A DNA stretch of 64,000 bases from an uncultured Clostridia bacterium (lineage in GTDB: Bacteria > Bacillota > Clostridia > HGM11327). The position numbers were made by a program, and so were the translations under genes. The stretch spans positions 42 to 64,041 of the forward strand of contig CAMEIT010000002.1 of assembly GCA_945918795.1 (NCBI GenBank), written 5' to 3'. The notes under the pieces are model-generated. The model did no database searches. It saw nothing but the letters and a program-made list of their open reading frames with translations, and was not told the origin of the DNA. Shown piece by piece: positions 1 to 64,000 of the stretch. How positions within the stretch are numbered: the first letter of the stretch is position 1; every line of letters starts with the position of its first letter.

Positions 1-41
1 GGGTTATGAGCCCGACGAGCTACCAACTGCTCCACCCCGCG
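1..41 (-). tRNA. Partial initiator tRNA-Met (CAU); only the 5' portion is present, truncated by the window edge
   Basis: Reverse complement of 1-41 reads CGCGGGGTGGAGCAGTTGGTAGCTCGTCGGGCTCATAACCC. This is the classic initiator tRNA 5' half, with the three G-C pairs of the anticodon stem and a CAU anticodon loop (CTCATAA). The remainder lies off the window. Confidence 0.6.
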
Positions 42-176
42 ACGTCAACTAAAGAACGTTCATATTATACAACGTTTAGCCTTGTTTGTCAAGTACTTTT
101 TTTAATAAGTCTTATATCCGTTTTCATCTTTGAATTAATTTGTTGAGCCTTATTGCGACGCTCAAACAAAAGATTT

Positions 177-716
177 TTATTTCATAACCTTCACAAACCG
201 AAACATTTCCGATCCGCTCTCGCCGTTGATACCCTCCGGATCATTCGGATCCATATGAGTTTCGCAGAAAAATTCCACAGCGTGGAAGCCGCATTTGTTT
301 ATGTAAAAATGGATATTCCGCATGTCAAAATACGGTGTGCAGGTCTCCCATACCCCGGTTTCGGGGTGGAGCGCTTCAACGGCTTTCCATGCGCCGTAGC
401 CTATGCCTTTTCCGTGCGCATCGGGGGAGACAAAAATCAGGTCAAGGGAATTGTGATGCGTTTTTTTATCTATGCTCAAAACAACGCCGCCCACCTTTTT
501 GCCGTCAAGCATAATGCGGTAAGCTTCGTTTCCGGGTGCGTCAATGCTTTTCTCAATTGTTCTGCGTGAAATGATTTCGCCGTCTGAATCGAGATGATCG
601 TCTCTTTTCCCGAACTCTTCAAGCGCTCCGTACTTGAAAGCCCATTGGTTGTCAAGTATGAATTGTTCGCGGTCGTCCGCCTCCAGCGGAACAAGTGTTA
701 CATTTGTGTTTTTCAT
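177..716 (-). CDS. GNAT family N-acetyltransferase
   Basis: The ORF reads MKNTNVTLVPLEADDREQF...DAHGKGIGYGAWKAV. It has the acetyl-CoA binding motif of GNAT proteins. GGGAGGA sits 7 nt upstream of the ATG at 716. Confidence 0.65.
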   Translation of the reverse strand: MKNTNVTLVPLEADDREQFILDNQWAFKYGALEEFGKRDDHLDSDGEIISRRTIEKSIDAPGNEAYRIMLDGKKVGGVVLSIDKKTHHNSLDLIFVSPDAHGKGIGYGAWKAVEALHPETGVWETCTPYFDMRNIHFYINKCGFHAVEFFCETHMDPNDPEGINGESGSEMFRFVKVMK

Positions 717-1068
717 AATGGAATCCTCCCGTAAATAAAATTGCTCGGCAATAATAATAATGTAATAACCGAGCGCACCCGACACCTTATCTGACATACG
801 CACCCCAAAGCACTGCGGCACTTTGCCTTACGATTACAATACTATATCAAATTGTAGCACATGATTTTGGATTTTGCAATAGGCACGATTGAGTGGATTT
901 TTCGCACGACAATGATATTTTTACATTCTTGCAATCAACTTCAGCCAAGATTTATGCGGAAATTGATTGCGAGGACTGTTATTTTTTTATAAAACGTGGT
1001 ATAATTAATAAAATATAATGTTATGAATTTAATTTTCGGCAGGCTCGTATCCCGAAGAGCAGAAAGGA

Positions 1069-1713
1069 TTGTCTCTATGCAATATTACAGGACAGAATAT
1101 TACAATGAACGCCGCCCCGGGTAAAATAATATATTTCGTGAGGCACGCAAAGGATGACAGCCGATACAGAGGAGGCTGGAGCCGCAGACCGCTTGTGCGT
1201 GAGGGCGACATTCAGGCGCGTGAGCTTGCGGAAAAAATAGGCGGCAGTATAGATACTCTGGCAATAAACACCATAATAAGCTCAGACCTCCCGCGCGCTT
1301 TGCAGACGGCAAAGCCGTGTTCACAGATATTGGATATACCGATAATTACGTCAATGGGCTGGCGTGAAACAAATAACGGAAAGCTTGCCGGTATGCTGAA
1401 CAGAGAGGCTGAGAGGCGTTATCCGGGTATGTATTGGTCTGCGCTTGAACCCGACCAGAGGTATCCCGGAGGAGAAAGTCCGTCGGAATTTTATTGCAGG
1501 ATCAAGCGTGAGTTCGAATTGCTCAAAGCAGACGTTATTGAGGAAAAACTGCGTTCGAATGTAATAGTTTTTACTCATTCCGGAGTCATAAACATACTTT
1601 ACAGCATTATATGCGACGAATTGTGGACTAATAAAAACCGCTCGTTTGATATACCGTATACGAGCGTTCACGCATATGACATGAGCTGTGAGAAAATACA
1701 AAGAATATTATAA
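1069..1713 (+). CDS. Histidine phosphatase family protein (phosphoglycerate mutase-like)
   Basis: N-terminal IIYFVRHAKDD resembles the RHG catalytic motif of histidine phosphatases. AAAGGA lies 8 nt upstream of the ATG at 1069; an alternative ATG is at 1105. Confidence 0.55.
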   Translation: MSLCNITGQNITMNAAPGKIIYFVRHAKDDSRYRGGWSRRPLVREGDIQARELAEKIGGSIDTLAINTIISSDLPRALQTAKPCSQILDIPIITSMGWRETNNGKLAGMLNREAERRYPGMYWSALEPDQRYPGGESPSEFYCRIKREFELLKADVIEEKLRSNVIVFTHSGVINILYSIICDELWTNKNRSFDIPYTSVHAYDMSCEKIQRIL

Positions 1714-1730
1714 AAAGGAAATCGTTTGAA

Positions 1731-2150
1731 ATGAAATTTAACTTCAAGGATAAAAATGAATATATAAGGATAATCAAATTCGGGTTCGTGGGAATTTTCA
1801 ATACGGCTGTCGATTGGGTTGTGTTCTTTTTGTTGAATACTCTTGCCGGGATAAACGTTGTAATAAGTCAGCCGATAGCCTATGCCTGCGGCGTAATATC
1901 AAGCTATTTAGGCAATAAATTCTTTACTTTCAAATCAAAGGAGAAGGTCACATTTGCGGAAACGGCAAAGTTTGTGACGGTCAACCTCATATCATTGGGC
2001 GTTTCGACACTTATAATAACGCTTCTTGTCAAGAACGCCGGCTGGAATGAGTATTTGGCAAAAATACCTTCAACGATAGCGGCAATGGCTGTTAATTTCA
2101 TAGGCAGCAGATTTTTTGTGTTCAACAAGAGCGTTGACGGTGCTGAGTAA
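1731..2150 (+). CDS. GtrA family membrane protein (polysaccharide synthesis associated)
   Basis: 139 aa with 4 predicted TM segments. The GtrA-like signature is FGFVGIFNTAVDWVVFFLL. AAGGAAA RBS is present. Confidence 0.65.
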   Translation: MKFNFKDKNEYIRIIKFGFVGIFNTAVDWVVFFLLNTLAGINVVISQPIAYACGVISSYLGNKFFTFKSKEKVTFAETAKFVTVNLISLGVSTLIITLLVKNAGWNEYLAKIPSTIAAMAVNFIGSRFFVFNKSVDGAE

Positions 2151-2251
2151 ATGTATATGAAATATGCTTAAGCTTTAAGTGAGCATATTATTTCAGTAAA
2201 GTATTATAAAGGAAGGTGTGCCTTGCAGAAAATGCCGAGGCAAAAAAGATT

Positions 2252-3274
2252 ATGAATGAAAAGGTGAGATTTGCGATAGTCGGATGCGGAAGAATAGCTC
2301 CGTTTCATGCGGACGGTATTGCCAAGGCTCCGTCGGCAGAGCTTTGTGCTGTATGCGATGTTGTGGAAGAAAAAGCACGCGATTTTGCACTCAACAGAGG
2401 CTTGCAAAAATGGTATACGGATGCGGACGATATGTTCAGAAATGAAAAGATCGATGTATGCTGTGTATGCGTACCGAGCGGATTGCATCATGAAATAGCA
2501 ATAAAAGCGGCAGGGTACGGAATAAACGTTCTGTGCGAAAAACCGCTTGACATTAATTCGGACAATATGCTTGAAATGATAAAGGCGTGCGAGGATAACA
2601 ATGTAAAGCTCGGAGCGATATTCCAAAGACGCACTTATCAGGCGGCGTGCGAAGTAAAAAAGGCGATCGATAACGGCTCGTTCGGAAAAATCACGATAGG
2701 AAGCGCACATCTTTATTTTTACCGCGATCAGGATTATTACGACAGCGGCGAATGGCGCGGAACGTGGGCTCTTGACGGAGGCGGCGCGCTTATGAATCAG
2801 GGCGTACACGGAGTGGATATGATAACATGGCTTATGGGCGGAGTGAAAAGCTTAAGAGCCGATTGCAAGAGACTTCTTTGGAATACGGAAGTGGAGGATA
2901 CGGCGGTTATAACTCTTACATATAAAAACGGAGCTGTGGGAGTTATCGAGTGCACGACATCGGTTTATCCGGGACTTGAAACTGTGTTCACGGTAGGCGG
3001 CCAAAACGGATCGGTTCTTTTCGGCGATAATATGATATATTCGTGGAAATTCAAAAACGATACTCCTTCTCAGCCGGAAATCGAGGACGCTTTTGCCGGA
3101 ACAAACTGCTCATATGACGATTGCTCGCCTCACGCGGTTCAGATAGAGGATATGGCAAGGGCTGTTATTGAAAACAGAGAACCTATGATTACGGGCAAAG
3201 AAGCAATGCAAAGCGTCAAGGTCATACTTGCAATATATGAGTCCGCAAGAACGGGCAGGGAAGTCTTTTTATAA
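2252..3274 (+). CDS. Gfo/Idh/MocA family NAD(P)-dependent oxidoreductase
   Basis: Rossmann-fold N-terminus VRFAIVGCGRIAPFHADGI plus the EKPL motif typical of Gfo/Idh/MocA. Start was chosen at the ATG giving MNEKVRF; the GTG at 2216 lies too close to the SD. Confidence 0.7.
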   Translation: MNEKVRFAIVGCGRIAPFHADGIAKAPSAELCAVCDVVEEKARDFALNRGLQKWYTDADDMFRNEKIDVCCVCVPSGLHHEIAIKAAGYGINVLCEKPLDINSDNMLEMIKACEDNNVKLGAIFQRRTYQAACEVKKAIDNGSFGKITIGSAHLYFYRDQDYYDSGEWRGTWALDGGGALMNQGVHGVDMITWLMGGVKSLRADCKRLLWNTEVEDTAVITLTYKNGAVGVIECTTSVYPGLETVFTVGGQNGSVLFGDNMIYSWKFKNDTPSQPEIEDAFAGTNCSYDDCSPHAVQIEDMARAVIENREPMITGKEAMQSVKVILAIYESARTGREVFL

Positions 3275-4092
3275 TGGACATAATAAGCAGTAAGAAATTT
3301 AATTATATTGTTTGCCCGAAATGCAGAAAAAAGCTGTCCGTTTCGGGCAATACGCTTAAGTGCGCCGACGGACATTCATTTGATATTGCGTCATGCGGAT
3401 ATGTAAATCTGCTTCCTCCGCATAAAACAGGCGATGTGCCCGGTGACAGCAAGGAAATGGTAAGGGCAAGACGCGATTTTTTGTCAAAGGGCTACTATAA
3501 GCCTCTTGCAGATAAATTATACGAAATAATAAAAGGCTACAAGCCCGAGATAATTGCGGATATAGGCTGCGGAGAAGGATATTATACATCGGGAATGGGT
3601 GCTTTCGGTGCTCACGTAATGGGCTTTGACATATCAAAGTATGCGCTTATGTATGCCGCAAAACGCGACAAGGCGTCTGATTACTGCACGGCAAATCTGC
3701 ACGATATTCCTCTTGCTGACAATACGGCTGATATGGCGGTATGCTGTTTTTGCGCGCATGACGAGCACGAATTTGCACGCATATTGAAAGAAAACGGAAA
3801 GCTCATAACGGTGCTTCCCGCAAAACGTCATTTGTTCGGCTTGAAAGAGATTCTTTACGATAAGCCTTACGAAAATACGGAAGAAAATGAGGCAATGGAA
3901 TACTTTTGCCTCGTTGAAGAGGACAGGGTAGAGTATACGGTTGATATAGACTGCACTGACGATATAATGAATCTGTTTTCCATGACGCCGTATTTCTGGA
4001 AAACGTCCAAAGACGGAGTTGACAGACTGAAAGCGATGTCTCATCTGAATACGGAGCTCGGTTTTGTGATAAGGACGTACGTCAAGCGCTGA
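3274..4092 (+). CDS. rRNA (guanine-N1)-methyltransferase RlmA/RrmA-like, with a zinc ribbon and a class I SAM-MTase domain
   Basis: N-terminal CPKCRKK...LKCADGH Cys4 zinc ribbon followed by the SAM-binding motif IADIGCGEGYYT. TAATG stop/start overlap with the upstream gene. Confidence 0.55.
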   Translation: MDIISSKKFNYIVCPKCRKKLSVSGNTLKCADGHSFDIASCGYVNLLPPHKTGDVPGDSKEMVRARRDFLSKGYYKPLADKLYEIIKGYKPEIIADIGCGEGYYTSGMGAFGAHVMGFDISKYALMYAAKRDKASDYCTANLHDIPLADNTADMAVCCFCAHDEHEFARILKENGKLITVLPAKRHLFGLKEILYDKPYENTEENEAMEYFCLVEEDRVEYTVDIDCTDDIMNLFSMTPYFWKTSKDGVDRLKAMSHLNTELGFVIRTYVKR

Positions 4093-4129
4093 TTTTCAGT
4101 GCGGAATAAAAATAAAGGATAGTTTATTC

Positions 4130-4687
4130 ATGGAATATCTGTGGAAAGTGCTCGGCATAATGGCGGTTGTTTGTGCCGTGGCAAATATAGCTATTAATAT
4201 TCTTGTTATTTTCAGAGTGAAAATGACATTCAGCTGTGATATATATATAACAGAATATGTGATGTCGGCTGTTATTTTGCTTGCTTTGCTAAGACAGCTT
4301 TTGAGCGATACGTGGATAGTCATAATATCAGCATTGCTTTTGCTCTTGTGGTGTGTACTTATGAGCGTATTCAGGCTTAAAGGGCTTCATTTTATAAGAG
4401 TGTTCGGCATAAAAAAGGTAATGCACGAGAAGCTACGCGATAAGCTTGAAAAATCATGCGCGAATGCCGGACTTGACAGAACGAGCGCTTATATTTACGG
4501 CGGCGACGCTGAGACTCCGTGCAATATGATAATATTCAGGCACGCCGATTCTGCTGTGAGAAAGTCTGTTACCTATGACGTAAATAAATTCATGAAGAAT
4601 TATGCCTGCGGAATAGTTGTGCCGTGCGTGGTGGAGTTTCTGCTTGATGCGGCGGTCATATTTATTGTTTTCAGCGTGCTGGTGTGA
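4130..4687 (+). CDS. Hypothetical integral membrane protein
   Basis: 185 aa with several hydrophobic helices and an AAAGGA RBS. No recognisable family. Confidence 0.45.
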   Translation: MEYLWKVLGIMAVVCAVANIAINILVIFRVKMTFSCDIYITEYVMSAVILLALLRQLLSDTWIVIISALLLLLWCVLMSVFRLKGLHFIRVFGIKKVMHEKLRDKLEKSCANAGLDRTSAYIYGGDAETPCNMIIFRHADSAVRKSVTYDVNKFMKNYACGIVVPCVVEFLLDAAVIFIVFSVLV

Positions 4688-4807
4688 TGCTGCGTTTGAT
4701 TCACGGATAAATAAATGATATTGACAATATGGTTTCTATTATCAATTCAAATTTGATTTGATGACATATATTTTTTTGAATAGCTTTGTGCTATTGGAGG
4801 GGTAAAA

Positions 4808-5827
4808 GTGGTTAAAGATCTGACTACATCGCAAATTGACAGGCAAAATATATTAAATAATGACCTTGCTATTGCTGAAATTCAAAAGGCTTCAAATATT
4901 GACTGCGTTTTTTTTGAGGACAGATTATATTTAACAAAGGAAATGGTTGCCGCCTTTTTTGAGGTGGATGTAAGGACAATTGAACGTTATATCTCTTCTT
5001 TTAGTGAGGAATTGAAAAGCAATGGCTATGAGATTTTAAAAGGCAAGAGACTAAAGGATTTTTTGAAGGCGTATTATGAGCATTTTGGTACCGACATTAA
5101 TGTCGGTACCAAAACGACGGTACTTGGCGTATTTGATTTTAAGGCGTTCTTGAATATTGCAATGCTTCTGCCGGAAAGTGAAAACGCGCGAATTCTGCGA
5201 CAGTTAATGCTCGACATCGTTATAGATTTAATTAATCAGAAAACGGGCGGAGGAACAAAATATATAAATCAACGCGACAGGGACTTCATTGGAGCATATC
5301 TTCAAGAAGAAAATTACAGACGCGAATTTACAGATGCACTGCGGGATTATGTCGATATGGGTAACGCTAAATATGCTATTTTCACAGATATGATTTACCA
5401 GAGCATATTTAAGGAAAAATCTCGTGAATATCGCGAAATTTTACGACTTCAAAAAAATGACAAGGTTAGAGATACTTTATATTCGGAAGTGCTCGAAATA
5501 GTTTCTTCTTATGAACGCGGACTTGCAGTTATGATAAAAGAACAATCAGAGGCAGTCGGGCATAAGCTCAGTAATTGGGAAGTAAATGATGTGTTTCATG
5601 CTTTTGAATTGTTGCCGCACTGGAAGCCGTTGATATTCAGTGCGCGTACTAAAATGGCAAGCCGGGATTTGGCATTAAGAGATGCTTTTCATAAACAGTT
5701 AAATGATTATATAAAACCGTTGGAACGCGAAGAATATGAAAGATTTCTCGGGAATGAGGGAGATCAGATTGAAAAACTCATGCAGGAAAATCAGGATGTG
5801 TTAAAACGCCTTAAGGAGCGTGAGTGA
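4808..5827 (+). CDS. RhuM-like (virulence protein RhuM family) DNA-binding protein; putative partner/antitoxin of the downstream Doc
   Basis: 339 aa. The N-terminal region (EDRLYLTKEMVAAFFEVDVRTIERYI) resembles the HTH region of RhuM-family proteins. GTG start with GGAGGGG 5 nt upstream. Stop TGA at 5825-5827 is 1 nt before the doc ATG. Confidence 0.5.
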   Translation: MVKDLTTSQIDRQNILNNDLAIAEIQKASNIDCVFFEDRLYLTKEMVAAFFEVDVRTIERYISSFSEELKSNGYEILKGKRLKDFLKAYYEHFGTDINVGTKTTVLGVFDFKAFLNIAMLLPESENARILRQLMLDIVIDLINQKTGGGTKYINQRDRDFIGAYLQEENYRREFTDALRDYVDMGNAKYAIFTDMIYQSIFKEKSREYREILRLQKNDKVRDTLYSEVLEIVSSYERGLAVMIKEQSEAVGHKLSNWEVNDVFHAFELLPHWKPLIFSARTKMASRDLALRDAFHKQLNDYIKPLEREEYERFLGNEGDQIEKLMQENQDVLKRLKERE

Positions 5828-5828
5828 T

Positions 5829-6266
5829 ATGGCGGAATTGTGTTATATCACTATTGATGAAGCAATAAAGATTCATCAACAAACTGTTGAACATAGTGGC
5901 GGAGGAGCTTTAGGCCATTTTGATTTGGGCAAATTGGAAAGCGTTTTGGAAAATATTCAAAATGATGATTATTATTTAACCTTTGTCGATAAAATAACAC
6001 ATTTATTCTTTTGCACGTGTAAATTTCATTGCTTTGAGGACGGAAACAAACGTCTTGCCATCACGTTATCGGCACAATTTTTATTGAAAAACGGATACCT
6101 GCTCGTTGCACAATCTTTTTTAAGGGAAATGGAGAATATCAGTTATCATGTTGCCGCAGGAAAGATCAGCAAAGAACTGTTACATGACATATTGGATTCG
6201 ATTTTGAAGGGACAATTTGAAAATGATGAAGAACTGAAATTAAGGATCATTAATGCCATTATGTAA
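5829..6266 (+). CDS. doc: Doc/Fic family toxin (death-on-curing)
   Basis: Contains the Fic/Doc active-site motif HCFEDGNKRLA (HxFx(D/E)GNKR). 146 aa. AAGGAG 10 nt upstream of the ATG. Confidence 0.75.
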   Translation: MAELCYITIDEAIKIHQQTVEHSGGGALGHFDLGKLESVLENIQNDDYYLTFVDKITHLFFCTCKFHCFEDGNKRLAITLSAQFLLKNGYLLVAQSFLREMENISYHVAAGKISKELLHDILDSILKGQFENDEELKLRIINAIM

Positions 6267-6392
6267 TAATAAAACCAACCATTATTGATTTTCAAGGATG
6301 GTTTTATTGAAACATAAATCTCGATTGTTGTTTTTTAAGGAAGATTTATGTTATAATATGTTCGATAGCTTATTTACCGAAATATAATATAA

Positions 6393-6433
6393 TATCCGCA
6401 ACGGGGCTTAATACCCCGCCGCGGATATTTTTT
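6393..6433 (+). terminator. Rho-independent terminator
   Basis: GC-rich hairpin ATATCCGCaacGGGGCttaataCCCCgccGCGGATAT followed by TTTTTT. Confidence 0.55.
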
Positions 6434-6519
6434 GCTTCAAGCCAAAATATTTTTCAGCCATTTCTTGTTTACAAAGTATATAGGCAGGCAAATAAGCGGT
6501 AATATTACCGCTTATTTTG

Positions 6520-7221
6520 TCACATAATACTCATTAATTGCAAAAGATACAGTATTATGAAAAAGACAACGGGCACGGCGAGCGCGGGAAGCATATTAAG
6601 CGTTTTTATGTTTTTGATGTTGAGTATGGATATTCCCGAGCTTGCAATCAATATGCCGCCTATAATTGAAATTTCGGTCATGAGGTCGGGCGGAATGAAG
6701 TTGCCCGCCAGACAGCCCAAAAGGTATATACTGCCCTGCCACACAAAAAGTACGCCTGCCGCAAGGGCGATGCCTATGCCGTATGTGGACGCGAGCACCA
6801 TGGATGTGACAAGGTCGAGGGTTGCATTTGTGAAAAGATAAGTATTGTCCGAATTAACGGCACTTTCTATCGGTCCGAGTATTGAGAGCGTGCCTATGCA
6901 GAACAAAAGCACAGCCGTTGAAAGACCTTTGCCGAGCTCCGACGAGCCGAATTTGATTTTGTCTGTAAGATTGTGAAAGCCCGAATCTATATCGAGAATA
7001 TTGCCTATCAGACTGCCCAAAGCAAGGCTCACTATAAACAGCACGGGATATTTGCTGTTGGGCATATTTTTAACTACGGCGTTTATGCCGAGTGCTGTTG
7101 CCGCAAGCCCCATTGCCGTGAACAGTGCGTCGCGGTATTTTTCTTTTATTCCTTTTCTTGCAATACTTCCTATTGTACTGCCGACTATTATTGCGGCAGT
7201 GTTGACGACGGTTCCTATCAT
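6520..7221 (-). CDS. DUF554 family membrane protein (YqgA/YdfK-like)
   Basis: 233 aa polytopic membrane protein. The N-terminus MIGTVVNTAAIIVGSTIGSIARKGI is typical of DUF554. Confidence 0.6.
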   Translation of the reverse strand: MIGTVVNTAAIIVGSTIGSIARKGIKEKYRDALFTAMGLAATALGINAVVKNMPNSKYPVLFIVSLALGSLIGNILDIDSGFHNLTDKIKFGSSELGKGLSTAVLLFCIGTLSILGPIESAVNSDNTYLFTNATLDLVTSMVLASTYGIGIALAAGVLFVWQGSIYLLGCLAGNFIPPDLMTEISIIGGILIASSGISILNIKNIKTLNMLPALAVPVVFFIILYLLQLMSIM

Positions 7222-7352
7222 ATTCTTAAAATCAATAAATTATTTGCGGTTCTTGCCGAGGTATACATACATCGAAACATATCAATAATTTCAAATCGCA
7301 TCCGTAAAATAAAATGCTGTTTGAAAAATCGACATTTGTGTTAACACGGTGT

Positions 7353-8180
7353 TTATTTTATAATGCCCAAAATGTCTGCAATACTCTCGAGCGTGAACGT
7401 GGGTTTTATATCTCCGTTTATAATATCGCAAAGCTCTGCCTCGCCCGAAAGCACGCATACGGACGTGATGCCGGCATTTATTCCCGCGGCAATATCCGTA
7501 TACAGCCTGTCGCCTATTATAACGGCGTCTTGTTTTGCACAGGAATATTTCTCCAATGCAAAATCAATCATGGCAGGCTCGGGCTTGCCTATGTAAAGCG
7601 GCCTTTTGCCTGTCGCCATGAAGAGCATTTCACACATTGCAAAGCAGTCCGGAACAAAGCCGAAGCCTACGGGGCACGCTTTGTCGGGATTGGTGGCAAT
7701 GTAATGTACATTATATTTTGTGAGCATCTCGGATGTGCGGCGGAGCTTTTCGTACGTTAACTCTGTGTCGTATCCGACAAGCACTATTCCCGCCTCGGCG
7801 TCGACCTCTTCGGTAACGCTTATACCCGATTCCTCAAGCTCTCTTATAAGGGAGCGCGTTCCCATACAGAATACCTTTTCGTGAAGGTAATTTGACTTGA
7901 TATATCGTGCTGTTGCCTGCGATGATGTGAAAAAGTCGTCATACTCTGCCGGTATACCCATTTGGGACAGCTTTTTTACATAATCGTTTACGGATTTTGA
8001 GGAGTTGTTCGTAATAAAAACGTATCTTCCTTTGTTTTCCTTTATTTGGCGCAAAAAATCAAGTGTGCTCTCAAATAATCTGTTTTCTTCGTAAATCGTT
8101 CCGTCCATGTCGAGCAGAAAAAGCTTTTTGTTTTTCAGTGCAGAGGCGTCGATATAGAACTTGTCCAAAAATGTATCCAC
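7353..8180 (-). CDS. HAD-IIA family sugar-phosphatase (NagD-like)
   Basis: DMDGT motif I (LFLLDMDGTIYEE) and a C-terminal GD motif (VIIGDRLYTDI). GTG start. Confidence 0.65.
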   Translation of the reverse strand: MDTFLDKFYIDASALKNKKLFLLDMDGTIYEENRLFESTLDFLRQIKENKGRYVFITNNSSKSVNDYVKKLSQMGIPAEYDDFFTSSQATARYIKSNYLHEKVFCMGTRSLIRELEESGISVTEEVDAEAGIVLVGYDTELTYEKLRRTSEMLTKYNVHYIATNPDKACPVGFGFVPDCFAMCEMLFMATGKRPLYIGKPEPAMIDFALEKYSCAKQDAVIIGDRLYTDIAAGINAGITSVCVLSGEAELCDIINGDIKPTFTLESIADILGIIK

Positions 8181-8355
8181 TGTCGGAAACCCAATCCTTT
8201 TATATCAAAATATTCCGTAAAATCAATGCTTTATATTCAATTCGATGTAATTATAACATATATTTCCCGCCAAATCAAGCAAAACGGGCAAATATAATAA
8301 ATCTGCCGACCTTATGGAGAGTCGGCAGACGAGGAGAAGCTGTTATGAATTGAAT

Positions 8356-9807
8356 TTACATTTTAGCAAAAGCATTTTTGAGTGCAGGATAAAGCGACTT
8401 GAATATTTCGTATTTTTTGTCGTACAAAGCGACAGTTTGACTGTCAGGCTTGACTGTGGACTTGATTTTTACAATATTGTTTACGGCATCGTATACATTA
8501 TTATATGCGCCTGAGCCTACCATTGCAAGTATTGCCGCACCGTAAGAGGGACCCTGCTCTGTAACGGGAGATGAGACTGTAACGTTCAGCACGTTTGCGA
8601 TGATTTTCTTCCATATCTCGCTTCTTGCACCTCCGCCGCATATATTCGTAGACGTGATGTTAAGTCCGTTTTTCCTTGCCGACTCAACGCAGTCGCGCAA
8701 TGCAAACGCAACGCCTTCGAGCACGGCAAGACTCATTTGTTCTCTTGTCGTATTCGCACTGATACCTATAAATGCGCCCTTGGCGTTTGTGTCGTTATGC
8801 GGACTTCTTTCTCCCATGAGATACGGCAGAAAAAATACGCTGTTTTTCCCGAGGAGTGGTTCTGAATTTTGTGTTTCGGCAGAATAGTCGCTTGCCTGCA
8901 AAATGTCTTGTATCCACCATTTGTTGCAAGAGGCGGCGGAAAGTATGCAGCCCATGAGATGCCACCTACCTGTTGCGTGCGCAAACGAGTGAAGTGAGTT
9001 GCCCGGGTCCGAAACAAAATTGTCGCCCGATATGAATATGGTGCCGCTCGTGCCGAGCGATATGTTGCAGCTGCCGTTTGCTACCGTGCCCGTGCCGACA
9101 GCCGCGGCGGCATTGTCGCCTGCGCCGGCTGTAACGACAGCATTGGGTAGATTGTATTCTTCCTTGAGCTTGCCCGTGACCTCATAGCTCTCAAAAAGGC
9201 GCGGGAGCCATTCGGGCTTTACGGAGCATATGCGGCACATTTCCTCAGACCAGCACTTGTTTTCAACGTCAAGCAACAGCATACCCGAAGCATCCGAGTA
9301 ATCGCTTGAAAAAACTCCCGTCAGCATATATGCCACGTAATCCTTCGGAAGCATTATCTTTGCTATCCTGCGGAAATTTTCAGGCTCGTTTTCTTTTACC
9401 CACAGTATTTTCGGCGCAGTAAATCCGGCAAAGGCTATGTTTGCGGTAAGGCGTGTAAGCTTGCTTTTGCCTATTTCGTTATTGAGATAATCGGTTTGCT
9501 TTTGACTTCTGCCGTCATTCCAAAGAATTGCAGGGCGTATTACATTGTCGTTTTCATCGAGCATCACAAGACCATGCATTTGTCCGCCGAATGAAACGCC
9601 TGCTATTTCGTTGCTTATGCCGTCGGAAAGCGAGGCGAGAATTTCCTTTGCGGCATCAAGCCAATCGCATGGGTTTTGCTCGCTCCATCCCTCGTAAGGA
9701 TAAAAAACGGGATATTCAACGTTTGCTTCTTTTAATATACGTCCGCTTTTGTCCGCAAGAATACCTTTTGCGGAGCTTGTTCCGAGATCAATGCCAATAT
9801 AGTACAT
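8356..9807 (-). CDS. xylB: Xylulokinase (FGGY carbohydrate kinase)
   Basis: 483 aa with the FGGY N-terminal motif YYIGIDLGTSSAKGIL. Start ATG overlaps the stop of the upstream isomerase (TGATG). Confidence 0.75.
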   Translation of the reverse strand: MYYIGIDLGTSSAKGILADKSGRILKEANVEYPVFYPYEGWSEQNPCDWLDAAKEILASLSDGISNEIAGVSFGGQMHGLVMLDENDNVIRPAILWNDGRSQKQTDYLNNEIGKSKLTRLTANIAFAGFTAPKILWVKENEPENFRRIAKIMLPKDYVAYMLTGVFSSDYSDASGMLLLDVENKCWSEEMCRICSVKPEWLPRLFESYEVTGKLKEEYNLPNAVVTAGAGDNAAAAVGTGTVANGSCNISLGTSGTIFISGDNFVSDPGNSLHSFAHATGRWHLMGCILSAASCNKWWIQDILQASDYSAETQNSEPLLGKNSVFFLPYLMGERSPHNDTNAKGAFIGISANTTREQMSLAVLEGVAFALRDCVESARKNGLNITSTNICGGGARSEIWKKIIANVLNVTVSSPVTEQGPSYGAAILAMVGSGAYNNVYDAVNNIVKIKSTVKPDSQTVALYDKKYEIFKSLYPALKNAFAKM

Positions 9808-11282
9808 CAGAATGGATTCTCCGTTTTATATTTATCGGATTCGGGCTTGTTGTAGCCTATTTCCTGTACGCCTAAATATTTGAATACTTCAAAGAGAGCT
9901 TTTCCGCAGTGAGAAAAAGCCACAGCACCGTGATGCGGGAATCCGTTTTCGATAAGCACGTGTCTGTAAAAGCGTCCCATTTCCTTTATGGCAAATACGC
10001 CCACACTGCCGAATGATTTAGTCGCAACGGGAAGGACTTCTCCCTCGGCAACGTACGCGAGCAGACGGTTGTCGGCGGTTGACTGCAAACGGTAAAATGT
10101 TATGTCTCGCGGAACAATGTCGCCCTCGAGAGTGCCGTTTGTAACCTCAACGGGAAGCGCTCTTGCCATTATCATCTGATTCTTCATTACGGGAGAGCAA
10201 AGCTTTTTGGAGCAGGTGTTGCCGCAGTGGAAGCCCATAAAGGTATCGGTATGCTTGTAATTGAATTTGTTTTTGATGTCCTCGTCATACATATCCTTCG
10301 GAACAGTGTTGTTGATGTCAAGGAGCGTTACTATATCCTCTGTTACGCAGGAGCCTATAAATTCAGACAGACAGCCGTAAATATCGACTTCGCAGGATAC
10401 AGGTATTCCTCTGCCCGTAAGACGTGAATTTACATAGCACGGCACAAAACCGAATTGCGTCTGGAATGCCGGCCAGCACTTGCCTGCAATGGCTACATAT
10501 TTTCTGTAACCCTTGTGAGCTTCTATCCAATCGAGGAGAGTAAGCTCATATTGAGCGAGCTTTGCGAGAATTTCGGGCTTTTTGTTGCCCTTGCCGAGCT
10601 CTTTTTCCATATCGGCGGCAACATCCGGTATGCGCTTGTCGTCTTTGTGCTTGTTGAATGCTTCGAAAAGGTCAAGCTCAGAATTTTCTTCTATTTCAAC
10701 GCCGAGATTGAAAAGCTGTTTTATCGGTGCGTTGCAGGCAAGAAAATTCATCGGACGCGGACCGAATGAAATGATTTTGAGATTCTTCAAGCCCTCAACG
10801 GCTCTTGCAATCGGGAGAAAATCGTGTATCATATCGGCACACTCATAAGCATCGCCGACGGGATATTCGGGTATGTAGGCTTTGATGTTGCGCAGCTTGA
10901 GATTGTAGCTTGCATTGAGCATACCGCAAAAAGCATCGCCTCTGTCGCCCGTAAGTCTGTTGCTTGCCTCCTCGGCGGCGGCACAGAACATTACCGCACC
11001 GTCAAAATGCTTTGCAAGAAGCGTTTCCGATATTTCGGGACCGAAATTGCCTAAATATACGCAAAGTGCGTTGCAGCCTGCTTTTGTTACATCTTCAAGT
11101 GCCTTGACCATATGTATTTCGCTTTCGACAATACATATAGGGCACTCGTATATTTCTTTTTCCGAGTATTTTTCGCTGTATGCCTTTACGAGCGCCTTGC
11201 GTCTGTTTACGGAAAGGCTCTCGGGGAAGCAGTCTCTCGATACTGCGACGATACCTACTTTGATCTCAGGTATGTTGTTCAT
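9807..11282 (-). CDS. L-fucose isomerase-like family sugar isomerase (putative pentose isomerase)
   Basis: 491 aa. Resembles the FucI/AraA-like C-terminal domain family rather than a TIM-barrel XylA. Sits between a GH3 hydrolase and xylulokinase. AAAGGAAA RBS. Confidence 0.5.
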   Translation of the reverse strand: MNNIPEIKVGIVAVSRDCFPESLSVNRRKALVKAYSEKYSEKEIYECPICIVESEIHMVKALEDVTKAGCNALCVYLGNFGPEISETLLAKHFDGAVMFCAAAEEASNRLTGDRGDAFCGMLNASYNLKLRNIKAYIPEYPVGDAYECADMIHDFLPIARAVEGLKNLKIISFGPRPMNFLACNAPIKQLFNLGVEIEENSELDLFEAFNKHKDDKRIPDVAADMEKELGKGNKKPEILAKLAQYELTLLDWIEAHKGYRKYVAIAGKCWPAFQTQFGFVPCYVNSRLTGRGIPVSCEVDIYGCLSEFIGSCVTEDIVTLLDINNTVPKDMYDEDIKNKFNYKHTDTFMGFHCGNTCSKKLCSPVMKNQMIMARALPVEVTNGTLEGDIVPRDITFYRLQSTADNRLLAYVAEGEVLPVATKSFGSVGVFAIKEMGRFYRHVLIENGFPHHGAVAFSHCGKALFEVFKYLGVQEIGYNKPESDKYKTENPF

Positions 11283-11316
11283 TTATTATGTTTCCTTTCT
11301 TTGTTATTTGTATTTG

Positions 11317-13482
11317 TTATACCGCGCTGTCGATTATTGTATCTTCATTTGCACGAAGCTTTATTGCACTTGATCTTTTGCCGGTAAGCTCGAAGCTTCT
11401 TTCGTCAGGCTGATATTCGCCGACGTATAGAGTGTATTCGCCTTGCAAAACGCCGAAAACGCCGTTTTCATCCCAAAGAGCAAACGCATCAATGGGGAGT
11501 GTTACGGTAACATCAGACTTGCCGTCTTTGGGAACAAATGCTTTTGTAATCTTCTTCAGCTGTGCGTTCGGAGTGCCTTTGCGCTCTGCTTTTACGTATA
11601 GCTGAAGCGTTGCAGAGCTATCGTACCTGCCGTTATTCTTTATGCTTATATTTACCGTAACGCCTCTTTGGGTTATCGTATGGGTATCGCATTTTACATC
11701 CTCAATATTAAAATCGGTATAGCCAAGACCGTATCCGAACGGATACAGCGGCTTTGAGGTTATATAACGGTAAGTACGATTTTTCATTGAATAATCCTCA
11801 AAATCAGGCAGATCTTCATCCGAACGGTAAAATGTAATCGGCAGCCTGCCCTCGGGACTGTATTCGCCGAACAAAAGCTCGGCTACGGCTTTCCCTCCGA
11901 GCGCGCCCGGATACCACGCCTGTATTATTGCCGGAATATTTGCATCGGCGTCCCTTAAGTCGATAGCACTGCCTGCAAGCATTACAAGAACTGTCGGCTT
12001 TCCCGATTCGTATATTGCTTTTATAATATCGTTTTGTAATCCCGGCAGCTTGAGCCCTACCTTGTCGCCGCTTGCAAACTGATTGCTTTGATCTCCCTCT
12101 TCGCCCTCAAGGCAAGCGTCAAGCCCAAAGCAGGCAATTACAACGTCGCTTTTTTCGCATACTGTCTTTACCTCGGAAAGTCTGTCGTTTGCTTCGGCAA
12201 GAGACTGCACGCGATCTGCATATAAGTGACAGCCCTCGCTTGCATATACCCTTATATCGGTGTCGCTGAGATAATCCTGTATTCCTTCCGAGACCGTTAT
12301 GTATCTTGATGCCGTGCCCTCATAATTGCCTATGAGCGCCTTGCGGCTGTCGGCATTCGGACCTATAATGCCTATTGAGCTGATTTTATTTTTATCAAGC
12401 GGAAGAATGCGGTTCTCGTTTTTCAAAAGAACGATGCTCTTTCTTGCGGCTTTGAGATTGAGAGCGCGCATTTCGCTTGAATCCACTGCCGAATACGGAA
12501 TCGATGAATAAGCATTATCCTCGCTCTTATCAAATTCACCGAGCTTGAACCTTGTTGTAAAAAGGCGCACTACCGATTCCGTGATATAATCCTCAGACAG
12601 TAATTTGTCCCTGACGGCATCTATAAGGAAAGGATAAGTGCAGCCGCAGTTGAGGTCACAGCCGTTTTTGACGGCAAGCGCCACGGATTCCTCGGGACTG
12701 TTTGTTACCATATGGTTCTCGTGGAAATCCTTGATTGCCCAGCAGTCCGACGTCATGTAGCCCGAGAATCCCCATTTTCCTCTTAAAAGATTTGTGAGCA
12801 GATATTCGCTTCCACAGCACGGCTCGTCGTTTACTCTGTTGTATGCGCCCATAATGCCCTCAACGTCTGCCTCTTTTATGCAGGCGTAAAATGCGGGAAG
12901 ATACGTTTCGTACATATCCTGCTTTGATACTTTTGCATCAAACACGTGTCTTAAGGATTCGGGACCCGAATGTACGGCGAAATGCTTTGCACACGCGGCG
13001 GCTTTGATATATTTTTCATCATTACCCTGCAAGCCTTTTACAAATGCGACGCCCATTCTCGATGTGAGGTACGGATCCTCACCGTATGTTTCGTGTCCGC
13101 GTCCCCAGCGCGGATCTCTGAAAATATTGATGTTGGGCGACCACATTGTAAGTCCCTTGTATAAGCCTGCATCGTTATATTTCTGCTGTTCGTTGAATTT
13201 TGCTCTTGCTTCCGTTGATATTGCGCTTGCAATTTCTTCGGTAAGGCTTTCGTCAAATGTTGCCGCAATACCTATTGCCTGCGGAAAAACGGTTGCAATT
13301 CCTGCGCGCGCAACGCCGTGCAGAGCTTCATTCCACCAGTTGTATTCTTTTATCCCCAAACGCGGTATCGCGGGTGCGCTGTGAAGCATCTGACTTACTT
13401 TTTCTTCAAGTGTCATCCGACTGACGAGCTCTTCGGCGCGTCTGCGGTATTCCGAGAGCGTTTCCTGTTTTATGCTTGACAT
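11317..13482 (-). CDS. Glycoside hydrolase family 3 (beta-xylosidase / beta-glucosidase)
   Basis: 721 aa. GH3 N-terminal domain with the KHF motif, and a C-terminal domain. AGAGGAG RBS. Confidence 0.75.
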   Translation of the reverse strand: MSSIKQETLSEYRRRAEELVSRMTLEEKVSQMLHSAPAIPRLGIKEYNWWNEALHGVARAGIATVFPQAIGIAATFDESLTEEIASAISTEARAKFNEQQKYNDAGLYKGLTMWSPNINIFRDPRWGRGHETYGEDPYLTSRMGVAFVKGLQGNDEKYIKAAACAKHFAVHSGPESLRHVFDAKVSKQDMYETYLPAFYACIKEADVEGIMGAYNRVNDEPCCGSEYLLTNLLRGKWGFSGYMTSDCWAIKDFHENHMVTNSPEESVALAVKNGCDLNCGCTYPFLIDAVRDKLLSEDYITESVVRLFTTRFKLGEFDKSEDNAYSSIPYSAVDSSEMRALNLKAARKSIVLLKNENRILPLDKNKISSIGIIGPNADSRKALIGNYEGTASRYITVSEGIQDYLSDTDIRVYASEGCHLYADRVQSLAEANDRLSEVKTVCEKSDVVIACFGLDACLEGEEGDQSNQFASGDKVGLKLPGLQNDIIKAIYESGKPTVLVMLAGSAIDLRDADANIPAIIQAWYPGALGGKAVAELLFGEYSPEGRLPITFYRSDEDLPDFEDYSMKNRTYRYITSKPLYPFGYGLGYTDFNIEDVKCDTHTITQRGVTVNISIKNNGRYDSSATLQLYVKAERKGTPNAQLKKITKAFVPKDGKSDVTVTLPIDAFALWDENGVFGVLQGEYTLYVGEYQPDERSFELTGKRSSAIKLRANEDTIIDSAV

Positions 13483-13700
13483 ATTGCTCCTCTTTGCTTT
13501 AATATTTGCTGTAATTATTTTAGCACATATTCATTCATAAATCAATATCTGATATATCACAATATATATTTTTATTTTCAGGCACACGCTCAATAGTTAC
13601 CATGTTACATATTAAAAGGTGGATATGTTCCATTGTGTTGGGAATGCTTTTCTGCTAAACTATACTTAAAGCTTGAGAAAAAGAGAGGAAAACTATTGAT

Positions 13701-14948
13701 ATGGAGAGAAAAGTACGTATAGGTGTGTTCGGACTCGGGAGAGGGTGCGACCTTATAGGCTGTTTTATAAATGCAGGTGCCGAGGTTACGGCAATATGTG
13801 ATTACCGTCCTGCGGCGGTTGCGCGTGCCGTCGAAAAGTATTTTAAGGGCAAAAAGGTAGAGACATTTGACAATTTTGACGACTTCATTGATGCAGATTT
13901 TGATGCCGTACTGCTTACGGATTATTTTTGCACTCATGCGGCTAACGCAGTTAAAGCAATGCGCCACGGAAAACACGTCATAAGCGAGACTATTTCAAAT
14001 GTAACAATGGCCCAGGGCGTGGAGCTTTGCCGAGTAAAGGAAGAAACGGGGAAAACGTATGCGCTTCTTGAAAATTACCCGTATTTTAAGACGAATCTTG
14101 AAATGAAGCGGCTGTACGAGGAGGGCACTATGGGAAGCCTTGTATATGCCGAGGGCGAATATGCTCATCCCATGAGCAAGGAGGAACAGAACTCTCTTGC
14201 GCCGGGTGAACGTCATTGGCGAAATTGGACGCCGCGAACATATTACATCACGCACGCACTTGCGCCTTTAATGCAAATGACGGGAGCAACGCCTGTGAAG
14301 GTGACAGCTATGGCGTCGTTTCAGCCGGAAACGGCAAAGGGCACGGCACTTCACTCGGGAGATGCCGCCGCGATAATCATGTGTCAGACAGACACGAACG
14401 CCGTATTCCGCGTAATAGGCTGGGCAAACTACGCCCCACATGGAAATTGGTATAGACTTTGTTGCACAAAGGGCGGAGTTGAAGTCAATCATGAAAACAT
14501 GAATATTATGCTCTCGTATAACCATTGGTGCGTGCCGGAGGGCAAACAGGCATCGAATATTTACACTGCCGAATGGCCTGACAAAAAGCTCGGCGATATT
14601 GCGGACAATTCGGGTCACGGAGGCGGAGACTTCATGGTTATATATGATTTCGTGAAGGCACTTGAAGAAAACAGAGAGCCGTATTGGAATGTTTACCGCG
14701 CGACAACGGCTGCTTCCGTTGCGATATTGGCATGGAGAAGCGTATTGAACGGCAATATGGCATATGATGTGCCGGATTTCAGAAATGAAGAGGACAGGAA
14801 GAAATACGAATTTGACAATATTACGCCTTTCCCCGATGAAAACGGCAAAGTATCCGTTCCGTGCTCGTCAAAGCCGTATTCGCCGTCTGAGGATGACCTT
14901 AATACGGCAAGAGAAATGTGGAAAAGCAAGGATTTCCTGCTGAGATAA
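13701..14948 (+). CDS. Gfo/Idh/MocA family oxidoreductase
   Basis: Rossmann N-terminus VRIGVFGLGRG. 415 aa. GAGAGGAAA RBS. Confidence 0.65.
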   Translation: MERKVRIGVFGLGRGCDLIGCFINAGAEVTAICDYRPAAVARAVEKYFKGKKVETFDNFDDFIDADFDAVLLTDYFCTHAANAVKAMRHGKHVISETISNVTMAQGVELCRVKEETGKTYALLENYPYFKTNLEMKRLYEEGTMGSLVYAEGEYAHPMSKEEQNSLAPGERHWRNWTPRTYYITHALAPLMQMTGATPVKVTAMASFQPETAKGTALHSGDAAAIIMCQTDTNAVFRVIGWANYAPHGNWYRLCCTKGGVEVNHENMNIMLSYNHWCVPEGKQASNIYTAEWPDKKLGDIADNSGHGGGDFMVIYDFVKALEENREPYWNVYRATTAASVAILAWRSVLNGNMAYDVPDFRNEEDRKKYEFDNITPFPDENGKVSVPCSSKPYSPSEDDLNTAREMWKSKDFLLR

Positions 14949-15017
14949 AATGAGAAACGGCATATTTTCATTTTGGAGTACGATGAAAATATGCCGTTTT
15001 GTTTGTATTGAAAAAAA

Positions 15018-16091
15018 TTACGGTCTGTTATTTGCAGTGACGGCTTTGAGCTTGTCAAGTAAAGCCGCAAAGCGGCTGTTGCCCTCAAGCTGCGAGCCGT
15101 ATTTTCTTATGATCTCATTCAGGAGCACTTCGGACTCGGTCTCGGAATAATTCTTTGTGCTTCCGTTTATGTCGTCGAAAACCTTATTTACCATAAGTGC
15201 CGTGTAATTTGATGATATGCGTGTATCTGCCTTGACAGAATGTTCGGCGGCATTTTCAAGAGAGGCAAGCATACCGTCAAAATCGCCGAGTGCGTGATAG
15301 CTTTCTGCCATTTGACTGTATATGCCGGCAACTCTGCAATGGAAAAATCCCAAATTGCCGTCTTTATAAAGCAAATTATAACAATCGAGTGCAAATTGCA
15401 ATGCTTCAATAGTCTCTGCGGGTGTAAATTTTCCTTTTGTGAGCATTATGGTTGTATTAAGCCATATACTGTCAACGAGATTTTGAATATTTCTCTGACA
15501 GTAATTGACTGCTTCATCTCCTTCAAGCAGGTGCGGCATAAGCTGCCCTTCGGTAATGTAACCTGCCGTTTTTGCATATTTTTTTGCGGCTTCGGCATCG
15601 TTTTTACAATAATAATGTGTAAAGCACAGTATCTGAACAGCGCCGCATCTGAGCGTGTTATCCGTTGATTCTTCAAGAATACGTTTGCCGTATTCTATTA
15701 TCTCATCGGCGTATTCAACTGCGTTGTCAATGTTCAGGGCATACATTAATTTGTGGATAACGGATAAGTCGTTCGGGAACTCATGCTTTGCTTTGCGCCA
15801 CAGTTCAACGGCTTCTTTCGTTTTGCCGGCATTGAGCAGGCGTTGATTTGTTTCATCGTATTCATCCAGCTTTTTCTTCTTTTGAATTTCACCGACTCCG
15901 AGCAGGTCGTCAATGCTTATGCCGTAGTAAGATGCAATAGCAGGCAAAAGTGTGATGTCGGGGTACCCCTCACCACGCTCCCACTTGGAAACGGCTTGTA
16001 CTGTGACTCCCAAATGGCTTGCCAGATCCTCTTGTGTATTTCCTTTTTCTTTACGCAGATTTTTTAATTGCTCGTTTAAGAGTATATTCAT
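15018..16091 (-). CDS. XRE-family HTH transcriptional regulator with a C-terminal TPR-like domain (RNPP/Rgg-like architecture)
   Basis: N-terminal HTH_3 ([32 protein letters not shown]) followed by ~290 aa of helical TPR-like repeats. GGAGGA RBS. Confidence 0.7.
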
Positions 16092-16254
16092 AGTATTCCT
16101 CCGAAAACAATATTACAAGCGCTTGTTCTGAATATATTATATCAAATGAAATTGATTAATACAATGACTGCTCTGTTAAATTGCAGTTTAATTATTAAAC
16201 GAATAGTTTAATTGAAGGGGAACAGGCTGCTCATATGCAGTCCGATGCTTTGGC

Positions 16255-16299
16255 GTAATGTTACACAAGGAAAACTTAAATCAAAAATACGCAAACACC
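16255..16299 (+). repeat. Direct repeat copy A (~46 bp), upstream of the transposase gene
   Basis: GTAATGTTACACAAGGAAAACTTAAATCAAAAATACGCAAACACC is nearly identical to 17928-17973 (1 substitution, 1 indel). Confidence 0.8.
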
Positions 16300-16406
16300 G
16301 AAACTTTTTTATGCTGTCTTTTACGGAGAATTTGCAATCACAAAAATATCGGCAGAGAGACTGTTTTCCTCTGCCGATTTGTGTTATAATGATATGGATG
16401 ATGAAA

Positions 16407-16925
16407 ATGGATAAAGGAAAAGAATTGCCGCAAAGGAAGCATCCTCGTCTTGTCAATTATGATTATGGTTCTGCCGGTGCATATTTTATAACGATATGTA
16501 CGCAAAACAGAAGGTGTGTTTTATCTCGTATCGTAGGGCGGGGGCTTGCTCCCGCCGAAGCAAGAGGTATGGAATACACCTCATTTGGAAAGATTGCAGA
16601 GCAACAGCTGTTATTACTTGAAGAACGATATGAATATTTATCGGTTGACAAATATGTAATTATGCCAAACCACATCCATGTTGTTTTGATTTTAGAGAGC
16701 GAAGCGGCGGGAGCAAGCCCCCGCCCTACAATCACAGACATTGTTTGTGCATATAAATCGTTGACAACGAGAGAATGTAAGAATAACGGATTTGACGGAA
16801 AATTGTTTCAAACTTCATTTTATGAGCATATAATCCGAGGCAGAGAGGATTATGAAGAAATCGTGAAATACATTTACGAAAACCCGATTTGTTGGTACTA
16901 TGACGAATTATATACAGAAGGATAG
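16407..16925 (+). CDS. tnpA: IS200/IS605-family (HuH Y1) transposase TnpA-like protein
   Basis: HuH motif MPNHIHVVL, a conserved Tyr-containing C-terminus, and an N-terminus typical of Y1 transposases (AGAYFITICTQNRRCVL). The upstream extension to 16212 lacks an RBS. Confidence 0.7.
   Translation: MDKGKELPQRKHPRLVNYDYGSAGAYFITICTQNRRCVLSRIVGRGLAPAEARGMEYTSFGKIAEQQLLLLEERYEYLSVDKYVIMPNHIHVVLILESEAAGASPRPTITDIVCAYKSLTTRECKNNGFDGKLFQTSFYEHIIRGREDYEEIVKYIYENPICWYYDELYTEG
16533..16729 (+). repeat. Perfect 25-bp GC-rich inverted repeat (arms 16533-16557 and 16705-16729) embedded in the transposase coding sequence
   Basis: GTAGGGCGGGGGCTTGCTCCCGCCG is the exact reverse complement of CGGCGGGAGCAAGCCCCCGCCCTAC. 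The 147-bp spacer encodes the HuH motif. Confidence 0.9.
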
Positions 16926-16995
16926 GAGCATGGGCTTTGCTTGAAACCGGCAAAACAGAGAGATAAATAAGAATTTGGAGAGGTGGGAATGGGAT

Positions 16996-17760
16996 ATGAG
17001 TGAATGGTTTTCAGTTGAAGAAATTGATTCCCAAACATTTGCAATTAACGAATATAAACACTGGGAAGAAACACACTGCTATCTGTTATGTGGTCAGGTA
17101 AGTGCAGTCCTAATTGATACCGGGTTGGGCGTTTCCAATATTAGAAAAATTGTAGACAGCTTAACGGAGTTGCCAGTTATGACGATTACAACTCATATTC
17201 ACTGGGATCACATCGGCGGGCATAAGTATTTTGATAATATCGCTGTACATGAAAATGAAAAGGATTGGCTATCAGTCAAGTTTCCTATACCGCTGCAAGT
17301 TGTTAAGAATAATCTGACGAAGGTTCCTTGTGATTTTCCGGCAGAGTTTGATATTGATGCTTATCAGATTTTTCAAGGTGAGCCGCAAAGGATTCTGCAC
17401 GATGGCGATTGGTTGGATTTAGGCGGACGGGAAATTCAGGTTATCCATACTCCGGGACATTCTCCCGGACACTGTTGTTTTTACGAGCCGGGACGAGAAT
17501 ACCTGTATTCCGGTGATCTGATTTACAAGGGATGCCTTTATGCCTTTTACCCAACCACTGATCCACAGCTTTTCTATCAATCTGTAAAACGGGTGCAGAA
17601 ATATAAAATAGCAAAGGTTCTACCCGGTCATCATGATGTGGACATTCCTGTATCGTTGATAAACGAAATTGAAGCAGGATTTGCACAATTGGAGAGAAAT
17701 GGACAGCTCAAACAAGAAAGCGGACTGTTTGAGTTCGGAAATTTCCAAATTCAAATCTGA
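16996..17760 (+). CDS. MBL-fold metallo-hydrolase
   Basis: THIHWDHIGG (HxHxDH) metal-binding motif. ~254 aa. Confidence 0.7.
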   Translation: MSEWFSVEEIDSQTFAINEYKHWEETHCYLLCGQVSAVLIDTGLGVSNIRKIVDSLTELPVMTITTHIHWDHIGGHKYFDNIAVHENEKDWLSVKFPIPLQVVKNNLTKVPCDFPAEFDIDAYQIFQGEPQRILHDGDWLDLGGREIQVIHTPGHSPGHCCFYEPGREYLYSGDLIYKGCLYAFYPTTDPQLFYQSVKRVQKYKIAKVLPGHHDVDIPVSLINEIEAGFAQLERNGQLKQESGLFEFGNFQIQI

Positions 17761-17927
17761 ATAACAAATTCCGCTTTATCAAGCAGAAAGCCCCGGCATA
17801 TAATGAATAATCTGCCGGGGTTCTATTTGTTTACTGCGGAGCAAAAAAACTCACCTATTTATGAGGACGAATCGTTTGATGATTTCCTAGACAAGAACAT
17901 CACGCTTTCACATTCGGGATTTTTTGT

Positions 17928-17973
17928 TGTAATGTTACACAAGGAAAACTTAAATCAAAAATATGCAAAACAC
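17928..17973 (+). repeat. Direct repeat copy B (~46 bp), downstream of the MBL hydrolase gene
   Basis: See copy A at 16255-16299. Confidence 0.8.
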
Positions 17974-18055
17974 CTCTTCACAATTCACTCTTACTTATTA
18001 CCCGGAATCCCGAATGTGAATTTAGTGAAAAGTGAACAGTGAACAGTGAAAAAGT

Positions 18056-18089
18056 AAAAATCCCGAACGCTTTTGCATTCGGGATTTTT
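18056..18089. terminator. Bidirectional rho-independent terminator
   Basis: AAAAATCCCGAAcgcttttgcaTTCGGGATTTTT. The stem is flanked by A-run and T-run, between convergent genes. Confidence 0.7.
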
Positions 18090-18156
18090 GAGTTTCCCCA
18101 ACAATTTCGAACCTTTGCTTACAAGATAGAATATTCTCTTCCAAGCGATCAAAAGC

Positions 18157-18948
18157 CTACCCTTCTACTATCGGCACCCAATAAACCCCAAGATCATCAT
18201 CGTTTTCTTGGTTTATAGGCGTTTGGTAAGAAATCATAACCGAATAGGTGTTATCCAGTCGATAATTTGTTTGCGGAAACCATTCTTTCGTGATTTGATT
18301 GAACGTCTTTTGCCTTGCATCGGCTCGTGAACTTCCCTTACAAACAAATACAGCCCAGGTCGCCGCAGGAAAATAATAAAGTTCAAAACCATCCAAATGC
18401 TCGGAATCACTTGACATATCACGATACAATCCACCACACTTTTGTTTTGTCGAGATCATTCTCAGCTGATTCTCATTCAAATCAGTTTCGCTCCAATAGG
18501 TTAATCGATCTGCCTCAACTTTGAGTAATACCTCAAATCCCGGCTGCTTTTCAATTCTGTAATCCATAATATAGCCTCCTCCTAAAATAAATTGAAGTCG
18601 TAACGGTGCAAAGGCTTTTAACGTACAACCGCCACGCCGAACTGCAGAAGGAGTAACACCGTGAAAACGCGAGAAGGCTTTGGTAAAGCTATCGTGAGAA
18701 TCATAACCATACATCAGAGCAATATCGATGATTTTTTCATTTGAAGAAAGGAGCTCCATTCCCGCCTCCGCCAATCTCCGATTCCGAATATATTCACTTA
18801 CGGGAAAACCGCACAGCATGGAAAATGCTTTTTGAAAATATCCGGAAGACATATAAACATGCGACGCGACATCCTCAATTGAAAAATCATCCTTCAAATG
18901 CGATTCCATATAATCGATCGCTTCTTCAATGCTTTCTAACCAATTCAT
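18157..18948 (-). CDS. AraC-family transcriptional regulator with a GyrI-like effector-binding domain
   Basis: N-terminal AraC HTH (DVASHVYMSSGYFQKAFSMLCGFPVSEYIRNRRL) and a C-terminal GyrI-like domain. AGGAGGTG RBS. Confidence 0.7.
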   Translation of the reverse strand: MNWLESIEEAIDYMESHLKDDFSIEDVASHVYMSSGYFQKAFSMLCGFPVSEYIRNRRLAEAGMELLSSNEKIIDIALMYGYDSHDSFTKAFSRFHGVTPSAVRRGGCTLKAFAPLRLQFILGGGYIMDYRIEKQPGFEVLLKVEADRLTYWSETDLNENQLRMISTKQKCGGLYRDMSSDSEHLDGFELYYFPAATWAVFVCKGSSRADARQKTFNQITKEWFPQTNYRLDNTYSVMISYQTPINQENDDDLGVYWVPIVEG

Positions 18949-19165
18949 TGCTTTCACCTCCTGTGCTCTTATTTTAGCACACCTATATAATGTATTTCTC
19001 GTCATTTTGTGAAATGATTTGTCCAATACACCTTATCACATCAAAAAAATTATACCATAAGAACAATATAAACTCAATATGCCCCCATAAAGTCGCAGGT
19101 TCAAGTCCAAAAGGTTCAAGAAAAGGTGCAATGGTGAAAGGGGGTTGTTTTTTACCCCTAAAAAC

Positions 19166-19200
19166 ACGAAAAGTCCTTGAAAATCAAGGACTTTTCGTGT
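19166..19200. terminator. Strong bidirectional terminator hairpin, distal to the tRNA cluster
   Basis: CACGAAAAGTCCTTGAaaaTCAAGGACTTTTCGTG is a 16-bp perfect stem, with further small hairpins on each side. Confidence 0.65.
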
Positions 19201-19226
19201 TAGGGTGCAAAATTGTTGCACCATTT

Positions 19227-19302
19227 TGGAGCCGGTTATGGGACTCGAACCCGCAACCTGCTGATTACAAATCAGCTGCTCTACCAATTGAGCTAAGCCG
19301 GC
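19227..19302 (-). tRNA. tRNA-Thr (UGU)
   Basis: Cloverleaf with anticodon loop TTTGTAA; CCA is encoded. Two A-C mismatches, in the acceptor stem and the T stem. Confidence 0.8.
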
Positions 19303-19328
19303 AAGATAAATTATGTGTAACCGAAAAC

Positions 19329-19405
19329 TGGCGACCCGGATGAGGCTCGAACTCACGACCTCCAGCGTGACAGGCTGGCGTTCTAACCAACTGAACTACC
19401 GGGCC
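19329..19405 (-). tRNA. tRNA-Asp (GUC)
   Basis: Anticodon loop CTGTCAC, T-loop TTCGAGC, CCA encoded. Confidence 0.85.
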
Positions 19406-19413
19406 AGGAGTTT

Positions 19414-19489
19414 TGGTGACCCATCGCAGACTCGAACTGCGGACACCTTGATTAAAAGTCAAGTGCTCTACCGCCTGAGCTAATGGGTC
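19414..19489 (-). tRNA. tRNA-Lys (UUU)
   Basis: Anticodon loop CTTTTAA, acceptor GACCCAT/ATGGGTC, CCA encoded. Confidence 0.85.
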
Positions 19490-19508
19490 ACGTCTCGAAT
19501 ACTGCTAT

Positions 19509-19537
19509 ATTATACTCGAAAACCTTTTTTTTGTCAA
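19509..19537 (-). promoter_or_regulatory. Consensus sigma-A promoter of the tRNA operon (TTGACA-N17-TATAAT)
   Basis: On the minus strand it reads TTGACAaaaaaaaggttttcgagTATAAT, ~20 nt upstream of tRNA-Lys. Confidence 0.75.
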
Positions 19538-19659
19538 TACCCTTTTTGCAAAAAAATATATTTTATAATACAAACGCTCGGTTAAGCGCAAGGTGTGCCC
19601 GATAAATGAAAGCAGACAGCGTGAAAATGTTTTTCGTTTATCGGGCAGGGAACATTTGA

Positions 19660-22098
19660 TTACTTGTTTTGTACTTCGGGTATGTGCCAGATGTTTTCGG
19701 CATATTCTCTTACGCTTCTGTCGGCGGCAAAATATCCTGCCGATGCGATATTCATGAGCGCTTTTCTGTTCCAACGGCTCTTCTGAGAATACAGCGCCGT
19801 GACGCGCTCGTGAACGTTGCAGTAGGAATCAAAATCGGCAAGGCACATATACGGGTCCGCAATCGAGTTATTTCCCGATATGAGATATTGCTTCATGAAG
19901 TCGAATCTTTGTCCCGCAAAGCCCGTACCGAGCATATCTACCGCAGTGCGTATTTTTTCACTTGAATTGTAATACGAGAGCGCGTTGTATCCGCTTCTCC
20001 ACAGCTCTTCAACGTCCTCAGCGTCAAGTCCGAACAGGAACATATTTTCTTCACCCATGACATCTCTCATTTCAATGTTTGCGCCGTCTAAAGTCGCAAC
20101 AGTCAGAGCACCGTTTATCATGAATTTCATATTGCTCGTGCCGCTTGCTTCCTTGCCTGCAAGAGAGATCTGTTCGCTTATATCGGCGGCGGGAATGAGA
20201 TTTTCCGCGAGTGAAACATTATAATTCTCTAAAAATATTACGCGCATTTTGTCTCTGAGCGTAGGCGTTCTTTCTATTTCAGCCGAAATACTGCATATAA
20301 GGTGGATTATTTCCTTTGCCATGTGGTAGCTTGGCGCGGCTTTGCCTGCAAATATAAACGTCTGAGGTGTTACGTCGGCATTGGGCGAATTTTTGAGCAG
20401 AGAATACATATATATTATTCTGAGCGCGCAAAGGAGCTGTCTTTTGTATTCGTGTATGCGCTTTACCTGTACGTCGAAAATCGATGACGGGTCCACAAGA
20501 ATATTTGTTTTCTCGGCTATTATTTTCGCAAATTTTACTTTGTTTTCATGCTTTATTTCACCGAGCCTTTGCAAAACGGCGCTGTCGTCGGCATATTTGC
20601 GGAAATTTTGAAGCTGTTCGGGGTCTTTTCTGTAATCTGTGCCTATGCACTCATCAAGAAGCTTTGCAAGCCCCGGATTTGAATAGCAAAGCCAACGCCT
20701 GTGAGCGATTCCGTTTGTGACGTTTGTGAATTTGTCAGGCTCGTAATCGTAAAAATCCTTGAATACGGATTTTTTGAGTATTTCCGAGTGCAATTTGGAA
20801 ACACCGTTTACTTTTGAGCTTGCCGCAACGGAAAGATTTGCCATTCTTACATTTGAATACGCTGTAATTGACATTCTTGAGATTCTGTCCCAGTCGTCGG
20901 GGCATATTTTCCACAGATCGGCGCAGAAACGTTTATTTATTTCCTGTATTATCATGTATATTCTCGGCAGGCGCAGACGGAAGAGGTCTTCATTCCACGT
21001 TTCCAGAGCCTCGGGCATAACCGTATGGTTTGTATAAGAAAACACTTTTTTTGCCGTATCCCATGCTTTTTCCCATGAATATGAGTACACGTCTATAAGA
21101 ATCCTTATAAGCTCGGGAATACACAGCGCAGGATGCGTGTCGTTAAGGTGTATTGCGACCTTATCCGCAAAATTATCGAGAGTGCCGTAAGCCTTGAGGT
21201 GATCGCTTATGATAGTCTGAACAGATGCAGATGCAAGGAAATATTGCTGAGAGAGCCTTAAAAGCTTTCCCTCGGTGTGGTTGTCCGACGGATAGAGCAT
21301 TTTTGATATTACTTCAGCGTTTGTTTCCTCTTCAAGCGCTTTGACATACTGCCCCTGCGAAAAGAGATTCATATTAAGATTTTTGGGACTTTGCGCTCTC
21401 CAGAGCCTCAATATGTTTACGGCTTCGCAGTTATAGCCCGACACCATAAGGTCATAGGGCACTGCCTGTACCTCTTCATAATCCTCATGCTTGAACACGA
21501 GACGGCCGTTTTCCCAACCTTGAGTAACGTGTCCGCCGAATTTAACCGTGCAGGCTTTATCCGAGCGCAGTCTCAGCCATGATTCTGCCTTGCCGAGCCA
21601 TTCGTCGGGCAGCTCTGTCTGCACGCCGTCAAGTATTCTTTGCTTGAAAAAGCGGTATTCGTAACATATCGAAAACCCCGTCACGCTGTATTCTTCCGTT
21701 GTGAGCGCGTCCATAAAGCACGCCGCAAGACGTCCCAGACCGCCGTTGCCGAGCGCCGGGTCGGGGTCCTCGTTTATTATGCTTTCAAGAGAAAATCCCA
21801 TATCGCGAAGCGCGAGTTTATAGTCTTCGAAAAGTCCGAGATTTTCCAGATTGTTTTTCAGCTGAGGACCTATCAAAAATTCAATCGACATATAATATGC
21901 TCTTTTTGCGCCCTGCTGTCTGCGCCTTTCTCTGAATGTACTGCTTTTCTGCGTGAGAATATCGCGCACGCTCATAACGACAGCCTTATACATTTGTTCC
22001 TGTGTTGCCTCCTGCTCGGTTGCACTGAAGTAGCGCGCGAGCTTGACCGAAATGTTTTCTTTTATTTGCTCAACTCTGTCGGGAGATTTTCCGTTCAT
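19660..22098 (-). CDS. glgP: Glycogen/alpha-glucan phosphorylase
   Basis: ~812 aa GT35 phosphorylase (EFLIGPQLKNNLENLG; pyridoxal-phosphate lysine region). The start chosen at MNGKSPD has a GAGGAA RBS. Confidence 0.85.
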   Translation of the reverse strand: MNGKSPDRVEQIKENISVKLARYFSATEQEATQEQMYKAVVMSVRDILTQKSSTFRERRRQQGAKRAYYMSIEFLIGPQLKNNLENLGLFEDYKLALRDMGFSLESIINEDPDPALGNGGLGRLAACFMDALTTEEYSVTGFSICYEYRFFKQRILDGVQTELPDEWLGKAESWLRLRSDKACTVKFGGHVTQGWENGRLVFKHEDYEEVQAVPYDLMVSGYNCEAVNILRLWRAQSPKNLNMNLFSQGQYVKALEEETNAEVISKMLYPSDNHTEGKLLRLSQQYFLASASVQTIISDHLKAYGTLDNFADKVAIHLNDTHPALCIPELIRILIDVYSYSWEKAWDTAKKVFSYTNHTVMPEALETWNEDLFRLRLPRIYMIIQEINKRFCADLWKICPDDWDRISRMSITAYSNVRMANLSVAASSKVNGVSKLHSEILKKSVFKDFYDYEPDKFTNVTNGIAHRRWLCYSNPGLAKLLDECIGTDYRKDPEQLQNFRKYADDSAVLQRLGEIKHENKVKFAKIIAEKTNILVDPSSIFDVQVKRIHEYKRQLLCALRIIYMYSLLKNSPNADVTPQTFIFAGKAAPSYHMAKEIIHLICSISAEIERTPTLRDKMRVIFLENYNVSLAENLIPAADISEQISLAGKEASGTSNMKFMINGALTVATLDGANIEMRDVMGEENMFLFGLDAEDVEELWRSGYNALSYYNSSEKIRTAVDMLGTGFAGQRFDFMKQYLISGNNSIADPYMCLADFDSYCNVHERVTALYSQKSRWNRKALMNIASAGYFAADRSVREYAENIWHIPEVQNK

Positions 22099-22138
22099 AA
22101 ATGTTCCTCTGTTTTTTGACTGATTTTTGTGCTGTATA

Positions 22139-23584
22139 TCACAAGCCCAGCACCTCATTGTACATTTTTATGTACTCATTGGCAGATGCGTTCCATGAAA
22201 AATCGATGTTCATTATTTTCTTTACCAAGCGCACCCATTCTTCCTTGCCGTAATTGTATTGACCTATTGCTTCCCACAGCACGTACAGCATATCATGTGC
22301 ATTATAATTTGCAAACGTATAGCCGTTTCCTGTATCCGTATCTTTATTATAGTATTTTATTGAGTCAAAAAGACCGCCTGTTTCGCGCACGAGCGGCACT
22401 GCACCGTAACGCGAAGCAATCATTTGCGCAAGACCGCACGGCTCACTCTTTGACGGCATGAGGAATATATCCGCCGCCGCGTACATTTTCTTTGAAAATG
22501 CTTTGTCAAACCTCAATATCGCTCTGACCTTATCGGGATGTTCGGCTTCGGCAGATTTGAAGAAGTCCTCATACTGCTTTTCGCCCGTGCCGAGCACCGC
22601 AAACTGCACGTCTGCTTTGAGGAGATCGTGCATAACGCACGTGACGAGGTCTATTCCTTTGTGCGAAGCAAGCCTTGATATCATGACTATGAGAGGCACA
22701 TCGGCACGCTCCGGCAGTGCAAGCTCTTTTTGCAACAGACGCTTGTTTTCGGCCTTGCCCTCGAGCGTGTTGCTGTTGTATTTTACGTACAGATCGTTGT
22801 CAAGCTCGGGATTGTAATATTTATCGTCTATGCCGTTTAATATTCCGCGTATTTTGTCCTTATTCGGACACAGTATGAAATGCAGACCGCTTGAGTATTG
22901 GGGCGTCTGTATTTCTTGTGCATACTTTGGACTTACCGTGCTTAAAATGTCACAGCATTGTATTGCACCCTTTGTGAGGTTTATTGCACCGTTGTACTCA
23001 ACAAGACTTGAATATTCTCCAGGTATTCCGAATACGTCGTAAAGTATTGACATATCGTATATGCCTTGATAGTCTATATTGTGTATTGTGTGTATCGATT
23101 TTATGCGGTTGTATCTTTCGTCGGCTGAAAATGCCGTTTTCAGATATACCGAGCATAACGCCGATTGCCAGTCGTTAGTATGCAGTATGTCAGGAAAGAA
23201 CTTTATTGCCGGCAGCATCTCAAGTATCGCACGGCTGAAAAAGGCATACCGCTCTCCGTCGTCAAAACTGCCGTACATCGATTCTCTCTTGAAATAGTAT
23301 TCGTTGTCTATGAAGTAAAATATTACTCCGCCGTAAGTTAACTTGTAAACTCCGCAGTATTGGTTCCTCCATGAAAGCGGTACCTCAATCTCGCATACAA
23401 GCTGCATTTTGTCGCGGTATTCTTGCTTTATTGAACTATATAGCGGCATTGCTACCCTTATGTTCATGCCTTTCTTCTTTAGCGCCGCAGGTAGTGACCC
23501 CGCAACGTCTCCTAACCCTCCCGTTGCCGCAAACGGTAGTGCCTCGCTCGTTATGTATAATATCTTCGTGCGCTGTTTTTCCAT
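22139..23584 (-). CDS. glgA: Glycogen synthase (ADP-glucose type)
   Basis: 481 aa. N-terminal KILYITSEALPFAATGGLGDV is the conserved GlgA motif. Confidence 0.85.
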   Translation of the reverse strand: MEKQRTKILYITSEALPFAATGGLGDVAGSLPAALKKKGMNIRVAMPLYSSIKQEYRDKMQLVCEIEVPLSWRNQYCGVYKLTYGGVIFYFIDNEYYFKRESMYGSFDDGERYAFFSRAILEMLPAIKFFPDILHTNDWQSALCSVYLKTAFSADERYNRIKSIHTIHNIDYQGIYDMSILYDVFGIPGEYSSLVEYNGAINLTKGAIQCCDILSTVSPKYAQEIQTPQYSSGLHFILCPNKDKIRGILNGIDDKYYNPELDNDLYVKYNSNTLEGKAENKRLLQKELALPERADVPLIVMISRLASHKGIDLVTCVMHDLLKADVQFAVLGTGEKQYEDFFKSAEAEHPDKVRAILRFDKAFSKKMYAAADIFLMPSKSEPCGLAQMIASRYGAVPLVRETGGLFDSIKYYNKDTDTGNGYTFANYNAHDMLYVLWEAIGQYNYGKEEWVRLVKKIMNIDFSWNASANEYIKMYNEVLGL

Positions 23585-23667
23585 AATATTGAAATCTCCT
23601 TTTGTTTTTTGTTTTTGGGGACTTTTGAAAGAAGCCAGTAATAATCTCTTCGAGATTATTACGCAAG

Positions 23668-23886
23668 CCCGAAAACTTTAAAACGCTTCGCGGTTTACAC
23701 ATCTTCCCGCCGAGAGTATGGCGGCAAGATGTGCATTGAATTTACACCTCTTTTTCGGGGTTTTTTTCTTGGGAGCTTTTGAAAAGCTCCCAAACCCGAA
23801 AACTTTAAAACGCTTTGCGGTTTACACATCTTCCCGCCGAGAGTATGGCGGCAAGATGTGTATTGAATTTACACCTCTTTTTCGGG
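23668..23886. repeat. Two tandem copies (23668-23759 and 23795-23886) of a 92-nt highly structured element in the glgD-glgA intergenic region
   Basis: The copies differ at 2 of 92 positions. Each has outer stem CCCGAAAA/TTTTCGGG and an inner 14-bp hairpin CACATCTTCCCGCC/GGCGGCAAGATGTG. The spacer carries the hairpin GGGAGCTTTTgaaaAGCTCCC. A degenerate third copy lies upstream (~23600-23667). Confidence 0.8.
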
Positions 23887-24042
23887 TTTTGAGTGCACCT
23901 TAATATAAGAAAGAAACGTAAACTTAATGGCAATCTGACTTGACGATCATCGGCAAGGCAGATTGTCAACTGCAACGCAGTTTAAAGTTTCGCACAAGCC
24001 TTTTCAAAGGCTTGGCGGGGTACGGGCGGCAGCCCGAAAAAA

Positions 24043-25176
24043 TCAAATCATTGTGCCTTTATCAATGTAAACAGGATTTTCTTTTGTACCGGATGTTTTA
24101 CCGCCATCGCGGAAGACGACGCGTTTATCAGCGACGGTGAAGTCGACTGAAGCGTTTTCGCCGACGTATGTATCCTGGAAGAGGATTGAATTTCTTACAA
24201 CGGCGTTTCTGCTTACCTTTACGCCGCGGAAGAGAATACAATTTTCAACGGTACCCTGTATTGTACAATTATCGGCTATGAGCGAATTACTTGCGCTTGC
24301 GGTAGTGCTGTAACTTGTCGGTGCGGAGTTATGCACTTTTGTGAAGATTGCTCTACCGGGCACATTAAACAGCTCCTCCATATACTGCTGATTATTAAGA
24401 ATATCCATGCTTGCGGAGAAGTATTCTTTGAACGAGCTCATAGACGCCACGAATCCGTTATACTCATATATTCTGAAATCCATTATATCTTTATTCTTCA
24501 TAATAATATCTCGGTTAAAGCTTGTATAATTATGAGCGATAGCTTCAAGGAGCATACTATTGAGGAATTTACGGCTCATTACCATAACGTTCATGTTTAT
24601 ATAATTATAGCCGGTATGATTTTTAGGATGAATTATCATATTTGTGAGGCGGCCGTTTTCGTCTGCTTCAATCATAACACCGTTATGAGATTCGCGCGAT
24701 GTAAAGTCGATATGTTTTGCAACGAGAGTTATATCTGCGCCCGTTTTAATATGAGTATTTATCACGTCATTGAGGTCCATATTACATATTACGTCGCAGT
24801 CGGAGAGGACGACGTAATCCTGTTTTATCTGTTGGAGAGAATGGTGTACGCTTTTGAGTGCCTCCATTCTCGAATTATAGAGAGTATTTACGTTATTTGC
24901 GTAAGCTGTTATATAAGGCGGAAGTATTTTTATACCGCCCGAGTGAAGAGCGAGGTCCCAATCTTTACCGGAGCCTATATGCTCCATAAGTGAGTGGTAA
25001 TTATAATGGGTTATTACTTTAATATCCGTGATACCCGCGTGAACCATATTCGAAAGCGGAAAATCAACGAATCTGTATCTGCACATAAACGGTATCGAAG
25101 CCATTGTTCTTGTGCCTGTCAGTTCCGCTATGTTTCTGTCATGTAAGTTTGAAAAAATAATACCTGCTGCCGACAT
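24043..25176 (-). CDS. glgD: Glucose-1-phosphate adenylyltransferase regulatory subunit GlgD
   Basis: 377 aa ADP-Glc PPase paralog lacking the GGxGxRL catalytic motif, with a C-terminal left-handed beta-helix. AAGGAGG RBS. Confidence 0.8.
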   Translation of the reverse strand: MSAAGIIFSNLHDRNIAELTGTRTMASIPFMCRYRFVDFPLSNMVHAGITDIKVITHYNYHSLMEHIGSGKDWDLALHSGGIKILPPYITAYANNVNTLYNSRMEALKSVHHSLQQIKQDYVVLSDCDVICNMDLNDVINTHIKTGADITLVAKHIDFTSRESHNGVMIEADENGRLTNMIIHPKNHTGYNYINMNVMVMSRKFLNSMLLEAIAHNYTSFNRDIIMKNKDIMDFRIYEYNGFVASMSSFKEYFSASMDILNNQQYMEELFNVPGRAIFTKVHNSAPTSYSTTASASNSLIADNCTIQGTVENCILFRGVKVSRNAVVRNSILFQDTYVGENASVDFTVADKRVVFRDGGKTSGTKENPVYIDKGTMI

Positions 25177-25205
25177 ACTGTTACCTCCTTTGTTTTGACC
25201 TTATA

Positions 25206-26417
25206 TTAAATGTGTGCGAGAGTGTTTGCGTTAATCATTTCAGAGCCTTTTATGACTGTCCCGTCGAGAATATCAAGTCCGCTGCCGAGCACGGCAATGC
25301 CTGCACCGCTTGATACGGGTTCGCCTATGATACATTCCGAGCCGATCTTTGTATCCGTATCGACTATTGAATATTCCACAACGGCTCCGCTTGCAATTTC
25401 AACTCCGCTCATAATAACGCTGTCTTTTACGACTGCTCCCTTTGCGATCTTGACTCCGTTGAAAAGGACGGAGTTTTCAACAGTGCCGTAAATTCTGCAG
25501 CCTTCAGTGACGATTGAATTCTTTATTACCGCGCCTTCACCGACAAAGTGCGGCGGATTTGCATAATTCCTCGAATAAATGCGCCATGAACGGTCATTGA
25601 GTCTGAATGCGGGGGAGTCGCCGAGAAGATCCATATTGGCACTCCACAAGCTGTTTATAGTTCCTACGTCCTTCCAGTACCCGTCAAACGGATAAGCATA
25701 CATTGCCATACCGTCGCCGAGCATATTGGGGATTATGTTTTTGCCGAAATCGTTTGATGAAAGAGGGTCCTCTTCGTCGCGACGGAGATAATCAAGCAAT
25801 ACACTTGTCGTGAATATGTAAATACCCATTGACGCCTTTGTGCTCTTCGGATGCTGCGGCTTTTCTTCAAATTCATATATTTTTTCCGAGCCGTCATCAA
25901 GCGTATTCATTATGCCGAAGCGGCTTGCCTGGTCCATCGGAACGTCTATTACAGCTATCGTGCAGTCGGCGTTTTTCTGCTTGTGGTATTGGAGCATGGC
26001 GTTGTAATTCATTTTATATATGTGGTCGCCCGAAAGTATGAGTACATATTCGGGGCCATAGCTTTCTATGAAGTTGATGTTCTGATATATTGCGTTTGCC
26101 GTACCCTTATACCAATTTGCGCTTTTCTTGCCCTGATAAGGTGGAAGAATCGAAACGCCTCCGTATGTGCGGTCGAGGTCCCAAGGCTGACCGTTGCCTA
26201 TGTATTCGTTAAGCTCGAGAGGCTGATACTGCGTGAGAACGCCTACGGTGTCTATGCCTGAATTAATACAGTTTGAAAGAGGAAAATCGATAATTCTGTA
26301 TTTCCCTCCGAAAGGAACCGCCGGTTTGGCATTTTGCTCTGTGAGCGTATAAAGTCTGCTTCCCTGACCGCCTGCAAGAAGCATTGCGATACATTCTTTT
26401 TTATATTGTCTGCGCAT
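25206..26417 (-). CDS. glgC: Glucose-1-phosphate adenylyltransferase
   Basis: N-terminal [16 protein letters not shown] and [18 protein letters not shown] motifs. AAGGAGG RBS. Confidence 0.85.
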
Positions 26418-26807
26418 GAATTTTCCTCCTTGTTATATTTTTATATGTTTTTACAAAATGTTTTCAATGAGCTCCGTCTGTACGGACATCATCGTTATTT
26501 ATTTAATTATACAACAACAACGCGGATTTTTCAACGCGGGATTTTATTAAATATGCGTAAAATATATAATATTGTTTGGATAAATAAATTTTACACTGCA
26601 TGAATAAATTGAGATTGACAAATATATAGGCTGATGCTATAATAAAATTACGTGACCGAAAAGTACAGTACCGAATATACATAAAAATTCAAATATGTGT
26701 GCAAAAGTCGGGGAAAAACGGTCAACTCGGGAGAGCATCAAACGGGAATACCGCACGGATTTTTTCGAATACTCCCGAGCAAAATAACTATGGAACGGAG
26801 ACAGGTT

Positions 26808-28985
26808 ATGAACGGATTTTGGATATGCGCCGATGAGACGCCCTCAAAGACGCAGATGTATTGCTTTGAACATAAATTCACTGCAAAAGACGGCGCCGAA
26901 ATGAAGGCAAGCGTATGTGCTGACAGCAGATACAAGCTTTATGTGAATGACGAGCTCGTGTGCGACGGACCGTGCAGAGGCTCGCAGTATATTCGTTACT
27001 ATGAAGAACCCGATATTACACCGTACCTTAAGGCGGGCGAAAATACAATACGTGCAGAGGTAATATTCCTGACTGAAAACGTATTTATATCCGTATTCAG
27101 GGAGCATCGCCCAGCGTTGTGGTTCAACGGAATATTAAACGAGAACGGTCAGACGAGACAGATTTATTCGGATGAAAGCTGGACGTGCCGCAGACTCGAT
27201 TCGATAGTATTCAGCACGCCGCCGGGAATGATGACTTCAATACCTCCCGCTGAATTTGTTTCGGGTGAGGACAGCTACACATCAATACCCGTAAGACGTA
27301 TGTATGAACCGAATATAGAGAACGGTTGCTTTAATCCGTGGGGCGGCAGAGAGCTGTACCCGCTCGGCAAAAGAATTATTCCGTTTTTGAAGCCGGGTGC
27401 AAGAAAACCGTTTACCGTTTCAAAGCAGGATACGGGCTTGATTGACCTTGATGCAGGCGTTTATACGACGTCGCTTGTAGACCTTTGCTTTGAGGGCAAA
27501 AAGGGAACTAAGCTTTACATAAAGTATTCCGAGTGCTATCAGGGCGAGGACGGAGAAAAACGTATGCGCGATGACAGCACGGGTACGCTTAACGGCTATC
27601 AGGATATTATCGTTCTTACGGGAAAGCCGCAAACATATTCAACATTTTTCTTCCGAGCATTCAGATACGTCCGTCTTGAATTTGAGGACAAGGAAATGAC
27701 CTTTGACATTGAAAAGTCGGGTTACAGAGAGTATTTCTATCCGCTTGATGAGGACGGCTCATTCAAGTGCAGTGACGAGCGCCTCAATCGCATATGGGAT
27801 ATTTCAAGGAATACCGTAAAATGCTGTATGCACGAGCTTTTTGTTGACTGCCCGTATTACGAGCAGCAGCAGTACGGAATGGACAGCGCACTTGAAATAA
27901 TGTTCTCACTGCGTATGTCTTCGGATACGCGCCTTATAAAGAAAGCCATAACGGACTTTGTACATTCACAGCTTCCCGACGGAATGCTTCAGGCAAATTT
28001 CCCATCAACAAGCGTGCAGGTAATTCCCACGTTCTCGCTTTATTGGTTGCTCATGCTCAGAGAATATCTCCGTTATTGCGGCGATGTAAGGTTTGTAAGA
28101 AGCCTCACGGGTACTGTGGATAAGGTTCTTCAGGCGTTTGACAATCTTATAAACGAGGACGGTCTTGTAGGACCGACACATTATTGGCCGTATACGGATT
28201 GGGTGCCGAAGTGGTATTGCGGTGTTCCGGAGGGCGGCAGACAAGAGCCTCTTACGGTATATTGCCTTATTTATGCGACAGCACTCGGCGCGGCAGAGGA
28301 GATATGCTCTGCTGTCGGAAGAGAAGCGCTTGCAAAGGAATATGCAAAACGCCGTGATGCAATGATCAAAGCCGTAAACGAAAAGTGCTTTGATGCTGAG
28401 GCTCAAATGTACCGCGATACGCCGACAAGACGCGATTTCAGCGAGCATACGGCGCTGTGGGCAGTGCTTTCGGGAGCTGTCAAGGGAGAAAAAGCAACAA
28501 AGCTTATGGAAAAGGTAATGAACGAGGATGTTTCAAGATGCACATTCTCCATGAATTACTATATGTTCCGCGCGCTTGAAAAGGCGGATTGCTACAAATA
28601 TTCAGACAGACTTATGGCAGGCTGGCAGAAAATGCTTGATTTGCACTGCACAACGTGGTGCGAGGCTCCGGATAAGCCGAGGAGTGAATGTCACGGCTGG
28701 TCGAGCGCACCTATTTATGAGATGTCGGCATTGACGCTCGGTGTTTGCCCGACAGCCGATGGATTTAAGAGCGTAAGAATAAAGCCTGTAACGGGCAAGC
28801 TTGAATGGGCAAAGGGAACTGTTCCGACGCCTTACGGTGTTATCGGAGTTGAGTGGAAAAAGCAAAACGGGAAATTTATACTTGACGCAGTAATTCCGGA
28901 GGCGATAAATATGCCGGTAACGGTAATACTTGAGGGCAAGGAGCCTGTTTGTGTGAATGAACATAAGATCCATATTGAGGCTTGA
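26808..28985 (+). CDS. GH78-like (alpha-L-rhamnosidase family) six-hairpin glycoside hydrolase
   Basis: ~725 aa. The DCPYYEQQQYGMD segment resembles the DCPxRE..GWxGD region of bacterial rhamnosidases. GGAGA RBS before the ATG at 26808. Confidence 0.45.
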   Translation: MNGFWICADETPSKTQMYCFEHKFTAKDGAEMKASVCADSRYKLYVNDELVCDGPCRGSQYIRYYEEPDITPYLKAGENTIRAEVIFLTENVFISVFREHRPALWFNGILNENGQTRQIYSDESWTCRRLDSIVFSTPPGMMTSIPPAEFVSGEDSYTSIPVRRMYEPNIENGCFNPWGGRELYPLGKRIIPFLKPGARKPFTVSKQDTGLIDLDAGVYTTSLVDLCFEGKKGTKLYIKYSECYQGEDGEKRMRDDSTGTLNGYQDIIVLTGKPQTYSTFFFRAFRYVRLEFEDKEMTFDIEKSGYREYFYPLDEDGSFKCSDERLNRIWDISRNTVKCCMHELFVDCPYYEQQQYGMDSALEIMFSLRMSSDTRLIKKAITDFVHSQLPDGMLQANFPSTSVQVIPTFSLYWLLMLREYLRYCGDVRFVRSLTGTVDKVLQAFDNLINEDGLVGPTHYWPYTDWVPKWYCGVPEGGRQEPLTVYCLIYATALGAAEEICSAVGREALAKEYAKRRDAMIKAVNEKCFDAEAQMYRDTPTRRDFSEHTALWAVLSGAVKGEKATKLMEKVMNEDVSRCTFSMNYYMFRALEKADCYKYSDRLMAGWQKMLDLHCTTWCEAPDKPRSECHGWSSAPIYEMSALTLGVCPTADGFKSVRIKPVTGKLEWAKGTVPTPYGVIGVEWKKQNGKFILDAVIPEAINMPVTVILEGKEPVCVNEHKIHIEA

Positions 28986-29329
28986 TTAAAAAACAAATGC
29001 GCTTTGTGAAGGCTTTCCAAAGCGCATTTTTTGTTTTGCGTGGCAATGGGACTTCCCATTATTGCCGATAAAAGCATGATTTTTGCCGAAACGGATTTTT
29101 ATGGAAATATTATGATGAAAAAATACGGATTATATATATGATTGACTTTTTTTGTCAACAATGATATAATAACCTCAAAATAACAAAACAAAAAAGGCTC
29201 TGCCGCGTTAAGCATTGGCACAAGGGGAAGTAAAGTTGCGACAGGGTTTTTTTATTATCAAAGATAAGTCAAAGCGGTATCGGGAAGCATTTAACGGGAC
29301 GCGATATTACTTTGGGCAAGGAGGGAATA

Positions 29330-30247
29330 ATGTTAAATTCACCTGTTTTAGTTGTATTGGCGGCAGGTATGGGGAGCCGATACGGAGGCTTGAAGCAGAT
29401 AGACAAAATGGACGAGTACGGCAACACGCTTATTAATTTTTCATTGTACGATGCTTATAAGGCGGGGTTCAGAGACGTACTTTTTATTATCAGGCATGAC
29501 ATAAAGGATGACTTTATGGCGGTAATGGGTGATAAGCTCGGCAAATTCGATAACGTTGACTACGTTTATCAGGACCTTGACAATTTGCCGTCGGGAATTG
29601 AAATACCGTTAGGGCGCACAAAGCCTTACGGCACGACGCACGCACTGTTCTGTTCAGCCGAAAAGCTTAAAGGTAAGCAGTTCATAACGATAAATGCAGA
29701 CGATTTTTACGGCTACGGCTCGTATGAGCTTGCGTACAAATTTTTGGCAGAGGAAAAAGCACCCGATACTCACGCTATAATAGGCTATGAAATTGCAGGC
29801 ACGCTGAGCAAAAGCGGATACGTTTCAAGAGGCGTGTGCATTACGGATAAGGACTCAAATCTCGTGAGAATCGATGAGCGAAAGAAAATCAAGCTTATCG
29901 ACGGGGAAGGGTATTTTACTCTCGATGACGGCAAAACATTCAACGCTATTCCTCATGAGGCTGTTTCTTCCATGAATATGTGGGCGTTCAACAGGAATTT
30001 TATAGATGAGCTTGAAAGAAGCTTCCCGGAAAGACTTAAAAACGGTCTTGAAGAGCAGCCTCTGAAGTTTGAGGAGACGATTACGGATGCCGTCAAGCTT
30101 ATGATTGAAAAAGAACAGGCAAAGGTAAAGGTAGTGCCTACGGCAGAAACGTGGTTCGGCGTTACGTATCATGAGGATAAACCAATGGTAAAGGCGTCGA
30201 TAGATAAGCTGCGTGCCGAAGGCAAATACCCGGACAAGCTATATTAA
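29330..30247 (+). CDS. Sugar-phosphate nucleotidyltransferase family protein
   Basis: N-terminal LVVLAAGMGSRYGGLKQ is an NTP-transferase G-loop. GGAGGG RBS. Confidence 0.5.
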   Translation: MLNSPVLVVLAAGMGSRYGGLKQIDKMDEYGNTLINFSLYDAYKAGFRDVLFIIRHDIKDDFMAVMGDKLGKFDNVDYVYQDLDNLPSGIEIPLGRTKPYGTTHALFCSAEKLKGKQFITINADDFYGYGSYELAYKFLAEEKAPDTHAIIGYEIAGTLSKSGYVSRGVCITDKDSNLVRIDERKKIKLIDGEGYFTLDDGKTFNAIPHEAVSSMNMWAFNRNFIDELERSFPERLKNGLEEQPLKFEETITDAVKLMIEKEQAKVKVVPTAETWFGVTYHEDKPMVKASIDKLRAEGKYPDKLY

Positions 30248-30274
30248 TATAAAACACAGGAGATGAAAAACGGA

Positions 30275-31186
30275 ATGCTTGGTTTGCCAATAATATATTT
30301 ACTTATTCTTTCGTTTGTATTCTGCGTTATCGCGTACATAACGAACAGCCTTTTTGCAAAGAAAATTTCTTCGACAGGATCGGATTATTATTTTTTCATG
30401 ATGGTCCAGGCGTTAGTCTGCGGCACTACAATACTTATTATCTCGGGTGGGATCAGTAAGGTATCATCATTTTCGATACTGTTCGGTGTACTTTTCGGAG
30501 CTGTTTGTACGTTCCAGACGCTTACTTACCTCAAAGCACTTTCAATAGGACCTTTCTCATACACGACTGTCATGGTGTCGCTTTCAACTGTAATTCCGAC
30601 ATTGAGCGGACTGTTCTGGGGCGAGACAATTTCCGTGGCACAGATTATAGGTATTGTGCTTATGATAATTTGTATTGCGCTTTCACCCGAGAAAAAAGAG
30701 GGCGCGGATGCAAAAAAAGCATCAACAAAATGGCTTGTGCTTTCGCTTGTGTCGACTGTCTTAAACGGCACTATCGGAGTTTTGCAGAAGATTCATCAGA
30801 CCTCCGAGCACAGGGATGAGTCGCCCGTATTCCTTATTTCCGCTTTCTCGGTAATGATAATAATTGTGGTATCTATTCTCATAGCACGCAAGATAAAATA
30901 CAAGGACTCCGGTGACGCAAAAATATCGTTCAGATTCAAGCTGTCGCACATACTCATATTGCTCGGCTCGGGCGTTGCGCTCGGCGTAAGCCACGTTGTA
31001 AATCTGTTCCTTTCGGGACAATTGCCTGCGGCTGTGCTGTTCCCGATAATAAACATTTGCCCGCTTGTGCTGACAACCTTGGCGGCAACCGTCATATTCC
31101 GCGAGAAGCTTTCGGTTAAACGCTGGATAGGGCTTGCAATCGGAATACTCGCGGTGCTTTTCGTCGGAGGCGTTATACCGTTCTGA
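30275..31186 (+). CDS. DMT/EamA-like family transporter
   Basis: ~300 aa, ~10 TM helices, with two EamA-like halves. The upstream ATG at 30263 is too close to the SD. Confidence 0.55.
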   Translation: MLGLPIIYLLILSFVFCVIAYITNSLFAKKISSTGSDYYFFMMVQALVCGTTILIISGGISKVSSFSILFGVLFGAVCTFQTLTYLKALSIGPFSYTTVMVSLSTVIPTLSGLFWGETISVAQIIGIVLMIICIALSPEKKEGADAKKASTKWLVLSLVSTVLNGTIGVLQKIHQTSEHRDESPVFLISAFSVMIIIVVSILIARKIKYKDSGDAKISFRFKLSHILILLGSGVALGVSHVVNLFLSGQLPAAVLFPIINICPLVLTTLAATVIFREKLSVKRWIGLAIGILAVLFVGGVIPF

Positions 31187-31368
31187 TAAATTTGATTTTG
31201 ATAAGGGACTGTACTCTCAAAATGAGATGCAGTCTTTTTTTTATATACCGAATCTCAAAATATGCTCTTTTGGCGCGATATTACCGAAATATGTTGCAAT
31301 TTTTCGGTAAATACTGTATAATTAATACATAAGCCGGCAATGCCGGAGCAGAAAGGGGAACAGTAATA

Positions 31369-32601
31369 ATGAAAATAGCTGCCATTATATCGGAATACAA
31401 TCCGTTTACCTCCGGGCACGCCTATCACATCCGGGAAACAAAAGCGCTTACCCATGCGGACGCGGTAGTCTGCATAATGTCGGGAAATTTTGTTCAGCGC
31501 GGTGAGCCGGCTATGTTTGATAAGCAGTTCCGAACAAGACTCGCTCTTGAAGGCGGAGCAGACGTCGTTTTTGAATTGCCGACGCTTTTTGCGCTTCAGA
31601 CGGCAGAGCTTTTTGCTTTCGGCGCGGTGAAAATACTCGATTCCCTCGGCTGCATGGATTACCTTTCGTTCGGTACGGAAAGCGAGATGTCTTTTCTGCT
31701 CAAAATAGCTTCTCTTCTTGCCGATGAACCGTACAGCTTCAAAAAAGAACTGAACAGGAATCTTGACGACAAACAGCCTTTTGCTCAGGCAAGAAGCAAT
31801 GCCATTGCAAAATATTTCAATCTTTCGGAAGAGGAAAAATTATCCCTTTCTCTTCCCAATTCGATTCTTGCAATAGAATACATAAAAAAGCTCATGCAGT
31901 TTGAAAGTACGATACAGCCCGTATCTATACACAGAGTAGGAGCCGCATACCGCGACGAAACAACATATTCAGATTATATGTCCGCAACGGCACTCAGAAA
32001 GGCCATAAAAGAGGGCAATTTTGCCTCTGCCGCCAAAACTTTGCCCGCAAAAATATCAAAAATGCTGTCTCAGCAGACAAAGTGGGCGGACAACAACGAC
32101 TTTTTTCGAGCAATAAGATACGCTTTGCTTCGTTCGGATGCCGCTTCGCTGAAAAAAATATCGGGAATTACGGAGGGACTTGAAAATTCATTTGTTTCGG
32201 GTCAATTTGCCGCAACATTTGATGAGCTTGTTGAAAATGTGCACTCAAAGCGCTATACGAAGACGTCGATACAGCGCATGATATATAATATTCTACTCGG
32301 AATTACGACGGAAAACATTGAATACTGCAAAAAAAACACAGACACGCATTATGCAAGGGTTCTCGGCTTCCGACAGGAATCATCGGGCGTAATAAAATAC
32401 ATATCCGAGCATTCGTCTATTCCGATTATTACAAATGTTCCCGCATATAAAAAGTCTATACCCGATACGACGATGTTTGACAAGGATATACTTGCAAGCG
32501 ATGTTTATCAGTTATGTACCGGTCTGCCTGCATCGGGAAGCAGACCTGATTTCAAGCTCGTACCTATAATACGCGGAAATGATTTTCCTGAGCTTAGTTG
32601 A
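31369..32601 (+). CDS. tmcAL: tRNA(Met) cytidine acetate ligase (YlbM/DUF795 nucleotidyltransferase)
   Basis: N-terminal IISEYNPFTSGHAYHIRETK, which is the HxGH-type nucleotidyltransferase motif of TmcAL. 410 aa. Confidence 0.7.
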   Translation: MKIAAIISEYNPFTSGHAYHIRETKALTHADAVVCIMSGNFVQRGEPAMFDKQFRTRLALEGGADVVFELPTLFALQTAELFAFGAVKILDSLGCMDYLSFGTESEMSFLLKIASLLADEPYSFKKELNRNLDDKQPFAQARSNAIAKYFNLSEEEKLSLSLPNSILAIEYIKKLMQFESTIQPVSIHRVGAAYRDETTYSDYMSATALRKAIKEGNFASAAKTLPAKISKMLSQQTKWADNNDFFRAIRYALLRSDAASLKKISGITEGLENSFVSGQFAATFDELVENVHSKRYTKTSIQRMIYNILLGITTENIEYCKKNTDTHYARVLGFRQESSGVIKYISEHSSIPIITNVPAYKKSIPDTTMFDKDILASDVYQLCTGLPASGSRPDFKLVPIIRGNDFPELS

Positions 32602-32627
32602 CAATATATTCGGAAGAATACGCGCTC

Positions 32628-35600
32628 TTAATTAATGTTCACGACAATTTTGTGCGTTTTGCCGTCATCGATAAGCGTTATTTCTCCGTCGGGGCATTCT
32701 TTGCCGTCAAGTAAACAGCCATTGCCCTCCGAACAGATCACGTCAATAATATATTTTGTTTTTTCGCTTCCGTTTTCGCGGTGATATTCCACTCTGAACG
32801 GAAGCATATCCTTTTCAACGACAGGATTTACTCTTATCTTGTCGTTTTTTATTTTTATACCGAGTATATTTTCAAGTATGGTCTTATACATCCATGCCGC
32901 AGAGCCCGTATACCACGTCCAACCGCCCATGCCCACATTTGTGCTTGCGGAATATACGTCCGCCGCGACAACGTAAGGCTCCACCTTGTAATTTTCAGCC
33001 TGTTCTTTTGTGAGGGCATGATTTACGGGATTCAGCATTTTCAGTATGCGCATTGCTTTTGCCGCTTCGCCGCGCATTGCAAAAGCTGTGACGAGCCATA
33101 TTGCACCGTGTGTATATTGTCCGCCGTTTTCTCTTATGCCGCATTTGTATGCTTTTATATATCCCGGATTGCGGTCGGTATCCTTGAAGGGCGGCCAAAA
33201 CAGCTTTACGATTCCGTTTTTTTCATCAACAAGATATTTTTCGGCAGACTCGAGAGCTTCTTTTATCTGCTCATTCGGAGTTATATCGGCAATTGCCGCC
33301 CATGCTTGCGCAATAATATCTATTTTGCATTCATCACATTCGATACTTCCGATGGGCGCACCGTCGTCATAATATGCGCGCCTGTACCATTTGCCGTCCC
33401 ATGCGCTCTGCTTTATACCTCTTTCAAGCATATTGCAGGCTTCGGCAAGAAATTTCATGTCATCCGTTTTATTGAAATATCCGCACACCTTTATAAAACC
33501 CCGAATTACATAGTGTATAAAGAATGCGAGCCATACGCTTTCTCCCTTGCCGTTTTCTCCGATTTTATCAAAGCCATCGTTCCAGTCGCCCGTTCCTATG
33601 AGAGGAAGTCCGTGAGGACCTATCCGGAGTGATTTTTTGAGAGCAAGCATACAGTGCTCGTATAAGGACGCTGTGTTGTCCGAAAAGTATGCTTTTCCGA
33701 AGCTTGAATTTTTACCCTCTTTTATTTCCTGACCTCTCACAAAAGGCACCTGCTCGTTAAATATTTCCATATCGCCGCTGAATTGTGCGTATTCAGAGCT
33801 TACGTACGGAAGAAACACGAGGTCGTCGGATATTTTTGTTCTTATTCCGTACCCTGTTGCTTCATGCCACCAATGCCTTACGTCGCCCTCCTCAAACTGC
33901 TGACGAGCCGCACGGAGAATATGCGTTTTTGCTTCGTTTTTGTCGCAGTACATGAATGCGAGCACATCCTGAAGCTGGTCGCGGAAGCCGTACGCACCCG
34001 AGCACTGATAAAACGATGTTTTTGCATGATATCTGCATACGTAAGCCTGATACATAAGAAAATTATTGAACAGCATATCAAGAGCCTTGTCGTTTGTCGT
34101 GATCTTAAAAGGCCTCGTAAGAGATGAATAATGCAAAGCTACGTCGTTAAGAAGCTTTTTTGCTTTTTGGGGAGATGAATATTTATTTTTAAGCCTTTGT
34201 ATATCCTGTACGCTTTCAGCTCCGCCTAAAAGCAGCACGACTGTCCCTGTGCAATGAGGCTTTATTTCAACAGATGTTTTCAATACGATGCAGTCTGCAC
34301 AAACGCGCTCGCCCGAAGCTCTCCATGACGAATAGTCAAGAGCTTTTGGGTGAGAAAATCCGCCTGTTCTGCCGAAAAAGTCTGATTTTCTCGATAAAAC
34401 CGCCTCAAGCTCTCCCGTACAGCCTGCAAACATAAATCCGTTTTCGGGAATATTCATGTTTTCGGCGTATACAATGCCGCTTGCTTTGCGTACTGTGAGT
34501 GCGATATTGTCAGGCACGGCAGATACGGCCGGTGAAAGATTGCATTCGGCATAATAATAAACGGACAGCTTTTTGCTTATATCGCTTTCGTTTTTAATTT
34601 CGAGTAAGGAAACCTTAACACTGTCCGACGGCGGTACGAAAACGGTTTTTGTAACGCCAAGCTTATTTGCACTATGGCGGTATACCGCGTACCCCAAGCC
34701 GTATGAAACCGTATATTGTCCCGTACCGTCCACAATTCTTGCAGGATTGATATATTGCATTGTCGAATCGTCCTTGATGTACACAGCCTCGGCAGGAACG
34801 TCGCTTACAGGGTCGTTGCACCATGAGGTGAGCTTGTTTTCTCTGCTGTTTTTATACCACGTATATCCACCCGCGCTTTCCGTGACGACAGTGCCGAAAT
34901 CGGCGTTTGCAATTACATTGCTCCACGGGGCAGGCGTGTTTTGACCGTTGTCAAGCAGTATTGTATATTCGCTTTTTGCTTCGTTGAAGCCGCCGTATCC
35001 GTTGAAGAACACAAGCTTTGGCAATATCTCTTCATTTTTAGAGGTATCTTTCCTTATAAGCTTCGGCAGTATGGCAATATTTTCTTTTTTTATGCACTTG
35101 TCTTCAAAAAATATTTGAGCGTATATCTGCGCCTCGCTTCCGTACACCGAGACAGCCGCGCTTTGAGCTATAACAGCGCACTCGTGAGGATTCAGTTCAC
35201 TCTTCAGAATGAATATTCCACCCTTTTTGCCTATCATATCGCGGCATGACGACGTGGATACTATACTGTACACTTCGTCGTAATTACTTTTGTGGTATCC
35301 GTCGTCACCTGTTATCAATACGAGGTCAGCCTTGACGTTCCCGGAAGATATATATTCATATGCGCTGAGGATAAGCTTCAGTCCGCTTTTTTCCGCTCCC
35401 GATGTTTTGCAGCATATTATAGGCAGGTCACCGGAAATTCCGAACTGCCACAAAAGTGTTTTTGCGCAAGGGACAGCTTTTGTTCTGAATGCTTTTTGAT
35501 AATACAATGAGCTCAATATGCTGTTTGCGAGCCTGAAGCGCTTTGAATCTATCCTCTTGTACTGCATCGATATTTTCGAATGCTCAAATGCAAGCTCAAA

Positions 35601-38600
35601 CGCTCTTGCGCAGTTGTCGGGATTTGCGTAATGCTCGGTGATATTGAGAATATCCGAGTAATTGTCCGAATACGCAAGGATATAGTCTATCTGAGCGCTT
35701 TCGCCCTGAGCAAGACTAAGCTGTACGGCGAGTGACGCGCACGGTGAAAGAGTGCTTCTGCTTAGTGAGTCATAATCAAAGCTTCGGCTGAAAAACGCGG
35801 GATTTGATGATGTTTTGTTACGACCTATAAAGTCGTAGCGTGACGTTATGGGCAAAATAGCTTTGGATTTCGGGCACACAGCCATAACGGCGGCAAACTG
35901 CTTTGATTTTTCGTCCGTTCGCGGTGTTCGCTGAGTTACTATGGCATTGTTATCGCTGAGGTACCTGCTTTCCACAAACATATCCGAGTATGCGGGATGA
36001 GAGTAGCTTTCTTCGAGAGTCTCAAGCGCAGGCTCAAAATAGTCGGCAACTGTAAGCTTTTTTGTTCTGCTGTGAGTGTTTTTTATACGCAGTCTGAATA
36101 CTGCGGCATTTCTGTCGGGGCATACAGTTATATTGAGATTACTTTCAATTCCGCGCACCTTTCCGACAAACGTTATGCTGTCGGGCTTGAACGTCACGCT
36201 GTTGTATGAGCTTTTGCCGTAAACGGGAGAAGGCGTTACCGAATAAGCAAAGCCGCTTTCTTCGTCTTTTATGAAAATAAAATGACCGTACTGTTCTGCA
36301 ATTTCGTCACTTTTCCATTTATTGAGAACTATATCGCCTGCAAAGGCTATGTTTGAACCGGAATTGCTTATGACCATACTCAATGAGCCGTTTGTGAGCA
36401 TTGAGCAGTGGGGATGCTGAGTGATGCCGTTAAAGCTTTCCTCAATGTTTTTTGCATAAATATCGGGAGATTTATCTATTGTCTGTCTGGGGACTGCGTC
36501 AGGCTGAACAACGCTCGGCAGTTTTTCCTGAAGCAGTATTTCGCCTGCTTTTACCTCGGGAGCGCTGTGAAAAAGATTTATCATGCAGTCTTTTTTCAGA
36601 CAGTTTGCGGCGGCAATTAGGCTCATGCCTTCATGATGCGCCATGAATGACTTTATTATATTGTCGGAGTCACCGGACATATCCACAGCCTCGTAAAAAC
36701 CGTATCTCGAGCACATTCCGGATTGCCTGAGCCTTTTCAGATTTTTTGCGGCCTTTTCGGGCGCAAACGGAAGTGCGAGGGCTGTGGCATAAGGTGCCAC
36801 TACATATTCGCCCGTTTTTGTGTGGCGCACAGCCGCATACGGTATTCCGAACGCCTTGTACTGATAGTATTTGTCGCCGTCAAAATGCCAATAGCCCGAT
36901 TCGGAAATACCCCACGGGCGCTTTACCTTCCTTGCATAGCGCATCTGTTCCTCGATGATACCGTCAAATGCGTTGCTCCACAGCGTATTGCCGTAAGTTT
37001 TGAGCAATAAAGCCGGCATTAGATATTCAAACATCGAGCCGCTCCACGATTTTAATATATAACGTCCGCTCCGTTTTACGACTATTCGGGAGAGGCGTTG
37101 CCAATGTTTTATTCCGACCTCGCCCGATATTAACGCATAAAAGCTTGTCTGCCTTGCTTCGGAGGCAAACATATCGTATGCGTATTCGGAGAGCTTTTGC
37201 GCTTCAACGTCAAAGCCTACCGAAAACAAGTCCTTTTTCTCATCGTAAAGCAGTGAGAAATCCATGTTTTTGAGAATCGATTGTACGGACGATATGCTTT
37301 CGTTCAGCTTTATGAGTATTTCGGCGTCGGTAACGGTATCCTTGTATTTGCAAAGCGCCTGCCTTACCGCAACAAGACAGCAGGCAAGATTTCCGTTGTC
37401 TGCGCTCGAGACAAACATAGGGTGGAGGGGCTTTAGCGTTGTTATGTCGTACCAATTGTAAGGATGACCGTTCCACTTTTCGAGCTTGTCAAGCGTGGCA
37501 ATTGATTTTGAAAGCATGAGAACCGCTTCCTTATCGCTTAAAAAGCCAAGCTCTTCTGCCGCGACACAGCCGCAAAGCATCATGCCTATATTTGTAGGCG
37601 ACGTGCGCATGACGGCACCCTTGTACGGCTCCTCCTGGAAATTGTCCGGCGGCAGATAATGCGTTTGCTCCGTACACAGCTCTTTGAAATAATTCCATGC
37701 GCCTTTTGCCGTAAATTCAATGATCTCTTCCGCTTCGGCAGAAAGATTTGTCTCTTTTTCCTTTTTTGCTCGGCTTAATCTGTATACCGCAAACGGCGCA
37801 AGCATGAATGCTCCACCGATGAGCGCCTCAAGAAGTCTTGACGATATGAGAGCCGAAATGAAAAGTGCGACCCCGAACAATGCCGAATATAGCATCACAT
37901 TATAATATGAACGGAGACTGCCTTTGTTTGAGCTTTCCGATTGCATTGCCGTCTGCCATTCGAGGAGCTTTTTCTTTGATTTGAGCCGCGCAATAGTCCT
38001 TATGACGGCATCGATATTGTTGAACGCGCAATCTGCCGCAAGGAGCATATTCAGAATAGCCCTTGTGAAAACATCAAAGCTGATCCTTTTATGCTCGTTT
38101 TGCGTTATTTTAAGCCATAAAACACTCAAAAGCTCAAAAATACACGGCAATACCGACTGTAAACCATACAGTATGACTGCAGACAGGAATATTTCTTTGA
38201 TGAATATGCCTATTATGAGAAGCAGACATATTGCAGGCTCTGTAAGTGTTCTTAAGAGGTTTTCATATATTTTATATTTGGTTGTTCCGTCAAGATAATT
38301 GTATATTCGTTTCCCCGCGCTGTTTCTTGTTATAGGCATAAGATACGGCAAGAGCTGCCAATCGCCGCGCATCCACCTGTGAGCACGCTTCCTGTAAGAA
38401 ATGTAATTTGACGGCACATCGTCAACAAAAACAACGTCCGAAACATACCCCGAGCGAAGATAACCGCCCTCTATCATATCGTGGCTGAGTATGGCATTTT
38501 CGGGGAATCTGCCGTCTATTACGTCACAGAAAACCTTGGAATCGTATATGCCTTTGCCTGCAAAGCTCCCTTTACCGAATATATCCTGATATATTTCGGA

Positions 38601-40517
38601 AACACTGTTTATATACGGCTCGCTTCCGGCGCTCCCTGCCATGAGCATTGAAAAACGTGTTTTCAGTGCCGAAGTGAGGCTTGTATCCATTCTCGGCTGA
38701 AGTATTCCGCGTCCCGATTTTACGGTAGCGGTTGCGGGGTCGAAAACGGGCCTGTTCAGAGGATGATCAGCTGTACCGACGAGAGCAAAAGCACTGCCTA
38801 TGGGCATTTTTGTGTCGGCATCAAGTGTGATGACATATTTCGAGCCTACAATGCTTTCTATTCCCGCACTCGCAAAGCAGAAATCCTTTGTGTTGCCGCT
38901 TTGAAGGAATCTGTTGAACTGAATTACAGCACCGCGCTTGCGCTCCCAGCCGAACCAGCGGTTCTGGCTTTCGTTGAATTGCCTGTCTCTGTGCATATAA
39001 AAGAATATGCGCTTGCCGTATTTGACGTTCAGTGCGTTTATTTTGCTGTTTGTGAATGCTTTTATCTGTTCGTCGTCCACATTTTTGCCGCAGTCGGAAT
39101 CGGCAAAGTCTCCGAGCAGTACGAATGATATATTATCACTTTTGTTGGAGATATAGTTGATCTCCATATTTTCCGCAAGAAGCTCTGCCTGCGCCGTATT
39201 TACGATAAGCGCCGGAGTGACAACGACTGTTGAGCATTCCTTTGGAATGCCCTTTTCAAAATCAAGCCTCAAAAAACGTGTCGGCTTTACAAGCTTTGAG
39301 GCAATGAAATTCACAAGGACAAGCGCCACGGCGCGGCACGGTATATACATTATAAATGCCGAAATGATAAACAGCACCGTGTTTATGCCGCTTTTGCCGA
39401 GCAGGCCGAGCGATATGCCGAATATCATGAATGTGACGGAATAAAGTCCGACGATATACAAAAGCCTTTTGATGAGAGATGTTCCCGAATTGTTTTCAAA
39501 CAGAATTTTGCCTATATGGCACTTTTCTTCATTTGCCTCGGCAAGTATTCTTTCGGCGCACTCGGTTTCGGAAATATGAAGCTTTTTTGCTTTCTGCTTC
39601 AGCTTTTTGCGGTAAATGTTCTTGCTTTCCGAGTCCATTTTTGCATATGTGCCGTCATCTTCCGAGCTGAACACAGCGTCTGCAATGCACACGTTGCCGA
39701 ATATCCTTTCCCAGTCGAACATATTTATCTTCATAAGGCTTGTTATGGAGTTCCTTATTGTGATGACGCAGTTGGATTCTATATGGCGTGAAAATTCGAG
39801 CACTTCGTTTGCCGACATATTTATACGCGAAAGCTCGCTGTCAAGCCAGCGCAAAACGCCTTTGCAGTCAGGCGCATTCTGTATTGCCGTAATGAATGAT
39901 GCAAGCTTTGCCGCATCGTTGACATTGACGAGGCTCTCGAGAGACTCCGCCTTTAAATCGTTTCTTTGGCATACCTCCTCGGCTGTGCGCTTTATATTGC
40001 GTGCGGAAACGAGCGCTTCATAGCGTCTGCAAGCAAGAGTCAATATGTTCCTTGCAAGCGCAAGAGAAAAAGCCGCCGAAAGCGACCATAATTCGTCCAT
40101 AGTCAGCACAAGCTCCTTTTGGTATTGCTCAAGGAACTCGGTGATGCCGTTTTCGGTCACAACTCCGCCGTTGAAATCTATATATTCCACTGCAATCGCG
40201 TATATTCTCGGAAAGCCTTTCATAATCCCGTCCGAAAGCACGGGAATATCGTGCGGTATGTTGTGTATCGATTTTTTTATGCTTTTGAGCTGCATTTTGA
40301 TAGCGTAATAATTATCGACGAACCATTCCGTCGCGGAATCCGGAATTTCCTCATCAAAGCAATGATTTTCCGCTTCTTTGTAATATTCGTCAAATACAGC
40401 CTCCTGCTGTTTGGTAATAACGAAATTACCGAATGGGGTTCTAAATAATCTGTTTGTCACACGCTTGTGCGACACAGCCAACTCTATTGCCAACGACTGT
40501 AATGTGTTTCTGTTCAA
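32628..40517 (-). CDS. Cyclic beta-1,2-glucan synthase-like protein, with N-terminal TM segments, a GT84 glycosyltransferase, a central glucanotransferase region and a C-terminal GH94 phosphorylase domain
   Basis: 2629-aa single ORF. A DxD-type GT region (VITLDADTKMP ... QPRMD) lies between TM clusters. The C-terminus carries a GH94 (cellobiose/chitobiose phosphorylase-like) domain with a GDWNDG motif. TTG start with an AAAGGAA RBS. Confidence 0.65.
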   Translation of the reverse strand: MNRNTLQSLAIELAVSHKRVTNRLFRTPFGNFVITKQQEAVFDEYYKEAENHCFDEEIPDSATEWFVDNYYAIKMQLKSIKKSIHNIPHDIPVLSDGIMKGFPRIYAIAVEYIDFNGGVVTENGITEFLEQYQKELVLTMDELWSLSAAFSLALARNILTLACRRYEALVSARNIKRTAEEVCQRNDLKAESLESLVNVNDAAKLASFITAIQNAPDCKGVLRWLDSELSRINMSANEVLEFSRHIESNCVITIRNSITSLMKINMFDWERIFGNVCIADAVFSSEDDGTYAKMDSESKNIYRKKLKQKAKKLHISETECAERILAEANEEKCHIGKILFENNSGTSLIKRLLYIVGLYSVTFMIFGISLGLLGKSGINTVLFIISAFIMYIPCRAVALVLVNFIASKLVKPTRFLRLDFEKGIPKECSTVVVTPALIVNTAQAELLAENMEINYISNKSDNISFVLLGDFADSDCGKNVDDEQIKAFTNSKINALNVKYGKRIFFYMHRDRQFNESQNRWFGWERKRGAVIQFNRFLQSGNTKDFCFASAGIESIVGSKYVITLDADTKMPIGSAFALVGTADHPLNRPVFDPATATVKSGRGILQPRMDTSLTSALKTRFSMLMAGSAGSEPYINSVSEIYQDIFGKGSFAGKGIYDSKVFCDVIDGRFPENAILSHDMIEGGYLRSGYVSDVVFVDDVPSNYISYRKRAHRWMRGDWQLLPYLMPITRNSAGKRIYNYLDGTTKYKIYENLLRTLTEPAICLLLIIGIFIKEIFLSAVILYGLQSVLPCIFELLSVLWLKITQNEHKRISFDVFTRAILNMLLAADCAFNNIDAVIRTIARLKSKKKLLEWQTAMQSESSNKGSLRSYYNVMLYSALFGVALFISALISSRLLEALIGGAFMLAPFAVYRLSRAKKEKETNLSAEAEEIIEFTAKGAWNYFKELCTEQTHYLPPDNFQEEPYKGAVMRTSPTNIGMMLCGCVAAEELGFLSDKEAVLMLSKSIATLDKLEKWNGHPYNWYDITTLKPLHPMFVSSADNGNLACCLVAVRQALCKYKDTVTDAEILIKLNESISSVQSILKNMDFSLLYDEKKDLFSVGFDVEAQKLSEYAYDMFASEARQTSFYALISGEVGIKHWQRLSRIVVKRSGRYILKSWSGSMFEYLMPALLLKTYGNTLWSNAFDGIIEEQMRYARKVKRPWGISESGYWHFDGDKYYQYKAFGIPYAAVRHTKTGEYVVAPYATALALPFAPEKAAKNLKRLRQSGMCSRYGFYEAVDMSGDSDNIIKSFMAHHEGMSLIAAANCLKKDCMINLFHSAPEVKAGEILLQEKLPSVVQPDAVPRQTIDKSPDIYAKNIEESFNGITQHPHCSMLTNGSLSMVISNSGSNIAFAGDIVLNKWKSDEIAEQYGHFIFIKDEESGFAYSVTPSPVYGKSSYNSVTFKPDSITFVGKVRGIESNLNITVCPDRNAAVFRLRIKNTHSRTKKLTVADYFEPALETLEESYSHPAYSDMFVESRYLSDNNAIVTQRTPRTDEKSKQFAAVMAVCPKSKAILPITSRYDFIGRNKTSSNPAFFSRSFDYDSLSRSTLSPCASLAVQLSLAQGESAQIDYILAYSDNYSDILNITEHYANPDNCARAFELAFEHSKISMQYKRIDSKRFRLANSILSSLYYQKAFRTKAVPCAKTLLWQFGISGDLPIICCKTSGAEKSGLKLILSAYEYISSGNVKADLVLITGDDGYHKSNYDEVYSIVSTSSCRDMIGKKGGIFILKSELNPHECAVIAQSAAVSVYGSEAQIYAQIFFEDKCIKKENIAILPKLIRKDTSKNEEILPKLVFFNGYGGFNEAKSEYTILLDNGQNTPAPWSNVIANADFGTVVTESAGGYTWYKNSRENKLTSWCNDPVSDVPAEAVYIKDDSTMQYINPARIVDGTGQYTVSYGLGYAVYRHSANKLGVTKTVFVPPSDSVKVSLLEIKNESDISKKLSVYYYAECNLSPAVSAVPDNIALTVRKASGIVYAENMNIPENGFMFAGCTGELEAVLSRKSDFFGRTGGFSHPKALDYSSWRASGERVCADCIVLKTSVEIKPHCTGTVVLLLGGAESVQDIQRLKNKYSSPQKAKKLLNDVALHYSSLTRPFKITTNDKALDMLFNNFLMYQAYVCRYHAKTSFYQCSGAYGFRDQLQDVLAFMYCDKNEAKTHILRAARQQFEEGDVRHWWHEATGYGIRTKISDDLVFLPYVSSEYAQFSGDMEIFNEQVPFVRGQEIKEGKNSSFGKAYFSDNTASLYEHCMLALKKSLRIGPHGLPLIGTGDWNDGFDKIGENGKGESVWLAFFIHYVIRGFIKVCGYFNKTDDMKFLAEACNMLERGIKQSAWDGKWYRRAYYDDGAPIGSIECDECKIDIIAQAWAAIADITPNEQIKEALESAEKYLVDEKNGIVKLFWPPFKDTDRNPGYIKAYKCGIRENGGQYTHGAIWLVTAFAMRGEAAKAMRILKMLNPVNHALTKEQAENYKVEPYVVAADVYSASTNVGMGGWTWYTGSAAWMYKTILENILGIKIKNDKIRVNPVVEKDMLPFRVEYHRENGSEKTKYIIDVICSEGNGCLLDGKECPDGEITLIDDGKTHKIVVNIN

Positions 40518-40654
40518 AGCTATCCATTCCTTTTCCGTTTGTATTTATATCACGGTTATTATTCACGCCTGAAATGAATTTTATACTTTGCACGAAAAAC
40601 AAGTTTACGCTTTTGATAATTTGAGAATTTGCCGCGTTTTACGGGATATTGATT

Positions 40655-41365
40655 TTAGCCTGTTGTGCTTTGCAATTGACTCCGTTTGCTGTAATAGCTC
40701 ATTATCCCACAGCACACGGAAAAAGCGATGCGCCTTTGGTATGAGGGTGTATTCAGCTTCGTTTCTTCGGTCGGATTTGAAATATATCCGCATTCAATGA
40801 GTACCGACGGGGCTTTGCTTGTTTTCAGAACAAAAAGATTTGTTACGCCTTTTATGGTTCTTGTATTTGTTGAATCAAGCTCGTTTTTTAGCGATATCTG
40901 AATACATTCGGCAAGCTGTCTGCCCTCCTCGCTCGGCTCGTAGTAGAATGTTTCCGCGCCGTGAACGCTCGTATCCGAAAATTTATTCATATGTATGCTT
41001 ACTACCATATCACATTCGGCGCTTGCTATTATGTGCTTCCTCTCGTCATTTGTCATTCCCGTATCTGCTCCGGGCACATCGCCGTCGCCTCTTGTCATAA
41101 TGACCTCAAATCCCTCTTCAAGAAGATATTCTTTCAGAAAGAGTGCTACCTGCATATTGAGAACACTCTCTTTTGTTCCCTTGGTGCTTACTGCGCCCGG
41201 GTCAGAACCACCGTGCCCCGGGTCAATGAGAATTACTTTTCCGTTTCTTTCGTTTGCCGCCTGCGTTGACCGGGTGACGTTTATTATTTTCAGCGAAGAA
41301 AATACGATAAATGCAGTCAAAAGAACTGCAACGGTGGCATATTTTATTATTTTACACGTGCTCAT
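40655..41365 (-). CDS. cwlD: N-acetylmuramoyl-L-alanine amidase (CwlD-like, germination-specific)
   Basis: Amidase_3 domain (VILIDPGHGGSDPGAV ... SIHMN ... ECGYISN) with a signal/TM anchor. AAGGAG RBS. Confidence 0.7.
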   Translation of the reverse strand: MSTCKIIKYATVAVLLTAFIVFSSLKIINVTRSTQAANERNGKVILIDPGHGGSDPGAVSTKGTKESVLNMQVALFLKEYLLEEGFEVIMTRGDGDVPGADTGMTNDERKHIIASAECDMVVSIHMNKFSDTSVHGAETFYYEPSEEGRQLAECIQISLKNELDSTNTRTIKGVTNLFVLKTSKAPSVLIECGYISNPTEETKLNTPSYQRRIAFSVCCGIMSYYSKRSQLQSTTG

Positions 41366-41581
41366 ACGGCATCTCCTTGTTAAAGCTTTTTGCAGTTAAT
41401 TTTATGCCGTAAAAGCTTTTTTAATGCACGCATGAGTTTTTTAAAACAAAAACAACGGCAAGCCCCGAGTATTCGCACGGGAGGAGGGCTTTGCCGCCGT
41501 TTTGAGGAAAAATAAAAAAATTACATAAAAACGTTATAAATTATTTAGCAGTCGGTTCATATCCGTTCGGATTCGGCTGAT

Positions 41582-43024
41582 TTATTCGACGACCTGAACC
41601 TTGAGCAGATTTGTTGTGCCGGACTGATTGAGAGGTACGCCTGCGGTTATAACGACTCTGTCGCCGGAGGATACCATATCGATTTGTTTTGCACAGTCGA
41701 TAGCGTGTCTGAAAAGGCTTTCCTCGTCGTTTTGATTTCTTGCAAGAACCGGGAAGACTCCCCACGAAAGTGAAAGTTGATGGAATGTTTTTATCACCGG
41801 TGTTGCGGCGATAATAGGCTCTATCGGACGGAACTTTGAAACTCTGCGTGCGGTATGTCCGGATTTTGTAACGGCGAGAATTGCTTTCGCCTGAACATCG
41901 CGCGCGGTAGTGCAGGCGGCGTCGCATATTGCGTTTGTTGTTTCACAGCCTCCCGGCTCATATGAGATTCCGGAGTAGGCGTTCATGTCAAATGCGTCCT
42001 TTTCAGCCTGACAAGCTATTTTTGCCATCACCTTTACAACAAGCGCCGGATGATCGCCTATTGCCGTTTCACCCGAAAGCATTACAGCCGATGTGCCGTC
42101 AAACACGGCATTTGCCACGTCCGTTATCTCGGCTCTTGTAGGCGTTGAGGAGTGTATCATGGATTCGAGCATCTGCGTTGCGGTTATTACCATTTTGCCC
42201 GACTGATAGCATTTCCTTATGAATTTTTTCTGGATTCCGGGCAGCTTTTCGTATTCTATCTCGACGCCCATATCTCCTCTTGCCACCATTATTCCGTCGG
42301 AATATCTGAGTATCTCATCAAAATTATTGATACCCTCCATATTTTCTATCTTTGATATTATTTTTATGTTGTGTCCGCCGTAATAATCCATAAACTTTCT
42401 CAAGGATATAACATCCTCCTTGCATCTTACGAATGATGCCGCCACAAAATCAACGTCCATTTCGATTCCGAAGCGTATATCGTCCTCGTCCTGAGCGCTC
42501 AAGTACGGCATATTAAGATGTATGTGCGGAATATTTATTCCCTTTCTGCCCGAAAGCTCGCCGCCGTCAACAACATTGCACACTATATCCGTATCGGTGA
42601 ATGAAACCGCTTCAAGGAGTATTTTTCCGTCGTCTATGAGTATTTTATCTCCTGCCTTAAGCTCCGAGGGGAGAGCCTTGTATGATACGGAAACAATTTT
42701 GTCCGTTCCCTCTATATCGTTTGTTGTGAGGGTGAATTGCTGACCGTTTTTAAGGGTTACCTTTTTGCCGTCCTTGAAAAGACCTATTCTTATTTCGGGA
42801 CCCTTTGTGTCAAGCATTACAGCCGCGGGGAGCTTAAGCTTGTCGCGGACTTTTCTGAACATTTCTATTGATTCCTTGTGGTATTCGTGAGTACCGTGCG
42901 AAAAGTTGAGCCTTGCTATATTCATGCCCTGCAAAAGCATTTCTTCAAGTGTTTTTTCGTTTCTGCTGGCAGGACCGAGCGTACATATTATTTTTGTTTT
43001 TCTTGTGTTTTGCGTTAATTCCAT
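41582..43024 (-). CDS. pyk: Pyruvate kinase
   Basis: N-terminus TKIICTLGPAS...NIARLNFSHG; the MLDTKGPEIR motif is present. 480 aa. Confidence 0.85.
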   Translation of the reverse strand: MELTQNTRKTKIICTLGPASRNEKTLEEMLLQGMNIARLNFSHGTHEYHKESIEMFRKVRDKLKLPAAVMLDTKGPEIRIGLFKDGKKVTLKNGQQFTLTTNDIEGTDKIVSVSYKALPSELKAGDKILIDDGKILLEAVSFTDTDIVCNVVDGGELSGRKGINIPHIHLNMPYLSAQDEDDIRFGIEMDVDFVAASFVRCKEDVISLRKFMDYYGGHNIKIISKIENMEGINNFDEILRYSDGIMVARGDMGVEIEYEKLPGIQKKFIRKCYQSGKMVITATQMLESMIHSSTPTRAEITDVANAVFDGTSAVMLSGETAIGDHPALVVKVMAKIACQAEKDAFDMNAYSGISYEPGGCETTNAICDAACTTARDVQAKAILAVTKSGHTARRVSKFRPIEPIIAATPVIKTFHQLSLSWGVFPVLARNQNDEESLFRHAIDCAKQIDMVSSGDRVVITAGVPLNQSGTTNLLKVQVVE

Positions 43025-43121
43025 AATGTACCTCCGCTTGGTTTATATAAATATTGTATTTCCGGATGTATATGTTACTTTATGTATGTAAATGAAAAGT
43101 ATGTTTTGCGTAAAAATCGCA

Positions 43122-43925
43122 TTAAATGTTTTTGCTTGCGAGAATTTGAGCAAAATCAACGTACTCGGTCCCTGTGCGCTTTATAAGCTCAAATGCTTCC
43201 TCGTATGCAAATCCGAGCTTTTCGGCATTGTGGCAGTCGGATGTGATTGTTACCGTGCCGTTTTTCTCGGCTATGTATCTGAGCATTTCCTCACGTGGAT
43301 AAGGCGTGCTCCTGTAACCTCTGCTTATTGCGCCCGTGTTTACCTCAAATATTCTGCCTGCTTTGATGAGCTCGTCAAGCGCGTCATGCCATAATGATAC
43401 ATATCTGCTGTCATTTTCATCAAACAGCACATAGCCCTCGTTGAATTTTGAGACAAGGTCAAAGTGACCTATTATGTCGCAGTCGGTGATTTTTGCAACA
43501 TTGCCGACTTCACCGAAATAATCATCCGCAAAGGCATAAAAATCGCCGCCGTAATACTCTTTTACCGATGCAACAAGCTTTTCCCGGCTTTCGTCAACGG
43601 GTATATATATTCCGTCTTTTAGTACGTAATGCACGGAGCCTATTATATAATCGGGCCCGAAATTCTGTTCGGGTGCGAAAATATCCTGTTCGATTCCGCA
43701 GTAAATACGTATTTTATCCTTGTATTTGTTTTTTAATTCTCTGACATCGTTTACGTAAAGAGCGGTGTTTTTTCGGCTCATACAATACGACTTGTCAAAA
43801 TCCGTATAGGAGTGCCCCGAAAAGCCTATTGCATCAAAGCCTTTTTCCAAAGCCTTCAAAACAATTTCCTCACACGTATTTTTACCGTCGCAGTAAAGCG
43901 TATGTATATGAAATTCAGATCTCAT
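43122..43925 (-). CDS. PHP-family histidinol-phosphatase-like metal-dependent phosphoesterase
   Basis: N-terminal EFHIHTLYCDGK and HSGHS PHP motifs. Start chosen at MRSEFHIH, which has an AAGGAT RBS. Confidence 0.6.
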   Translation of the reverse strand: MRSEFHIHTLYCDGKNTCEEIVLKALEKGFDAIGFSGHSYTDFDKSYCMSRKNTALYVNDVRELKNKYKDKIRIYCGIEQDIFAPEQNFGPDYIIGSVHYVLKDGIYIPVDESREKLVASVKEYYGGDFYAFADDYFGEVGNVAKITDCDIIGHFDLVSKFNEGYVLFDENDSRYVSLWHDALDELIKAGRIFEVNTGAISRGYRSTPYPREEMLRYIAEKNGTVTITSDCHNAEKLGFAYEEAFELIKRTGTEYVDFAQILASKNI

Positions 43926-43954
43926 AAAATTATCCTTATTCCCGAGTGTATGAC

Positions 43955-44620
43955 TTAATTGTCCGATGAACATATATCAAGGAGTATTTTTTCCGCCTCC
44001 GATGCTGAATGAGCTATAAAATCGGCACCTGCAGCTTTAAGCTCTGCTTCGCTCCCGAAGCCGAACGTCACCCCGATTGACGTCATTGAAAACTCTTTTG
44101 CACCCTCGATATCAAAACGTGTATCGCCTACCATTATGGCTCTTGACGTATCGATGCCGAATCTTTTTATTGCATATCCTATTACATCGGACTTTGTGCG
44201 CCTTGATATATCGTATGTACTTCCCGCAATAAAATCAAAGCAATCCGTTATTTTATGGAAGTCCATCATCTTTTTTACAGTTTCTTCGGGCTTTGAGGTT
44301 GCAATGCCGACAATTGCACCCATAAGACGCAGTTTACATACAAGCTCTCTTATGCCGTCATATATGCGGCTTTCGTACATTCCGAGTGTATGGTAGCGTT
44401 CCCTGTAAAATTCCACTGCTTCAAGCGCCTGTACGTTTGAAAACCTGTAGAACTCACGGAATGAATCGTACAACGGCGGACCTATAAAGCGGTATAAAGC
44501 TTCTTTGTTTTCTTCTTTGATTCCGTATTTTGACAGCGCATATATGACCGAATTTATTATTCCCTCGGAGGAATCCGACACAGTGCCGTCAAAATCAAAC
44601 AATACGTATTTCTTATCCAT
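43955..44620 (-). CDS. HAD-superfamily hydrolase (phosphoglycolate phosphatase-like)
   Basis: Motif I VLFDFDGTVSDS and motif IV MVGDTRFDIEGA. Confidence 0.65.
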   Translation of the reverse strand: MDKKYVLFDFDGTVSDSSEGIINSVIYALSKYGIKEENKEALYRFIGPPLYDSFREFYRFSNVQALEAVEFYRERYHTLGMYESRIYDGIRELVCKLRLMGAIVGIATSKPEETVKKMMDFHKITDCFDFIAGSTYDISRRTKSDVIGYAIKRFGIDTSRAIMVGDTRFDIEGAKEFSMTSIGVTFGFGSEAELKAAGADFIAHSASEAEKILLDICSSDN

Positions 44621-44799
44621 AATTATCCACATAAATAATAAATTTACCGTTTAATTATACTACATTTTGCTCAAAAACACAATACGCATCAAAGTGAGGA
44701 AAATGCTTCCTGCAACGAAAATCAATAAAGTAGCAGTCTGCTATTGACAAAACAATTCTAATTTGCTACAATTTATGTAGATTCAAAATGGGGTAGTGT

Positions 44800-47700
44800 A
44801 TGAAAAAAAGATTTTTATTACTGATATTGCCTTTAACGGTATTTTTATGCTTATTTTCGATAAATTCGATGCAGAGCTCATCTGCCGGGACTGTGACGGT
44901 TCAATTTGAATTGGAATCAACGGAGTACGCAAAGCCGGGGGATGAAATTCAACTGAAAATATATGCAAATGTTTCGGGAAGCAAGCTTGCCGCCTTTGAC
45001 TTTGCAATCAATTATAATTCGTCTTTGCTCGAGCCGAAGCATGATGAGTTCGGTGAGTACGCTTATGACGATGACTTTTTCAATTCCCTTGCAAACAGTA
45101 AAAATGTAAGCAGCTATGTTGAAGAAAACGGTACGGGGGTACTGCAAGCTTTATACGCTGCAAGCAGTCTTGAGGCTACATATGTTCCCGAGGGGAAAAC
45201 GCTCTTATATACGTGCTATTTTGTCGTAAAGGCTACTGCATCAGACGGAACGGCAGCTTTCTCGTTGTCGAATCCGGCAGCAAGCTATCGTAGCTCGGGA
45301 GGAAGTCTGACAGCTGTGCCCTCAGGCGACATTACATCGACAACTGCGGCAACGACCGTAAAAAATGAGCTCTCATCGGACAATAATCTCGGCTCGTTAA
45401 CAGTAAGTACGGGCACACTTTCGCCTTCTTTTGACCCCTCTGTAACATCATATACCGTAAATGTGCCGTATGCGACATCGTCAATAACGCTTACCGCTTC
45501 GGCAAATGACGCGCTTTCCACTGTTGTGGGTGCCGGCACAAAGACGCTTGAAGTCGGTGACAATTCTTTTGATATTACGGTTACGGCGCAAAACGGAACA
45601 AAAAAGGTTTATACAGTGACGGTAAACAGAAAAGCCGCTTCAACAGACAACACTTTGCAGTCGTTGACAGTAAGCGAGGGCGCGCTTTCGCCGACATTTG
45701 ATCCGTCTGAAACCGTATATAATGTAACAGTGCCGTACGAGATAACTTCAATAACACTTGCGGCAACGGCAAACGATATACTTTCCACTGTTGCGGGTAC
45801 AGGCACAAAGAACCTTAATATCGGAAATAATTCTTTTGCAATAACGGTCACAGCCGAAAACGGTACTCAAAAGATATACACTGTAAACGTAACAAGAGAA
45901 AAGTGTACCGATAATACTCTGAAGTTGCTTACTGTAAGCGGAGGTACTTTAACTCCGTCATTCAGCCCGTCTGAAACCGTATATAATGTAACAGTGCCGT
46001 ATGAAACAGACAGCATAACTATTACTGCTGAAAAAAATCACGACACGGCAACCGTTACCGGTGCAGGCGTAAAGAGCCTTGCAGTCGGAAGCAATTCTTT
46101 TGAGATAACAGTAACAGCCCAAAACGGTGCACAAAAGAAATACACATTAAATGTTACGAGAGAAAAGTGTGCAGATAACACACTCAAATCGCTTTCGGTA
46201 AGCGGATACCAGCTGGAGCCGTCGTTTGATAAGTCAGTGCTTGAATACGTACTGAGAGTGCCGTATGAGCTTGGCAGTATAACAATATCGGCAGAGAAAA
46301 ATCACAGTACGGCAACACTGACGGGTACGGGAACAATGACACTGCCCGAGTCGGGAAGCACTGTTTTCTCTGTGAAGGTAACAGCACAGAACTCAAATGT
46401 AAAGGAGTATAAAATAACCGTCATCAAAGCGGACCCTTCAACGGATAACACACTGAAGTCGCTTACAACAAACACGGGTACATGGGATAAGGTGTTCAGC
46501 CCGTCTCAGACATCATACGTTGTTACAGTGCCGTATGCCACATCAAGCATAACGCTCTCGGCAACTGTAAATGATGTGCTTTCAACGGCAACAGGCATGG
46601 GCACAAAGACGCTTGTAGTTGGGAACAATACTTTTGAAATAACCGTTACCGCGCAAAGCGGCGATAAAAAGGTATACACCGTTACAGTCAACCGTAAGGC
46701 GGCATCAACGGATAACACGCTCAAATCGCTCACAACGAATACAGGCTCATGGGATAAGGCATTCAACCCGTCCGAAACATCATATAAAGTGACGGTGCCG
46801 TATACGACGTCGGGCATAACGATTACTGCCGCCGTAAATGACGCACTTTCAACTGTTACGGGCGCAGGAAACAAGAGCCTTAATGTAGGTGATAATTCTT
46901 TTGCAATTACGGTAAAGGCTGAAAGCGGCGCTCAAAAGCAATACACTGTAACAGTAACAAGAGAAAAGTGTACGGATAATACACTCAAGTCGCTTTCTGT
47001 AAACGGATATACATTAACTCCGTCATTCAGTCCGTCTGTATCGGAATATAAGCTTAACGTGCCTTATGTGGTAAACAGTATAACTATTTCGGCACAGGCA
47101 AATCATGCCACTGCAACGGTATCGGGCATAGGCACAAAGACGCTTGCTGTCGGAGAGAATACTTTTGCAATAACAGTGACGGCACAAAACGGCACAACAA
47201 AGGTATACACTATTATCGTAACACGCAAAGCGGCATCAACGGATAATAATCTCAAATCATTGACAATAAATACGGGTACGCTTTTGCCGTCATTCAGCCC
47301 GTCTGAAACATCATACGAGGTAACAGTGCCGTATGCCGTATCGAGCATAACGCTCAATGCCGAGGTAAACGATGCACTTTCAACACTTTCGGGCACGGGT
47401 ACGAAAGAGCTTTCAGTCGGGGAAAATGTGTTTGAAATAACGGTTACGGCTCAAAACGGAGCAAAAAAGGTTTATACCGTGACTGTAACGAGGCAAAATG
47501 CTTCAACGGATAATAACTTGAAGTCTCTCACAACGAATACGGGCGAATGGGACAACGCATTTGACCCCGAGCTGACTTCATACATTGTCAGAGTGCCTTA
47601 TGCCGTAACAAGCATAACGCTCAATGCTGTTGTAAACGATGCACTTTCAACACTTTCGGGCGCAGGCGCAAAAGAGCTTTCAGTCGGGGAAAATGTATTT

Positions 47701-50052
47701 GAAATAACGGTTACGTCAGAGGACGGCTCCGATAAAACGTATACCGTAACGGTAAACAGAGACGAACCGTCATCGGATTCGTCGCTCAAATCGATAGCGC
47801 CGTCGGCAGGCACGCTCACACCCGAGTTTGACCCTGAAATAACGGTGTATGATGTGACTGTCGGATATAAGAATGAAACGATTCAGTTTGATTGGGAAAC
47901 GAGCAATCCGGGCGCAAATGTGTTTATAACGGGGGATGATTACCTGGAAGCGGGCGATGTAACGGTATTTACAATAACCGTAATTGCAGAGGACGGCAGC
48001 AGTACATTCTACATAATAAATGTCACCCGTCTCTTGCAGTCAGACGATGCTTCACTGTCCTCGCTTGAGGTTGGCGGCACAAGGCTCAATTTTGACCCCG
48101 AAATAACAGACTATGATGTAGGTGTTCCCGAGGGAATAAAAACAGCAGATATACAATTCACGGTACGTGATGAAAACGCTTCGGCTGTACTTGAGGGAGA
48201 CGTTAATCTTGACAGTGATAAGCCAAACGTGTTCACAATAACCGTTACCGCGGAAAACGGCAACACCAAGGTATATACCATAATAATATCATACAGAGAA
48301 ATTGAATCCGACTCGTCATTGACATCTCTTACCGACAGCACGGGCACCTTGGAGTTTATTCGCGATATAAAGAATTACAGCATAAAAGTGCCGTATTCTA
48401 CCGATGTAATTGAGTTTGAGTACACACTCGGCGGAAAATATGCAACATCCGTACTTGAAGGACCGGAAATGCTTGAGGCAGGAACCGAAAACGAATACAG
48501 ACTGACTGTAATTGCGGAGGATTCTTCGTTTACGGTATATACGATTACGGTATACAGAATGCCTGCTTCCGAGGATTCGGCGCTTAAGTATTTGTCTGTC
48601 AAAGGATATGACATGACGCCTGAGTTTGACCCGGGAGTCACAATATATGATGTGTATATTCCATATTCGGCTGTAACGGCTGTTGTCGAATTTGAGCCGA
48701 ATCATCAGTTTGCAAGCGTTGAGTACAATGCTCCGGATGAGCTTGTTCCGGGTGAAATAAATATATTCACCGTAAGAGTTATTTCCGAAAGCGGAAACGC
48801 AACATTGTATACAATAAGAGTGTTTAGAGACGTTATTTCCGATGATTCATCACTTTCCGAGCTTAAACTCAAAAATGCAGTGCTTGAACCGGAATTTGCA
48901 CCTGACGAGGTAAATTATACGGCGTCTGTACCGTACAGTGTGGCGGTTGCGGAATTTGAATACAAAGCATCTCATATGGGTTCGGATGTTATTATATCGG
49001 GACCTGACGAGCTTGCAGTCGGAGAAAATATTTACAAGATAGTTGTCAAGGCGGAAACGGGCGCACAGACGATATATACGGTTACGATAACAAGGGCTGA
49101 AATGGAAAGCGATTCAACGCTCAAAACGCTTGTTCCGAGCGTGGGCGAGATCGAATTCGATCCTCTTGTTACGGAATACAATATTACACTTGACTGCTTT
49201 ACCGAATTAATAACATTCGAGTATGAGGCAAGCGGTATGTATGCGAGCGTGACATTTAACGGCAATGAAAATCTTACACAGGGAGAAACGAACGTTTTTG
49301 TCATAAGCGTAATAGCTGAGGACGGCTCTCGGACTGATTACACTGTAAATGTGTTCAGGGAGATGATTTCAAGCGACAGCTCTGCCGCAAAGATAACGGT
49401 TATGGGCAAGGAGCTTGACTTGTCATCCGGCAGGAGAGAGTTCTTGATAGATGTTTCGTACGATACCGAAAGGGCAGAGGTTGTTGCGTGGGCAAATGAC
49501 AGCAAGTCAAGCGTTGAAATAAAAAGAGAACGCGAAACACTTGCTATCGGAGAAAACGTAATCACTGTAATAATTACGGCTCAGGACAAGAGCGTTACCG
49601 AATATAAAATAAAAATATTGCGTGATGCCGGTTCAAGCAATGCGTACCTTGAAAAGCTTGAGCCTGAAAACGGAAGCTTCAACGAAGCCTTTGAGGCAAA
49701 CAAGCTCAATTACACTATGACGGTAGGCCAGGAAATAGATAAGCTTGTATTGATTATAAAGCCTGCTCATGAAAAAGCTGTTTTTGAAGTATCGGATACA
49801 AAGCTTGAGTTTGGTGAGAATGTAATTACAATAACGGTAACGTCCGAAAACGGGAATACGGTACTGTACAAGGTACGTGTTATGAGACAGAAGGATTCAT
49901 TCTGGAAAATGATTACGAGTAACACGATATTTACGGTAGGCGGATTCGGCATAACGATATTCATGTTTGTTGCGGCGGCGCTTGCAGTTATCGTGATATG
50001 CGTTGTGATACTTATAATAGTAAAGGTACGTTCGTCAAAGGATAGGAAATAA
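44800..50052 (+). CDS. Large cell-surface protein with a signal peptide, an N-terminal cohesin-like domain, ~17 tandem cadherin-like beta-sandwich repeats and a C-terminal TM anchor
   Basis: 1750 aa. Signal peptide MKKRFLLLILPLTVFLCLFS. The N-terminal domain is cohesin-like (AAFDFAINYNSSLLEP). ~90-aa units recur with ~270-bp periodicity (LSSLTVSTGTLSPSFDPSVTSYTVNVPYATSSITLTA...YTVTVNR). C-terminal TM FGITIFMFVAAALAVIVICVVILII followed by a KVRSSKDRK tail. Confidence 0.7.
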   Translation: MKKRFLLLILPLTVFLCLFSINSMQSSSAGTVTVQFELESTEYAKPGDEIQLKIYANVSGSKLAAFDFAINYNSSLLEPKHDEFGEYAYDDDFFNSLANSKNVSSYVEENGTGVLQALYAASSLEATYVPEGKTLLYTCYFVVKATASDGTAAFSLSNPAASYRSSGGSLTAVPSGDITSTTAATTVKNELSSDNNLGSLTVSTGTLSPSFDPSVTSYTVNVPYATSSITLTASANDALSTVVGAGTKTLEVGDNSFDITVTAQNGTKKVYTVTVNRKAASTDNTLQSLTVSEGALSPTFDPSETVYNVTVPYEITSITLAATANDILSTVAGTGTKNLNIGNNSFAITVTAENGTQKIYTVNVTREKCTDNTLKLLTVSGGTLTPSFSPSETVYNVTVPYETDSITITAEKNHDTATVTGAGVKSLAVGSNSFEITVTAQNGAQKKYTLNVTREKCADNTLKSLSVSGYQLEPSFDKSVLEYVLRVPYELGSITISAEKNHSTATLTGTGTMTLPESGSTVFSVKVTAQNSNVKEYKITVIKADPSTDNTLKSLTTNTGTWDKVFSPSQTSYVVTVPYATSSITLSATVNDVLSTATGMGTKTLVVGNNTFEITVTAQSGDKKVYTVTVNRKAASTDNTLKSLTTNTGSWDKAFNPSETSYKVTVPYTTSGITITAAVNDALSTVTGAGNKSLNVGDNSFAITVKAESGAQKQYTVTVTREKCTDNTLKSLSVNGYTLTPSFSPSVSEYKLNVPYVVNSITISAQANHATATVSGIGTKTLAVGENTFAITVTAQNGTTKVYTIIVTRKAASTDNNLKSLTINTGTLLPSFSPSETSYEVTVPYAVSSITLNAEVNDALSTLSGTGTKELSVGENVFEITVTAQNGAKKVYTVTVTRQNASTDNNLKSLTTNTGEWDNAFDPELTSYIVRVPYAVTSITLNAVVNDALSTLSGAGAKELSVGENVFEITVTSEDGSDKTYTVTVNRDEPSSDSSLKSIAPSAGTLTPEFDPEITVYDVTVGYKNETIQFDWETSNPGANVFITGDDYLEAGDVTVFTITVIAEDGSSTFYIINVTRLLQSDDASLSSLEVGGTRLNFDPEITDYDVGVPEGIKTADIQFTVRDENASAVLEGDVNLDSDKPNVFTITVTAENGNTKVYTIIISYREIESDSSLTSLTDSTGTLEFIRDIKNYSIKVPYSTDVIEFEYTLGGKYATSVLEGPEMLEAGTENEYRLTVIAEDSSFTVYTITVYRMPASEDSALKYLSVKGYDMTPEFDPGVTIYDVYIPYSAVTAVVEFEPNHQFASVEYNAPDELVPGEINIFTVRVISESGNATLYTIRVFRDVISDDSSLSELKLKNAVLEPEFAPDEVNYTASVPYSVAVAEFEYKASHMGSDVIISGPDELAVGENIYKIVVKAETGAQTIYTVTITRAEMESDSTLKTLVPSVGEIEFDPLVTEYNITLDCFTELITFEYEASGMYASVTFNGNENLTQGETNVFVISVIAEDGSRTDYTVNVFREMISSDSSAAKITVMGKELDLSSGRREFLIDVSYDTERAEVVAWANDSKSSVEIKRERETLAIGENVITVIITAQDKSVTEYKIKILRDAGSSNAYLEKLEPENGSFNEAFEANKLNYTMTVGQEIDKLVLIIKPAHEKAVFEVSDTKLEFGENVITITVTSENGNTVLYKVRVMRQKDSFWKMITSNTIFTVGGFGITIFMFVAAALAVIVICVVILIIVKVRSSKDRK

Positions 50053-50078
50053 ATGCACATTAAAGGTGAGGTTGATAT

Positions 50079-52019
50079 ATGGATATTGAATTGATGTCTG
50101 AGGCAAGTGTGAGATATTATTACTGCATGAATACGCAGTTAAAAGATCATATCTACAAGAGAGCACAGAATTATTTTGACGCGGCGAAAAAAACACGTTC
50201 CGAAATATATGTAAAAGAACAGCTTGAGGAATACAACAGGAAGCAGCGTGAGAAATTTATAAACGGTATAGGCGGTATAGCGTGGGACAGAGCGCCTCTT
50301 GATGCAAAGATCACGTCCGTTAAAGAATACGAGCATTATAATATAGAGAATATAATTTTCTGCTCACGAAAAGATACGTATGTAACCGGCTCGATGTATA
50401 TTCCGCACGGTTTGACAAAGCCTACGGGAGCGGTTCTCTTCCTGCACGGTCATTCTGCCGACACGCGCCATTATCCGGCGTATCAGTCTGCCTGCGACAC
50501 TCTTGCAAGAGCGGGACTTATAGTTTTTGCAATAGACCCCGTCGGTCAGGGCGAAAGGGTAAGCTACTTTGACAGCGAGAAAGGCGAATACATAATTCCG
50601 CCTTGCACGGATGACCATGATTGCGCGGGTGTGCCTGCCGTTGCAACGGGAAAATTTATACAGCGTTATTTCTTAAGCGATGAGATGCGCGCTGTTGATT
50701 ATATGCTTACAAGACCCGAAATCGATCCCAAGAAAATAGGCGTTACGGGAAATTCGGGCGGAGGAACACAGACAATGGCAATGATGGCGGCTGATGACAG
50801 AATAGCTGCCGCGGCGCCTGCAACGTTTGTAACGAGCAGAGAGGCGTATATGTATTCGGGAGAGCCGCAGGACTCGGAGCAGATATGGTACGGAATAACC
50901 GAAGCCGGATACGACCACATAAATCCGATAATGAATTTTGCACCGAAGCCGCTTGCGATACTCACGGTTAATTACGATTTTTTTGCATTGGAGGGCACAA
51001 GAGATACCGTTATTGAAGCACAAAGATTTTATGATATGTATGGAAAACGCGAGAATCTTTATTGGTTCCGCGATGACGCACTGCATGAATATACGCCGTA
51101 TCTCCAAAGGTGTGCTGCAAAATTCTTTGCAAAGCATCTGCTCGGCAAGGACGTGGAAATAGATAACAGTCTGTATGAAATGAAGCCTATTGAGGTTTTC
51201 TACAACACAAAGTCGGGCAGAGTAAGAGGCGAGATAGAGGGCGCGAGATTCTTATACGATGAGAATAACGATGTGGCACGGAATCAATTTGATGAGAGAC
51301 ATTCGCTTCCGGGAGCGGCAAGGCTTATTGAGGCTGAGGCATGGCTCAGAGAAAAGGTGTATGCAAACAGGATTCCGTATGACTTCTTCATAAGAAAGCT
51401 CGAAACATACAAAACCGAAAAATATATAACCGCACCTATATTCTGGCATTCTCAGAAGGATCTTTTTAATTTTGCTTTCCTGATACGCGCGACTGAAAAT
51501 GAATCGAAGCGCCTGCCCGTAATAGTTGCCGTTTGGGAGGACGGAACGAAAAAAATCGCCGAACATGAGGAATGGATAGCACAAAAGTGCTCGGAAGGCT
51601 ACGAGGTAATGGTGCTTGACGTGAGCGGAGTAGGCTATATTCAGGCGGACAAAATTAATACCCATGATATAAAGGCAAAATACGGAACAATGTACAAGCT
51701 CTGCTCGGATCTTTTGTATATGGGCGACAGCATGACGGCACTGAGAAGCTATGATGTTCTGCGCGCCGTCGATATGCTTAATGAGGTTTACGGACTCGAA
51801 TACGGTGAAATCACGATTTACTGCGAGAGCAAATACGGAGTATACGGAATGATTGCGGCGTTCCTGAATAGGGAAACGGGCGTTATTTATGGGGACGACT
51901 TGCTTGAAAACGTATTCGAGCAGGAAATAAAGCCTTTTGCAAAGGCATATTATGACGATCTTGCCGTATTGATGCCGGGAATGCTCAAATATTTTGACTA
52001 TGACGAGCTGAAACGGTAA
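50079..52019 (+). CDS. Alpha/beta-hydrolase (acetyl-xylan-esterase/AXE1-like N-terminal domain), 646 aa
   Basis: GxSxG nucleophile elbow GVTGNSGGG, and a dienelactone/AXE1-like region after LFLHGHSAD. Confidence 0.5.
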   Translation: MDIELMSEASVRYYYCMNTQLKDHIYKRAQNYFDAAKKTRSEIYVKEQLEEYNRKQREKFINGIGGIAWDRAPLDAKITSVKEYEHYNIENIIFCSRKDTYVTGSMYIPHGLTKPTGAVLFLHGHSADTRHYPAYQSACDTLARAGLIVFAIDPVGQGERVSYFDSEKGEYIIPPCTDDHDCAGVPAVATGKFIQRYFLSDEMRAVDYMLTRPEIDPKKIGVTGNSGGGTQTMAMMAADDRIAAAAPATFVTSREAYMYSGEPQDSEQIWYGITEAGYDHINPIMNFAPKPLAILTVNYDFFALEGTRDTVIEAQRFYDMYGKRENLYWFRDDALHEYTPYLQRCAAKFFAKHLLGKDVEIDNSLYEMKPIEVFYNTKSGRVRGEIEGARFLYDENNDVARNQFDERHSLPGAARLIEAEAWLREKVYANRIPYDFFIRKLETYKTEKYITAPIFWHSQKDLFNFAFLIRATENESKRLPVIVAVWEDGTKKIAEHEEWIAQKCSEGYEVMVLDVSGVGYIQADKINTHDIKAKYGTMYKLCSDLLYMGDSMTALRSYDVLRAVDMLNEVYGLEYGEITIYCESKYGVYGMIAAFLNRETGVIYGDDLLENVFEQEIKPFAKAYYDDLAVLMPGMLKYFDYDELKR

Positions 52020-52111
52020 ATACAATAAAACATCATGAAAAAGAAACAAGCTGCACTGTATAATACGGTGCAGCTTGCTTTACATATAATAATTTTCCGG
52101 GGAGAAAAGTA

Positions 52112-53614
52112 TTATTGTTGAGTTGATTTGTCTTTTACAAGAACGTCGTGTGCGCCGCCCTCTACTATTGAAACGGAGCTTACCAAAGTGAGCTTTGCTT
52201 TTTGCTGGAGCTCATCTATGCTGAGTGCGCCGCAGTTGCACATTGTGGAACGTATCTTGCTCAGAGTGATGGCAAGGTTATCATGGAGAGCGCCTGCATA
52301 CGGAACATAGCAGTCAACGCCCTCAACAAATGAAAGCTTTGCCGCGCCGCCCATATCGTATCTTTGCCAATTGCGCGCTCTTGCACTGCCTTCACCCCAA
52401 TATTCCTTCATGTAATTGCCGCTTACCATTATTTTATTTGTGGGACTTTCGTCAAAACGTGAGAAGTAACGTCCGAGCATACAGAAATCGGCGCCCATTG
52501 CAAGTGCGAGCGTTATGTGGTAATCGTGAACTATTCCGCCGTCGGAGCATATAGGTACATATATTCCCGTTTCTTCAAAATACTCGTCACGTGCCTTGGC
52601 AACATCAATAACCGCGGTTGCCTGTCCGCGACCGATACCCTTTGTTTCACGTGTGATACATATTGAGCCTCCGCCGATACCTACTTTTACGAAGTCGGCA
52701 CCTGCTTCAGCCAAAAATCTGAATCCGTCTCTGTCTACAACATTTCCCGCTCCGACCTTGACTGTATCTCCGTAATTTTCACGAATATATGCTATTGTTC
52801 TTTTCTGCCATTCCGTAAAGCCTTCGCTTGAGTCTATGCACAAAACATCGGCACCTGCTTCAACGAGAGCAGGTACTCTTTCGGCGTAATCTCTCGTGTT
52901 TATTCCTGCGCCTACTACATATCTTTTGTCGGAATCGAGCAGCTCGAGCGGATTTTCCTTGTGCTGATCGTAGTCCTTGCGGAAAACAAATGCAACAAGA
53001 CGTCCGTCTTTATCGACAATAGGCAATGAGTTGAGCTTATGATCCCATATAATATTGTTTGCTTCCTTGAGAGATGTGCCCTCCGGAGCAGTATACAGCT
53101 TTTCAAGAGGCGTCATGAACGAAGAAACCTTTTCGTCCATTGACATACGGCTTACTCTGTAATCACGGCTTGTTACTATTCCCACAAGCTTGCCGTTTGC
53201 CGTGCCGTCTTCGGTTACTGCTATTGTTGAATGATTGAGGCGTTCCTTAAGCTCTATTACATCTCTGAGAGTCTGGTCGGGACGTATGTTGGAATCGGAT
53301 GTTACAAAGCCTGCCTTATAATTCTTTACTTTGCGAACCATTTCTGCCTGAGCTTGTATTGTCTGTGAGCCGTATATGAACGAAATGCCGCCTTCTTTTG
53401 CAAGTGCGATTGCCATAGTGTCGTTTGATACTGACTGCATTATAGCCGAAACGAGCGGAATGTTCATTGATATAGCCGGTTCTTCACCTTTTTTGAATTT
53501 TACGAGAGGCGTTTTCAACGATACATTGGAAGGTATGCAATTTGCATCTGAATATCCGGGGATGAGAAGGTATTCGCTGAATGTGCGCGAGGGCTCATTG
53601 TAGTATGTTGCCAT
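52112..53614 (-). CDS. guaB: IMP dehydrogenase
   Basis: 500 aa IMPDH. It has the TIM barrel with a CBS insertion and the active-site loop [12 protein letters not shown]. Confidence 0.8.
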
Positions 53615-53652
53615 TTTTAATCTCCAAATTTTATCTTTTTATATTAATCGTT

Positions 53653-53681
53653 ATTATATCAAACAATAACGTTTATGTCAA
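53653..53681 (-). promoter_or_regulatory. Consensus sigma-A promoter of guaB (TTGACA-N17-TATAAT)
   Basis: On the minus strand it reads TTGACAtaaacgttattgtttgaTATAAT, ~40 nt upstream of the guaB ATG. Confidence 0.7.
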
Positions 53682-53769
53682 GGAAAATTATTTGATATAT
53701 CACATATATCCGCATTCGGGAGCGATTTTTTACATCTGTTGATTGTCACCGAAAGTTGTTATTACGCAG

Positions 53770-53798
53770 TTGACAAATTATTACTGAAATGGTATAAT
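53770..53798 (+). promoter_or_regulatory. Consensus sigma-A promoter with an extended -10 (TTGACA-N17-TGgTATAAT) driving a short terminated transcript
   Basis: Reads TTGACAaattattactgaaatggTATAAT. No ORF lies downstream for ~570 nt. Confidence 0.7.
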
Positions 53799-53805
53799 AT
53801 TATTG

Positions 53806-53975
53806 CTGCACAAACTTATAATTTATTCCATTCATGGGAAAATACTTTGGTAAAAAGGTGTTTTCTCTCTTTACTCATACCATGAATGGATAATATAATG
53901 GACAGAGTTTGTGTAGCGACAATGAGGGGCTCATCTTTTCGGTGCGTTCCTTGTCGGAGCGCACTTTTTATTTTA
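53806..53975 (+). ncRNA. Candidate ~170-nt small RNA or leader transcript, running from the promoter at 53770 to the terminator at 53942-53975
   Basis: Starts with the CTGCACAAAC motif. Contains a 10-bp hairpin CCATTCATGG...CCATGAATGG enclosing ~50 nt. Ends in GTGCGTTCCttgtcGGAGCGCAC + TTTTTATTTT. No SD-led ORF inside. Confidence 0.35.
53942..53975 (+). terminator. Rho-independent terminator
   Basis: GTGCGTTCC/GGAGCGCAC 9-bp stem (one G-U pair) followed by TTTTTATTTT. Confidence 0.65.
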
Positions 53976-54021
53976 TAGGCAAATTGATAAAATCATAAAT
54001 CGGCGCGACAATGAATATTGT

Positions 54022-54221
54022 CTGCACAAACAGGAGCTGAACCGGGCAAATCAAGGGGGGATTTTGTTCCTTTAACAGGAAACATTTTTAATCGGTGCTG
54101 TTGTTGTGCTCGCAACAGACAGTCAATAGATAAATTATGACGTTTTTATATGCTTTTGTGTTAACCCGCAAATATATATAAAATCACTTGGATAAAAACG
54201 GTTCAGCTTCTGTTTGTGCAG
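54022..54221. repeat. 22-bp inverted repeat (54022-54043 and 54200-54221, 21/22 matching) enclosing a ~156-bp hairpin-rich segment. It is either MITE-like or a pair of operator sites. The same 10-nt core occurs a third time at 53806-53815.
   Basis: CTGCACAAACAGGAGCTGAACC against GGTTCAGCTTCTGTTTGTGCAG. All three copies share the flank ATATTrTCTGCACAAAC. Confidence 0.75.
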
Positions 54222-54292
54222 ATAATATGCTCTCAAAAACAATGCGTTTTTTGCAAATTTATTTGATTTTCGGACAATTTGTTACGTAATTA

Positions 54293-54322
54293 TTGACTTT
54301 TCGCTATGCGTTGATATATAAT
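54293..54322 (+). promoter_or_regulatory. Sigma-A-type promoter for the 194-aa membrane protein gene (TTGACT-N18-TATAAT)
   Basis: Reads TTGACTtttcgctatgcgttgataTATAAT, ~50 nt upstream of the GGAGGGA RBS and GTG start. Confidence 0.55.
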
Positions 54323-54372
54323 ATTGACGTATAACATTTGTTTTCATTTGTTGACAGCGGAGGGAAAAAACA

Positions 54373-54957
54373 GTGAATAAGGTCGAAAAAAGGATAAGAA
54401 AAGCAACATTTGCAAACGTTGAAGAAGAATTTTTCGAAATAGACAAAGAAAATCGTATTGCGACTATAAGACTTTCTTTCGATAAGGTGAGCGATATATT
54501 CGACGACAATTATATTACGAAAAAGCCGATATTAAACGGCGACTTTATGGAATGGATCGCCAACGCATTCAGCATAATCCCCTCGCGCTACAAAATAAAG
54601 CTCTCGGTTTCTTTTGCTGATTACGAAGGCTACTCCGAAAGACAACTGAACGAGCTCTTTTTGAAAAATATAATTTTATACGCCAAGAGCAAGCACGGCT
54701 ATCAGAAAAAACGCAACTCGCTTGCTTACGGCTTGATCGCGGTGGGAATCGCTTTTTTTATTGGTATGCTGTTTACGGAGCTTTGCTGGGAAACGGAATC
54801 GATATTCAAAACCATATTCTCTTACGTAAGCGATATAGCCACAACCGTGGCGTTCTGGGAGGCCATGACCATTTTGATAGTGGAAAGAAGGGAACAGCAC
54901 AGTTATATTGTAGCTGTTGAGAAGAGATTTTCGGGCGTTGAATTCGGGAGTAAGTAA
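54373..54957 (+). CDS. Hypothetical protein with a ~115-aa soluble N-terminal domain and 1-2 C-terminal TM helices
   Basis: GTG start 8 nt after GGAGGGA. TM segment LAYGLIAVGIAFFIGMLF. No recognisable family. Confidence 0.5.
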   Translation: MNKVEKRIRKATFANVEEEFFEIDKENRIATIRLSFDKVSDIFDDNYITKKPILNGDFMEWIANAFSIIPSRYKIKLSVSFADYEGYSERQLNELFLKNIILYAKSKHGYQKKRNSLAYGLIAVGIAFFIGMLFTELCWETESIFKTIFSYVSDIATTVAFWEAMTILIVERREQHSYIVAVEKRFSGVEFGSK

Positions 54958-54991
54958 GAAGTAACAAGATATAAATCACATATTTGAATTA

Positions 54992-55774
54992 TTATTCGTT
55001 ATTCTGCGGAATTTTTTTGTATTTCCCGTTGCCGATAAACTCTATTACACCCTTATCGCGCAAAATCTGTAATTGTTGCCTTATTTTAGGTCGAATGTTA
55101 TTATTGTCGGGATGCTTTTCGGCAAGCCGATTTTCAAAACGATACACATCCCCAAGTTCAAATTCATGAGGCTCTATTGAATTTACACAATTGAGAATAT
55201 CGAGCAGCCACCCCCTTTGGGCAACATTATCTGTTTTTAATTTATTTGCCAGCTGCATTTTGAATGTAATATTCTTTATGCTTTCAACCTGACCGTTGTT
55301 TATGATGCGTATTCTTCCTTGCTCGGGAATTTTGCCTATAAGTATATTACAGCCGACCCAGCCTGAGCGTTTTGCCGTTGAAGATAACGGATTCCTTTTT
55401 TCAATAATATCGGGAACGAAAAAATATTTCGGGACGATCCAGAAATCAAGCACCGATAATTCTTTTGCCGAATAGCTCATCAAAAAAAGATCGGGATTTT
55501 CATTGCTGTTTATGCGCTCTATCATTGAGGAATATGCCCCGTCTGTTATTTTGACGCCTAATTTGCCTGTTTTGCTTTTCAGCTCATATTGATTATTGCA
55601 ACATGGACAAAAGAAATCCGCAACAGGACTGTTGTTTTTGAAGTGCTCCAATGTTATATTGCCGCATCTTGGGCAGAACATATTCTTGCCTACCCAGGCT
55701 TCAGTCAAAACCCTTGCCTGCTGTGATTTCGAATTGTAATTATATGTTGAATTTGAATAAAGCTTAAGATCCAT
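54992..55774 (-). CDS. DpnI-like (Dam-replacing/DRP family) methyl-directed Type IIM restriction endonuclease
   Basis: Layout is a PD-(D/E)XK core D-x10-E-L-K (PVADFFCPCCNNQYELKSK) next to a Cys4 cluster (CPRCGN...CPCC), plus a C-terminal winged-helix segment IRPKIRQQLQILRDKGVIEF. This is the same arrangement as the DpnI catalytic Asp/Glu/Lys triad and its m6A-recognition wH domain. Start taken at MDLKLYSNS (ATG), which has a GGAG RBS. Confidence 0.6.
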   Translation of the reverse strand: MDLKLYSNSTYNYNSKSQQARVLTEAWVGKNMFCPRCGNITLEHFKNNSPVADFFCPCCNNQYELKSKTGKLGVKITDGAYSSMIERINSNENPDLFLMSYSAKELSVLDFWIVPKYFFVPDIIEKRNPLSSTAKRSGWVGCNILIGKIPEQGRIRIINNGQVESIKNITFKMQLANKLKTDNVAQRGWLLDILNCVNSIEPHEFELGDVYRFENRLAEKHPDNNNIRPKIRQQLQILRDKGVIEFIGNGKYKKIPQNNE

Positions 55775-55837
55775 AAGGCACAACTCCGATTCTTTGTTAC
55801 GGTAAGGCTTATTGTTTTTCAATCACCGCCGGGCATA

Positions 55838-56986
55838 TCATTCCGCCGTTTTCTTTTTCGGCGGTCTCGGACCGTAAAACTGATAATAGTCAACCTTGAT
55901 TCTTCCGTTATAGAGCTTGCGCTTTTTATCGGCTTTTCTGCCTATTTCGTTTTCAAAATTCTCATCAGCCGTAAGTACATAGAACGACCATGAAGGCAGC
56001 TCCTTCATTGCTCGCCTGAATGCGGCATATATCTTGTTTATTGCCGCTTTGTCGCCTATTCTTTCGCCGTACGGCGGATTCGTTATAATACAGCCGTACT
56101 GCTTTTTTGACGAAAGCTCGGCAAAATCACGCTGCTGAAAATGAATTGTGTCCGCAATCCCCGCTTCAATTGCATTTTTTCTTGCCGTATCAAGCACGCG
56201 CCTGTCTATATCATATCCGCATATGTCAAGCATGGGCCGAATTTCGTCTGCGCGGCTGTATTCATCCGCTTCCAAGCGGACCTTATTCCACATATTTTCG
56301 GTTGTCTGACGCCAATTTTCGCATATAAAATGTCTTTTGTGCCCCGGAGCTACGTGCATCTCGCGCAGTGCGGCTTCAATGAGTATCGTTCCCGAACCGC
56401 ACATCGGGTCAATGAGAGGTCTGTCGGGACGCCAGAAAGAAAGCGCCGCCATTGCATTTGCAAGCGTTTCCTTGAGGGGCGCTTCTCCCGCCTTTGACCT
56501 CCAGCCTCTTTTGTGCAGACCGTCGCCTGACGTATCAATAAGAAGCTCCGCAATATCGTTTCGGATAGATACCGTAACGGGATAAAGCGCACCCGTTTCC
56601 GGTATTGCTCTTACGGAATGACCGTATTTGAGCCGTTCAACGAGAGCTTTTTTTACTATCCTCTGGCAGTCGGACAAGCTGAAAAGAGCGGAGTTTACCG
56701 ATTTCGCATCAACGGTGATCGTAGCGTCGGCGGGAATGTACTTTTCCCACGGCGTACTTTTTGTGCCTTCAAAAAGCTCGTCGAATGACGTGGCTTTGAA
56801 TGTGTTTGCACATATCATTACTCTTTCTCCGGCAGATATGTTCAGGTTGAGTCTGCAAATATCCTCGTATGTTCCCTCAAGAGCTATGCGCCCGTTGTCT
56901 GCTGCCGTCTTTTCATATCCGAGCCTTTCAAGCTCCTTTGCTACTACCGATTCAAGTCCGAATGCAGTGGCTATAATCAGTTTCAT
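55838..56986 (-). CDS. THUMP-domain class I SAM-dependent RNA methyltransferase (RlmL/YpsC family, COG0116)
   Basis: N-terminal THUMP domain. The MTase has a PMCGSGTILIEAA SAM motif and an NPPYGERIG catalytic motif. AAAGGAAA RBS. Confidence 0.7.
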   Translation of the reverse strand: MKLIIATAFGLESVVAKELERLGYEKTAADNGRIALEGTYEDICRLNLNISAGERVMICANTFKATSFDELFEGTKSTPWEKYIPADATITVDAKSVNSALFSLSDCQRIVKKALVERLKYGHSVRAIPETGALYPVTVSIRNDIAELLIDTSGDGLHKRGWRSKAGEAPLKETLANAMAALSFWRPDRPLIDPMCGSGTILIEAALREMHVAPGHKRHFICENWRQTTENMWNKVRLEADEYSRADEIRPMLDICGYDIDRRVLDTARKNAIEAGIADTIHFQQRDFAELSSKKQYGCIITNPPYGERIGDKAAINKIYAAFRRAMKELPSWSFYVLTADENFENEIGRKADKKRKLYNGRIKVDYYQFYGPRPPKKKTAE

Positions 56987-57014
56987 GTTGTATTTCCTTT
57001 GTTTTTTAATTCGT

Positions 57015-57791
57015 TTACAATGTTATATTATAATATTTTTTGAGTATCTCATCAAAAACGTCTTTGTTCTGTATTGTCGTTTGGGTAACGTTATCACCGT
57101 CAAATATACGGAAAATGTCCCCCGAAACGGTTATTCGTCCCGTATCCGTTTTCAGGGAAAGCATTGCAGATTTGCGGAATATGGATTCAGGTGCTGCCTC
57201 GCAGTAAAATGAGGTAGATAAATAATCCTCTTCAAGCTGAGGCTCTTCTGTGAAGGATAAGAATTTACTCCATTCGCCGTTATGATAATCGTAAAGTACC
57301 CAGCCTAAAAAAGGCTCCTTTTTGAATTTATACTGCTCACCGAATTGCTCTTGCACCGTATCCTCTTCGAGCCTGAGCGGAAGCCTCGGCGCGCGCTCTC
57401 CTATGCCGACGTCGGTAAAGAGCCTTGCTTGCGTGTAATCGGATTCGGCAATTATTATTCTGTGGCGGCGCATGGGTATTTTTGCCTCGCCTCTTAAGTA
57501 GCGCGCAAAACAGCTTAATGTATTATACCCCAAAGAAGTAAGCAGTATGTTGTACAGAGCGTTAAGCTCAAAGCAGTAGCCGCCTCTTGAATTAAGCACG
57601 ATTTTGTTGTAGAGAGAAGCCTCATCAAGCTTTAGAGGAATGTTGTTGATTATATCCAGGTTTTCATACGGCACGTGCGTTACGTGGGCGTATTGAAGTC
57701 TTAAAAGCAGTTCTTCATCAGGCAGGGCATGAGCGGGATCAAATGAGAGGTTGATTCTTTCAAAATACTTTGATATTTGTTCTTTTTCCAT
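57015..57791 (-). CDS. Arylamine N-acetyltransferase
   Basis: RGGYCFELN motif with the catalytic Cys. 258 aa. Confidence 0.7.
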   Translation of the reverse strand: MEKEQISKYFERINLSFDPAHALPDEELLLRLQYAHVTHVPYENLDIINNIPLKLDEASLYNKIVLNSRGGYCFELNALYNILLTSLGYNTLSCFARYLRGEAKIPMRRHRIIIAESDYTQARLFTDVGIGERAPRLPLRLEEDTVQEQFGEQYKFKKEPFLGWVLYDYHNGEWSKFLSFTEEPQLEEDYLSTSFYCEAAPESIFRKSAMLSLKTDTGRITVSGDIFRIFDGDNVTQTTIQNKDVFDEILKKYYNITL

Positions 57792-57851
57792 AAAACACTC
57801 CGATGTCCGGCGGACGGGCGCGGGACTGCTCCTTTTAATATTGATTATTTA

Positions 57852-59096
57852 TCAGTTGGCCTTAACCTCTTCAATTTTATTTTCGGGTTTGTCTCCCGTC
57901 ATTAACAGCTTGAGGAGTATAGGCGTTGCAAAGCTTGTGATAACTATGAGAATGACTATAAACGGCATTATTTCCGAGCTTACGAGACCGTTTTCAACGC
58001 CCTTTTGCGCACTTACAAGTGCGACCTCGGCACGCGCCATCATGCCTATGCCGACGCAGAGCGATTCCTTGAATTTGTATTTGCACAGCAGAGCAGAGCC
58101 TGCACAGCCGACAACCTTGCCGATTATTCCGGCAAGTATGAAGCACAAGCCGAACATGAGTATTTCGGTGCTGAAACCCGTAAATTTTGTTGTTATGCCG
58201 ATATTGCAGAAGAATACGGGCGTGAATACCATGTAGCTCATTATGTCGGACTTTCTGTCTATGTAGCTTGCTTCGGGGTTTCTCGAAAGGAAGAGTCCTG
58301 CGGCAAAAGCGCCCGTTATATCGGCAACACCGAATACTTCTTCGCTTAAATACGCAACAAGGAAGCAGAACGCTATGCTGAATATCGGCAACATTCTGTG
58401 ATGCGGAAATTTGTGCTCGAGGAAATTGAAAAATTTACCTGCAAGCATTCCGGCTATTGCAATGAACACAATAAACAGGCAAGTCATGAGCAGTACGTGC
58501 CACGGCGATACAACTTCTCCGTTGCTCCCCTTGAGAGCGACTATGAATGAGAGAATTACGATTCCGATTATATCATCTATTATTGCCGCCGCAACTATTG
58601 TGGTGCCGACCTTACCGGAGAGCTTGCCGAGCTCTTTGAGCGTGGCAACGGTAACGCTTACGGATGTAGCCGTCAGAATTACTCCGTAAAACAGGTTAGA
58701 CAAAAGCGTGTCGCGGCTCATGTTGACAAAGCCGCCGTTAAATAAGCACGCAACAACAAAGCCGAGTGCAAGCGGTACGGCAACGCCGAAGCAGGTTATT
58801 ATTATAGACGGGACACCAACGGACTTTATTTGCTTTATATCGGTTCCGAGACCTGCCGAGAACATAATGAGAATTACGCCTATTTTAGCCAAAAAGCCTA
58901 TTCCGCCGATAGATGTATCGTTGAGTATTGTCTGATTCGGTATATATGATATAAGCCCAATAAGTATTCCGGAAACGAGCATTCCGATAACTCCGGGCAG
59001 TCCTATTTTTTCACATAATTTAGAGAGTACCTTTGACAGTATGAGTATCAGAGCCAAAGGAAGCAAAATAACAAAATAATCTGTTGTAATATTCAT
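57852..59096 (-). CDS. Cation:proton antiporter (CPA1/CPA2 Na+/H+ exchanger family)
   Basis: ~415 aa polytopic membrane protein with Na_H_Exchanger-like repeats. The start at MNITTDYF has an AAAGG RBS. Confidence 0.65.
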   Translation of the reverse strand: MNITTDYFVILLPLALILILSKVLSKLCEKIGLPGVIGMLVSGILIGLISYIPNQTILNDTSIGGIGFLAKIGVILIMFSAGLGTDIKQIKSVGVPSIIITCFGVAVPLALGFVVACLFNGGFVNMSRDTLLSNLFYGVILTATSVSVTVATLKELGKLSGKVGTTIVAAAIIDDIIGIVILSFIVALKGSNGEVVSPWHVLLMTCLFIVFIAIAGMLAGKFFNFLEHKFPHHRMLPIFSIAFCFLVAYLSEEVFGVADITGAFAAGLFLSRNPEASYIDRKSDIMSYMVFTPVFFCNIGITTKFTGFSTEILMFGLCFILAGIIGKVVGCAGSALLCKYKFKESLCVGIGMMARAEVALVSAQKGVENGLVSSEIMPFIVILIVITSFATPILLKLLMTGDKPENKIEEVKAN

Positions 59097-59203
59097 GGAT
59101 ATTTGCCTTTCAGAAGTGTACAAGATTTGCAACCGTATTATTATATACCCAAAACCGAATATTTGCAACCGAAAAATACTTTTTTAATGACAATATCCGC
59201 AAT

Positions 59204-60028
59204 TCAGTCCTTTTTGCCATTCAAATTGCGGTATTCGGATGGAGAGGAGCCTGTATGCTTTCGGAAAACCTTTGAAAAGTAGAGCGCGTCTCTGTAACCT
59301 ACCGCAGATGCTATTTCGTGTATAGGTCTTTTGGATTCGGAAAGCAGAATTTCGGCATGATACATTCGGCAGGAGGTGAGATATTCCGAAAAGCTTGTGC
59401 CTACTGCCTCGCTGAAGCGGCGTGAAATGTATTTGGGATGGTATCTGTACAATCCGCACAGATAGTCGAGAGACAAATCGGGATTTCCGTAACAGCAGTC
59501 GACGGCGGACTTTATTTGCGATACTATGTCCTGCTTTTTGCTGTCGGGATATGCGGCAATGACGGGGAACAGCGAAAATGTATAGTACAAAAGTCCCTTT
59601 GCGAGCATGGAAAGATTATCGGCAGATGAATGTATCAATCCGGAGAACCATAATGTTTCAAGCTCCTCAAATCCGGAATACACGGGAGCCTTGGGGCTTA
59701 TGCCGGCAGATTCGAGAATTTCGTATGCCTTACTTCCTACATATGATATATAGAGATATTTTGTGCGTATACATTCCTTTACCGAGAATGGCATCCCCGG
59801 GAAAGTGAAGAACAAATCGCCCTTTGCAATGGGAAAGCTGCCGTTTTCCGTTTCGAGCACGGCGCTTCCCTCTGTCATGAGGTGACAGCAGAATGCCGCA
59901 ACTTTACGCTTGTCGGGAAGCCTTTGGGGCATCGTCTCATAAATGAACTGAAACGGGAACAAATTATCATCGTCCGAACATGACGCCGAAAATTTGCATA
60001 TGTTGCCGTCCTTTATATCTTCTTTCAT
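59204..60028 (-). CDS. AraC-family transcriptional regulator
   Basis: C-terminal AraC HTH (IASAVGYRDALYFSKVFRKHTGSSPSEYR) and an N-terminal cupin-like sensor domain. GGGAGG RBS. Confidence 0.7.
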   Translation of the reverse strand: MKEDIKDGNICKFSASCSDDDNLFPFQFIYETMPQRLPDKRKVAAFCCHLMTEGSAVLETENGSFPIAKGDLFFTFPGMPFSVKECIRTKYLYISYVGSKAYEILESAGISPKAPVYSGFEELETLWFSGLIHSSADNLSMLAKGLLYYTFSLFPVIAAYPDSKKQDIVSQIKSAVDCCYGNPDLSLDYLCGLYRYHPKYISRRFSEAVGTSFSEYLTSCRMYHAEILLSESKRPIHEIASAVGYRDALYFSKVFRKHTGSSPSEYRNLNGKKD

Positions 60029-60196
60029 GGTGTGCTGCCTCCCGTAATAAAGTATGCTTAATAATTGTAGTATACATTATTTTACCGCACTTGTCAAGAA
60101 AATATATTATTCCGCAATTCACCGTAAACGGAAATATCCGGGACATTTGTGACAATTGATTTTTTCAGAATTGTGTGATATAATTAACAGGTAATT

Positions 60197-60273
60197 GCGT
60201 TCGTAGCTCATCCGGATAGAGCGTAAGACTCCGACTCTTAAGGCGGCAGGTTCGAGTCCTGTCGGACGCACCA
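60197..60273 (+). tRNA. tRNA-Arg (CCG)
   Basis: Acceptor GCGTTCG/CGGACGC (one G-U pair), anticodon loop CTCCGAC, T-loop TTCGAGT, encoded CCA. A terminator-like hairpin AGACACAC...GTGTGTCTTTTT follows. Confidence 0.85.
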
Positions 60274-60550
60274 TCAAGACACACCCAAAAGGAGCGTATA
60301 AAACTCCGATGCGTGTGTCTTTTTCTATGCAAAACAGGGGTAAATTGCCGTTTTTGTGGTAATTTACCCTTTTTGTTGTTTCTTCGCGTATCGCCGTAGG
60401 GATTTGTTCTTCACTCGCTTTTGGAAACCGCAAACCTTTAACGATTGCACAAAAAGGATTTTTGCACGATAAGGAGCGTATGATTTTTTCCGACTTAATC
60501 AACGAAAAAAATGACCGACCGCACTCTTACGAACGCAGTCGGTCGTTTGC

Positions 60551-62179
60551 TTATAAGGTTTCTCTTACTGTTATTCCGCACTCGAACTCGATTTCGATTT
60601 CTTTGTTGGACAGTACGGTGATTTTCCGCACAAGGCTTTTGAACATCACTCGGTCGAACTCTTCAAGTATCTTCCCTGTCTGTAGCAGTTTGGTCACTTC
60701 TTCGATTCGATACGATGCGAGTTGGACTTTTCCTTGCTCGGACAGTATCTCTTCTTTTCTCATAAGCAGTTGGTCAATTTTCATTCCGACCTGCTGACTT
60801 TGATGTTCGTACTCTTTATCGGTAATCTCCCCGTTGTTCCTTATCGTCAGCAGTTCCATCATCTGCTCTTGTAGTTTTTCTATCTCGGCACTCACTTCAT
60901 TTATCGCTGTCGCACAAGAGTCCGTTATTTCGCTCACGATTGCACTTTGCAGTTTTTCGAGTATTTGTTCCTTGTCTCCTATAAGTTCGTTCAGCGCCCT
61001 TACAAACGCTTTTTCAAGGGCTTCTTCCTTGATAGGTCGACTCTTGCAGTATTCCGCGCCCGTGTTTTCGTGTCTTTTGCACACCCATATGTAGTACTTC
61101 TTATATTTGTTGTACTGTTGGTGTCTTCGGTAGGTTTCTCCGCATTCGCCGCATACTATCATTCCACTGAACGGGTATTTCCCTGAAAACTTTCCGCATC
61201 CCGTTTCGCCTGTGCTTCGTAGCGACTGTCTGTTTTGGAACTCTTGCTGTACCATCTCGAATGTTTCTTTCGATATGATAGCCGCGTGACTATCTTCCAC
61301 ATACCAACTCTGTGCGAACCCTTCGTTTTTAATTCGTCTTGGGGATAGGAAGTCAGGAAGGTATGTTTTTTGCAGGTGGCAATCGCCTTTGTACTTCTCA
61401 TTTTGCAGTATCGACTTCACCGTTGACGGATGCCATGTTTCTCTGCCCGATGGTGATGCGATACCATCTCGCTCAAGCCCTTCGGCGATTTCTTTCAGGC
61501 TTTTGCCGTCAAGGAACTCCGCATATATCCTTCTAACCGTTATTGCCTCTTCTGGCACTATTTTTAGCACCGTCCCCTTCTTGTCTCTCGTATATCCAAG
61601 GAAGTGTTTCGTGTTAAGTATTACCTTACCCTCTTGGAACTTTTTCTTGACGCTCCACCTAATATTATTGGATATGCTCCGACTCTCTTCTTCTGCAAGG
61701 CTTGCCATAATCGTAAGGACGAACTCGCTCCGCTCTTGTAGCGTATCGAGGTTTTCTTTCTCGAATATGATTCCGATACCATCTGCTTTCAGTTTTCTTG
61801 CGGTCTGTACGCAGTCGAGTGTGTTTCTTGCGAATCGGCTGACCGATTTCGTAATTATAAGGTCTATCTTTCCGTCTTCGCAGTCCTTTATCATTCGTTT
61901 GAACTGCACTCGCTTGGTATTCTTCCCGCTCAAGCCGGGGTCGGCATAAATGTCAACCATCGTCCAATCGTCATGGCTTGCTATGAGTTTGGTGAAGTGG
62001 TCAACCTGTGCCTCGTAACTGCTTTCCTGTTCTTCGTGGTCGGTCGACACTCGTGCGTATGCAGCCACTCGTATTTTTGGCTTTTGTCCCATCGCTACCG
62101 ACATAGGGTCAAGTCGTTCGGCCCTCGTCTTCGCGGGGATAATCGTAATTTTGGGTTTAGTGTTTGCACAGTTTTCCAT
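60551..62179 (-). CDS. Large serine recombinase (resolvase/invertase N-terminal domain, recombinase domain, zinc ribbon and coiled-coil)
   Basis: IRVAAYARVSTDHEEQ catalytic-Ser motif, C-terminal Cys cluster (CGECG...C) and a coiled-coil region. Start placed at MENCANT, which has an AGGAAA RBS. It overlaps the upstream recombinase stop by ~23 nt. Confidence 0.75.
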   Translation of the reverse strand: MENCANTKPKITIIPAKTRAERLDPMSVAMGQKPKIRVAAYARVSTDHEEQESSYEAQVDHFTKLIASHDDWTMVDIYADPGLSGKNTKRVQFKRMIKDCEDGKIDLIITKSVSRFARNTLDCVQTARKLKADGIGIIFEKENLDTLQERSEFVLTIMASLAEEESRSISNNIRWSVKKKFQEGKVILNTKHFLGYTRDKKGTVLKIVPEEAITVRRIYAEFLDGKSLKEIAEGLERDGIASPSGRETWHPSTVKSILQNEKYKGDCHLQKTYLPDFLSPRRIKNEGFAQSWYVEDSHAAIISKETFEMVQQEFQNRQSLRSTGETGCGKFSGKYPFSGMIVCGECGETYRRHQQYNKYKKYYIWVCKRHENTGAEYCKSRPIKEEALEKAFVRALNELIGDKEQILEKLQSAIVSEITDSCATAINEVSAEIEKLQEQMMELLTIRNNGEITDKEYEHQSQQVGMKIDQLLMRKEEILSEQGKVQLASYRIEEVTKLLQTGKILEEFDRVMFKSLVRKITVLSNKEIEIEFECGITVRETL

Positions 62180-63635
62180 TAATATTTCCTGCCCTCCCGT
62201 TTGTATATTCTTTCGTTGTCTTATATCCATTTTGGAACTCGAATGTAATCGTCCAGTCTTTTATTGTTGCTTTTACAAGGAACTCCGCCATTTGTTCCGT
62301 CATCTCATCCGATTTTCTATATTTCCCTTTTACCATATCTCTCGTTCGTAGATTCTTTATGAGAGTTTCTTGTTCTTTTATCTTTATAAGTATTTTATCG
62401 GTTTCTTCTCGGCATTTGGTTTCGGATATATAACCTTTCGCTCGTAATTGTCGCAGTTCTTGCTCGTTGGCAATAAGTTTTCGCAAGGTCTCTTCTTGCT
62501 CCGTTACGCCATTCACTTCGTTATTAGCATCAATGCTTTCATTGTAGGCTTCAATCAGCAGTCTTGTAACGACTTCGTCTTTGATGTCGTGGGATGGGCA
62601 TTCCTTTGCCCCATAAATATCCTTTTTTCGACAAGTCCACTTTATACACACATATGGTGTTCCGTGTGCCGAAGTTTTTCTTTTGAAACTCGTTCCGCAC
62701 TCTCCGCATATCAGTTTTCCTGATAGCGGATATAATGCCGTAGGTGACCCCATCGGTCGATATTTATTGCTGCGTAACACCATCATCTTCTGTACTTTTT
62801 GGTAGTCTTCACGCGACACAATCGGTTCGTGATCGTCTTGGACATAGTATTGGGGGAGTTCTCCGTAGTTGTACTTCTGCACTTTCATTGTGCTGTATGT
62901 CTTCTGCATAAGACTATCGCCGCAGTACTTTTCGTTTCGCAACATACCCATTACTGTCGATTTACTCCATCGTCCGCCATGCATTGGGGTGTATCCTTCG
63001 TTTTCGAGAATATGGCATATGCTTATAAACGAGTTGCCTTGCAGGTACAGTTCGAAGATTCTTCGTACTATGACCGCTTCTTTCTCGTTTATCACTAACT
63101 TTCCATCGACCATATCGTACCCAAGTATTCGCGTCAGTTCCACACTTCCATTTGCGAATCGTTTCCGTGCCGCCCATTTTTGGTTTTGACTCATCGATAT
63201 TAATTCTTCTTCGGCGAGACTTGCCATAACCGTGAGAATTAAACCGCACTTGGGGTCAAGGGTATGTATATTTTCGGACTCGAATATGATTTCAACTCCT
63301 ATATCTCGGAACTCTCTCACTATTTCCATTAGTTCGACTTTGTTCCGAGCGAATCTCGAAACCGACTTCGTATATATTCTGTCGATTTCACCATTTCGCA
63401 CTTTTTGAAACATCCTTTTGAGTCCATCGCGCTTTTTCATAAATGCACCGCCGATGCCCTCATCAGAGAATAATCCTATATACTCTACGGACTCGTCAAT
63501 TTCGAATCGTCTTTGCCAATAGTTAGACTGGAACGCGAAACTATCTTCTTGGGCATCGCTATCGGTACTGACTCGCACATAGGCACATACCCGTGGCTTC
63601 TCTTCTTTTTTCGTAGGTATCTCTTGAATAATCAT
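62157..63635 (-). CDS. Large serine recombinase (second paralog in the tandem pair)
   Basis: RVCAYVRVSTDSDAQ catalytic motif, recombinase domain and a CGECG zinc ribbon. AAAGGAG RBS. Confidence 0.8.
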   Translation of the reverse strand: MIIQEIPTKKEEKPRVCAYVRVSTDSDAQEDSFAFQSNYWQRRFEIDESVEYIGLFSDEGIGGAFMKKRDGLKRMFQKVRNGEIDRIYTKSVSRFARNKVELMEIVREFRDIGVEIIFESENIHTLDPKCGLILTVMASLAEEELISMSQNQKWAARKRFANGSVELTRILGYDMVDGKLVINEKEAVIVRRIFELYLQGNSFISICHILENEGYTPMHGGRWSKSTVMGMLRNEKYCGDSLMQKTYSTMKVQKYNYGELPQYYVQDDHEPIVSREDYQKVQKMMVLRSNKYRPMGSPTALYPLSGKLICGECGTSFKRKTSAHGTPYVCIKWTCRKKDIYGAKECPSHDIKDEVVTRLLIEAYNESIDANNEVNGVTEQEETLRKLIANEQELRQLRAKGYISETKCREETDKILIKIKEQETLIKNLRTRDMVKGKYRKSDEMTEQMAEFLVKATIKDWTITFEFQNGYKTTKEYTNGRAGNINGKLCKH

Positions 63636-64000
63636 TTTTCACGCTCCTTTCTTGTTTGCCTTTCGGCTCTTTCGACTGGATTTGAACTGCGATTAAAAAT
63701 TTGTCCCGCCCTTTTTATTGGGCAGGACAAACAATACCGTGCTCACCTATAAAAGTCCAGACAAAAACCGCCTTAATCTGAAACTTTTTTGATAATTCTT
63801 TCCTTCTCTGACGAAGTAATTAAACCCCGCTTCAAAAGGCTTTTTATGACGCTTTCAATTATCTGTTTTTCCATCGTCTTCACCGTCCTTTTTGCCGAGC
63901 TGTTTAATAATCTGATTAGCACCCGTAGCCGTCAGTCCGCTTGCTCCGCCGATGACGATTGCCACCACGATGTTCGGTGCCGGGATAATGCTCGGCACGG

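Follow-up and report, generated by a model that had tools for sequence, protein, structure and literature searches.

Anchoring scaffoldins are held at the bacterial surface by SLH modules or by a sortase/LPXTG signal (PMC12484212), and in one of them, P. cellulosolvens ScaD, a cohesin is united with a cadherin module (PMC5590126). Like OlpA and OlpC of C. thermocellum and ScaE of R. flavefaciens, ScaD is secreted and uses its cohesin to tether a dockerin-bearing component to the surface. Cohesin modules are also found in gut Clostridia outside cellulose degradation, as in NagJ/GH84C and GH33 of Clostridium perfringens, where they form part of glycosidase toxins that are secreted and that assemble with toxins bearing a dockerin. 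A further point of comparison is offered by Gram-positive fibrillar adhesins and Periscope proteins, which follow the plan of an anchor, a tandem rod of Ig-like domains and a distal N-terminal functional domain, a plan shared by the protein discussed here; the number of repeats, too, differs between relatives, ranging from 2 to 17 in the family of this protein. The classical examples differ in using LPXTG anchors and recognised adhesive domains.

The window analysed here, a 64-kb stretch of DNA from an uncultured Clostridia bacterium, apparently of the human gut, carries a single intact open reading frame (44800 to 50052, stop codon included; this and all features below are on the plus strand) for a 1750-aa surface protein, whose homologues include P0001 (98% identity, also 1750 aa) and P0003 (57% identity). 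It is a genuine variant of the surface-anchoring proteins already known, though a rather ordinary one. It resembles OlpA/OlpC, ScaE and ScaD in being secreted and in carrying a cohesin, but it ends in a transmembrane helix and a basic tail in place of an LPXTG signal or SLH modules, its spacer of 17 Cadherin-like repeats is far longer than theirs, and its gene lies outside any sca cluster, with no dockerin found in the 64 kb. Unlike the C. perfringens toxins, on the other hand, it is a membrane-anchored stalk protein in which the cohesin is the only domain that is not a repeat.

From the N- to the C-terminus, the protein is made of a Sec signal peptide, the cohesin, 17 contiguous Cadherin-like (PF12733) repeats, a juxtamembrane motif, a transmembrane helix and the basic tail. 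The signal peptide (aa 1-29, MKKRFLLLILPLTVFLCLFSINSMQSSSA, followed by G; 44800 to 44886) was recognised by hydropathy and is composed of a KKR stretch, a hydrophobic core and SSA before the putative cleavage site, to which AXA-type sites in other family members are equivalent. At the opposite end, the juxtamembrane segment (aa 1702-1716, WKMITSNTIFTVGGF; 49903 to 49947) is conserved in a C-terminal alignment of 10 family members, whose consensus reads roughly W-[YK]-K-x-x-x-[NH]-T-x-[FL]-[ST]-[IV]-G-x-F, and is followed by the transmembrane helix (aa ~1717-1741; 49948 to 50022; Kyte-Doolittle maximum 3.57) and by the cytoplasmic tail KVRSSKDRK (aa 1742-1750; 50023 to 50049), such K/R-rich tails being conserved in the family. 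The signal peptide and this helix are the only two hydrophobic segments of the whole protein. There is no LPXTG motif upstream of the C-terminal helix, and Pfam gave no SLH match in the protein, which has the cohesin of an anchoring scaffoldin and lacks the SLH or LPXTG wall anchor that completes the definition of that class.

The identity of the cohesin domain (aa ~30-190; 44887 to 45369) was established by profile searches and by modelling. When aa 1-196 were scanned alone, PF00963 matched aa 34-165 with 38.8 bits, against a gathering cut-off of 24.1 (E 1.3e-9); Cohesin was absent from the list returned by the whole-protein Pfam scan at E <= 0.01, and PF00963 is precomputed for homologues P0001-P0005 and omitted from the precomputed matches of two relatives. 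A profile built from 11 N-terminal domains of the family and run against the PDB gave 5nrk as the best match (E 5.4e-9), and its first 17 rows, down to E 2e-2, were all cohesins. The AF2 model of the domain (pLDDT 84.9, pTM 0.82, with a low-confidence loop at model residues 62-73, or protein aa ~90-101) is a beta-sandwich that superposes on solved cohesins, as its best 42 Foldseek matches in the PDB were without exception cohesins, many of them solved in dockerin complexes, with E values down to 1.3e-10 and a target-normalised TM of up to 0.84. The solved cohesins of OlpA (3ul4), OlpC (4dh2) and ScaE (2zf9) were among these structural matches, and the C. perfringens-type cohesins 2jh2, 2o4e, 2ozn, 2w1n and 2vo8 were among the best in both sequence and structure, while beyond the family the closest relatives in sequence include true scaffoldins, with either seven cohesins and a dockerin or a CBM3 between two cohesins. 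A CLIPPER/isopeptide stalk-domain identity was considered and rejected, as 9ifr appeared only at Foldseek rank 43, far below the 42 cohesins. The domain is nevertheless a divergent cohesin: run exhaustively against 1.84 billion representatives, phmmer gave only 8 matches at E <= 1e-3, and because of this divergence it may have shifted in ligand specificity.

The remainder of the extracellular region is taken up by the repeats. In the whole-protein scan, Cadherin-like PF12733 scored 521.7 bits (E 2.9e-160) over 16 stretches, and the 17th and last repeat reached 32.3 bits when scanned alone; a self-built HMM placed all 17 repeats between aa 196 and 1701, with a period of 88-90 aa, equivalent to 264-270 bp, and linkers of 1-3 residues. 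Two blocks can be distinguished in the array. Repeats R1-R9 (aa 193-991; 45376 to 47772), distal to the membrane, share 35-73% protein identity with each other and make up the part that is dynamic in evolution, whereas the proximal repeats R10-R17 (aa 992-1701; 47773 to 49902) are mutually divergent (17-46% identity) and yet conserved position for position in orthologues. The main features proposed in the initial annotation from the sequence alone, namely a signal peptide, an N-terminal cohesin, about 17 cadherin-like repeats of ~90 aa (~270 bp) and a single C-terminal transmembrane helix with a basic tail, are thus all borne out, and its stated concerns that the N-terminal domain might not model as a cohesin, or that the repeats might match a different Ig-like family, did not materialise.

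We consider it rather likely that this protein is a type-I membrane-anchored, monovalent cohesin display stalk, or anchoring scaffoldin, that captures a dockerin-bearing partner. Following Sec export and cleavage of the signal peptide, the C-terminal helix and basic tail would fix the protein within the cytoplasmic membrane in an N-out, C-in orientation, and the 17 directly abutting beta-sandwich repeats would form a rod, perhaps 60-70 nm long if ~4 nm is assumed for each Ig-like domain, that would span and pass the Gram-positive wall with the single N-terminal cohesin at its tip. There, the cohesin would most likely capture one dockerin-bearing protein of the same cell, whether an enzyme, a binding protein or an adaptor, and the protein would function much like OlpA/OlpC, ScaE or P. 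cellulosolvens ScaD, its membrane anchor replacing their SLH modules or sortase signal. Pfam's note on PF12733 suggests carbohydrate binding, and the stalk repeats may add weak multivalent binding of this kind.

The neighbouring gene gives a hint as to which process such a display might serve. Starting 26 nt past the stop codon, a co-oriented gene (50079 to 52019) encodes a 646-aa, carbohydrate-esterase-like alpha/beta-hydrolase; it has its own AGGTGAGG ribosome-binding site, no terminator was found in the 26-nt gap between the two genes, and together they probably form an operon. For the hydrolase model, which was built from database homologues (pLDDT 95.4), the best fold matches were the BT1017 methylesterase, the CE15 glucuronoyl esterases and the CE7 acetyl esterases. 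The pairing, in which a hydrolase gene directly follows the cohesin-protein gene, recurs in 5 loci with flanks that are unrelated in other respects, and is seen in L001/L002, L004, L005 and L016, but it is not universal, being absent at five other hydrolase loci and at one cohesin-protein locus. A 1126-aa open reading frame upstream of the L017 hydrolase proved to be a shadow ORF in high-GC DNA. Because of the probable operon with a gene of this type, a role of the surface protein in the harvest of esterified plant polysaccharide, possibly of the pectin or glucuronoxylan type, is suggested. The esterase itself has no signal peptide, transmembrane segment or dockerin; since it lacks a signal peptide, and has no dockerin either, it is not the docked partner, nor is it a sorting enzyme for the C-terminal signal, its fold being that of a carbohydrate esterase and signal peptide and transmembrane segment being absent.

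It is possible, although to us doubtful, that the protein works with no dockerin partner at all, as a fibrillar adhesin whose cohesin-fold tip, cadherin-like repeats, or both bind plant fibre, mucin, a host glycan or another cell surface. An anchor, a long Ig-like stalk and a single distal domain do make up the architecture described for these proteins (PMC8286594, PMC9210967); of the parts named by Monzon et al., a stalk of tandem repeats, an anchor and an adhesive domain, the first two are present and the distal domain is the cohesin; neither the cohesin nor PF12733, however, is among the adhesive or stalk domains in the main text of the two papers. The window also speaks for such a reading, as a six-frame regular-expression search of the whole 64 kb for paired calcium-binding loops detected no dockerin, and Pfam, applied to nearly all window ORFs of at least 200 aa, revealed neither a dockerin nor a second cohesin, SLH or sortase. 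The human-gut origin of at least the sister species and the divergence of the cohesin count in its favour as well, and a cohesin-like fold is in fact also known as an adhesin stalk domain, in the form of the CLIPPER structure at Foldseek rank 43. Still, dockerin-binding cohesins make up all 42 of the best structural matches and each significant sequence match in the PDB, and every experimentally characterised cohesin binds, to our knowledge, a dockerin or an X-dockerin. For these reasons, capture of a dockerin-bearing partner remains the reading that we prefer.

That this partner might come from another organism seems to us quite improbable. Giant Cadherin-like proteins tipped by a dockerin (P0010, P0011 and P0044; 2160-2320 aa, 17-22 PF12733 repeats, C-terminal type-I dockerin) are plentiful in metagenomes, our query has no better matches outside its own family, and their capture by the cohesin would generate inter-species fibrils or co-aggregation. 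These giants share with the window protein the repeat family, a similar number of repeats and the same cohesin-dockerin module system, but they carry the opposite module and no transmembrane anchor, and their similarity to the query is limited to the repeat domain. They also lie in different gene contexts and in low-GC genomes (29-32%) that correlate with the window at 0.2-0.3 in tetranucleotide usage, which places them in different organisms, and GC content, tetranucleotide correlation and unrelated contexts together rule them out as partners encoded by the same genome.

In proposing a cellulosome-type scaffold or an adhesin, the initial annotation left room for a monovalent anchoring scaffoldin and for an adhesin, both of which fit, and for the primary, enzyme-integrating scaffoldin of a cellulolytic bacterium, which is refuted on architecture. 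Although a cohesin is present and the window holds several carbohydrate-active genes (GH3, GH78-like, GH94-like and the esterase), primary scaffoldins have multiple cohesins and usually a CBM and a dockerin or X-dockerin, whereas this protein has a single cohesin, no CBM and no dockerin, the family HMM revealed no hidden cohesin copies within it, and there is neither a sca-type cluster in the 64-kb window nor any dockerin enzyme nearby, so that we give this identity very little credence.

The stalk was also described, in the same annotation, as containing many repeats near-identical at the DNA level, with a consequent risk of copy-number variation and mis-assembly. For this locus the description is wrong: pairwise DNA identity between repeats has a maximum of 72% and a median of 46%, the longest exact stretch that they have in common is 35 nt, and Tandem Repeats Finder reported no array. 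Moreover, 14 independent full-length alleles from public assemblies are all 1750 aa long, collinear and without indels, and given this and the low DNA identity of the repeats, the concern does not hold for this locus. An array that is an assembly artefact, with copies collapsed or expanded and a 17-repeat gene that is not real as written, is hardly credible in the face of these data and of the intact reading frame, even though some short-read contigs of the window's species stop inside the gene and the sister species, in which two adjacent repeats are 87% identical, yielded 17- and 16-repeat versions in otherwise identical DNA, two of them from one sequencing run, ERR321620. The protein also differs in this respect from the Periscope proteins, which are characterised by highly identical DNA repeats and by a repeat number that varies between strains, as its length is fixed in the 14 alleles and a difference of one repeat is seen only in the sister species. 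In practical terms, the array can be trusted as assembled, and annotators need not flag it for a risk of collapse.

Uncultured (human-gut) Clostridia harbour a small family defined by this protein, with 2 to 17 repeats. A signal peptide, cohesin, 12-17 repeats, juxtamembrane motif, transmembrane helix and basic tail are found in P0001-P0006, P0008, P0016, P0017, P0020, P0029 and P0032, while L016 encodes a 521-aa version with 2 Pfam-detected repeats. The relatives are labelled as "Clostridia bacterium" MAGs, and no relative turned up when GTDB genome representatives were scanned with the full-length protein. A word-index search with the N-terminal 196 aa returned no homologue despite the existence of a 98%-identical protein, which reflects a limitation of the tool and not the biology. 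The exact window protein is not on record in public assemblies, though its neighbouring genes are, probably because the alleles differ or the start was called elsewhere. That the surface gene might be diversifying faster than usual was considered and dismissed: its nucleotide divergence from L009 (2.4%) equals that of the upstream neighbours, and the 36 nonsynonymous against 78 synonymous codon changes are unremarkable. Upstream of the gene, 27 nt before the ATG, lies a sigma-70-type promoter-like site with an extended -10 (TTGACA-17-TGcTACAAT; 44744 to 44772), which matches 11 of 12 consensus positions with the TG present; this is a consensus match only, and the region as a whole has no more such sites than shuffled sequences do.

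Cohesin-dockerin systems have been well studied in cellulolytic specialists but little mapped in uncultured Clostridia, the dominant group of the human gut, where a recurrent design now emerges, consisting of one cohesin, a long and length-stable Ig-like stalk, a membrane helix instead of SLH modules or sortase, and a linked, conserved carbohydrate esterase. A bolder view, which we regard as unlikely, would see in the protein and its relatives an undescribed class of membrane-anchored, single-cohesin "tip-on-a-stalk" receptors of uncultured human-gut Clostridia, co-inherited with an intracellular carbohydrate esterase and acting as a minimal, non-cellulosomal cohesin-dockerin display for esterified plant glycans, or even, in its most exotic version, capturing the dockerin-tipped cadherin-like giants of other gut bacteria for inter-species attachment. 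Should the cohesin indeed bind a dockerin protein, this recurrent design would provide a simple and testable model for how one enzyme or binding protein may be placed beyond the cell wall.

The forward-strand gene at window positions 44800-50052, a single ORF of 1750 amino acids, encodes a surface protein that begins with an export signal, carries one cohesin at its distal end, continues in an uninterrupted stalk of 17 domains, and ends in a C-terminal membrane helix followed by a positive-inside tail. At 44.2% GC, against 43.6% for the window, the coding sequence gives no hint of foreign origin, and the opposite-strand ORFs that lie within it, none longer than 129 amino acids, are taken for shadow ORFs of the repeat. 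At 44744-44772, TTGACA-17-TGcTACAAT reads as a near-consensus promoter that includes an extended -10, a prediction from the consensus match only. The Kyte-Doolittle profile, at a 19-residue threshold, contains only two hydrophobic segments, aa 1-26 and aa ~1708-1748. The former is built like a Sec signal peptide, with n, h, and c regions (MKKR, LLLILPLTVFLCLF, SSA|G), and equivalent AXA sites are found in family members; the latter holds the transmembrane helix (aa ~1717-1741), which is followed by the tail KVRSSKDRK, with no LPXTG upstream of the helix.

The initial annotation was right in its domain calls, namely a cohesin-like module, Cadherin-like repeats, and a membrane helix with a basic tail. 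When aa 1-196 were scanned alone, Pfam returned Cohesin (PF00963) at 38.8 bits, with a cut-off of 24.1, although this domain is not listed when the whole 1750-aa protein is scanned. The first 17 rows obtained by comparing a profile of the N-terminal domains of 11 family members to the PDB were all cohesins (best E 5.4e-9), and so were the best 42 Foldseek PDB matches of the AF2 model of this domain (pLDDT 84.9, pTM 0.82), which included types I, II, and III and the non-cellulosomal cohesins of C. perfringens. The N-terminal domain is a cohesin, and a divergent one, as phmmer, run exhaustively against 1.84 billion representatives, yielded only 8 matches at E <= 1e-3, classical scaffoldins among them (one with seven cohesins and a dockerin, another arranged as cohesin-Fn3-CBM3-cohesin). 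A word-index protein search with the same 196 residues (window 44800-45387) found no match, despite the presence of a 98%-identical full-length protein in the same database; such searches can miss short-domain queries.

Pfam recognizes 16 Cadherin-like PF12733 stretches (E 2.9e-160), while an HMM trained on the protein's own sequence resolves 17 repeats between aa 196 and 1701, each of 85-88 residues and separated by 1-3 residues. The ~270-bp DNA periodicity noted earlier was confirmed at ~267 bp (spacings of 264-270 bp), but the repeats proved not to be near-identical: DNA identity between them has a median of 46% and a maximum of 72% (34% and 73%, respectively, for protein), the longest exact stretch they have in common is 35 nt (at 45703 and 45967), and Tandem Repeats Finder reported no array even at its lowest threshold. 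The concern about repeat instability and mis-assembly, reasonable in principle, is not applicable to this locus. In a public allele cluster at 98% identity, all 14 full-length members examined are 1750 aa long and collinear with the window protein, from which 23-156 substitutions but no indels separate them; the array of 17 repeats is therefore reproduced in independent assemblies and in different strains. The membrane-proximal repeats R10-R17 are mutually divergent and match position for position those of P0003, a 57%-identical orthologue, and mostly also those of the homologue P0006. The distal repeats R1-R9 are more alike (35-73% identity among themselves), and all find their best match in the same few repeats of P0003 (nos. 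1, 2, 4, and 5), a pattern that marks lineage-specific duplication or homogenisation. In line with such a process, a sister species has a 17-repeat gene (contigs L001/L002; L001 3189-8423) and a 16-repeat gene (L007 3189-8156, protein P0004) whose DNA differs solely by a clean deletion of 267 bp, with 32 identical nt at its junction, between two neighbouring distal repeats of 87% identity. L002 and L007 come from one sequencing run (ERR321620) through different assembly pipelines, and their difference is either a within-sample polymorphism or an assembler artefact.

Searches brought up proteins arranged in the same way, at 38-98% identity, from human-gut metagenomes and MAGs labelled "Clostridia bacterium". 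They share the signal peptide, the N-terminal cohesin, 12-17 PF12733 repeats, a conserved juxtamembrane motif (W-[YK]-K...[NH]-T-x-[FL]-[ST]-[IV]-G-x-F), the membrane helix, and a K/R tail. A short version of 521 aa, in contig L016, combines the cohesin with 2 Pfam-detected repeats, a Pro/Ser/Thr-rich linker, a membrane helix, and a charged tail. The species of the window is absent from the GTDB representatives that were scanned.

Elsewhere in the window lie genes of housekeeping and sugar metabolism, such as those for pyruvate kinase, IMPDH, a GH3 enzyme, and a GH78-like rhamnosidase. Upstream of the surface gene, on the reverse strand, an ordinary glycogen cluster (19660-26417; glycogen phosphorylase, starch/glycogen synthase, and two GlgC/GlgD-type nucleotidyl transferases) supports a saccharolytic lifestyle. 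A reverse-strand ORF of 2629 aa (32628-40517) combines DUF3131, glucoamylase-like, GH94 supersandwich, and GH94 catalytic domains, a layout similar to that of a cyclic beta-1,2-glucan synthase or large glycan phosphorylase; to our knowledge, such a protein would be unusual in a gut Clostridia genome. Also on the reverse strand are a DpnI-like (Dam-replacing family) methyl-directed restriction endonuclease gene amid housekeeping genes (54992-55822), which is present in other strains (L009-L011), and, at the right end (60551-63635), two adjacent, overlapping ORFs for large serine recombinases of 559 and 492 aa (Resolvase, Recombinase, and Zn_ribbon_recom), a possible boundary of an integrated mobile element or prophage. 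No cohesin, dockerin, SLH, or sortase domain was found in the other window ORFs scanned, nor any paired dockerin Ca-loops by six-frame regex. Dockerin-tipped cadherin-like giants, abundant in metagenomes, were rejected as partners, as they come from unrelated low-GC organisms. Clusters of giant Cadherin-like proteins on metagenome contigs of 29-32% GC (L012 1-17922, L014 351-7313) encode proteins of >4131 aa with ALK_LTK_GRD and Big_2 domains, of 2165-2320 aa ending in a type-I dockerin at the C-terminus, and a cadherin-like one of 470 aa, and look like a separate fibril system tipped by dockerins.

Starting 26 nt past the surface-gene stop codon, a forward-strand gene (50079-52019) encodes a 646-aa alpha/beta-hydrolase; it has its own ribosome-binding site AGGTGAGG, and no terminator was found between the two genes. 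Counting the window, the pair occurs in five otherwise unrelated contexts, the paired hydrolases of 646-650 aa lying directly downstream at L001 8459-10399 (also in L002), L004 9523-11463, L005 13486-15429, and L016 6996-8948. At 64-78% identity, the hydrolase is much more conserved than the surface protein (38-57%), and its identity drops as low as 49% over the paired loci. Not every locus shows the pair: five other hydrolase loci (45-62% hydrolase identity) lack the cohesin-stalk gene, and one locus of the cohesin family (L003) has no hydrolase. A signal peptide is absent from the enzyme, 30 homologues all keep Ser226 (in GNSGGG), Asp300, and His336, and the AF2 model of the enzyme (pLDDT 95.4) finds its top structural match in the BT1017 methylesterase (6goc), with BF1801, BVU_4111, CE15 glucuronoyl esterases, and CE7 acetyl esterases also among the best. 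We read it as an intracellular carbohydrate esterase, and the linkage is suggestive of a role in plant-glycan use shared with the stalk protein.

The surface protein would be a type-I membrane protein whose rod, ~60-70 nm long at the ~4 nm typical of an Ig-like domain, crosses the wall and holds the cohesin out at its distal end to capture a dockerin-bearing partner. This mode of action would be that of the monovalent anchoring scaffoldins OlpA/OlpC, ScaE, and P. cellulosolvens ScaD, the last of which also has a cadherin module (PMC5590126). The anchor differs, being a membrane helix here, whereas anchoring scaffoldins known so far use SLH modules or sortase (PMC12484212). The main rival, less likely but plausible, would be a fibrillar adhesin that binds a ligand other than a dockerin through its tip or its stalk. 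The earlier interpretation stands as to an adhesin or anchoring scaffold and falls as to a cellulosome-type primary scaffold, as there is one cohesin only. We conclude that this is a monovalent surface protein with a cohesin, notable for its uncommon anchor and its exceptionally long stalk; this design recurs among uncultured Clostridia of the gut, where a carbohydrate esterase is often linked to it.

Follow-up and report, generated by a model that had tools for sequence, protein, structure and literature searches.

What occupies the 760-nt spacer between guaB and its neighbouring gene in an uncultured gut bacterium of the Clostridia/Eubacteriales? The question arose from a contig of which a stretch of 64,000 nucleotides, here called the window, was analysed. 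Within the window guaB (IMPDH with CBS domains) is located on the minus strand at 52112-53614, and a gene for a membrane protein of 194 aa follows on the plus strand at 54373-54957, starting with GTG at 54373. The interval between them, 53615-54372, had been described in a first-pass annotation as free of open reading frames. Both the sequence and the ORF list agreed with this, as no complete ORF of at least 60 codons was present. A minus-strand ORF of 75 codons (54282-54509) runs over the right edge of the interval.

Promoters and neighbouring genes

Two TTGACA-17-TATAAT promoters on opposite strands had been reported for the spacer, and both were found with a match at 12 of 12 positions (plus strand, 53770-53798; minus strand, 53681-53653). 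The extended -10 claimed for the plus-strand promoter was present, and the minus-strand promoter also carries an extended -10 TG (TTGACA-17-TGnTATAAT, 53653..53681, promoter scan). The latter had been assigned to guaB, in agreement with the guaB start codon ATG at 53614 and a GGAG 8 nt upstream of it on the minus strand, and lies outside the RNA element described below. The 194-aa gene is preceded on the plus strand by a promoter of its own (TTGACT-18-TATAAT, 54293..54322, promoter scan) and by the RBS GGAGGG at 54360-54365. No Pfam, NCBIfam or PHROG family could be assigned to the 194-aa protein. The next gene after it, on the opposite strand, is a DpnI-type restriction gene.

Among GTDB species representatives the closest guaB reached 88% at the amino-acid level, and an exact-protein look-up found no record of the exact guaB protein. 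Conserved synteny was considered and rejected, since the spacer was not kept at any of 80 guaB loci from GTDB representative genomes.

A structured leader RNA in the spacer

The plus-strand promoter (-35 TTGACA, 17-nt spacer, extended -10 TGGTATAAT; 53770..53798, promoter scan) is followed by an element that we named e1. Transcription is predicted to start at approx. 53804-53806. The leader RNA itself, consisting of the helices P1, P2 and P3, a linker and a terminator, was placed at 53801..53970 of the plus strand by a covariance model (R1, see below) and by folding. A discrete RNA unit of about 170 nt between promoter and terminator had been proposed before; the promoter scan and the terminator supported it, the transcript being a predicted one.

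The 5' strand of P1 (53803..53817, plus strand) contains the first copy of the repeated motif CTGCACAAAC and pairs with the 3' strand at 53905..53919 (GTTTGTGTAGCG at its beginning), which represents an inverted, fourth copy of the motif. P1 is an RNA helix of 14-15 bp with two G-U wobbles. The repeat search detected the corresponding outer inverted repeat at 53799-53816 and 53906-53923; as DNA the P1 arms are 83% complementary in the window, whereas as RNA 14 of 14 positions are paired. P2 is formed by 53824..53837 and 53880..53893 (+) and coincides with an inner inverted repeat (53818-53837 with 53880-53899, repeat search). The P3 hairpin with its two strands A and B and the tip ACUUUGGUAAAAAGGUG was located at 53836..53867 (+) by fold and family alignment, and is followed by a C/U-rich 3' internal loop, UCUUUACUCAUA, that is conserved in the family (53868..53879, +). 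The linker, strand C, consists of CAAUGAGGGGCUCAU and CUUUUC (53920..53940, +) and was recognised by partner-swap tests and prefix folding. Scan and fold placed the intrinsic terminator at 53941..53970 (+), with the arms GGUGCGUUCC and GGAGCGCACU, the loop UUGUC and a U run. It had been noticed already in the first-pass annotation, and its stem (53941-53965) indeed comprises 10 bp, 6 of them G-C, followed by a T run. The e1 RNA folded with -64.6 kcal/mol (z = -7.3 against shuffled sequences).

Relatives of the leader

The RNA had been said to match no recognised riboswitch class, and searches of Rfam 15 at the gathering threshold and at E values up to 10 gave no match either. At the gathering threshold just 4 tRNAs were detected in the whole 64 kb. 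With E up to 10 the matches within 53500-54500 were at chance level, the best being mir-4875 with 19.5 bits, and fstAT scored 19.4 bits there against a threshold of 72. No Rfam 15 match was obtained for L101, a member of the family from a phage.

The first relative, L024, was found by blastn beside another guaB locus. Its 3' half resembles that of e1, the two terminators are almost identical, and it is located directly before a small Cys-rich ORF. L024 is the only one of the 80 guaB loci with a leader, which there follows guaB in other surroundings. A metagenome scan with the terminator as a pattern resulted in 10 loci, of which 8 were clear homologues: their promoter is placed as in e1, and the helices are the same but formed by different sequences. 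An earlier scan of viral sequences with the window-type terminator as pattern had given zero matches; the distal terminator stem of the phage members differs from the window type. When the scan of IMG/VR viral contigs was anchored on the P3 hairpin tip and the terminator base, at least 91 true members were recognised among the 120 stretches listed, with at least 48 unique sequences, many of these viral members being closely related to one another. No match to a phage member or to the window spacer was found by blastn in GenBank phages and PLSDB plasmids. Two short blastn matches in the glycogen phosphorylase gene at approx. 21.0 kb, a candidate for a second leader in the window, lie within coding sequence and were dismissed as chance.

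Covariance model R1 was built from 25 aligned representatives and included P1, P3 and the terminator. Over the fetched loci it gave 62 matches, 61 of them distinct, with scores of 48-154 bits. In the window e1 was the sole significant match (131.7 bits, E 5e-27, model positions 1-160); it belongs to the 25 seed sequences, and its score lies in the range usual for members outside the seed. L223 was matched with 96 bits upstream of a DUF1273 gene that had been fetched by protein similarity alone, and its terminator base, UUUUUCAGUGCG, would have escaped the DNA search patterns. The base of the terminator stem, GGUGCG/CGCAC, was common to all members, including L112 and L223, the two that are independent of the DNA search patterns. 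The terminator base and the P3 tip were part of the patterns by which most members were found, and the invariance of these two parts is therefore to some extent an effect of ascertainment. In the literature, searched also with literal sequence strings, no description of the motif was found, and it may stand unnamed in large candidate lists. The e1 family appears as a widespread and apparently undescribed group of structured leader RNAs of accessory genes in gut phages and mobile elements.

Covariation and alternative pairings

In the R1 alignment of 61 sequences 86.9% of the cells form standard pairs, and 25 of the 36 pairs have changed on both sides; the observed values were reached by none of 500 shuffles. 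When the structure was slid by 1-3 columns, just 41-55% of the cells paired. Changes on both sides were seen in 12 of 14 P1 pairs and in 10 of 12 P3 pairs. P2 is too variable in length for the alignment and was therefore tested by partner swapping; in the family its sequence and length vary, and its pairing is always kept.

For the partner-swap test the duplex energy of each sequence's own strands was compared with that of permuted partners (23 representatives, 5000 permutations). Own partners were favoured for P1 (z -11.7), P2 (z -12.3; own energy -10.4 against -4.3 when swapped), P3 (z -6.9) and the terminator (z -6.6), and likewise for the linker combined with the terminator 5' arm plus loop (z -7.7) or with the P3 3' strand (z -6.1). 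Each of these values was reached in 0 of 5000 permutations. These numbers are not probabilities, and the 23 representatives are not independent of each other. Four control strand combinations gave no significant signal, and because these controls share the same phylogeny the signal is not due to relatedness alone. The purine-rich linker therefore covaries with both the P3 3' strand (B) and the terminator 5' arm, the coupling B:C resting on covariation of short purine/pyrimidine tracts.

Folding was in line with these alternatives. Nascent prefixes that extend to the end of the terminator loop formed P1-P2-P3 together with an antiterminator between the linker and the terminator 5' strand in 10 out of 10 diverse members. 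For the full-length RNA of 10 members the gap between the terminator fold and the best terminator-free fold was 0.4-6.0 kcal/mol. The window copy has the weakest antiterminator of those tested, -11.8 kcal/mol, and its terminator is favoured by 6.0 kcal/mol.

Among the unpaired parts, conservation is highest in the P3 tip YUYGGUAAAAG, in the loop UYUUUACUCAU and in an AUA bulge that separates P1 from P2; no other sequence of the family is as conserved as the P3 tip. The family possesses a conserved structured domain supported by covariation, as is expected of a riboswitch, and this domain is a putative aptamer; the gene associations of the family gave no metabolic clue to a ligand. A leader peptide was considered as well and rejected, as the subfamilies do not all have a start codon at one conserved alignment column, and the frames and lengths differ. 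A UUG in the P3 loop is the sole start codon that recurs, and about a third of the subfamilies lack it.

Proposed mechanism

We propose that transcription would begin at a host-type extended -10 promoter, a few bases before the long irregular P1-P2-P3 hairpin, and that five strands would then compete: the 5' strand (A) and the 3' strand (B) of P3, the linker (C), the terminator 5' arm with its loop (D) and the terminator 3' arm (E). In this chain of pairings A:B is P3, B:C its alternative, C:D the antiterminator and D:E the terminator. As long as P3 is closed, the linker would be free to capture the emerging terminator 5' arm, leading to read-through; if strand B were freed, or the linker were occupied by something, the terminator would form. 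The P3 tip, the AUA bulge and the C/U-rich loop would be the likely contact surface of a putative effector, be it a metabolite, a protein or an RNA. The antiterminator and P1 have no positions in common, so that competition between the two, as usual in riboswitches, is not at work here. Outside the window the unit would gate a single cargo gene directly behind the terminator, either a phage accessory gene of the 'moron' type or a DUF1273/YoqJ gene. On the whole we consider it probable that e1 is a cis-acting leader of a conserved family, in which a chain of terminator and antiterminator gates a cargo gene elsewhere, and that the cargo is missing in the window.

Genes downstream of the leader and the apparently orphaned copy in the window

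Apart from the window copy, all members for which downstream sequence is available have an ORF of at least 45 aa that starts between -1 and 62 nt past the terminator. In the case of DUF1273/YoqJ-like genes the start codon follows the U run after 0-8 nt, which leaves no space for a further promoter, and the sole Shine-Dalgarno-like GGAG is located in the terminator 3' arm. In L223 the leader ends at the DUF1273 start codon. Three more distant DUF1273 genes have no leader and a divergent gene for an XRE-type regulator instead. On the upstream side, the extended -10 ends 3 nt before the R1 start in 34 of 45 distinct upstream sequences, as does TGGTATAAT in the window, which ends at 53798.

The cargo genes are diverse. 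They encode membrane-anchored (TM) proteins with PASTA domains, lipoproteins with DUF4839 or DUF6591, a HIRAN-like protein, DUF1273/YoqJ (SLOG) proteins, the Cys-rich small protein and several proteins without family. PADLOC defence-system profiles gave nothing convincing for the cargo proteins of the family or for the 194-aa protein.

The window copy departs from this arrangement. No ORF of at least 45 aa starts within 200 nt of e1, and the next gene, at 54373, is located approx. 400 nt away, compared with approx. 60 nt or less from the terminator elsewhere. When all downstream proteins were compared with the spacer by tblastn, no remains of a former cargo gene were detected. For the 194-aa gene, orthologues were examined on 14 contigs that represent about 7 genomic settings besides the same-species contig, with different neighbours every time; their upstream spacers of 43-354 nt contain neither e1 nor the large hairpin e2 described below. 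In other species the orthologues lack a leader, and a promoter-like site precedes them by the same distance; the leader is therefore not native to the 194-aa gene.

A contig of the same species, L081, is 97.8% identical to the window over 2.5 kb and contains the entire arrangement. Between the two, e1 (177 nt) showed 0 differences, followed by the e2 region (0.75%), guaB (1.15%), the DpnI gene (1.3%), the spacer just upstream of e1 (3.8%) and the 194-aa gene (4.4%). This comparison of two sequences lends mild support to the view that e1 may be under constraint. In the e1 promoter of L081 the -10 TATAAT has changed to TCTAAT, so that its key A is mutated.

Because the cargo is missing, the antiterminator is the weakest and the terminator is favoured by 6 kcal/mol, mainly a terminated RNA of approx. 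165 nt is predicted from the window copy. Any read-through would cross e2 into the 194-aa gene, which has its own promoter. Such an RNA could in principle be chiefly a trans-acting sRNA, derived from a phage or reused from an orphan leader, that acts on other transcripts. The lack of any following ORF within 400 nt would suit this role, as would the perfect consensus promoter, the preference for the terminator fold and the complete conservation of e1 between two strains whose upstream spacers differ by 3.8%. Nevertheless we regard it as unlikely, since in all other members an ORF abuts the terminator, the covarying antiterminator is of the kind expected of a cis switch, and in L081 the -10 is mutated from TATAAT to TCTAAT. 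The missing adjacent ORF and the mutated -10 of L081 suggest that the window copy of the cis-acting leader may be a decaying relic.

The leader in phage genomes

The members on phage contigs occupy a fixed slot. Genes for a VRR-NUC endonuclease, an exonuclease and a YonO-like RNA polymerase of 918 aa (phrog_4291) follow on the same strand, 0.7-3.5 kb downstream, in 25 of the 25 phage-contig members with at least 3 kb of downstream sequence. The cassette of L101, which holds the cargo gene and a small membrane ORF, ends in a strong terminator of its own, and the unit is therefore autonomous and moron-like.

The slot raised the question whether the leader could be the site of a phage antitermination factor, as in the lambda PR'-6S RNA-tR'/Q or N/nut systems, with solitary chromosomal copies responding to an infecting phage. 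Most members are indeed located in phage contigs upstream of these conserved genes, and lambda PR' has the same layout, in which a short terminated RNA follows a strong promoter. On the other hand, the cassette's own terminator precedes the conserved phage genes, a covarying antiterminator hairpin favours competition between hairpins over modification of the polymerase, and three members (window, L091 and L223) are located in ordinary chromosomal surroundings that lack phage genes. We therefore judged a phage factor of this type to be improbable.

The large hairpin and the repeated motif

Downstream of e1 a second structured element, e2, was found on the plus strand at 54015..54228 by repeat search and folding. 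It is a hairpin of 214 nt with 30-nt arms and a structured interior of 154 nt, and as RNA it folded with -84.4 kcal/mol (z = -8.3 against shuffles). Here an inverted pair of 22 bp had been reported; the pair exists, but its arms are longer, extending over 54015-54044 and 54199-54228, that is 30 nt each, 154 nt apart. The arms, with the sequence CTGCACAAACAGRAGCTGAACC, are 93% complementary. The element was present in L081 as well as in the window.

The possibility that e2 is a diverged member of the e1 family was rejected: R1 gave 10.3 bits (E = 2), and the likeness is confined to a 16-nt arm. This P1-like arm is all that e2 and e1 share, and its score was reached by 4 of 500 shuffles; other short resemblances between the two elements were not significant. 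e2 may be a decayed duplicate of e1. Our preferred guess is that the outer helix of the leader was duplicated or rearranged locally.

A MITE-like insertion had been suggested on account of the inverted pair; e2, as a MITE or as a mobile palindrome of another kind, would then have inserted between the leader and the gene belonging to it. Terminal inverted repeats of 30 nt, a length of 214 nt and the absence of coding capacity are what such an element would display, and e2 does part the leader from the next gene at a junction that measures no more than 62 nt in every other member. Still, a mobile element seems rather doubtful to us. No target-site duplication was found, as the flanks GACAATGA and GCTCTCAA are not direct repeats; no second copy of e2 exists in the 64-kb window; and no homologue was detected in IMG/VR, GenBank phages, plasmids or the 216 fetched loci, the same species excepted. 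The resemblance of the e2 arms to the P1 arm of the leader suggests a local origin, and since orthologues of the 194-aa gene never occur with the leader, there is no native pair of leader and gene that e2 could have split.

The motif itself had been reported in three copies. All three were present, and a fourth, imperfect and inverted copy at 53906-53923 had been missed. The three reported copies serve as the 5' arm of the outer e1 helix and as both arms of the e2 stem. The exact 10-mer CTGCACAAAC was also found at 34295 in the 64-kb window, where 9 matches with at most one mismatch were counted against 3.9 expected, a number reached by 1 of 100 shuffles. That the CTGCACAAAC sites act as DNA operators, one at the transcription start and two bracketing e2, is very improbable: three exact copies within 420 nt, the surplus of near matches and the fairly conserved P1 arm sequence of the phage members would fit, but the first copy pairs with 53905-53919 via G-U wobbles that would be meaningless in DNA, pairing is kept while the arm sequence varies (GCCACACAAUC, GCGACACAAU, GGACUACAAC, GCAGAACAAC and GCUACGCAGU, with frequent wobble variants), and the additional pair of sites was found in the window only and in no other family member. 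The compensatory and wobble changes in P1 preserve complementarity rather than sites. With 12 of 14 P1 pairs doubly changed in 61 relatives, the operator claim was not upheld, and judged by these substitutions the first copy of the motif is a strand of an RNA helix and not a protein-binding site.

Discussion

Compared with known systems, the e1 family would work like a terminator/antiterminator attenuator and look like a riboswitch. With the attenuators of the trp, his and pyr type (1:2 / 2:3 / 3:4) it shares a chain of mutually exclusive hairpins, an intrinsic terminator directly before the regulated ORF, and a strand that is common to antiterminator and terminator. It differs from them in that it has no conserved leader peptide, comprises five strands instead of four, and encloses its first hairpin in two more covarying helices with conserved loops. 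Terminator riboswitches, e.g. SAM-I with its anti-antiterminator, resemble the family in their structured 5' domain with conserved unpaired nucleotides, in the choice between terminator and antiterminator and in a promoter immediately upstream. Unlike these, the family matches no Rfam class, its P1 does not overlap the antiterminator, and its genes are phage accessory genes without a common metabolic theme.

Likenesses were also found among mobile and orphan elements. The phage members resemble phage morons, being self-contained units of promoter, leader, variable cargo and terminator at a fixed hot spot; in the e1 family, however, the leader is conserved and the gene is variable, and we know of no shared conserved structured leader reported for described morons. 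The order of promoter, structured RNA, terminator and abutting gene is that of type III toxin-antitoxin systems (ToxIN), whereas e1 has no tandem repeats and its cargo genes are mutually unrelated and not ToxN-like. The leader in the window ends at a terminator with no gene behind it, as do the orphan riboswitch sRNAs SreA and SreB of Listeria, in contrast to which any trans activity of the window copy is hypothetical.

We tentatively suggest, while holding it somewhat short of an even chance, that the family represents a new class of ribo-regulator. It would be a five-strand attenuator free of a leader peptide, with a conserved sensor hairpin, and would serve phages of gut Clostridia and other mobile elements as a portable 'promoter plus switch' for cargo in lysogenic conversion, exclusion or defence. 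The switch would respond to a signal, for which a metabolite, a protein of host or phage, or the infection itself are candidates. The window copy would then be a domesticated or orphaned one.

The leader-RNA reading accounts for most of the puzzling 760-nt spacer. The family is well suited for experiments, as more than 60 natural variants are available, compensatory mutations can be designed and termination versus read-through can be used as read-out. It could point to a new ligand or to a new RNA-binding regulator, and it provides an annotation marker for moron cassettes in the genomes of uncultured phages. If the model holds, temperate phages of gut Firmicutes would regulate their accessory genes by a shared RNA switch with interchangeable cargo.

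Phage lineage and variable cargo slot

A single-subunit RNA polymerase of 918 aa, YonO-like and matching phrog_4291 over its full length, is encoded by the leader-bearing phage lineage; its gene lies at 7034–9790 of the viral contig L101 and, among the matches listed, at 24 other viral loci. VRR-NUC and exonuclease genes were found upstream of the polymerase gene in every such locus among those matches, and the variable cargo occupies a hot-spot slot immediately upstream of this VRR-NUC/exonuclease/polymerase group. The phage cassette also contains a conserved small ORF of ~40–48 aa with the C-terminal end ...GGLWLIWILIRYLRNNS (L101 5919–6041; also in L103 and L123), which follows, or overlaps the 3' end of, several different cargo genes.

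Leader variants and a short match elsewhere

In the same-species contig L081 the leader -10 reads TCTAAT, compared with TATAAT in the window, and the key A is thereby lost (L081 position 1137, equivalent to window 53794). The leader RNA sequence itself was identical in both. In one viral contig, L126, the P2–P3 region of the leader was fused to its own reverse complement (462–661), a palindromic rearrangement that may reflect either a genuine inversion or an error of assembly. An exact 16-mer match to the P1 3' arm of the window, TTTGTGTAGCGACAAT, was detected in L023, another Eubacteriales MAG, at 5043–5058, where an unrelated gene is followed by a terminator and the match comes immediately after it. 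Since the blastn E-value was 0.07, the match is probably due to chance.

Genes flanking the leader in the window

At the guaB promoter, a 13-nt inverted repeat with the arms TATATCAAACAAT and ATTATTTGATATA (window 53655–53667 and 53687–53699, 92% complementary) brackets the -10 and -35 elements and is adjoined by a palindrome at 53689–53706. This arrangement could serve as an operator through which guaB is controlled.

The gene at 54373–54957 encodes a predicted membrane protein of 194 aa, for which no family match was obtained in any library searched. Its 43 relatives (including those at loci L082–L086 and L217–L222) are confined to a narrow clade, and the gene neighbourhood differs in nearly every species; in the window a DpnI-type restriction gene adjoins it. 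Between the two strains (window and L081) this gene was the most diverged segment, with 4.4% vs ~1.2% in its neighbours.

DUF1273 genes lacking the leader

The RNA leader was absent upstream of the more distant DUF1273/YoqJ genes (L225–L237). Upstream of each of these, at a distance of 127–190 nt, lies a divergently transcribed XRE-family HTH gene of 96–108 aa, which suggests that a protein regulator replaces the RNA switch at the distant DUF1273 genes.

What the first reader, a model, noticed from the sequence alone, without database searches (positions are those of the whole stretch)
54992..55774. Orphan DpnI-like methyl-directed (Type IIM) restriction endonuclease inserted next to a THUMP RNA methyltransferase
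The protein has the DpnI layout: a PD-(D/E)XK core D-x10-E-L-K (PVADFF...YELKSK) within a zinc-binding Cys4 region, and a C-terminal winged-helix segment (IRPKIRQQLQILRDKGVIEF) resembling the m6A-recognition domain. No cognate DNA methyltransferase is adjacent, as expected for a modification-dependent enzyme. This implies the host genome is not Dam (GATC) methylated and uses the enzyme against Dam-methylated incoming DNA. The adjacent NPPY-motif methyltransferase is an RNA (RlmL-type) enzyme, not a partner MTase.
Basis: partly seen in the sequence, partly recalled or inferred. Interest (0 to 1): 0.65.

Follow-up and report, generated by a model that had tools for sequence, protein, structure and literature searches.

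The report
DpnI-type nuclease in swappable restriction cassette
The gene is a genuine, intact relative of DpnI, the enzyme that cuts only methylated GATC sites, and in other strains of the same uncultured bacterium this exact chromosomal slot holds the opposite DpnII-type system, the complementary arrangement long known in pneumococcus.

Summary
Window 54992..55774 (-) encodes a 260-aa full-length DpnI homologue: Pfam DpnI 3e-74 plus DpnI_C 1e-33, PDB 4esj DpnI 2e-77, and PADLOC methyl-directed Type II REase 2e-98. All four catalytic residues, the four zinc cysteines, the m6A pocket and the G:C-contact residues are conserved. So are three of the four methyl-pocket residues of the winged-helix recognition helix.

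The gene is not simply an orphan insertion. It lies in an 857-bp low-GC cassette (54958..55814) between a housekeeping THUMP/RlmL-like RNA methyltransferase gene and a convergent 194-aa membrane-protein gene. In 7 other metagenome contigs of the same species, with ~95-98% identical flanks and the same junctions, this slot holds a 3065-bp cassette. That cassette encodes a Dam/DpnM-class methylase, a DpnII-family endonuclease and a second methylase. 18 contigs carry the DpnI cassette.

Flank trees intermix the two alleles, and identical DpnII cassettes sit in flanks that differ by 3%. This indicates repeated cassette exchange. The dpnI gene is under purifying selection (14 synonymous versus 2 replacement variable codons).

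It is a new example of the known DpnI/DpnII complementary cassette arrangement (S. pneumoniae; Neisseria dam/drg). Absence of Dam from the rest of the genome, and the enzyme's activity, remain untested.

The parts
54992..55774 (-). dpnI-like gene (260 aa plus stop): Type IIM, Gm6ATC-dependent restriction endonuclease homologue
   Evidence: ORF. Pfam DpnI + DpnI_C. PDB DpnI E=1.9e-77. PADLOC mREase_II E=1.8e-98. Among 15 population variants, 14 variable codons are synonymous-only and 2 change the amino acid.
54958..55814 (.). Variable 'DpnI cassette' (857 bp, 37.8% GC versus 43.6% for the window). In other strains a 3065-bp DpnII-type cassette replaces it.
   Evidence: blastn of the window against L016: homology stops at 55815 and resumes at 54957.
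55232..55774 (-). N-terminal PD-(D/E)XK catalytic domain (residues 1-181), including E25, the Cys4 zinc site (C34, C37, C56, C59) and the m6A/G:C readout loop (R127, L130, R136, W139, G141)
   Evidence: Pfam PF06044 covers residues 1-181. The residues are invariant in the 10-sequence alignment that includes DpnI. Their roles are taken from PMC3424567 and PMC4117772.
55577..55618 (-). Catalytic motif D53-x10-E64-L-K66 (DFFCPCCNNQYELK), which contains the second CxxC pair
   Evidence: Translation. It aligns with DpnI D53/E64/K66. Mutagenesis of these residues in DpnI is reported in PMC3424567.
55013..55219 (-). C-terminal winged-helix domain (residues 186-254)
   Evidence: Pfam PF17726 E=1.3e-33. 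Translation.
55076..55087 (-). Start of the recognition helix, K230-I-R232-Q233 (= DpnI K229, R231, Q232). The preceding residue is Pro229 where DpnI has E228.
   Evidence: Translation. K230, R232 and Q233 are invariant, while the E228 position varies in the family (E, P or A). Roles are from PMC3424567.
55784..55787 (-). GGAG ribosome-binding site, 9 nt upstream of the ATG
   Evidence: Read directly from the sequence.
55838..56986 (-). Left flank: housekeeping THUMP/RlmL-like RNA methyltransferase gene. It is not part of the cassette.
   Evidence: Pfam RlmL_1st + THUMP + UPF0020. NCBIfam RlmK/RlmL hit at 284 bits, below the equivalog cut-off. The protein is 97-100% identical in strains of both alleles.
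54373..54957 (+). Right flank: convergent 194-aa gene of unknown function with hydrophobic segments. Its stop codon abuts the cassette junction.
   Evidence: ORF. No hit in Pfam, NCBIfam or PADLOC. Present in both alleles. 20 of 28 variable sites fall at third codon positions.

Best explanation
The gene encodes an active DpnI-type (Type IIM) restriction endonuclease. It is a monomer whose PD-(D/E)XK/zinc catalytic domain and C-terminal winged-helix domain each read fully methylated Gm6ATC, and it cuts such DNA. It needs no partner methylase because the host's own GATC sites are unmethylated.

In this species it is one of two interchangeable cassettes at a fixed site, between the 3' ends of the THUMP RNA-methyltransferase gene and a 194-aa gene. 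The alternative cassette encodes a Dam/DpnM-class GATC methylase, a DpnII-family endonuclease that cuts unmethylated GATC, and a second methylase. A strain therefore has either unmethylated DNA and cuts methylated DNA, or methylated DNA and cuts unmethylated DNA.

Phage or other DNA that leaves a strain of one type is restricted in the other type. The cassettes move between strains by homologous recombination in the shared flanks.

Shown here: family membership, conservation of functional residues, purifying selection, the allelic cassettes with sharp junctions, and their mixing across strain backgrounds.

Inferred, not shown: GATC specificity, activity, absence of Dam elsewhere in this genome, the anti-phage benefit and the transfer route.
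For: Family membership and functional residues:
- Pfam DpnI 3e-74 and DpnI_C 1e-33, PDB R.DpnI 1.9e-77, PADLOC mREase_II 1.8e-98.
- DpnI residues E25, D53, E64, K66, the four Cys, Q18, N48, R126, L129, R135, W138, G140, K229, R231 and Q232 are all conserved in the window protein. They are invariant across 10 homologues. Their roles come from PMC3424567 and PMC4117772.

Selection:
- 16 variable codons among 15 variants: 14 synonymous, 2 conservative replacements (I40T, K253R).

Allelic cassettes:
- The identical THUMP protein is followed by dpnI in some contigs and by D12 MTase + DpnII + N6_N4 MTase in others.
- Breakpoints lie at 55815 and 54957, with flanks ~98% identical.
- The D12 MTase hits DpnM (2dpm) at 1e-53 and passes the TIGR00571 dam cut-off.
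- The endonuclease hits PF04556 DpnII at 6e-112.
- The tally is 18 DpnI versus 7 DpnII contigs from different samples.

Cassette exchange:
- The window (DpnI) differs from L016 (DpnII) at 2/1149 sites in the THUMP gene, but from other DpnI strains at 8-16/1149.
- L020 and L036 differ at 36/1149 in the THUMP gene yet have identical D12 genes (0/963).
- The two alleles are intermixed in the flank trees.

Foreign origin and absence of Dam in the window:
- Both cassettes have low GC: 37.8% and 32.2% versus 43.6% for the window.
- No Dam-like gene occurs in the 64 kb.

The same logic is established in S. pneumoniae (PMC3573125, PMC3812788, PMC4471560) and in Neisseria dam/drg (PMC4269198, PMC516771).
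Against: - No biochemical or methylome data exist, so the specificity for Gm6ATC is inferred from conserved contact residues and from allelism with a GATC system.
- One of the four winged-helix methyl-pocket residues differs (DpnI E228 is Pro229 here). This position is variable across the family.
- Only 64 kb of the genome could be inspected, so a Dam elsewhere cannot be excluded.
- No promoter-like site was found between the THUMP gene and dpnI, so expression is presumed to come from read-through of the upstream genes.
- At least one disrupted dpnI allele exists in the population, so the gene is dispensable in some strains.
Confidence: 0.8

Rival explanations
1. It is a stand-alone orphan insertion: a methyl-directed nuclease that landed once next to the THUMP gene and has no relation to any other R-M system of the species.
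For: Within the window the gene is solitary. None of 10 DpnI homologues in other species has a Dam-class gene within about 10 kb. The cassette has low GC.
Against: The same site, with the same junctions, holds a complete DpnII-type system in 7 other contigs of the same species. The alleles are mixed across backgrounds.
Confidence: 0.07
2. It is a DpnI-family protein with a different or non-defence role. For example, it could have altered sequence specificity, or a physiological role such as those reported for Neisseria Drg (viability, biofilm), with restriction being secondary.
For: Neisseria drg mutants show viability and biofilm phenotypes (PMC4269198). The winged-helix pocket residue E228 is replaced by Pro. 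DpnI itself has relaxed 'star' activity on other m6A contexts (PMC3424567).
Against: All residues that contact the G:C pairs and the methyl groups in the catalytic domain are conserved. The allelic partner cassette is a GATC (Dam/DpnII) system. Neisseria Drg itself has GmeATC specificity (PMC4269198).
Confidence: 0.08
3. It is an inactive or decaying remnant, left after the lineage lost or switched its GATC system.
For: A split allele (71-aa and 177-aa products on the same contigs) exists in a few samples. No dedicated promoter was predicted.
Against: The ORF is intact in the window and in at least 15 population variants. Substitutions are 14 synonymous to 2 replacement, and 13 of 16 variable sites fall at third codon positions. 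Every catalytic and zinc residue is intact.
Confidence: 0.04

Closest known systems
R.DpnI (dpnC) of Streptococcus pneumoniae, Type IIM, PDB 4esj/4kyw; Pfam PF06044 + PF17726
   Same: The two proteins align over their full length at 47% identity. The two-domain layout is the same. Shared residues are catalytic E25/D53/E64/K66, the Cys4 zinc site, the methyl pocket L129/R135/W138/G140, the G:C contacts N48/R126/R135, and winged-helix K229/R231/Q232. Neither has an adjacent cognate methylase.
   Different: The winged-helix residue E228 is Pro here. The cassette holds the nuclease gene alone, with no dpnD-like second gene. The host is an uncultured bacterium known only from metagenomes, not a streptococcus. 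Activity is untested.
The complementary DpnI/DpnII(/DpnIII) cassette locus of S. pneumoniae, S. mitis and S. pseudopneumoniae (Lacks et al. 1986, cited in PMC3812788; PMC3573125; PMC4471560)
   Same: Alternative restriction cassettes occupy one chromosomal site between conserved housekeeping flanks. One cassette is DpnI-type. The other has a Dam-class MTase, a DpnII-family REase and a second MTase. Both alleles circulate in the population and are mixed across strain backgrounds.
   Different: The flanking genes differ: THUMP MTase and a 194-aa ORF here, versus galactose/lactose and xanthine genes in pneumococcus. The gene order here is M-R-M rather than dpnM-dpnA-dpnB. The second MTase has motif I before motif IV, the reverse of the order in the beta-class enzymes it matches (DpnA-named and related PDB chains). 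There is no dpnD. In this sample DpnI is the majority allele (18:7), whereas in pneumococci the two are roughly equal (PMC3573125). No third allele was seen.
Neisseria dam-replacing gene drg/drp (NmeBII-type, GmeATC-specific) at the leuS/dam locus (PMC4269198, PMC516771)
   Same: A DpnI-family nuclease gene of lower GC than the genome occupies the place where other strains carry dam. Strains are either Dam+ or Drg+. N. gonorrhoeae Drg is 43% identical to the window protein.
   Different: In Neisseria the alternative allele is a solitary dam, not a full DpnII-type R-M system. The taxon and the flanks also differ.
MboI / LlaDCHI / DpnII-type GATC R-M systems with two methylases
   Same: The alternative cassette has a Dam-class MTase (TIGR00571, DpnM 1e-53), a PF04556 DpnII-family REase and a second MTase. 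From my own recollection, not tested here, the M-R-M order matches the MboI arrangement.
   Different: This applies to the alternative allele, not to the window itself. The specificity of the second MTase is unknown.

Membership tests
DpnI family (Type IIM, PF06044/PF17726) | Significant full-length sequence similarity to R.DpnI, covering both domains | tested here: met
   PF06044 3.1e-74 (residues 1-181) and PF17726 1.3e-33 (186-254), both above the gathering cut-offs. PDB 4esj 1.9e-77 over residues 10-255. PADLOC mREase_II 1.8e-98.
DpnI family (Type IIM, PF06044/PF17726) | PD-(D/E)XK catalytic residues E25, D53, E64, K66 | tested here: met
   All four are present at the same numbering and are invariant in alignment A1. 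Their roles are from PMC3424567.
DpnI family (Type IIM, PF06044/PF17726) | Structural Zn site formed by two CxxC pairs that flank the 'D' of the motif | tested here: met
   C34, C37, C56 and C59 are invariant. The description of the site is in PMC3424567.
DpnI family (Type IIM, PF06044/PF17726) | Catalytic-domain methyl-binding cleft (L129, R135, W138, G140) and G:C contacts (N48, R126) | tested here: met
   The window protein has L130, R136, W139, G141, N48 and R127, all invariant in A1. Their roles are from PMC4117772.
DpnI family (Type IIM, PF06044/PF17726) | Winged-helix recognition-helix residues E228, K229, R231, Q232 | tested here: inconclusive
   K230, R232 and Q233 are conserved. E228 is replaced by Pro229. 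This column is E, P or A among the homologues, so it is not a family invariant.
DpnI family (Type IIM, PF06044/PF17726) | Cleavage requires N6-methyladenine in GATC | not testable with these tools
   This needs in vitro digestion of Dam+ versus Dam- DNA.
DpnI family (Type IIM, PF06044/PF17726) | Host lacks GATC (Dam) methylation | tested here: inconclusive
   No Dam-like gene occurs in the 64-kb window, and the Dam-class gene is allelic to dpnI. The rest of the genome and the methylome are not available.
Complementary DpnI/DpnII cassette system (pneumococcal type) | Alternative cassettes at one chromosomal site, bounded by homologous flanks | tested here: met
   Flanks are 95-98.6% identical up to 55815 and from 54957. 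The cassettes are 857 bp and 3064-3065 bp. Junctions are identical across contigs.
Complementary DpnI/DpnII cassette system (pneumococcal type) | The alternative cassette encodes a Dam-class MTase, a DpnII-family REase and a second MTase | tested here: met
   PF02086 1.2e-61, TIGR00571 at 289 bits (cut-off 115) and DpnM 2dpm 1.2e-53. PF04556 6.1e-112. PF01555 1.5e-23 and PADLOC MTase_II 1.5e-151.
Complementary DpnI/DpnII cassette system (pneumococcal type) | Both alleles coexist in the species and move between backgrounds | tested here: met
   18 DpnI and 7 DpnII contigs from different samples, including the same cohort. Flank trees are intermixed. Identical D12 genes sit in THUMP flanks that differ at 36/1149 sites.
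Complementary DpnI/DpnII cassette system (pneumococcal type) | The DpnI cassette carries a second gene (dpnD) | tested here: not met
   The 857-bp cassette contains only the 783-bp dpnI gene.
Complementary DpnI/DpnII cassette system (pneumococcal type) | The second methylase is a DpnA-type (beta-class, ssDNA-active) enzyme, with gene order dpnM-dpnA-dpnB | tested here: not met
   The order is MTase-REase-MTase. The third protein has motif I (residues 49-96) before motif IV (107-219), which is permuted relative to beta-class 2zie and PF01555. It is only weakly similar to PDB 'DpnA' chains (about 3e-4). ssDNA activity is not testable.
Complementary DpnI/DpnII cassette system (pneumococcal type) | Exchange by natural transformation, and protection of mixed populations from phage | not testable with these tools
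   This requires culture or experimental work.

The most novel reading that the evidence does not exclude
Complementary DpnI-type and DpnII-type cassettes may be held as a balanced polymorphism in an uncultured, probably gut-dwelling, bacterium unrelated to streptococci or Neisseria. Whole cassettes would be passed repeatedly between strains that differ by about 3% in the flanks. That would make methylated-versus-unmethylated GATC 'blood groups' a general, convergently assembled population-level anti-phage strategy. It would also imply efficient homologous exchange, possibly natural transformation, in this lineage. The permuted third methylase might then serve the protective role that DpnA has in pneumococcus.
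Probability: 0.35. Interest if true: 0.5.

Novelty: new member of a known kind. Interest (0 to 1): 0.35.

Why it matters
The gene itself is an ordinary, well-conserved member of a structurally and biochemically characterised family. The modest added value lies in the population context. Metagenome contigs show the textbook pneumococcal DpnI/DpnII 'intercellular cassette' arrangement recreated, with different flanks and different cassette contents, in an uncultured bacterium. There is direct sequence evidence for cassette exchange between strains.

If confirmed, strains of one species in the same cohort would differ in whether their GATC sites are methylated. This matters for three things: methylation-based metagenome binning, predicting phage host range, and choosing DNA preparation (Dam+ or Dam-) for any attempt to transform such organisms.

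Tried and rejected
1. Exact-product look-ups of the 194-aa flank gene (two forms) and of IMPDH found nothing on record. The THUMP protein and cluster members were used instead.
2. The organism could not be named.
   - A full-text search for the sample and assembly accessions found no paper.
It returned only hits of 61% identity or less in scattered taxa: Alistipes, Eubacteriaceae, Lachnospiraceae, Bacteroides, Sulfurovum and Gracilibacteria.
3. The metagenome-contig scan with the THUMP protein found only relatives of 76% identity or less, without the cassette or the synteny. An ancestral 'empty site' could therefore not be defined.
4. tblastn against the phage and plasmid collections found no full-length homologues on mobile elements. 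The hits were wH-domain-only matches, plus Neisseria chromosomes filed as plasmids. A phage or plasmid origin is not supported.
5. No promoter-like site lies between the THUMP gene and dpnI, and no terminator lies after it. These are consensus scans only.
6. My first synonymous/replacement count for the 194-aa gene was made on the wrong strand and is void. The codon-position count shows normal purifying selection.
7. Structure prediction and the large homology searches were not run. The sequence match to the solved DpnI structure is already unambiguous.
8. No repeats, integrase or transposase lie at the cassette borders. A site-specific or transpositional mechanism was therefore rejected in favour of homologous exchange through the flanks.

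Full report

Yes. A minus-strand ORF spans 54992..55822.

The ATG is the better start for three reasons. A GGAG lies 9 nt upstream. All homologues align from residue 1. The upstream TTG lies in the conserved flank, outside the variable cassette.

D53-x10-E64-L-K66 (DFFCPCCNNQYELK) is at 55577..55618. The two CxxC pairs are C34/C37 and C56/C59. The C-terminal segment IRPKIRQQLQILRDKGVIEF is also there.

**2. What is the protein?**

It is a full-length DpnI homologue, supported by four independent searches:

- Pfam PF06044 (DpnI), E=3.1e-74, residues 1-181.
- Pfam PF17726 (DpnI_C), E=1.3e-33, residues 186-254.
- phmmer against PDB: R.DpnI (4esj/4kyw), E=1.9e-77 over residues 10-255.
- PADLOC 'Type II methyl-directed restriction enzyme', E=1.8e-98, full length.

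Identity to DpnI is 47%.

The DpnI structure papers define the functional residues:

- PMC3424567: catalytic E25, D53, E64 and K66; a Zn ion bound by four Cys; winged-helix methyl pockets formed by E228, K229, R231 and Q232.
- PMC4117772: methyl cleft L129, R135 and W138, with G140 packing against W138; G:C contacts by N48, R126 and R135; also S17 and Q18.

I mapped each of these onto the window protein. The numbering is the same up to about residue 103 and is shifted by +1 after that. All are conserved except E228, which is Pro229 here.

In a 10-sequence alignment with DpnI and eight homologues from other species, these residues are invariant. The exceptions are S17, which varies in some homologues but is retained in the window protein, and the E228 column, which is E, P or A. 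The Pro is therefore normal family variation.

**3. Is the gene functional?**

Among 15 population variants of the gene recovered from metagenome contigs, 16 codons vary. 14 of them vary synonymously and 2 change the amino acid (I40T, K253R). 13 of the 16 variable sites fall at third codon positions. This is clear purifying selection.

A split version (products of 71 aa and 177 aa on the same contigs) exists in a few samples. Null alleles therefore occur, but they are rare.

**4. Surroundings.**

The 64-kb window is ordinary chromosome. It carries glycogen genes, pyruvate kinase, IMPDH, glycoside hydrolases and a 2629-aa GH94 protein.

The upstream neighbour, 55838..56986 (-), has RlmL_1st + THUMP + UPF0020 domains. 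Its best NCBIfam match is RlmK/RlmL, below the equivalog cut-off. Its protein is 97-100% identical in strains of either allele. Homologues in other species have no Dpn gene beside them.

No Dam-like gene occurs anywhere in the window.

**5. The key result: the site is a swap site.**

I looked up contigs that encode exactly the same THUMP protein, a close variant of it, and the alternative endonuclease. This recovered the locus from about 25 independent metagenome assemblies.

- In 18 contigs the THUMP gene is followed by dpnI, as in the window. L026 and L032 were confirmed to be of this type.
- In 7 contigs (L016=L033, L017, L020, L034-L037) the same position holds three other genes.

The three genes of the alternative cassette are:

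- A D12/Dam-class methylase: PF02086 1.2e-61; TIGR00571 'dam' at 289 bits against a cut-off of 115; S. pneumoniae DpnM (2dpm) 1.2e-53.
- A DpnII-family endonuclease: PF04556 6.1e-112.
- A second N6/N4-type DNA methylase: PF01555 1.5e-23; PADLOC MTase_II 1.5e-151.

blastn places the breakpoints at window 55815, which is 22-23 nt after the THUMP stop codon, and at 54957, the last base of the stop codon of the convergent 194-aa gene. The flanks are 95-98.6% identical. The junction sequences are the same in all contigs of each type.

The DpnI cassette is 857 bp with 37.8% GC. The DpnII-type cassette is 3064-3065 bp with 32.2% GC. The window as a whole has 43.6% GC. There are no border repeats and no recombinase at the site.

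**6. Evidence for exchange between strains.**

In neighbour-joining trees of either flank, the two alleles are interspersed.

- The window (DpnI) differs from L016 (DpnII) at only 2 of 1149 sites in the adjacent THUMP gene. It differs from other DpnI strains at 8-16 sites.
- L020 and L036 differ at 36 of 1149 sites in the THUMP gene yet carry identical Dam-class genes (0/963).

The DpnII-type cassette is much less diverse (pi 0.0005-0.007) than the flanks of the strains carrying it (0.018-0.065). The dpnI gene (0.0076) is about as diverse as its flanks. With small samples, this suggests that DpnI is the long-resident allele and that the DpnII-type cassette has spread recently across backgrounds.

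Both alleles occur in the same sample cohort.

**7. Mechanism.**

By homology, the enzyme should act as DpnI does. It would be a monomer that recognises fully methylated Gm6ATC with both domains and cuts it. It is harmless to a host with unmethylated GATC.

In the population, the two cassettes define two strain types: unmethylated DNA that cuts methylated DNA, and methylated DNA that cuts unmethylated DNA. Phage or DNA emerging from one type is restricted by the other. This is the explanation established for pneumococcus (PMC3812788, PMC3573125). Cassette replacement through the homologous flanks fits the sharp junctions.

The GATC specificity, the activity, the absence of Dam elsewhere and the phage benefit are all inferences.

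GATC is under-represented in the window: 71 observed against 153 expected from a Markov model. This would fit a lineage long exposed to GATC-directed restriction. However, CTAG, GGCC and CCGG are also depleted, so I give this little weight.

**8. Comparison with known systems.**

This is the known DpnI family and the known complementary-cassette logic. The known cases are S. pneumoniae, S. mitis and S. pseudopneumoniae (PMC4471560) and Neisseria dam versus drg, where the drg locus also has lower GC than the genome (PMC4269198, PMC516771).

The differences here are:

- The flanking genes are different.
- The DpnI cassette has a single gene, with no dpnD.
- The gene order is M-R-M rather than dpnM-dpnA-dpnB.
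- The second methylase has motif I before motif IV, so it is permuted relative to the beta-class enzymes it resembles.
- DpnI is the majority allele, 18 to 7.
- The host is uncultured and known only from metagenomes.

Full-length homologues are absent from the phage and true plasmid collections.

A related fossil exists in another species. In a Clostridia MAG (L010), a dpnI homologue is followed by a 107-aa fragment of the same kind of third methylase. The fragment is 85% identical over residues 31-96. Its AdoMet motif is damaged (FAGGGTT has become FAGGETT) and it has no motif IV. This suggests that a DpnII-type cassette was overwritten by dpnI there too.

**9. Verdict.**

The family assignment is correct. 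The 'orphan insertion' reading is incomplete, because the gene is one allele of a DpnI/DpnII-type complementary cassette locus.

It is a new member of a known kind and of moderate-to-low interest. The population-level cassette exchange in a non-streptococcal, uncultured bacterium is the only part worth following up.

Noticed in passing
window 60197..63635: A tRNA-Arg(CCG) gene (60197..60273, +) is followed by two tandem large serine recombinase genes (60551..62230 and 62157..63635, both -; Resolvase + Recombinase + Zn_ribbon_recom). Other strains have an acetyltransferase gene beside the AraC-family gene at this position. This looks like the edge of a strain-specific integrated element next to the tRNA-Arg gene.
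   Followed up: partly
whole window: Several 4-base palindromes are strongly depleted relative to a Markov expectation: CTAG 1 versus 21, GGCC 25 versus 178, CCGG 146 versus 316, GATC 71 versus 153. This may be a footprint of past or present restriction systems (HaeIII-, HpaII/MspI- and DpnII-like), but that was not tested.
   Followed up: no
L010 7589..8725 (Clostridia MAG CANEHP010000039.1): A dpnI homologue (54% identity) is followed directly by a 107-aa ORF. That ORF is a fragment (residues 31-121) of the third methylase of the DpnII-type cassette. Its motif I is mutated (FAGGETT) and it has no motif IV. It is apparently a fossil of a DpnII-type cassette that dpnI replaced.
   Followed up: partly
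L016 6680..7432: The second methylase of the alternative cassette has motif I (FAGGGTT, near residue 63) before motif IV (an unusual HPPY, near residue 133). It is therefore circularly permuted relative to the beta-class N6/N4 methylases it matches (PF01555, PDB 2zie). It does match a full-length PADLOC/REBASE-type MTase_II model at 1.5e-151.
   Followed up: partly
proteins P0010 and P0006 (same contigs, up to 14.5 kb): In one to three samples the dpnI gene is split into a 71-aa N-terminal product and a 177-aa product that starts at Met84. This is a naturally disrupted (null) allele.
   Followed up: partly
L011 290..1039 and L012 (Candidatus Gracilibacteria MAGs): The dpnI homologue in L011 has two in-frame stop codons under genetic code 11. 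This probably reflects the alternative code of this phylum (UGA read as Gly). I did not check which stop codon is involved, and I did not check L012 separately. The family therefore probably reaches the candidate phyla radiation.
   Followed up: no
window 54373..54957 (+): This 194-aa gene has hydrophobic C-terminal segments and no match in Pfam, NCBIfam or PADLOC. It is conserved next to the cassette in both alleles and is under purifying selection (20 of 28 variable sites at third codon positions). It is frameshifted in one strain (L019).
   Followed up: partly
window 32628..40517 (-) and 44800..50052 (+): There are two giant genes. One encodes a 2629-aa protein with glucoamylase and GH94 supersandwich and catalytic domains, which resembles a cyclic beta-1,2-glucan synthase or phosphorylase. 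The other encodes a 1750-aa protein with 13 cadherin-like repeats. A precomputed weak cohesin hit is on record for the latter in another strain.
   Followed up: no

Follow-up and report, generated by a model that had tools for sequence, protein, structure and literature searches.

Two tandem large serine recombinases at the end of a probable prophage abutting the CCA end of a tRNA-Arg gene, with related junctions at many tRNA genes

The window, the whole stretch of 64,000 nucleotides analysed from an uncultured Clostridia bacterium, closes with a tRNA-Arg(CCG) gene and two genes for large serine recombinases (LSRs), rec1 and rec2, both intact open reading frames on the minus strand that converge on the tRNA (Table 1). 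The first-pass annotation had described a tRNA-Arg(CCG) followed by two overlapping LSR genes of 542 and 492 residues, and ARAGORN, Rfam, ORF and Pfam analyses agree with it. It had also called the recombinases co-oriented, which is correct relative to each other, but both are antisense to the tRNA-Arg. The two genes overlap by 23 nt, or by 74 nt if rec1 begins at an alternative start at 62230 (60551-62230, 559 residues); a public assembly annotates the 542-residue form, with its start at 62179.

Both proteins contain Resolvase, Recombinase and Zn_ribbon_recom domains (E values of 1e-11 to 1e-34). The resolvase catalytic domain, PF00239, was matched at 6.7e-34 in rec1 and 1.6e-24 in rec2, with PF07508 and PF13408 (recombinase and zinc ribbon) C-terminal to it in each. 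The catalytic RVSTxxQ motif and zinc ribbon noted earlier in both recombinases were thus recovered by sequence and by Pfam, the serine motif RVSTD..Q reading YARVSTDHEEQ in rec1 and YVRVSTDSDAQ in rec2. Both also match the solved LSR structures 3g13 (catalytic domain), SPbeta SprA 9dxh and A118 integrase 4kis, and their last 100-130 residues, as read from the sequence, are rich in E, K, Q and L and heptad-like. An exact-protein look-up returned no record for rec2, and for rec1 and its AraC neighbour only one chimeric 17.5-kb contig (L001/L004), which after window position 62397 turns to AT-rich DNA with a Ras-like GTPase. Comparison of the whole region with plasmid and phage DNA gave only weak LSR-domain matches.

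Table 1. Features at the tRNA-Arg boundary, in window coordinates
Feature	Coordinates	Strand	Basis
tRNA-Arg promoter, sigma-70-like, TTGATT-17-TATAAT with TG extension; host side	60156..60184	+	consensus scan only
tRNA-Arg(CCG), intact, CCA encoded	60197..60273	+	ARAGORN; Rfam (61.6 bits); acceptor stem pairs correctly (sequence read)
B arm of attachment site, 3' part of tRNA-Arg(CCG)	within 60197..60273	+	
CA of CCA end; putative crossover dinucleotide, host/phage junction, attL core	60272..60273	.	alignment ends; rebuilt attP/attR
P' arm of phage attachment site, TCAAGACACACCCAAAAGGAGCGT	60274..60297	+	unique in window; conserved at 82 distinct junctions
Conserved non-coding P' module, ~240 bp	60274..60512	.	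common to phages and recombinase-less cassettes
Phage-borne hairpin AAGACACAC...GTGTGTCTT with T-run, directly after tRNA	60276..60324	+	sequence read; inner stem 60291-60307 by scan
Second terminator-like hairpin, inside conserved end module	60336..60379	+	terminator scan
Intrinsic terminator after rec1	60513..60544	-	terminator scan
rec1, LSR, 542 aa; LSR adjoining attachment site	60551..62179	-	ORF, Pfam, structure matches
rec2, LSR, 492 aa, 34% identical to rec1; stop overlaps rec1 start	62157..63635	-	ORF, Pfam
Intrinsic terminator after lysis genes, upstream of rec2	63699..63732	-	terminator scan
Phage holin gene, 3' part, runs off window	63855..64000	-	homologous 103-aa gene in L080/L005

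In two metagenome contigs of the same host (L002 and L003), the left flank is 98.6-99.6% identical to the window and the similarity ends exactly after position 60273. Both continue into a different sequence, given after the CCA as AAAAAGCACTTGTTTTGGCG (also as AAAAAGCACTTGTTTTGGCGTACC, AAAAAGCAC...), of which only 143-178 bp is visible past the tRNA. Over that length the element is missing from both contigs, which likely represent the unoccupied site rather than another occupant. L002 and L003 are therefore probable examples of the empty site sought by the first-pass annotation in related genomes, and its proposal that the tRNA marks the boundary of a discrete integrated element is borne out, the element being polymorphic in presence and a 99.9% identical copy of the recombinase end lying behind a different tRNA. 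Phage relatives align to the window from 60269-60274 onwards.

The attachment sites attP, attL and attR were rebuilt from relatives, only attL being visible in the window itself. The P' arm that follows the CCA is an imperfect inverted repeat of a P arm, TCAATGACGAACAAAAAGGAGCGT, which ends ...GTTCGTCATTGA-CA; the two arms agree at positions 1-4 (TCAA) and 14-24 (AAAAGGAGCGT). The rebuilt attP is an imperfect inverted repeat of about 50 bp, ACGCTCCTTTTTGTTCGTCATTGA-CA-TCAAGACACACGCAAAAGGAGCGT, and its symmetry around the CA fits a 2-bp LSR crossover. The inverted half-sites, 2-bp crossover and lack of target duplication expected of an LSR attP were thus all found in the relatives. The 68-kb contig 3300008100_000221 carries a single P arm and a single P', about 58.5 kb apart and both on the same strand. 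Of 26 P-arm matches, 8 adjoin P' as in attP and 2 adjoin a variant P'; the rest lead into host sequences that differ from case to case and mostly form hairpins. In one case (L217), the P arm leads into the very stretch found in L197 just after the CCA of the same tRNA-Arg. The attR of relatives therefore joins the P arm, via CA, straight to the host sequence normally found after the CCA. At the far end of the element, a directly repeated copy of the 3' segment of tRNA-Arg had been expected, but this expectation was wrong, since attR in the relatives carries no tRNA repeat. Together, these alignments establish, at the level of sequence, the exact junction and the structure of attP, attL and attR.

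The hairpin that the element places directly after the tRNA likely takes over the role of the tRNA's own terminator. The P' module contains a second AAGGAGCGTAT motif at 60471-60481; it matched no Rfam family and nothing among deposited phage genomes, and a P' pattern search in IMG/VR returned only contigs that were already known. The left flank of one viral contig (L012) was considered as an attP and rejected, its 20-mer being absent from all other viral contigs; a non-tRNA pseudo-site with the end GCCGCCA is the likelier reading.

The same junction was found behind many tRNA genes. Among 82 distinct junctions, 71 end in CCA, and a complete tRNA gene ends at the junction in 45, representing 14 isoacceptors and always in the identical orientation. 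The 11 junctions that do not end in CCA comprise 6 attP, 3 of a ...CTA class and 2 others. Furthermore, nearly identical modules lie behind different tRNAs: over 3370 nt, the window (Arg-CCG) is 99.9% identical to L005/L213 (Ser-GGA), L099 (Leu-TAG) is 99.3% identical to L100 (Gly-CCC), and L015 (Arg) is 100% identical to L224 (Ala-type end). These comparisons demonstrate that the phages use multiple tRNA genes, as far as can be read from junction sequences, and one specific attB per enzyme is not what is seen here. Since the bacterial site varies greatly in its downstream half, its recognition must depend chiefly on the tRNA half. A PWM of the tRNA arms compared with the P and P' arms in search of a common recognition motif (a 5-bp zinc-ribbon-motif offset test) gave best offsets of 4-5 bp, a weak result with all scores negative. 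The phage lineage was found in at least nine different Clostridia species.

The 58.5-kb element in 3300008100_000221 is the only complete relative recovered. A third LSR gene, LSR-x, lies about 250 bp from its P arm, followed by WYL, Cro/C1 HTH, methylase and SNF2 genes. Since LSR-x adjoins the P arm and rec2-rec1 adjoin P', three LSR genes would surround attP in the circular genome. A search of IMG/VR for LSR-x and a relaxed P-arm pattern found a whole prophage in this one contig only; the contigs of the other relatives are shorter than 58.5 kb and end before attR.

The possibility was considered that LSR-x is the real integrase for the tRNA-CCA target, with rec1 and rec2 serving in excision control, at a second target, in inversion or as a hitch-hiking module. 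The place of LSR-x is the canonical position of an integrase at the start of a prophage, and the same or another LSR adjoins the P arm in L256, L246, L194 and L269. In L233, the P' module lies directly beside lysis genes with no rec1 or rec2. Since L233, L256, L246 and L194 have the same P and P' arms in the absence of rec1 and rec2, a P-side LSR could be the true integrase. However, about 30 relatives have rec1 as the gene adjoining P', and both tRNA adjacency and the P' motif co-vary with membership of the rec1 clade (60% identity or more): a tRNA on the opposite strand lies within 1.5 kb of rec1 at 13 of 14 genome loci at or above 60% identity and at 5 of 66 at about 40%, and the motif is retained where rec1 is 60-69% identical. 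Moreover, the rec2-rec1 pair stays intact and overlapping across deep divergence, in relatives down to 59% and 46% identity, while LSR-x was found together with rec1 and rec2 in one contig only. An exclusive role for LSR-x is therefore considered unlikely, though it is the strongest of the competing explanations. That rec1 and/or rec2 catalyse integration is an inference, as is any scheme of how the LSRs would divide the labour and how the tRNA arm would be read.

Cassettes that encode no recombinase, among them a PmbA/TldD cassette, were found with the same P and P' ends as the phages, which means that a resident LSR is not required for att sites to be present. Near several junctions (L098, L016, L197, L232 and L265), 20-23 nt of the local tRNA 3' end also recur as direct copies, as would be expected if integration followed the classical tRNA route, in which the crossover falls inside the tRNA, in the T loop, a replacement 3' end is carried in and 20-nt direct repeats result. 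However, these copies of about 20 nt are parts of separate small modules, which can lie on either side of the element, and the attR junctions run from P arm-CA into post-CCA host sequence without a tRNA fragment. In addition, modules that are 99.3-100% identical adjoin tRNAs with unrelated acceptor stems, from which it follows that the tRNA 3' end is host DNA. A T-loop crossover with 20-nt target duplication was rejected on these grounds and is very improbable. The tyrosine recombinase and duplicated tRNA 3' segment of a tyrosine-integrase element are likewise replaced here by serine recombinases and an attR devoid of tRNA sequence.

The first-pass annotation had left the nature of the element open between ICE, prophage and cassette, with a terminator and small cargo ORFs continuing off the window. 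The terminator is the minus-strand one upstream of rec2 and the ORFs resolve into the 3' part of a holin gene, whose 103-aa homologue in L080 matches Phage_holin_5_2 (Pfam) and PHROG holins. In relatives, the genes upstream of rec2, just past the end of the window, encode a holin, a tail fibre, tail proteins and a tape-measure protein; the last was identified by PHROG at 4.7e-112, and tail proteins and holin were also matched. This tail, tape-measure and lysis gene set is present in 10 or more relatives, and the recombinase pair recurs, 92-100% identical, in some 15 viral contigs of IMG/VR. Judged by its gene content and relatives, the element is shown to be a prophage. Tandem LSR pairs or triplets are typical of SCC elements and Streptococcus ICEs (PMC4701971), and most of the distant rec1 homologues, Streptococcus loci included, also have a second LSR directly upstream, so that an ICE or SCC-like cassette mobilised by a CcrAB-like pair had to be weighed. 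That reading is scarcely credible: phage structural and lysis genes directly adjoin the LSRs, IMG/VR files the relatives as viral, no conjugation gene (relaxase, coupling protein or VirB4) was found in the 10 kb examined next to the LSRs, and the target is a tRNA CCA end, not the 3' end of rlmH. The SCC analogy drawn earlier for the pair stands only in the sense of several LSR genes lying together. Finally, a solo rec1 with a P' remnant does occur beside host ribosomal-protein genes in L097, but an old, fixed, inactive remnant lying next to the tRNA by coincidence is an extremely remote explanation here, since the element is missing from the same-host contigs, both recombinase genes are intact, the junction recurs at 45 tRNA genes and the 99.9% identical recombinase end behind a different tRNA excludes an ancient fixed remnant.

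It is thus quite likely that 60274-64000 is the attL-proximal end of a temperate siphovirus-like prophage whose LSRs, encoded as a multi-gene module, integrate it through a CA-core attP at the CCA ends of many tRNA genes. In the mechanism proposed, conservative serine-recombinase recombination would integrate the phage, the 2-bp crossover CA of attP being matched to the last two bases of the chromosomal tRNA CCA end. The tRNA would be left intact and the phage would bring a new terminator hairpin immediately 3' of it. The target would be the CCA end of many tRNA genes, not a single gene, recognized mainly via the tRNA half, namely the T arm, the acceptor strand and the CCA. The enzymes would be those of the multi-LSR module, with the translationally overlapping rec2-rec1 by the P' arm and the third LSR by the P arm.

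The phage serine integrases phiC31, Bxb1, A118/LI and SPbeta SprA have the same Resolvase-Recombinase-zinc-ribbon layout with a coiled-coil-like C-terminal region, an attP of about 50 bp with imperfect inverted arms, a 2-bp non-palindromic core and no target duplication, and an integrase gene adjoining attP. Each of these four integrases uses one specific attB; recombination directionality factors (RDFs), the separate proteins for excision, are not known to share a signature. In contrast, attB here consists of the CCA ends of tRNA genes of 14 or more isoacceptors, the second half-site being essentially unconstrained, and there are two to three LSR genes instead of one. Such a generic tRNA target is unusual for the LSR class. 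CcrA and CcrB of staphylococcal SCC, a non-phage cassette at rlmH, are likewise two different LSRs side by side, and SCC also inserts at the extreme 3' end of a conserved translation-apparatus gene that is not inactivated. The present element, by contrast, is a prophage of a tailed phage and has a choice of many targets.

The Streptococcus ICEs with serine integrase triplets are conjugative and disrupt mutT, traG or hsdM (Ambroset et al. 2016, PMC4701971). They share a conserved tandem, co-oriented LSR module at the element end and very short junction repeats of 2-8 bp (PMC4701971), whereas the present element is a phage in which the second and third LSR genes flank attP, and it leaves its target gene intact. 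In tyrosine-integrase phages and islands (Williams 2002, as cited in PMC12884075), the 3' regions of tRNA genes likewise serve for landing and the tRNA stays functional, but each integrase has one specific tRNA, the crossover falls inside the gene and an identity block of 15-50 bp is duplicated. The present system differs in enzyme family, in a 2-bp core after the last base pair, in duplicating nothing and in using many tRNAs. Multi-targeting LSRs (TndX/TnpX; Durrant et al. 2022, PMC10083194) similarly have many targets sharing a short core, but these are degenerate motifs, not tRNA ends, and tRNA is not mentioned in the full text of PMC10083194. Roseburia phage Shimadzu is likewise a siphophage of gut Clostridia whose integrase is an LSR, and a second copy of it was reported at other positions as well as 'inserted in a tRNA' (bioRxiv 10.1101/575076). 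However, it has one LSR with attP inside the LSR gene, the tRNA insertion was left unanalysed in that paper, and comparison of the P' module with deposited phage genomes found no sequence relation. Literature searches in an incomplete library returned no description of a serine integrase that uses tRNA CCA ends.

A broader reading is offered tentatively. The bacterial site may be generic, with tRNA features common to bacteria (the T-loop/T-stem junction and the encoded CCA) read on one half-site and almost any sequence accepted on the other. The phage could then lysogenise many species and loci and mobilise recombinase-less cassettes that have the same ends, and the two or three LSRs may share the work as a heteromeric integrase, for example with the phage arms and the tRNA arm read by different subunits.

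Serine integrases are prized in biology and genome engineering for their one short, specific target, and a natural LSR family that lands immediately downstream of the CCA at many tRNA genes would represent a new targeting logic. If true, this would account for the occurrence of one gut phage lineage in at least nine Clostridia species, and the tandem and triplet LSR modules, widespread but unexplained, would gain a concrete role open to testing. Small recombinase-less cassettes would also be shown to share the att sites of the phage and to pile up at tRNA genes. The practical yield is a 50-bp attP with defined natural attB variants for biochemical tests.

The first-pass annotation had described a tRNA-Arg(CCG) gene followed by two overlapping large serine recombinase (LSR) genes of 542 and 492 aa, and this proved correct. 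The tRNA was called by ARAGORN with Rfam concordant, and the two minus-strand ORFs, rec1 and rec2, both encode Resolvase, Recombinase and Zn_ribbon_recom domains, carry the RVSTD serine motif and match the same solved LSRs (3g13, SPbeta SprA and the A118 integrase). The proteins are 34% identical, and the rec2 stop overlaps the rec1 start. No G+C shift was found across the window.

Features annotated in the window
Feature	Position	Strand	Remark
Very large ORF	32628-40517	-	2629 aa; host part
Very large ORF	44800-50052	+	1750 aa; host part
DpnI-like restriction enzyme gene	54992-55822	-	per L001 gene table
Promoter-like site	60156-60184		left of tRNA-Arg
tRNA-Arg(CCG)	60197-60273	+	ARAGORN; Rfam concordant
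Phage-borne hairpin and T-run	60276-60324
Second phage-borne hairpin	60336-60379
Terminator 3' of rec1	60513-60544	-
rec1 ORF	60551-62230	-	reads towards tRNA; 542-aa form, from start 62179, is the version annotated in a public assembly
rec2 ORF	62157-63635	-	492 aa; reads towards tRNA
Terminator preceding rec2	63699-63732	-
Partial ORF, holin gene 3' end	63855-64000		homologous gene in relatives

The same rec2/rec1 pair was found in about 15 IMG/VR viral contigs with 92-100% protein identity. In both these contigs and the genome loci, rec2 is preceded by 10 kb that correspond to the DNA beyond base 64000, with genes for a holin (Phage_holin_5_2), a small conserved protein, tail and tail-fibre-like proteins and a tape-measure protein (PHROG E 5e-112). 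An integrated element had been recognized in the first pass and its nature left open between ICE, prophage and cassette; the genes beyond rec2 in the relatives show it to be a temperate, long-tailed prophage. An ICE or SCC-like cassette is ruled out by the phage tail and lysis genes adjoining rec2 in the relatives. Of the "small cargo ORFs" said to run off the window, an ORF does continue, but it is the end of a phage holin gene.

In two same-host metagenome contigs (L002 and L003), 98.6-99.6% identical to the left flank of the window, the match ends abruptly with base 60273, the final A of CCA; past this base they carry AAAAAGCACTTGTTTTGGCG..., followed by a hairpin and a promoter, and no similarity to the window is left, which speaks for a polymorphic insertion. 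These are the candidate empty sites that the first pass had proposed to seek at this tRNA, with less than 180 bp visible beyond it. Alignment of the phage relatives to the window begins only at 60269-60274. Since the window has a single copy of the phage half-site at this junction (the P' arm) and no copy of the far-end half-site (the P arm), the element extends rightwards out of the window. The window itself shows attL only, the junction of the host CCA with P', and all of the evidence is comparative. The public MAG contig L001/L004 (GCA_019972995.1, JAIFIP010001108.1) is chimeric (positions 1-717): it agrees with the window as far as 62397, within rec2, and past this point switches to AT-rich DNA encoding a Ras/Rab-like GTPase, probably eukaryotic.

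The far end was located by searching with a recurrent non-tRNA left flank, which was found in the 68-kb contig 3300008100_000221. This contig, the one complete relative, also carries the rec2-rec1-P'-tRNA-Arg end (93-94% identical), with P and P' on the same strand, in one copy each, about 58.5 kb apart, and from it attR and a third LSR were defined. The P arm gave 26 matches across all loci. Eight of these adjoin P' (TTGA-CA-TCAAGACAC) and two adjoin a variant P', and these ten are attP-type junctions, from circular forms or tandem elements; each remaining match is followed by a different host sequence, mostly hairpin-forming. L217 continues past the P arm with AAAAACAACCGCAACCGCGG, exactly as L197 does past CCA at the same tRNA-Arg. 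Outward from CA, the P arm (TCAATGACGAACAAAAAGGAGCGT) and the P' arm (TCAAGACACACGCAAAAGGAGCGT) are identical at positions 1-4 and 14-24. P-CA-P' has the attP anatomy of a serine integrase with a 2-bp, non-palindromic core, which accounts for two observations, the constant orientation and the lack of a repeat. The direct repeat of the tRNA-Arg 3' segment anticipated at the far end is not formed; attR in the relatives reads P arm-CA-host sequence.

Several other features were observed around the arms. A conserved relic (GGTTCAAATCCCCGTGGACGCCTGCC), similar to the 3' end of a tRNA, lies 45-70 nt upstream of the crossover in L270, L269, L236 and L265, within the phage P-side region and beyond the 25-bp P arm. 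A recurrent junction, ...GCTTTGCTTCGTCCGCTA|TTAAGACACACGC (L191, L199, L216, L226, L230, L240, L245), ends in CTA, not CCA, and may be an attP or a site in some TA-core lineage. In L235 (ORF 7408-8991), L260 and L228, a different plus-strand LSR gene enters the P' junction with its last codons in P', recalling the arrangement reported for Roseburia phage Shimadzu, with attP inside the integrase gene. The AAGGAGCGTAT motif of the P' arm (60289-60299) is repeated 180 bp further in, at 60471-60481, as an RBS-like sequence with an ATG from which, in the window and cassette loci alike, a short conserved MI(F/S)SDLINEK start is read; this copy may mark a leader peptide or act as a second binding site.

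Every P'-motif junction was collected from genome, viral and metagenome collections, giving 82 distinct junctions. The end was CCA at 71 of them, and 45 are complete tRNA genes finishing exactly at the junction, representing 14 isoacceptors (Arg-CCG, Arg-CCT, Ala-CGC, Ala-GGC, Ser-GGA, Ser-CGA, Leu-CAG, Leu-TAG, Leu-CAA, Val-CAC, Val-GAC, Gly-CCC, Tyr-GTA and Pro-AGG); a more distant relative targets Glu-CTC, beyond these 14. Other types included attP junctions, CCA-ending non-tRNA sites and short tRNA 3' copies. The acceptor strands adjoining P' are wholly different among sites and each pairs with its own 5' strand, indicating that they are host DNA. One integrase variant per tRNA is ruled out by near-identical modules at different tRNAs: over 3370 nt spanning P', rec1 and rec2, the window (Arg-CCG) is 99.9% identical to L005/L213 (Ser-GGA), L099 (Leu-TAG) 99.3% to L100 (Gly-CCC), and L015 (Arg-CCG) 100% to L224 (Ala-type end). 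A rec1 gene no less than 94% identical is present in nine GTDB species representatives. Among genome loci whose rec1 is at least 60% identical, 13 of 14 have an opposite-strand tRNA within 1.5 kb, versus 5 of 66 control loci at about 40%; those five also adjoin CCA, with other hairpin ends.

The crossover position, the symmetry of the arms and the preservation of the tRNA are evident from the compared sequences, and both phage-borne hairpins occupy the former place of the tRNA's own terminator. Recognition would rest on the tRNA half-site. The downstream halves, at attR junctions and the candidate empty site, have little in common beyond a tendency to an A-rich start, and even a resident P' can fill that position, giving tandem arrays. 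Conservation among 38 distinct tRNA arms is strong only in the block GGTTCRANTCC and in the terminal CCA. The distance from TCC to CA is 12 nt in the tRNA arm and 17 nt in the P arm. Zinc-ribbon motifs are known to be shifted by 5 bp between attB and attP, and the offset may correspond to this shift, as a lead only; formal comparison of the tRNA arm with the P/P' arms gave weak scores.

Behind many copies of the P' module, the conserved non-coding stretch of about 240 bp beginning with P', other cargo or a PmbA/TldD-like gene pair takes the place of the recombinases. L261 has a complete 3.2-kb cassette between P' (7282) and a P arm (about 10500), in P' orientation, with the same downstream host sequence as at the 58.5-kb prophage, and L206 has two units in tandem, 3.4 kb apart. 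Recombinase-less cassettes of 3.2-3.4 kb with the PmbA/TldD-like pair, bounded by the phage P' and P, also occur in L192, L194, L205 and L265. Cassettes of this type lie in tandem arrays at tRNA genes and may be non-autonomous, mobilized in trans. In L097 (9887-11983), deletion of the prophage has left a solo rec1 with the P' module, which lies between tRNA-Ala and a host ribosomal-protein/RpoA operon region.

"tRNA-end mimic" modules of 110-260 bp were also seen downstream of tRNA-Arg, -Ala and -Val genes, left of P' (L098, about 2990-3190; L197, L192, L212, L219, L247) or right of the element (L232, L265, L269). Each includes a terminator hairpin, part of the local tRNA's 3' end in inverted copy and a conserved stretch containing ACGCTATTNCG, and then repeats 20-21 nt of the tRNA 3' end in direct orientation, finishing in CCA. 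A phage or cassette can sit past the mimic's CCA in place of the tRNA's, and L192 has two mimics in tandem.

The overlapping rec2-rec1 pair persists even in phage relatives whose identity has fallen to 59% (rec1) and 46% (rec2); among close relatives rec1 is more conserved (98%) than rec2 (90-93%). In the complete relative, the third LSR (LSR-x) is a 561-aa ORF at a distance of about 250 bp from the P arm; it has all three domains and shares 43% identity with rec1 and 38% with rec2, and past it lie WYL, Cro/C1, methylase and SNF2 genes. With LSR-x in this position, the circular order in this one complete relative is lysis - rec2 - rec1 - attP - LSR-x. Upstream of rec1, a second LSR is present in most of the distant homologues. 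Multi-LSR modules are widespread, and LSR triplets have been described in Streptococcus ICEs (PMC4701971). The same P/P' arms also occur in elements with only a P-side LSR or without any LSR.

Full-text literature searches, incomplete in coverage, returned no description of a serine integrase using tRNA CCA ends. A large survey of LSRs (PMC10083194) makes no mention of tRNA, and the Shimadzu paper mentions, without analysis, a second copy "inserted in a tRNA". The P' module had no match in deposited phage genomes or in Rfam. Other LSR lineages, about 40% identical to rec1, were also seen to end a few hundred bp from tRNA-Cys (L132, L139), tRNA-Leu-CAA (L154, L157) or tRNA-Met (L168), the element sequence beginning directly past CCA with a different hairpin. 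CCA-end targeting may extend beyond this phage family.
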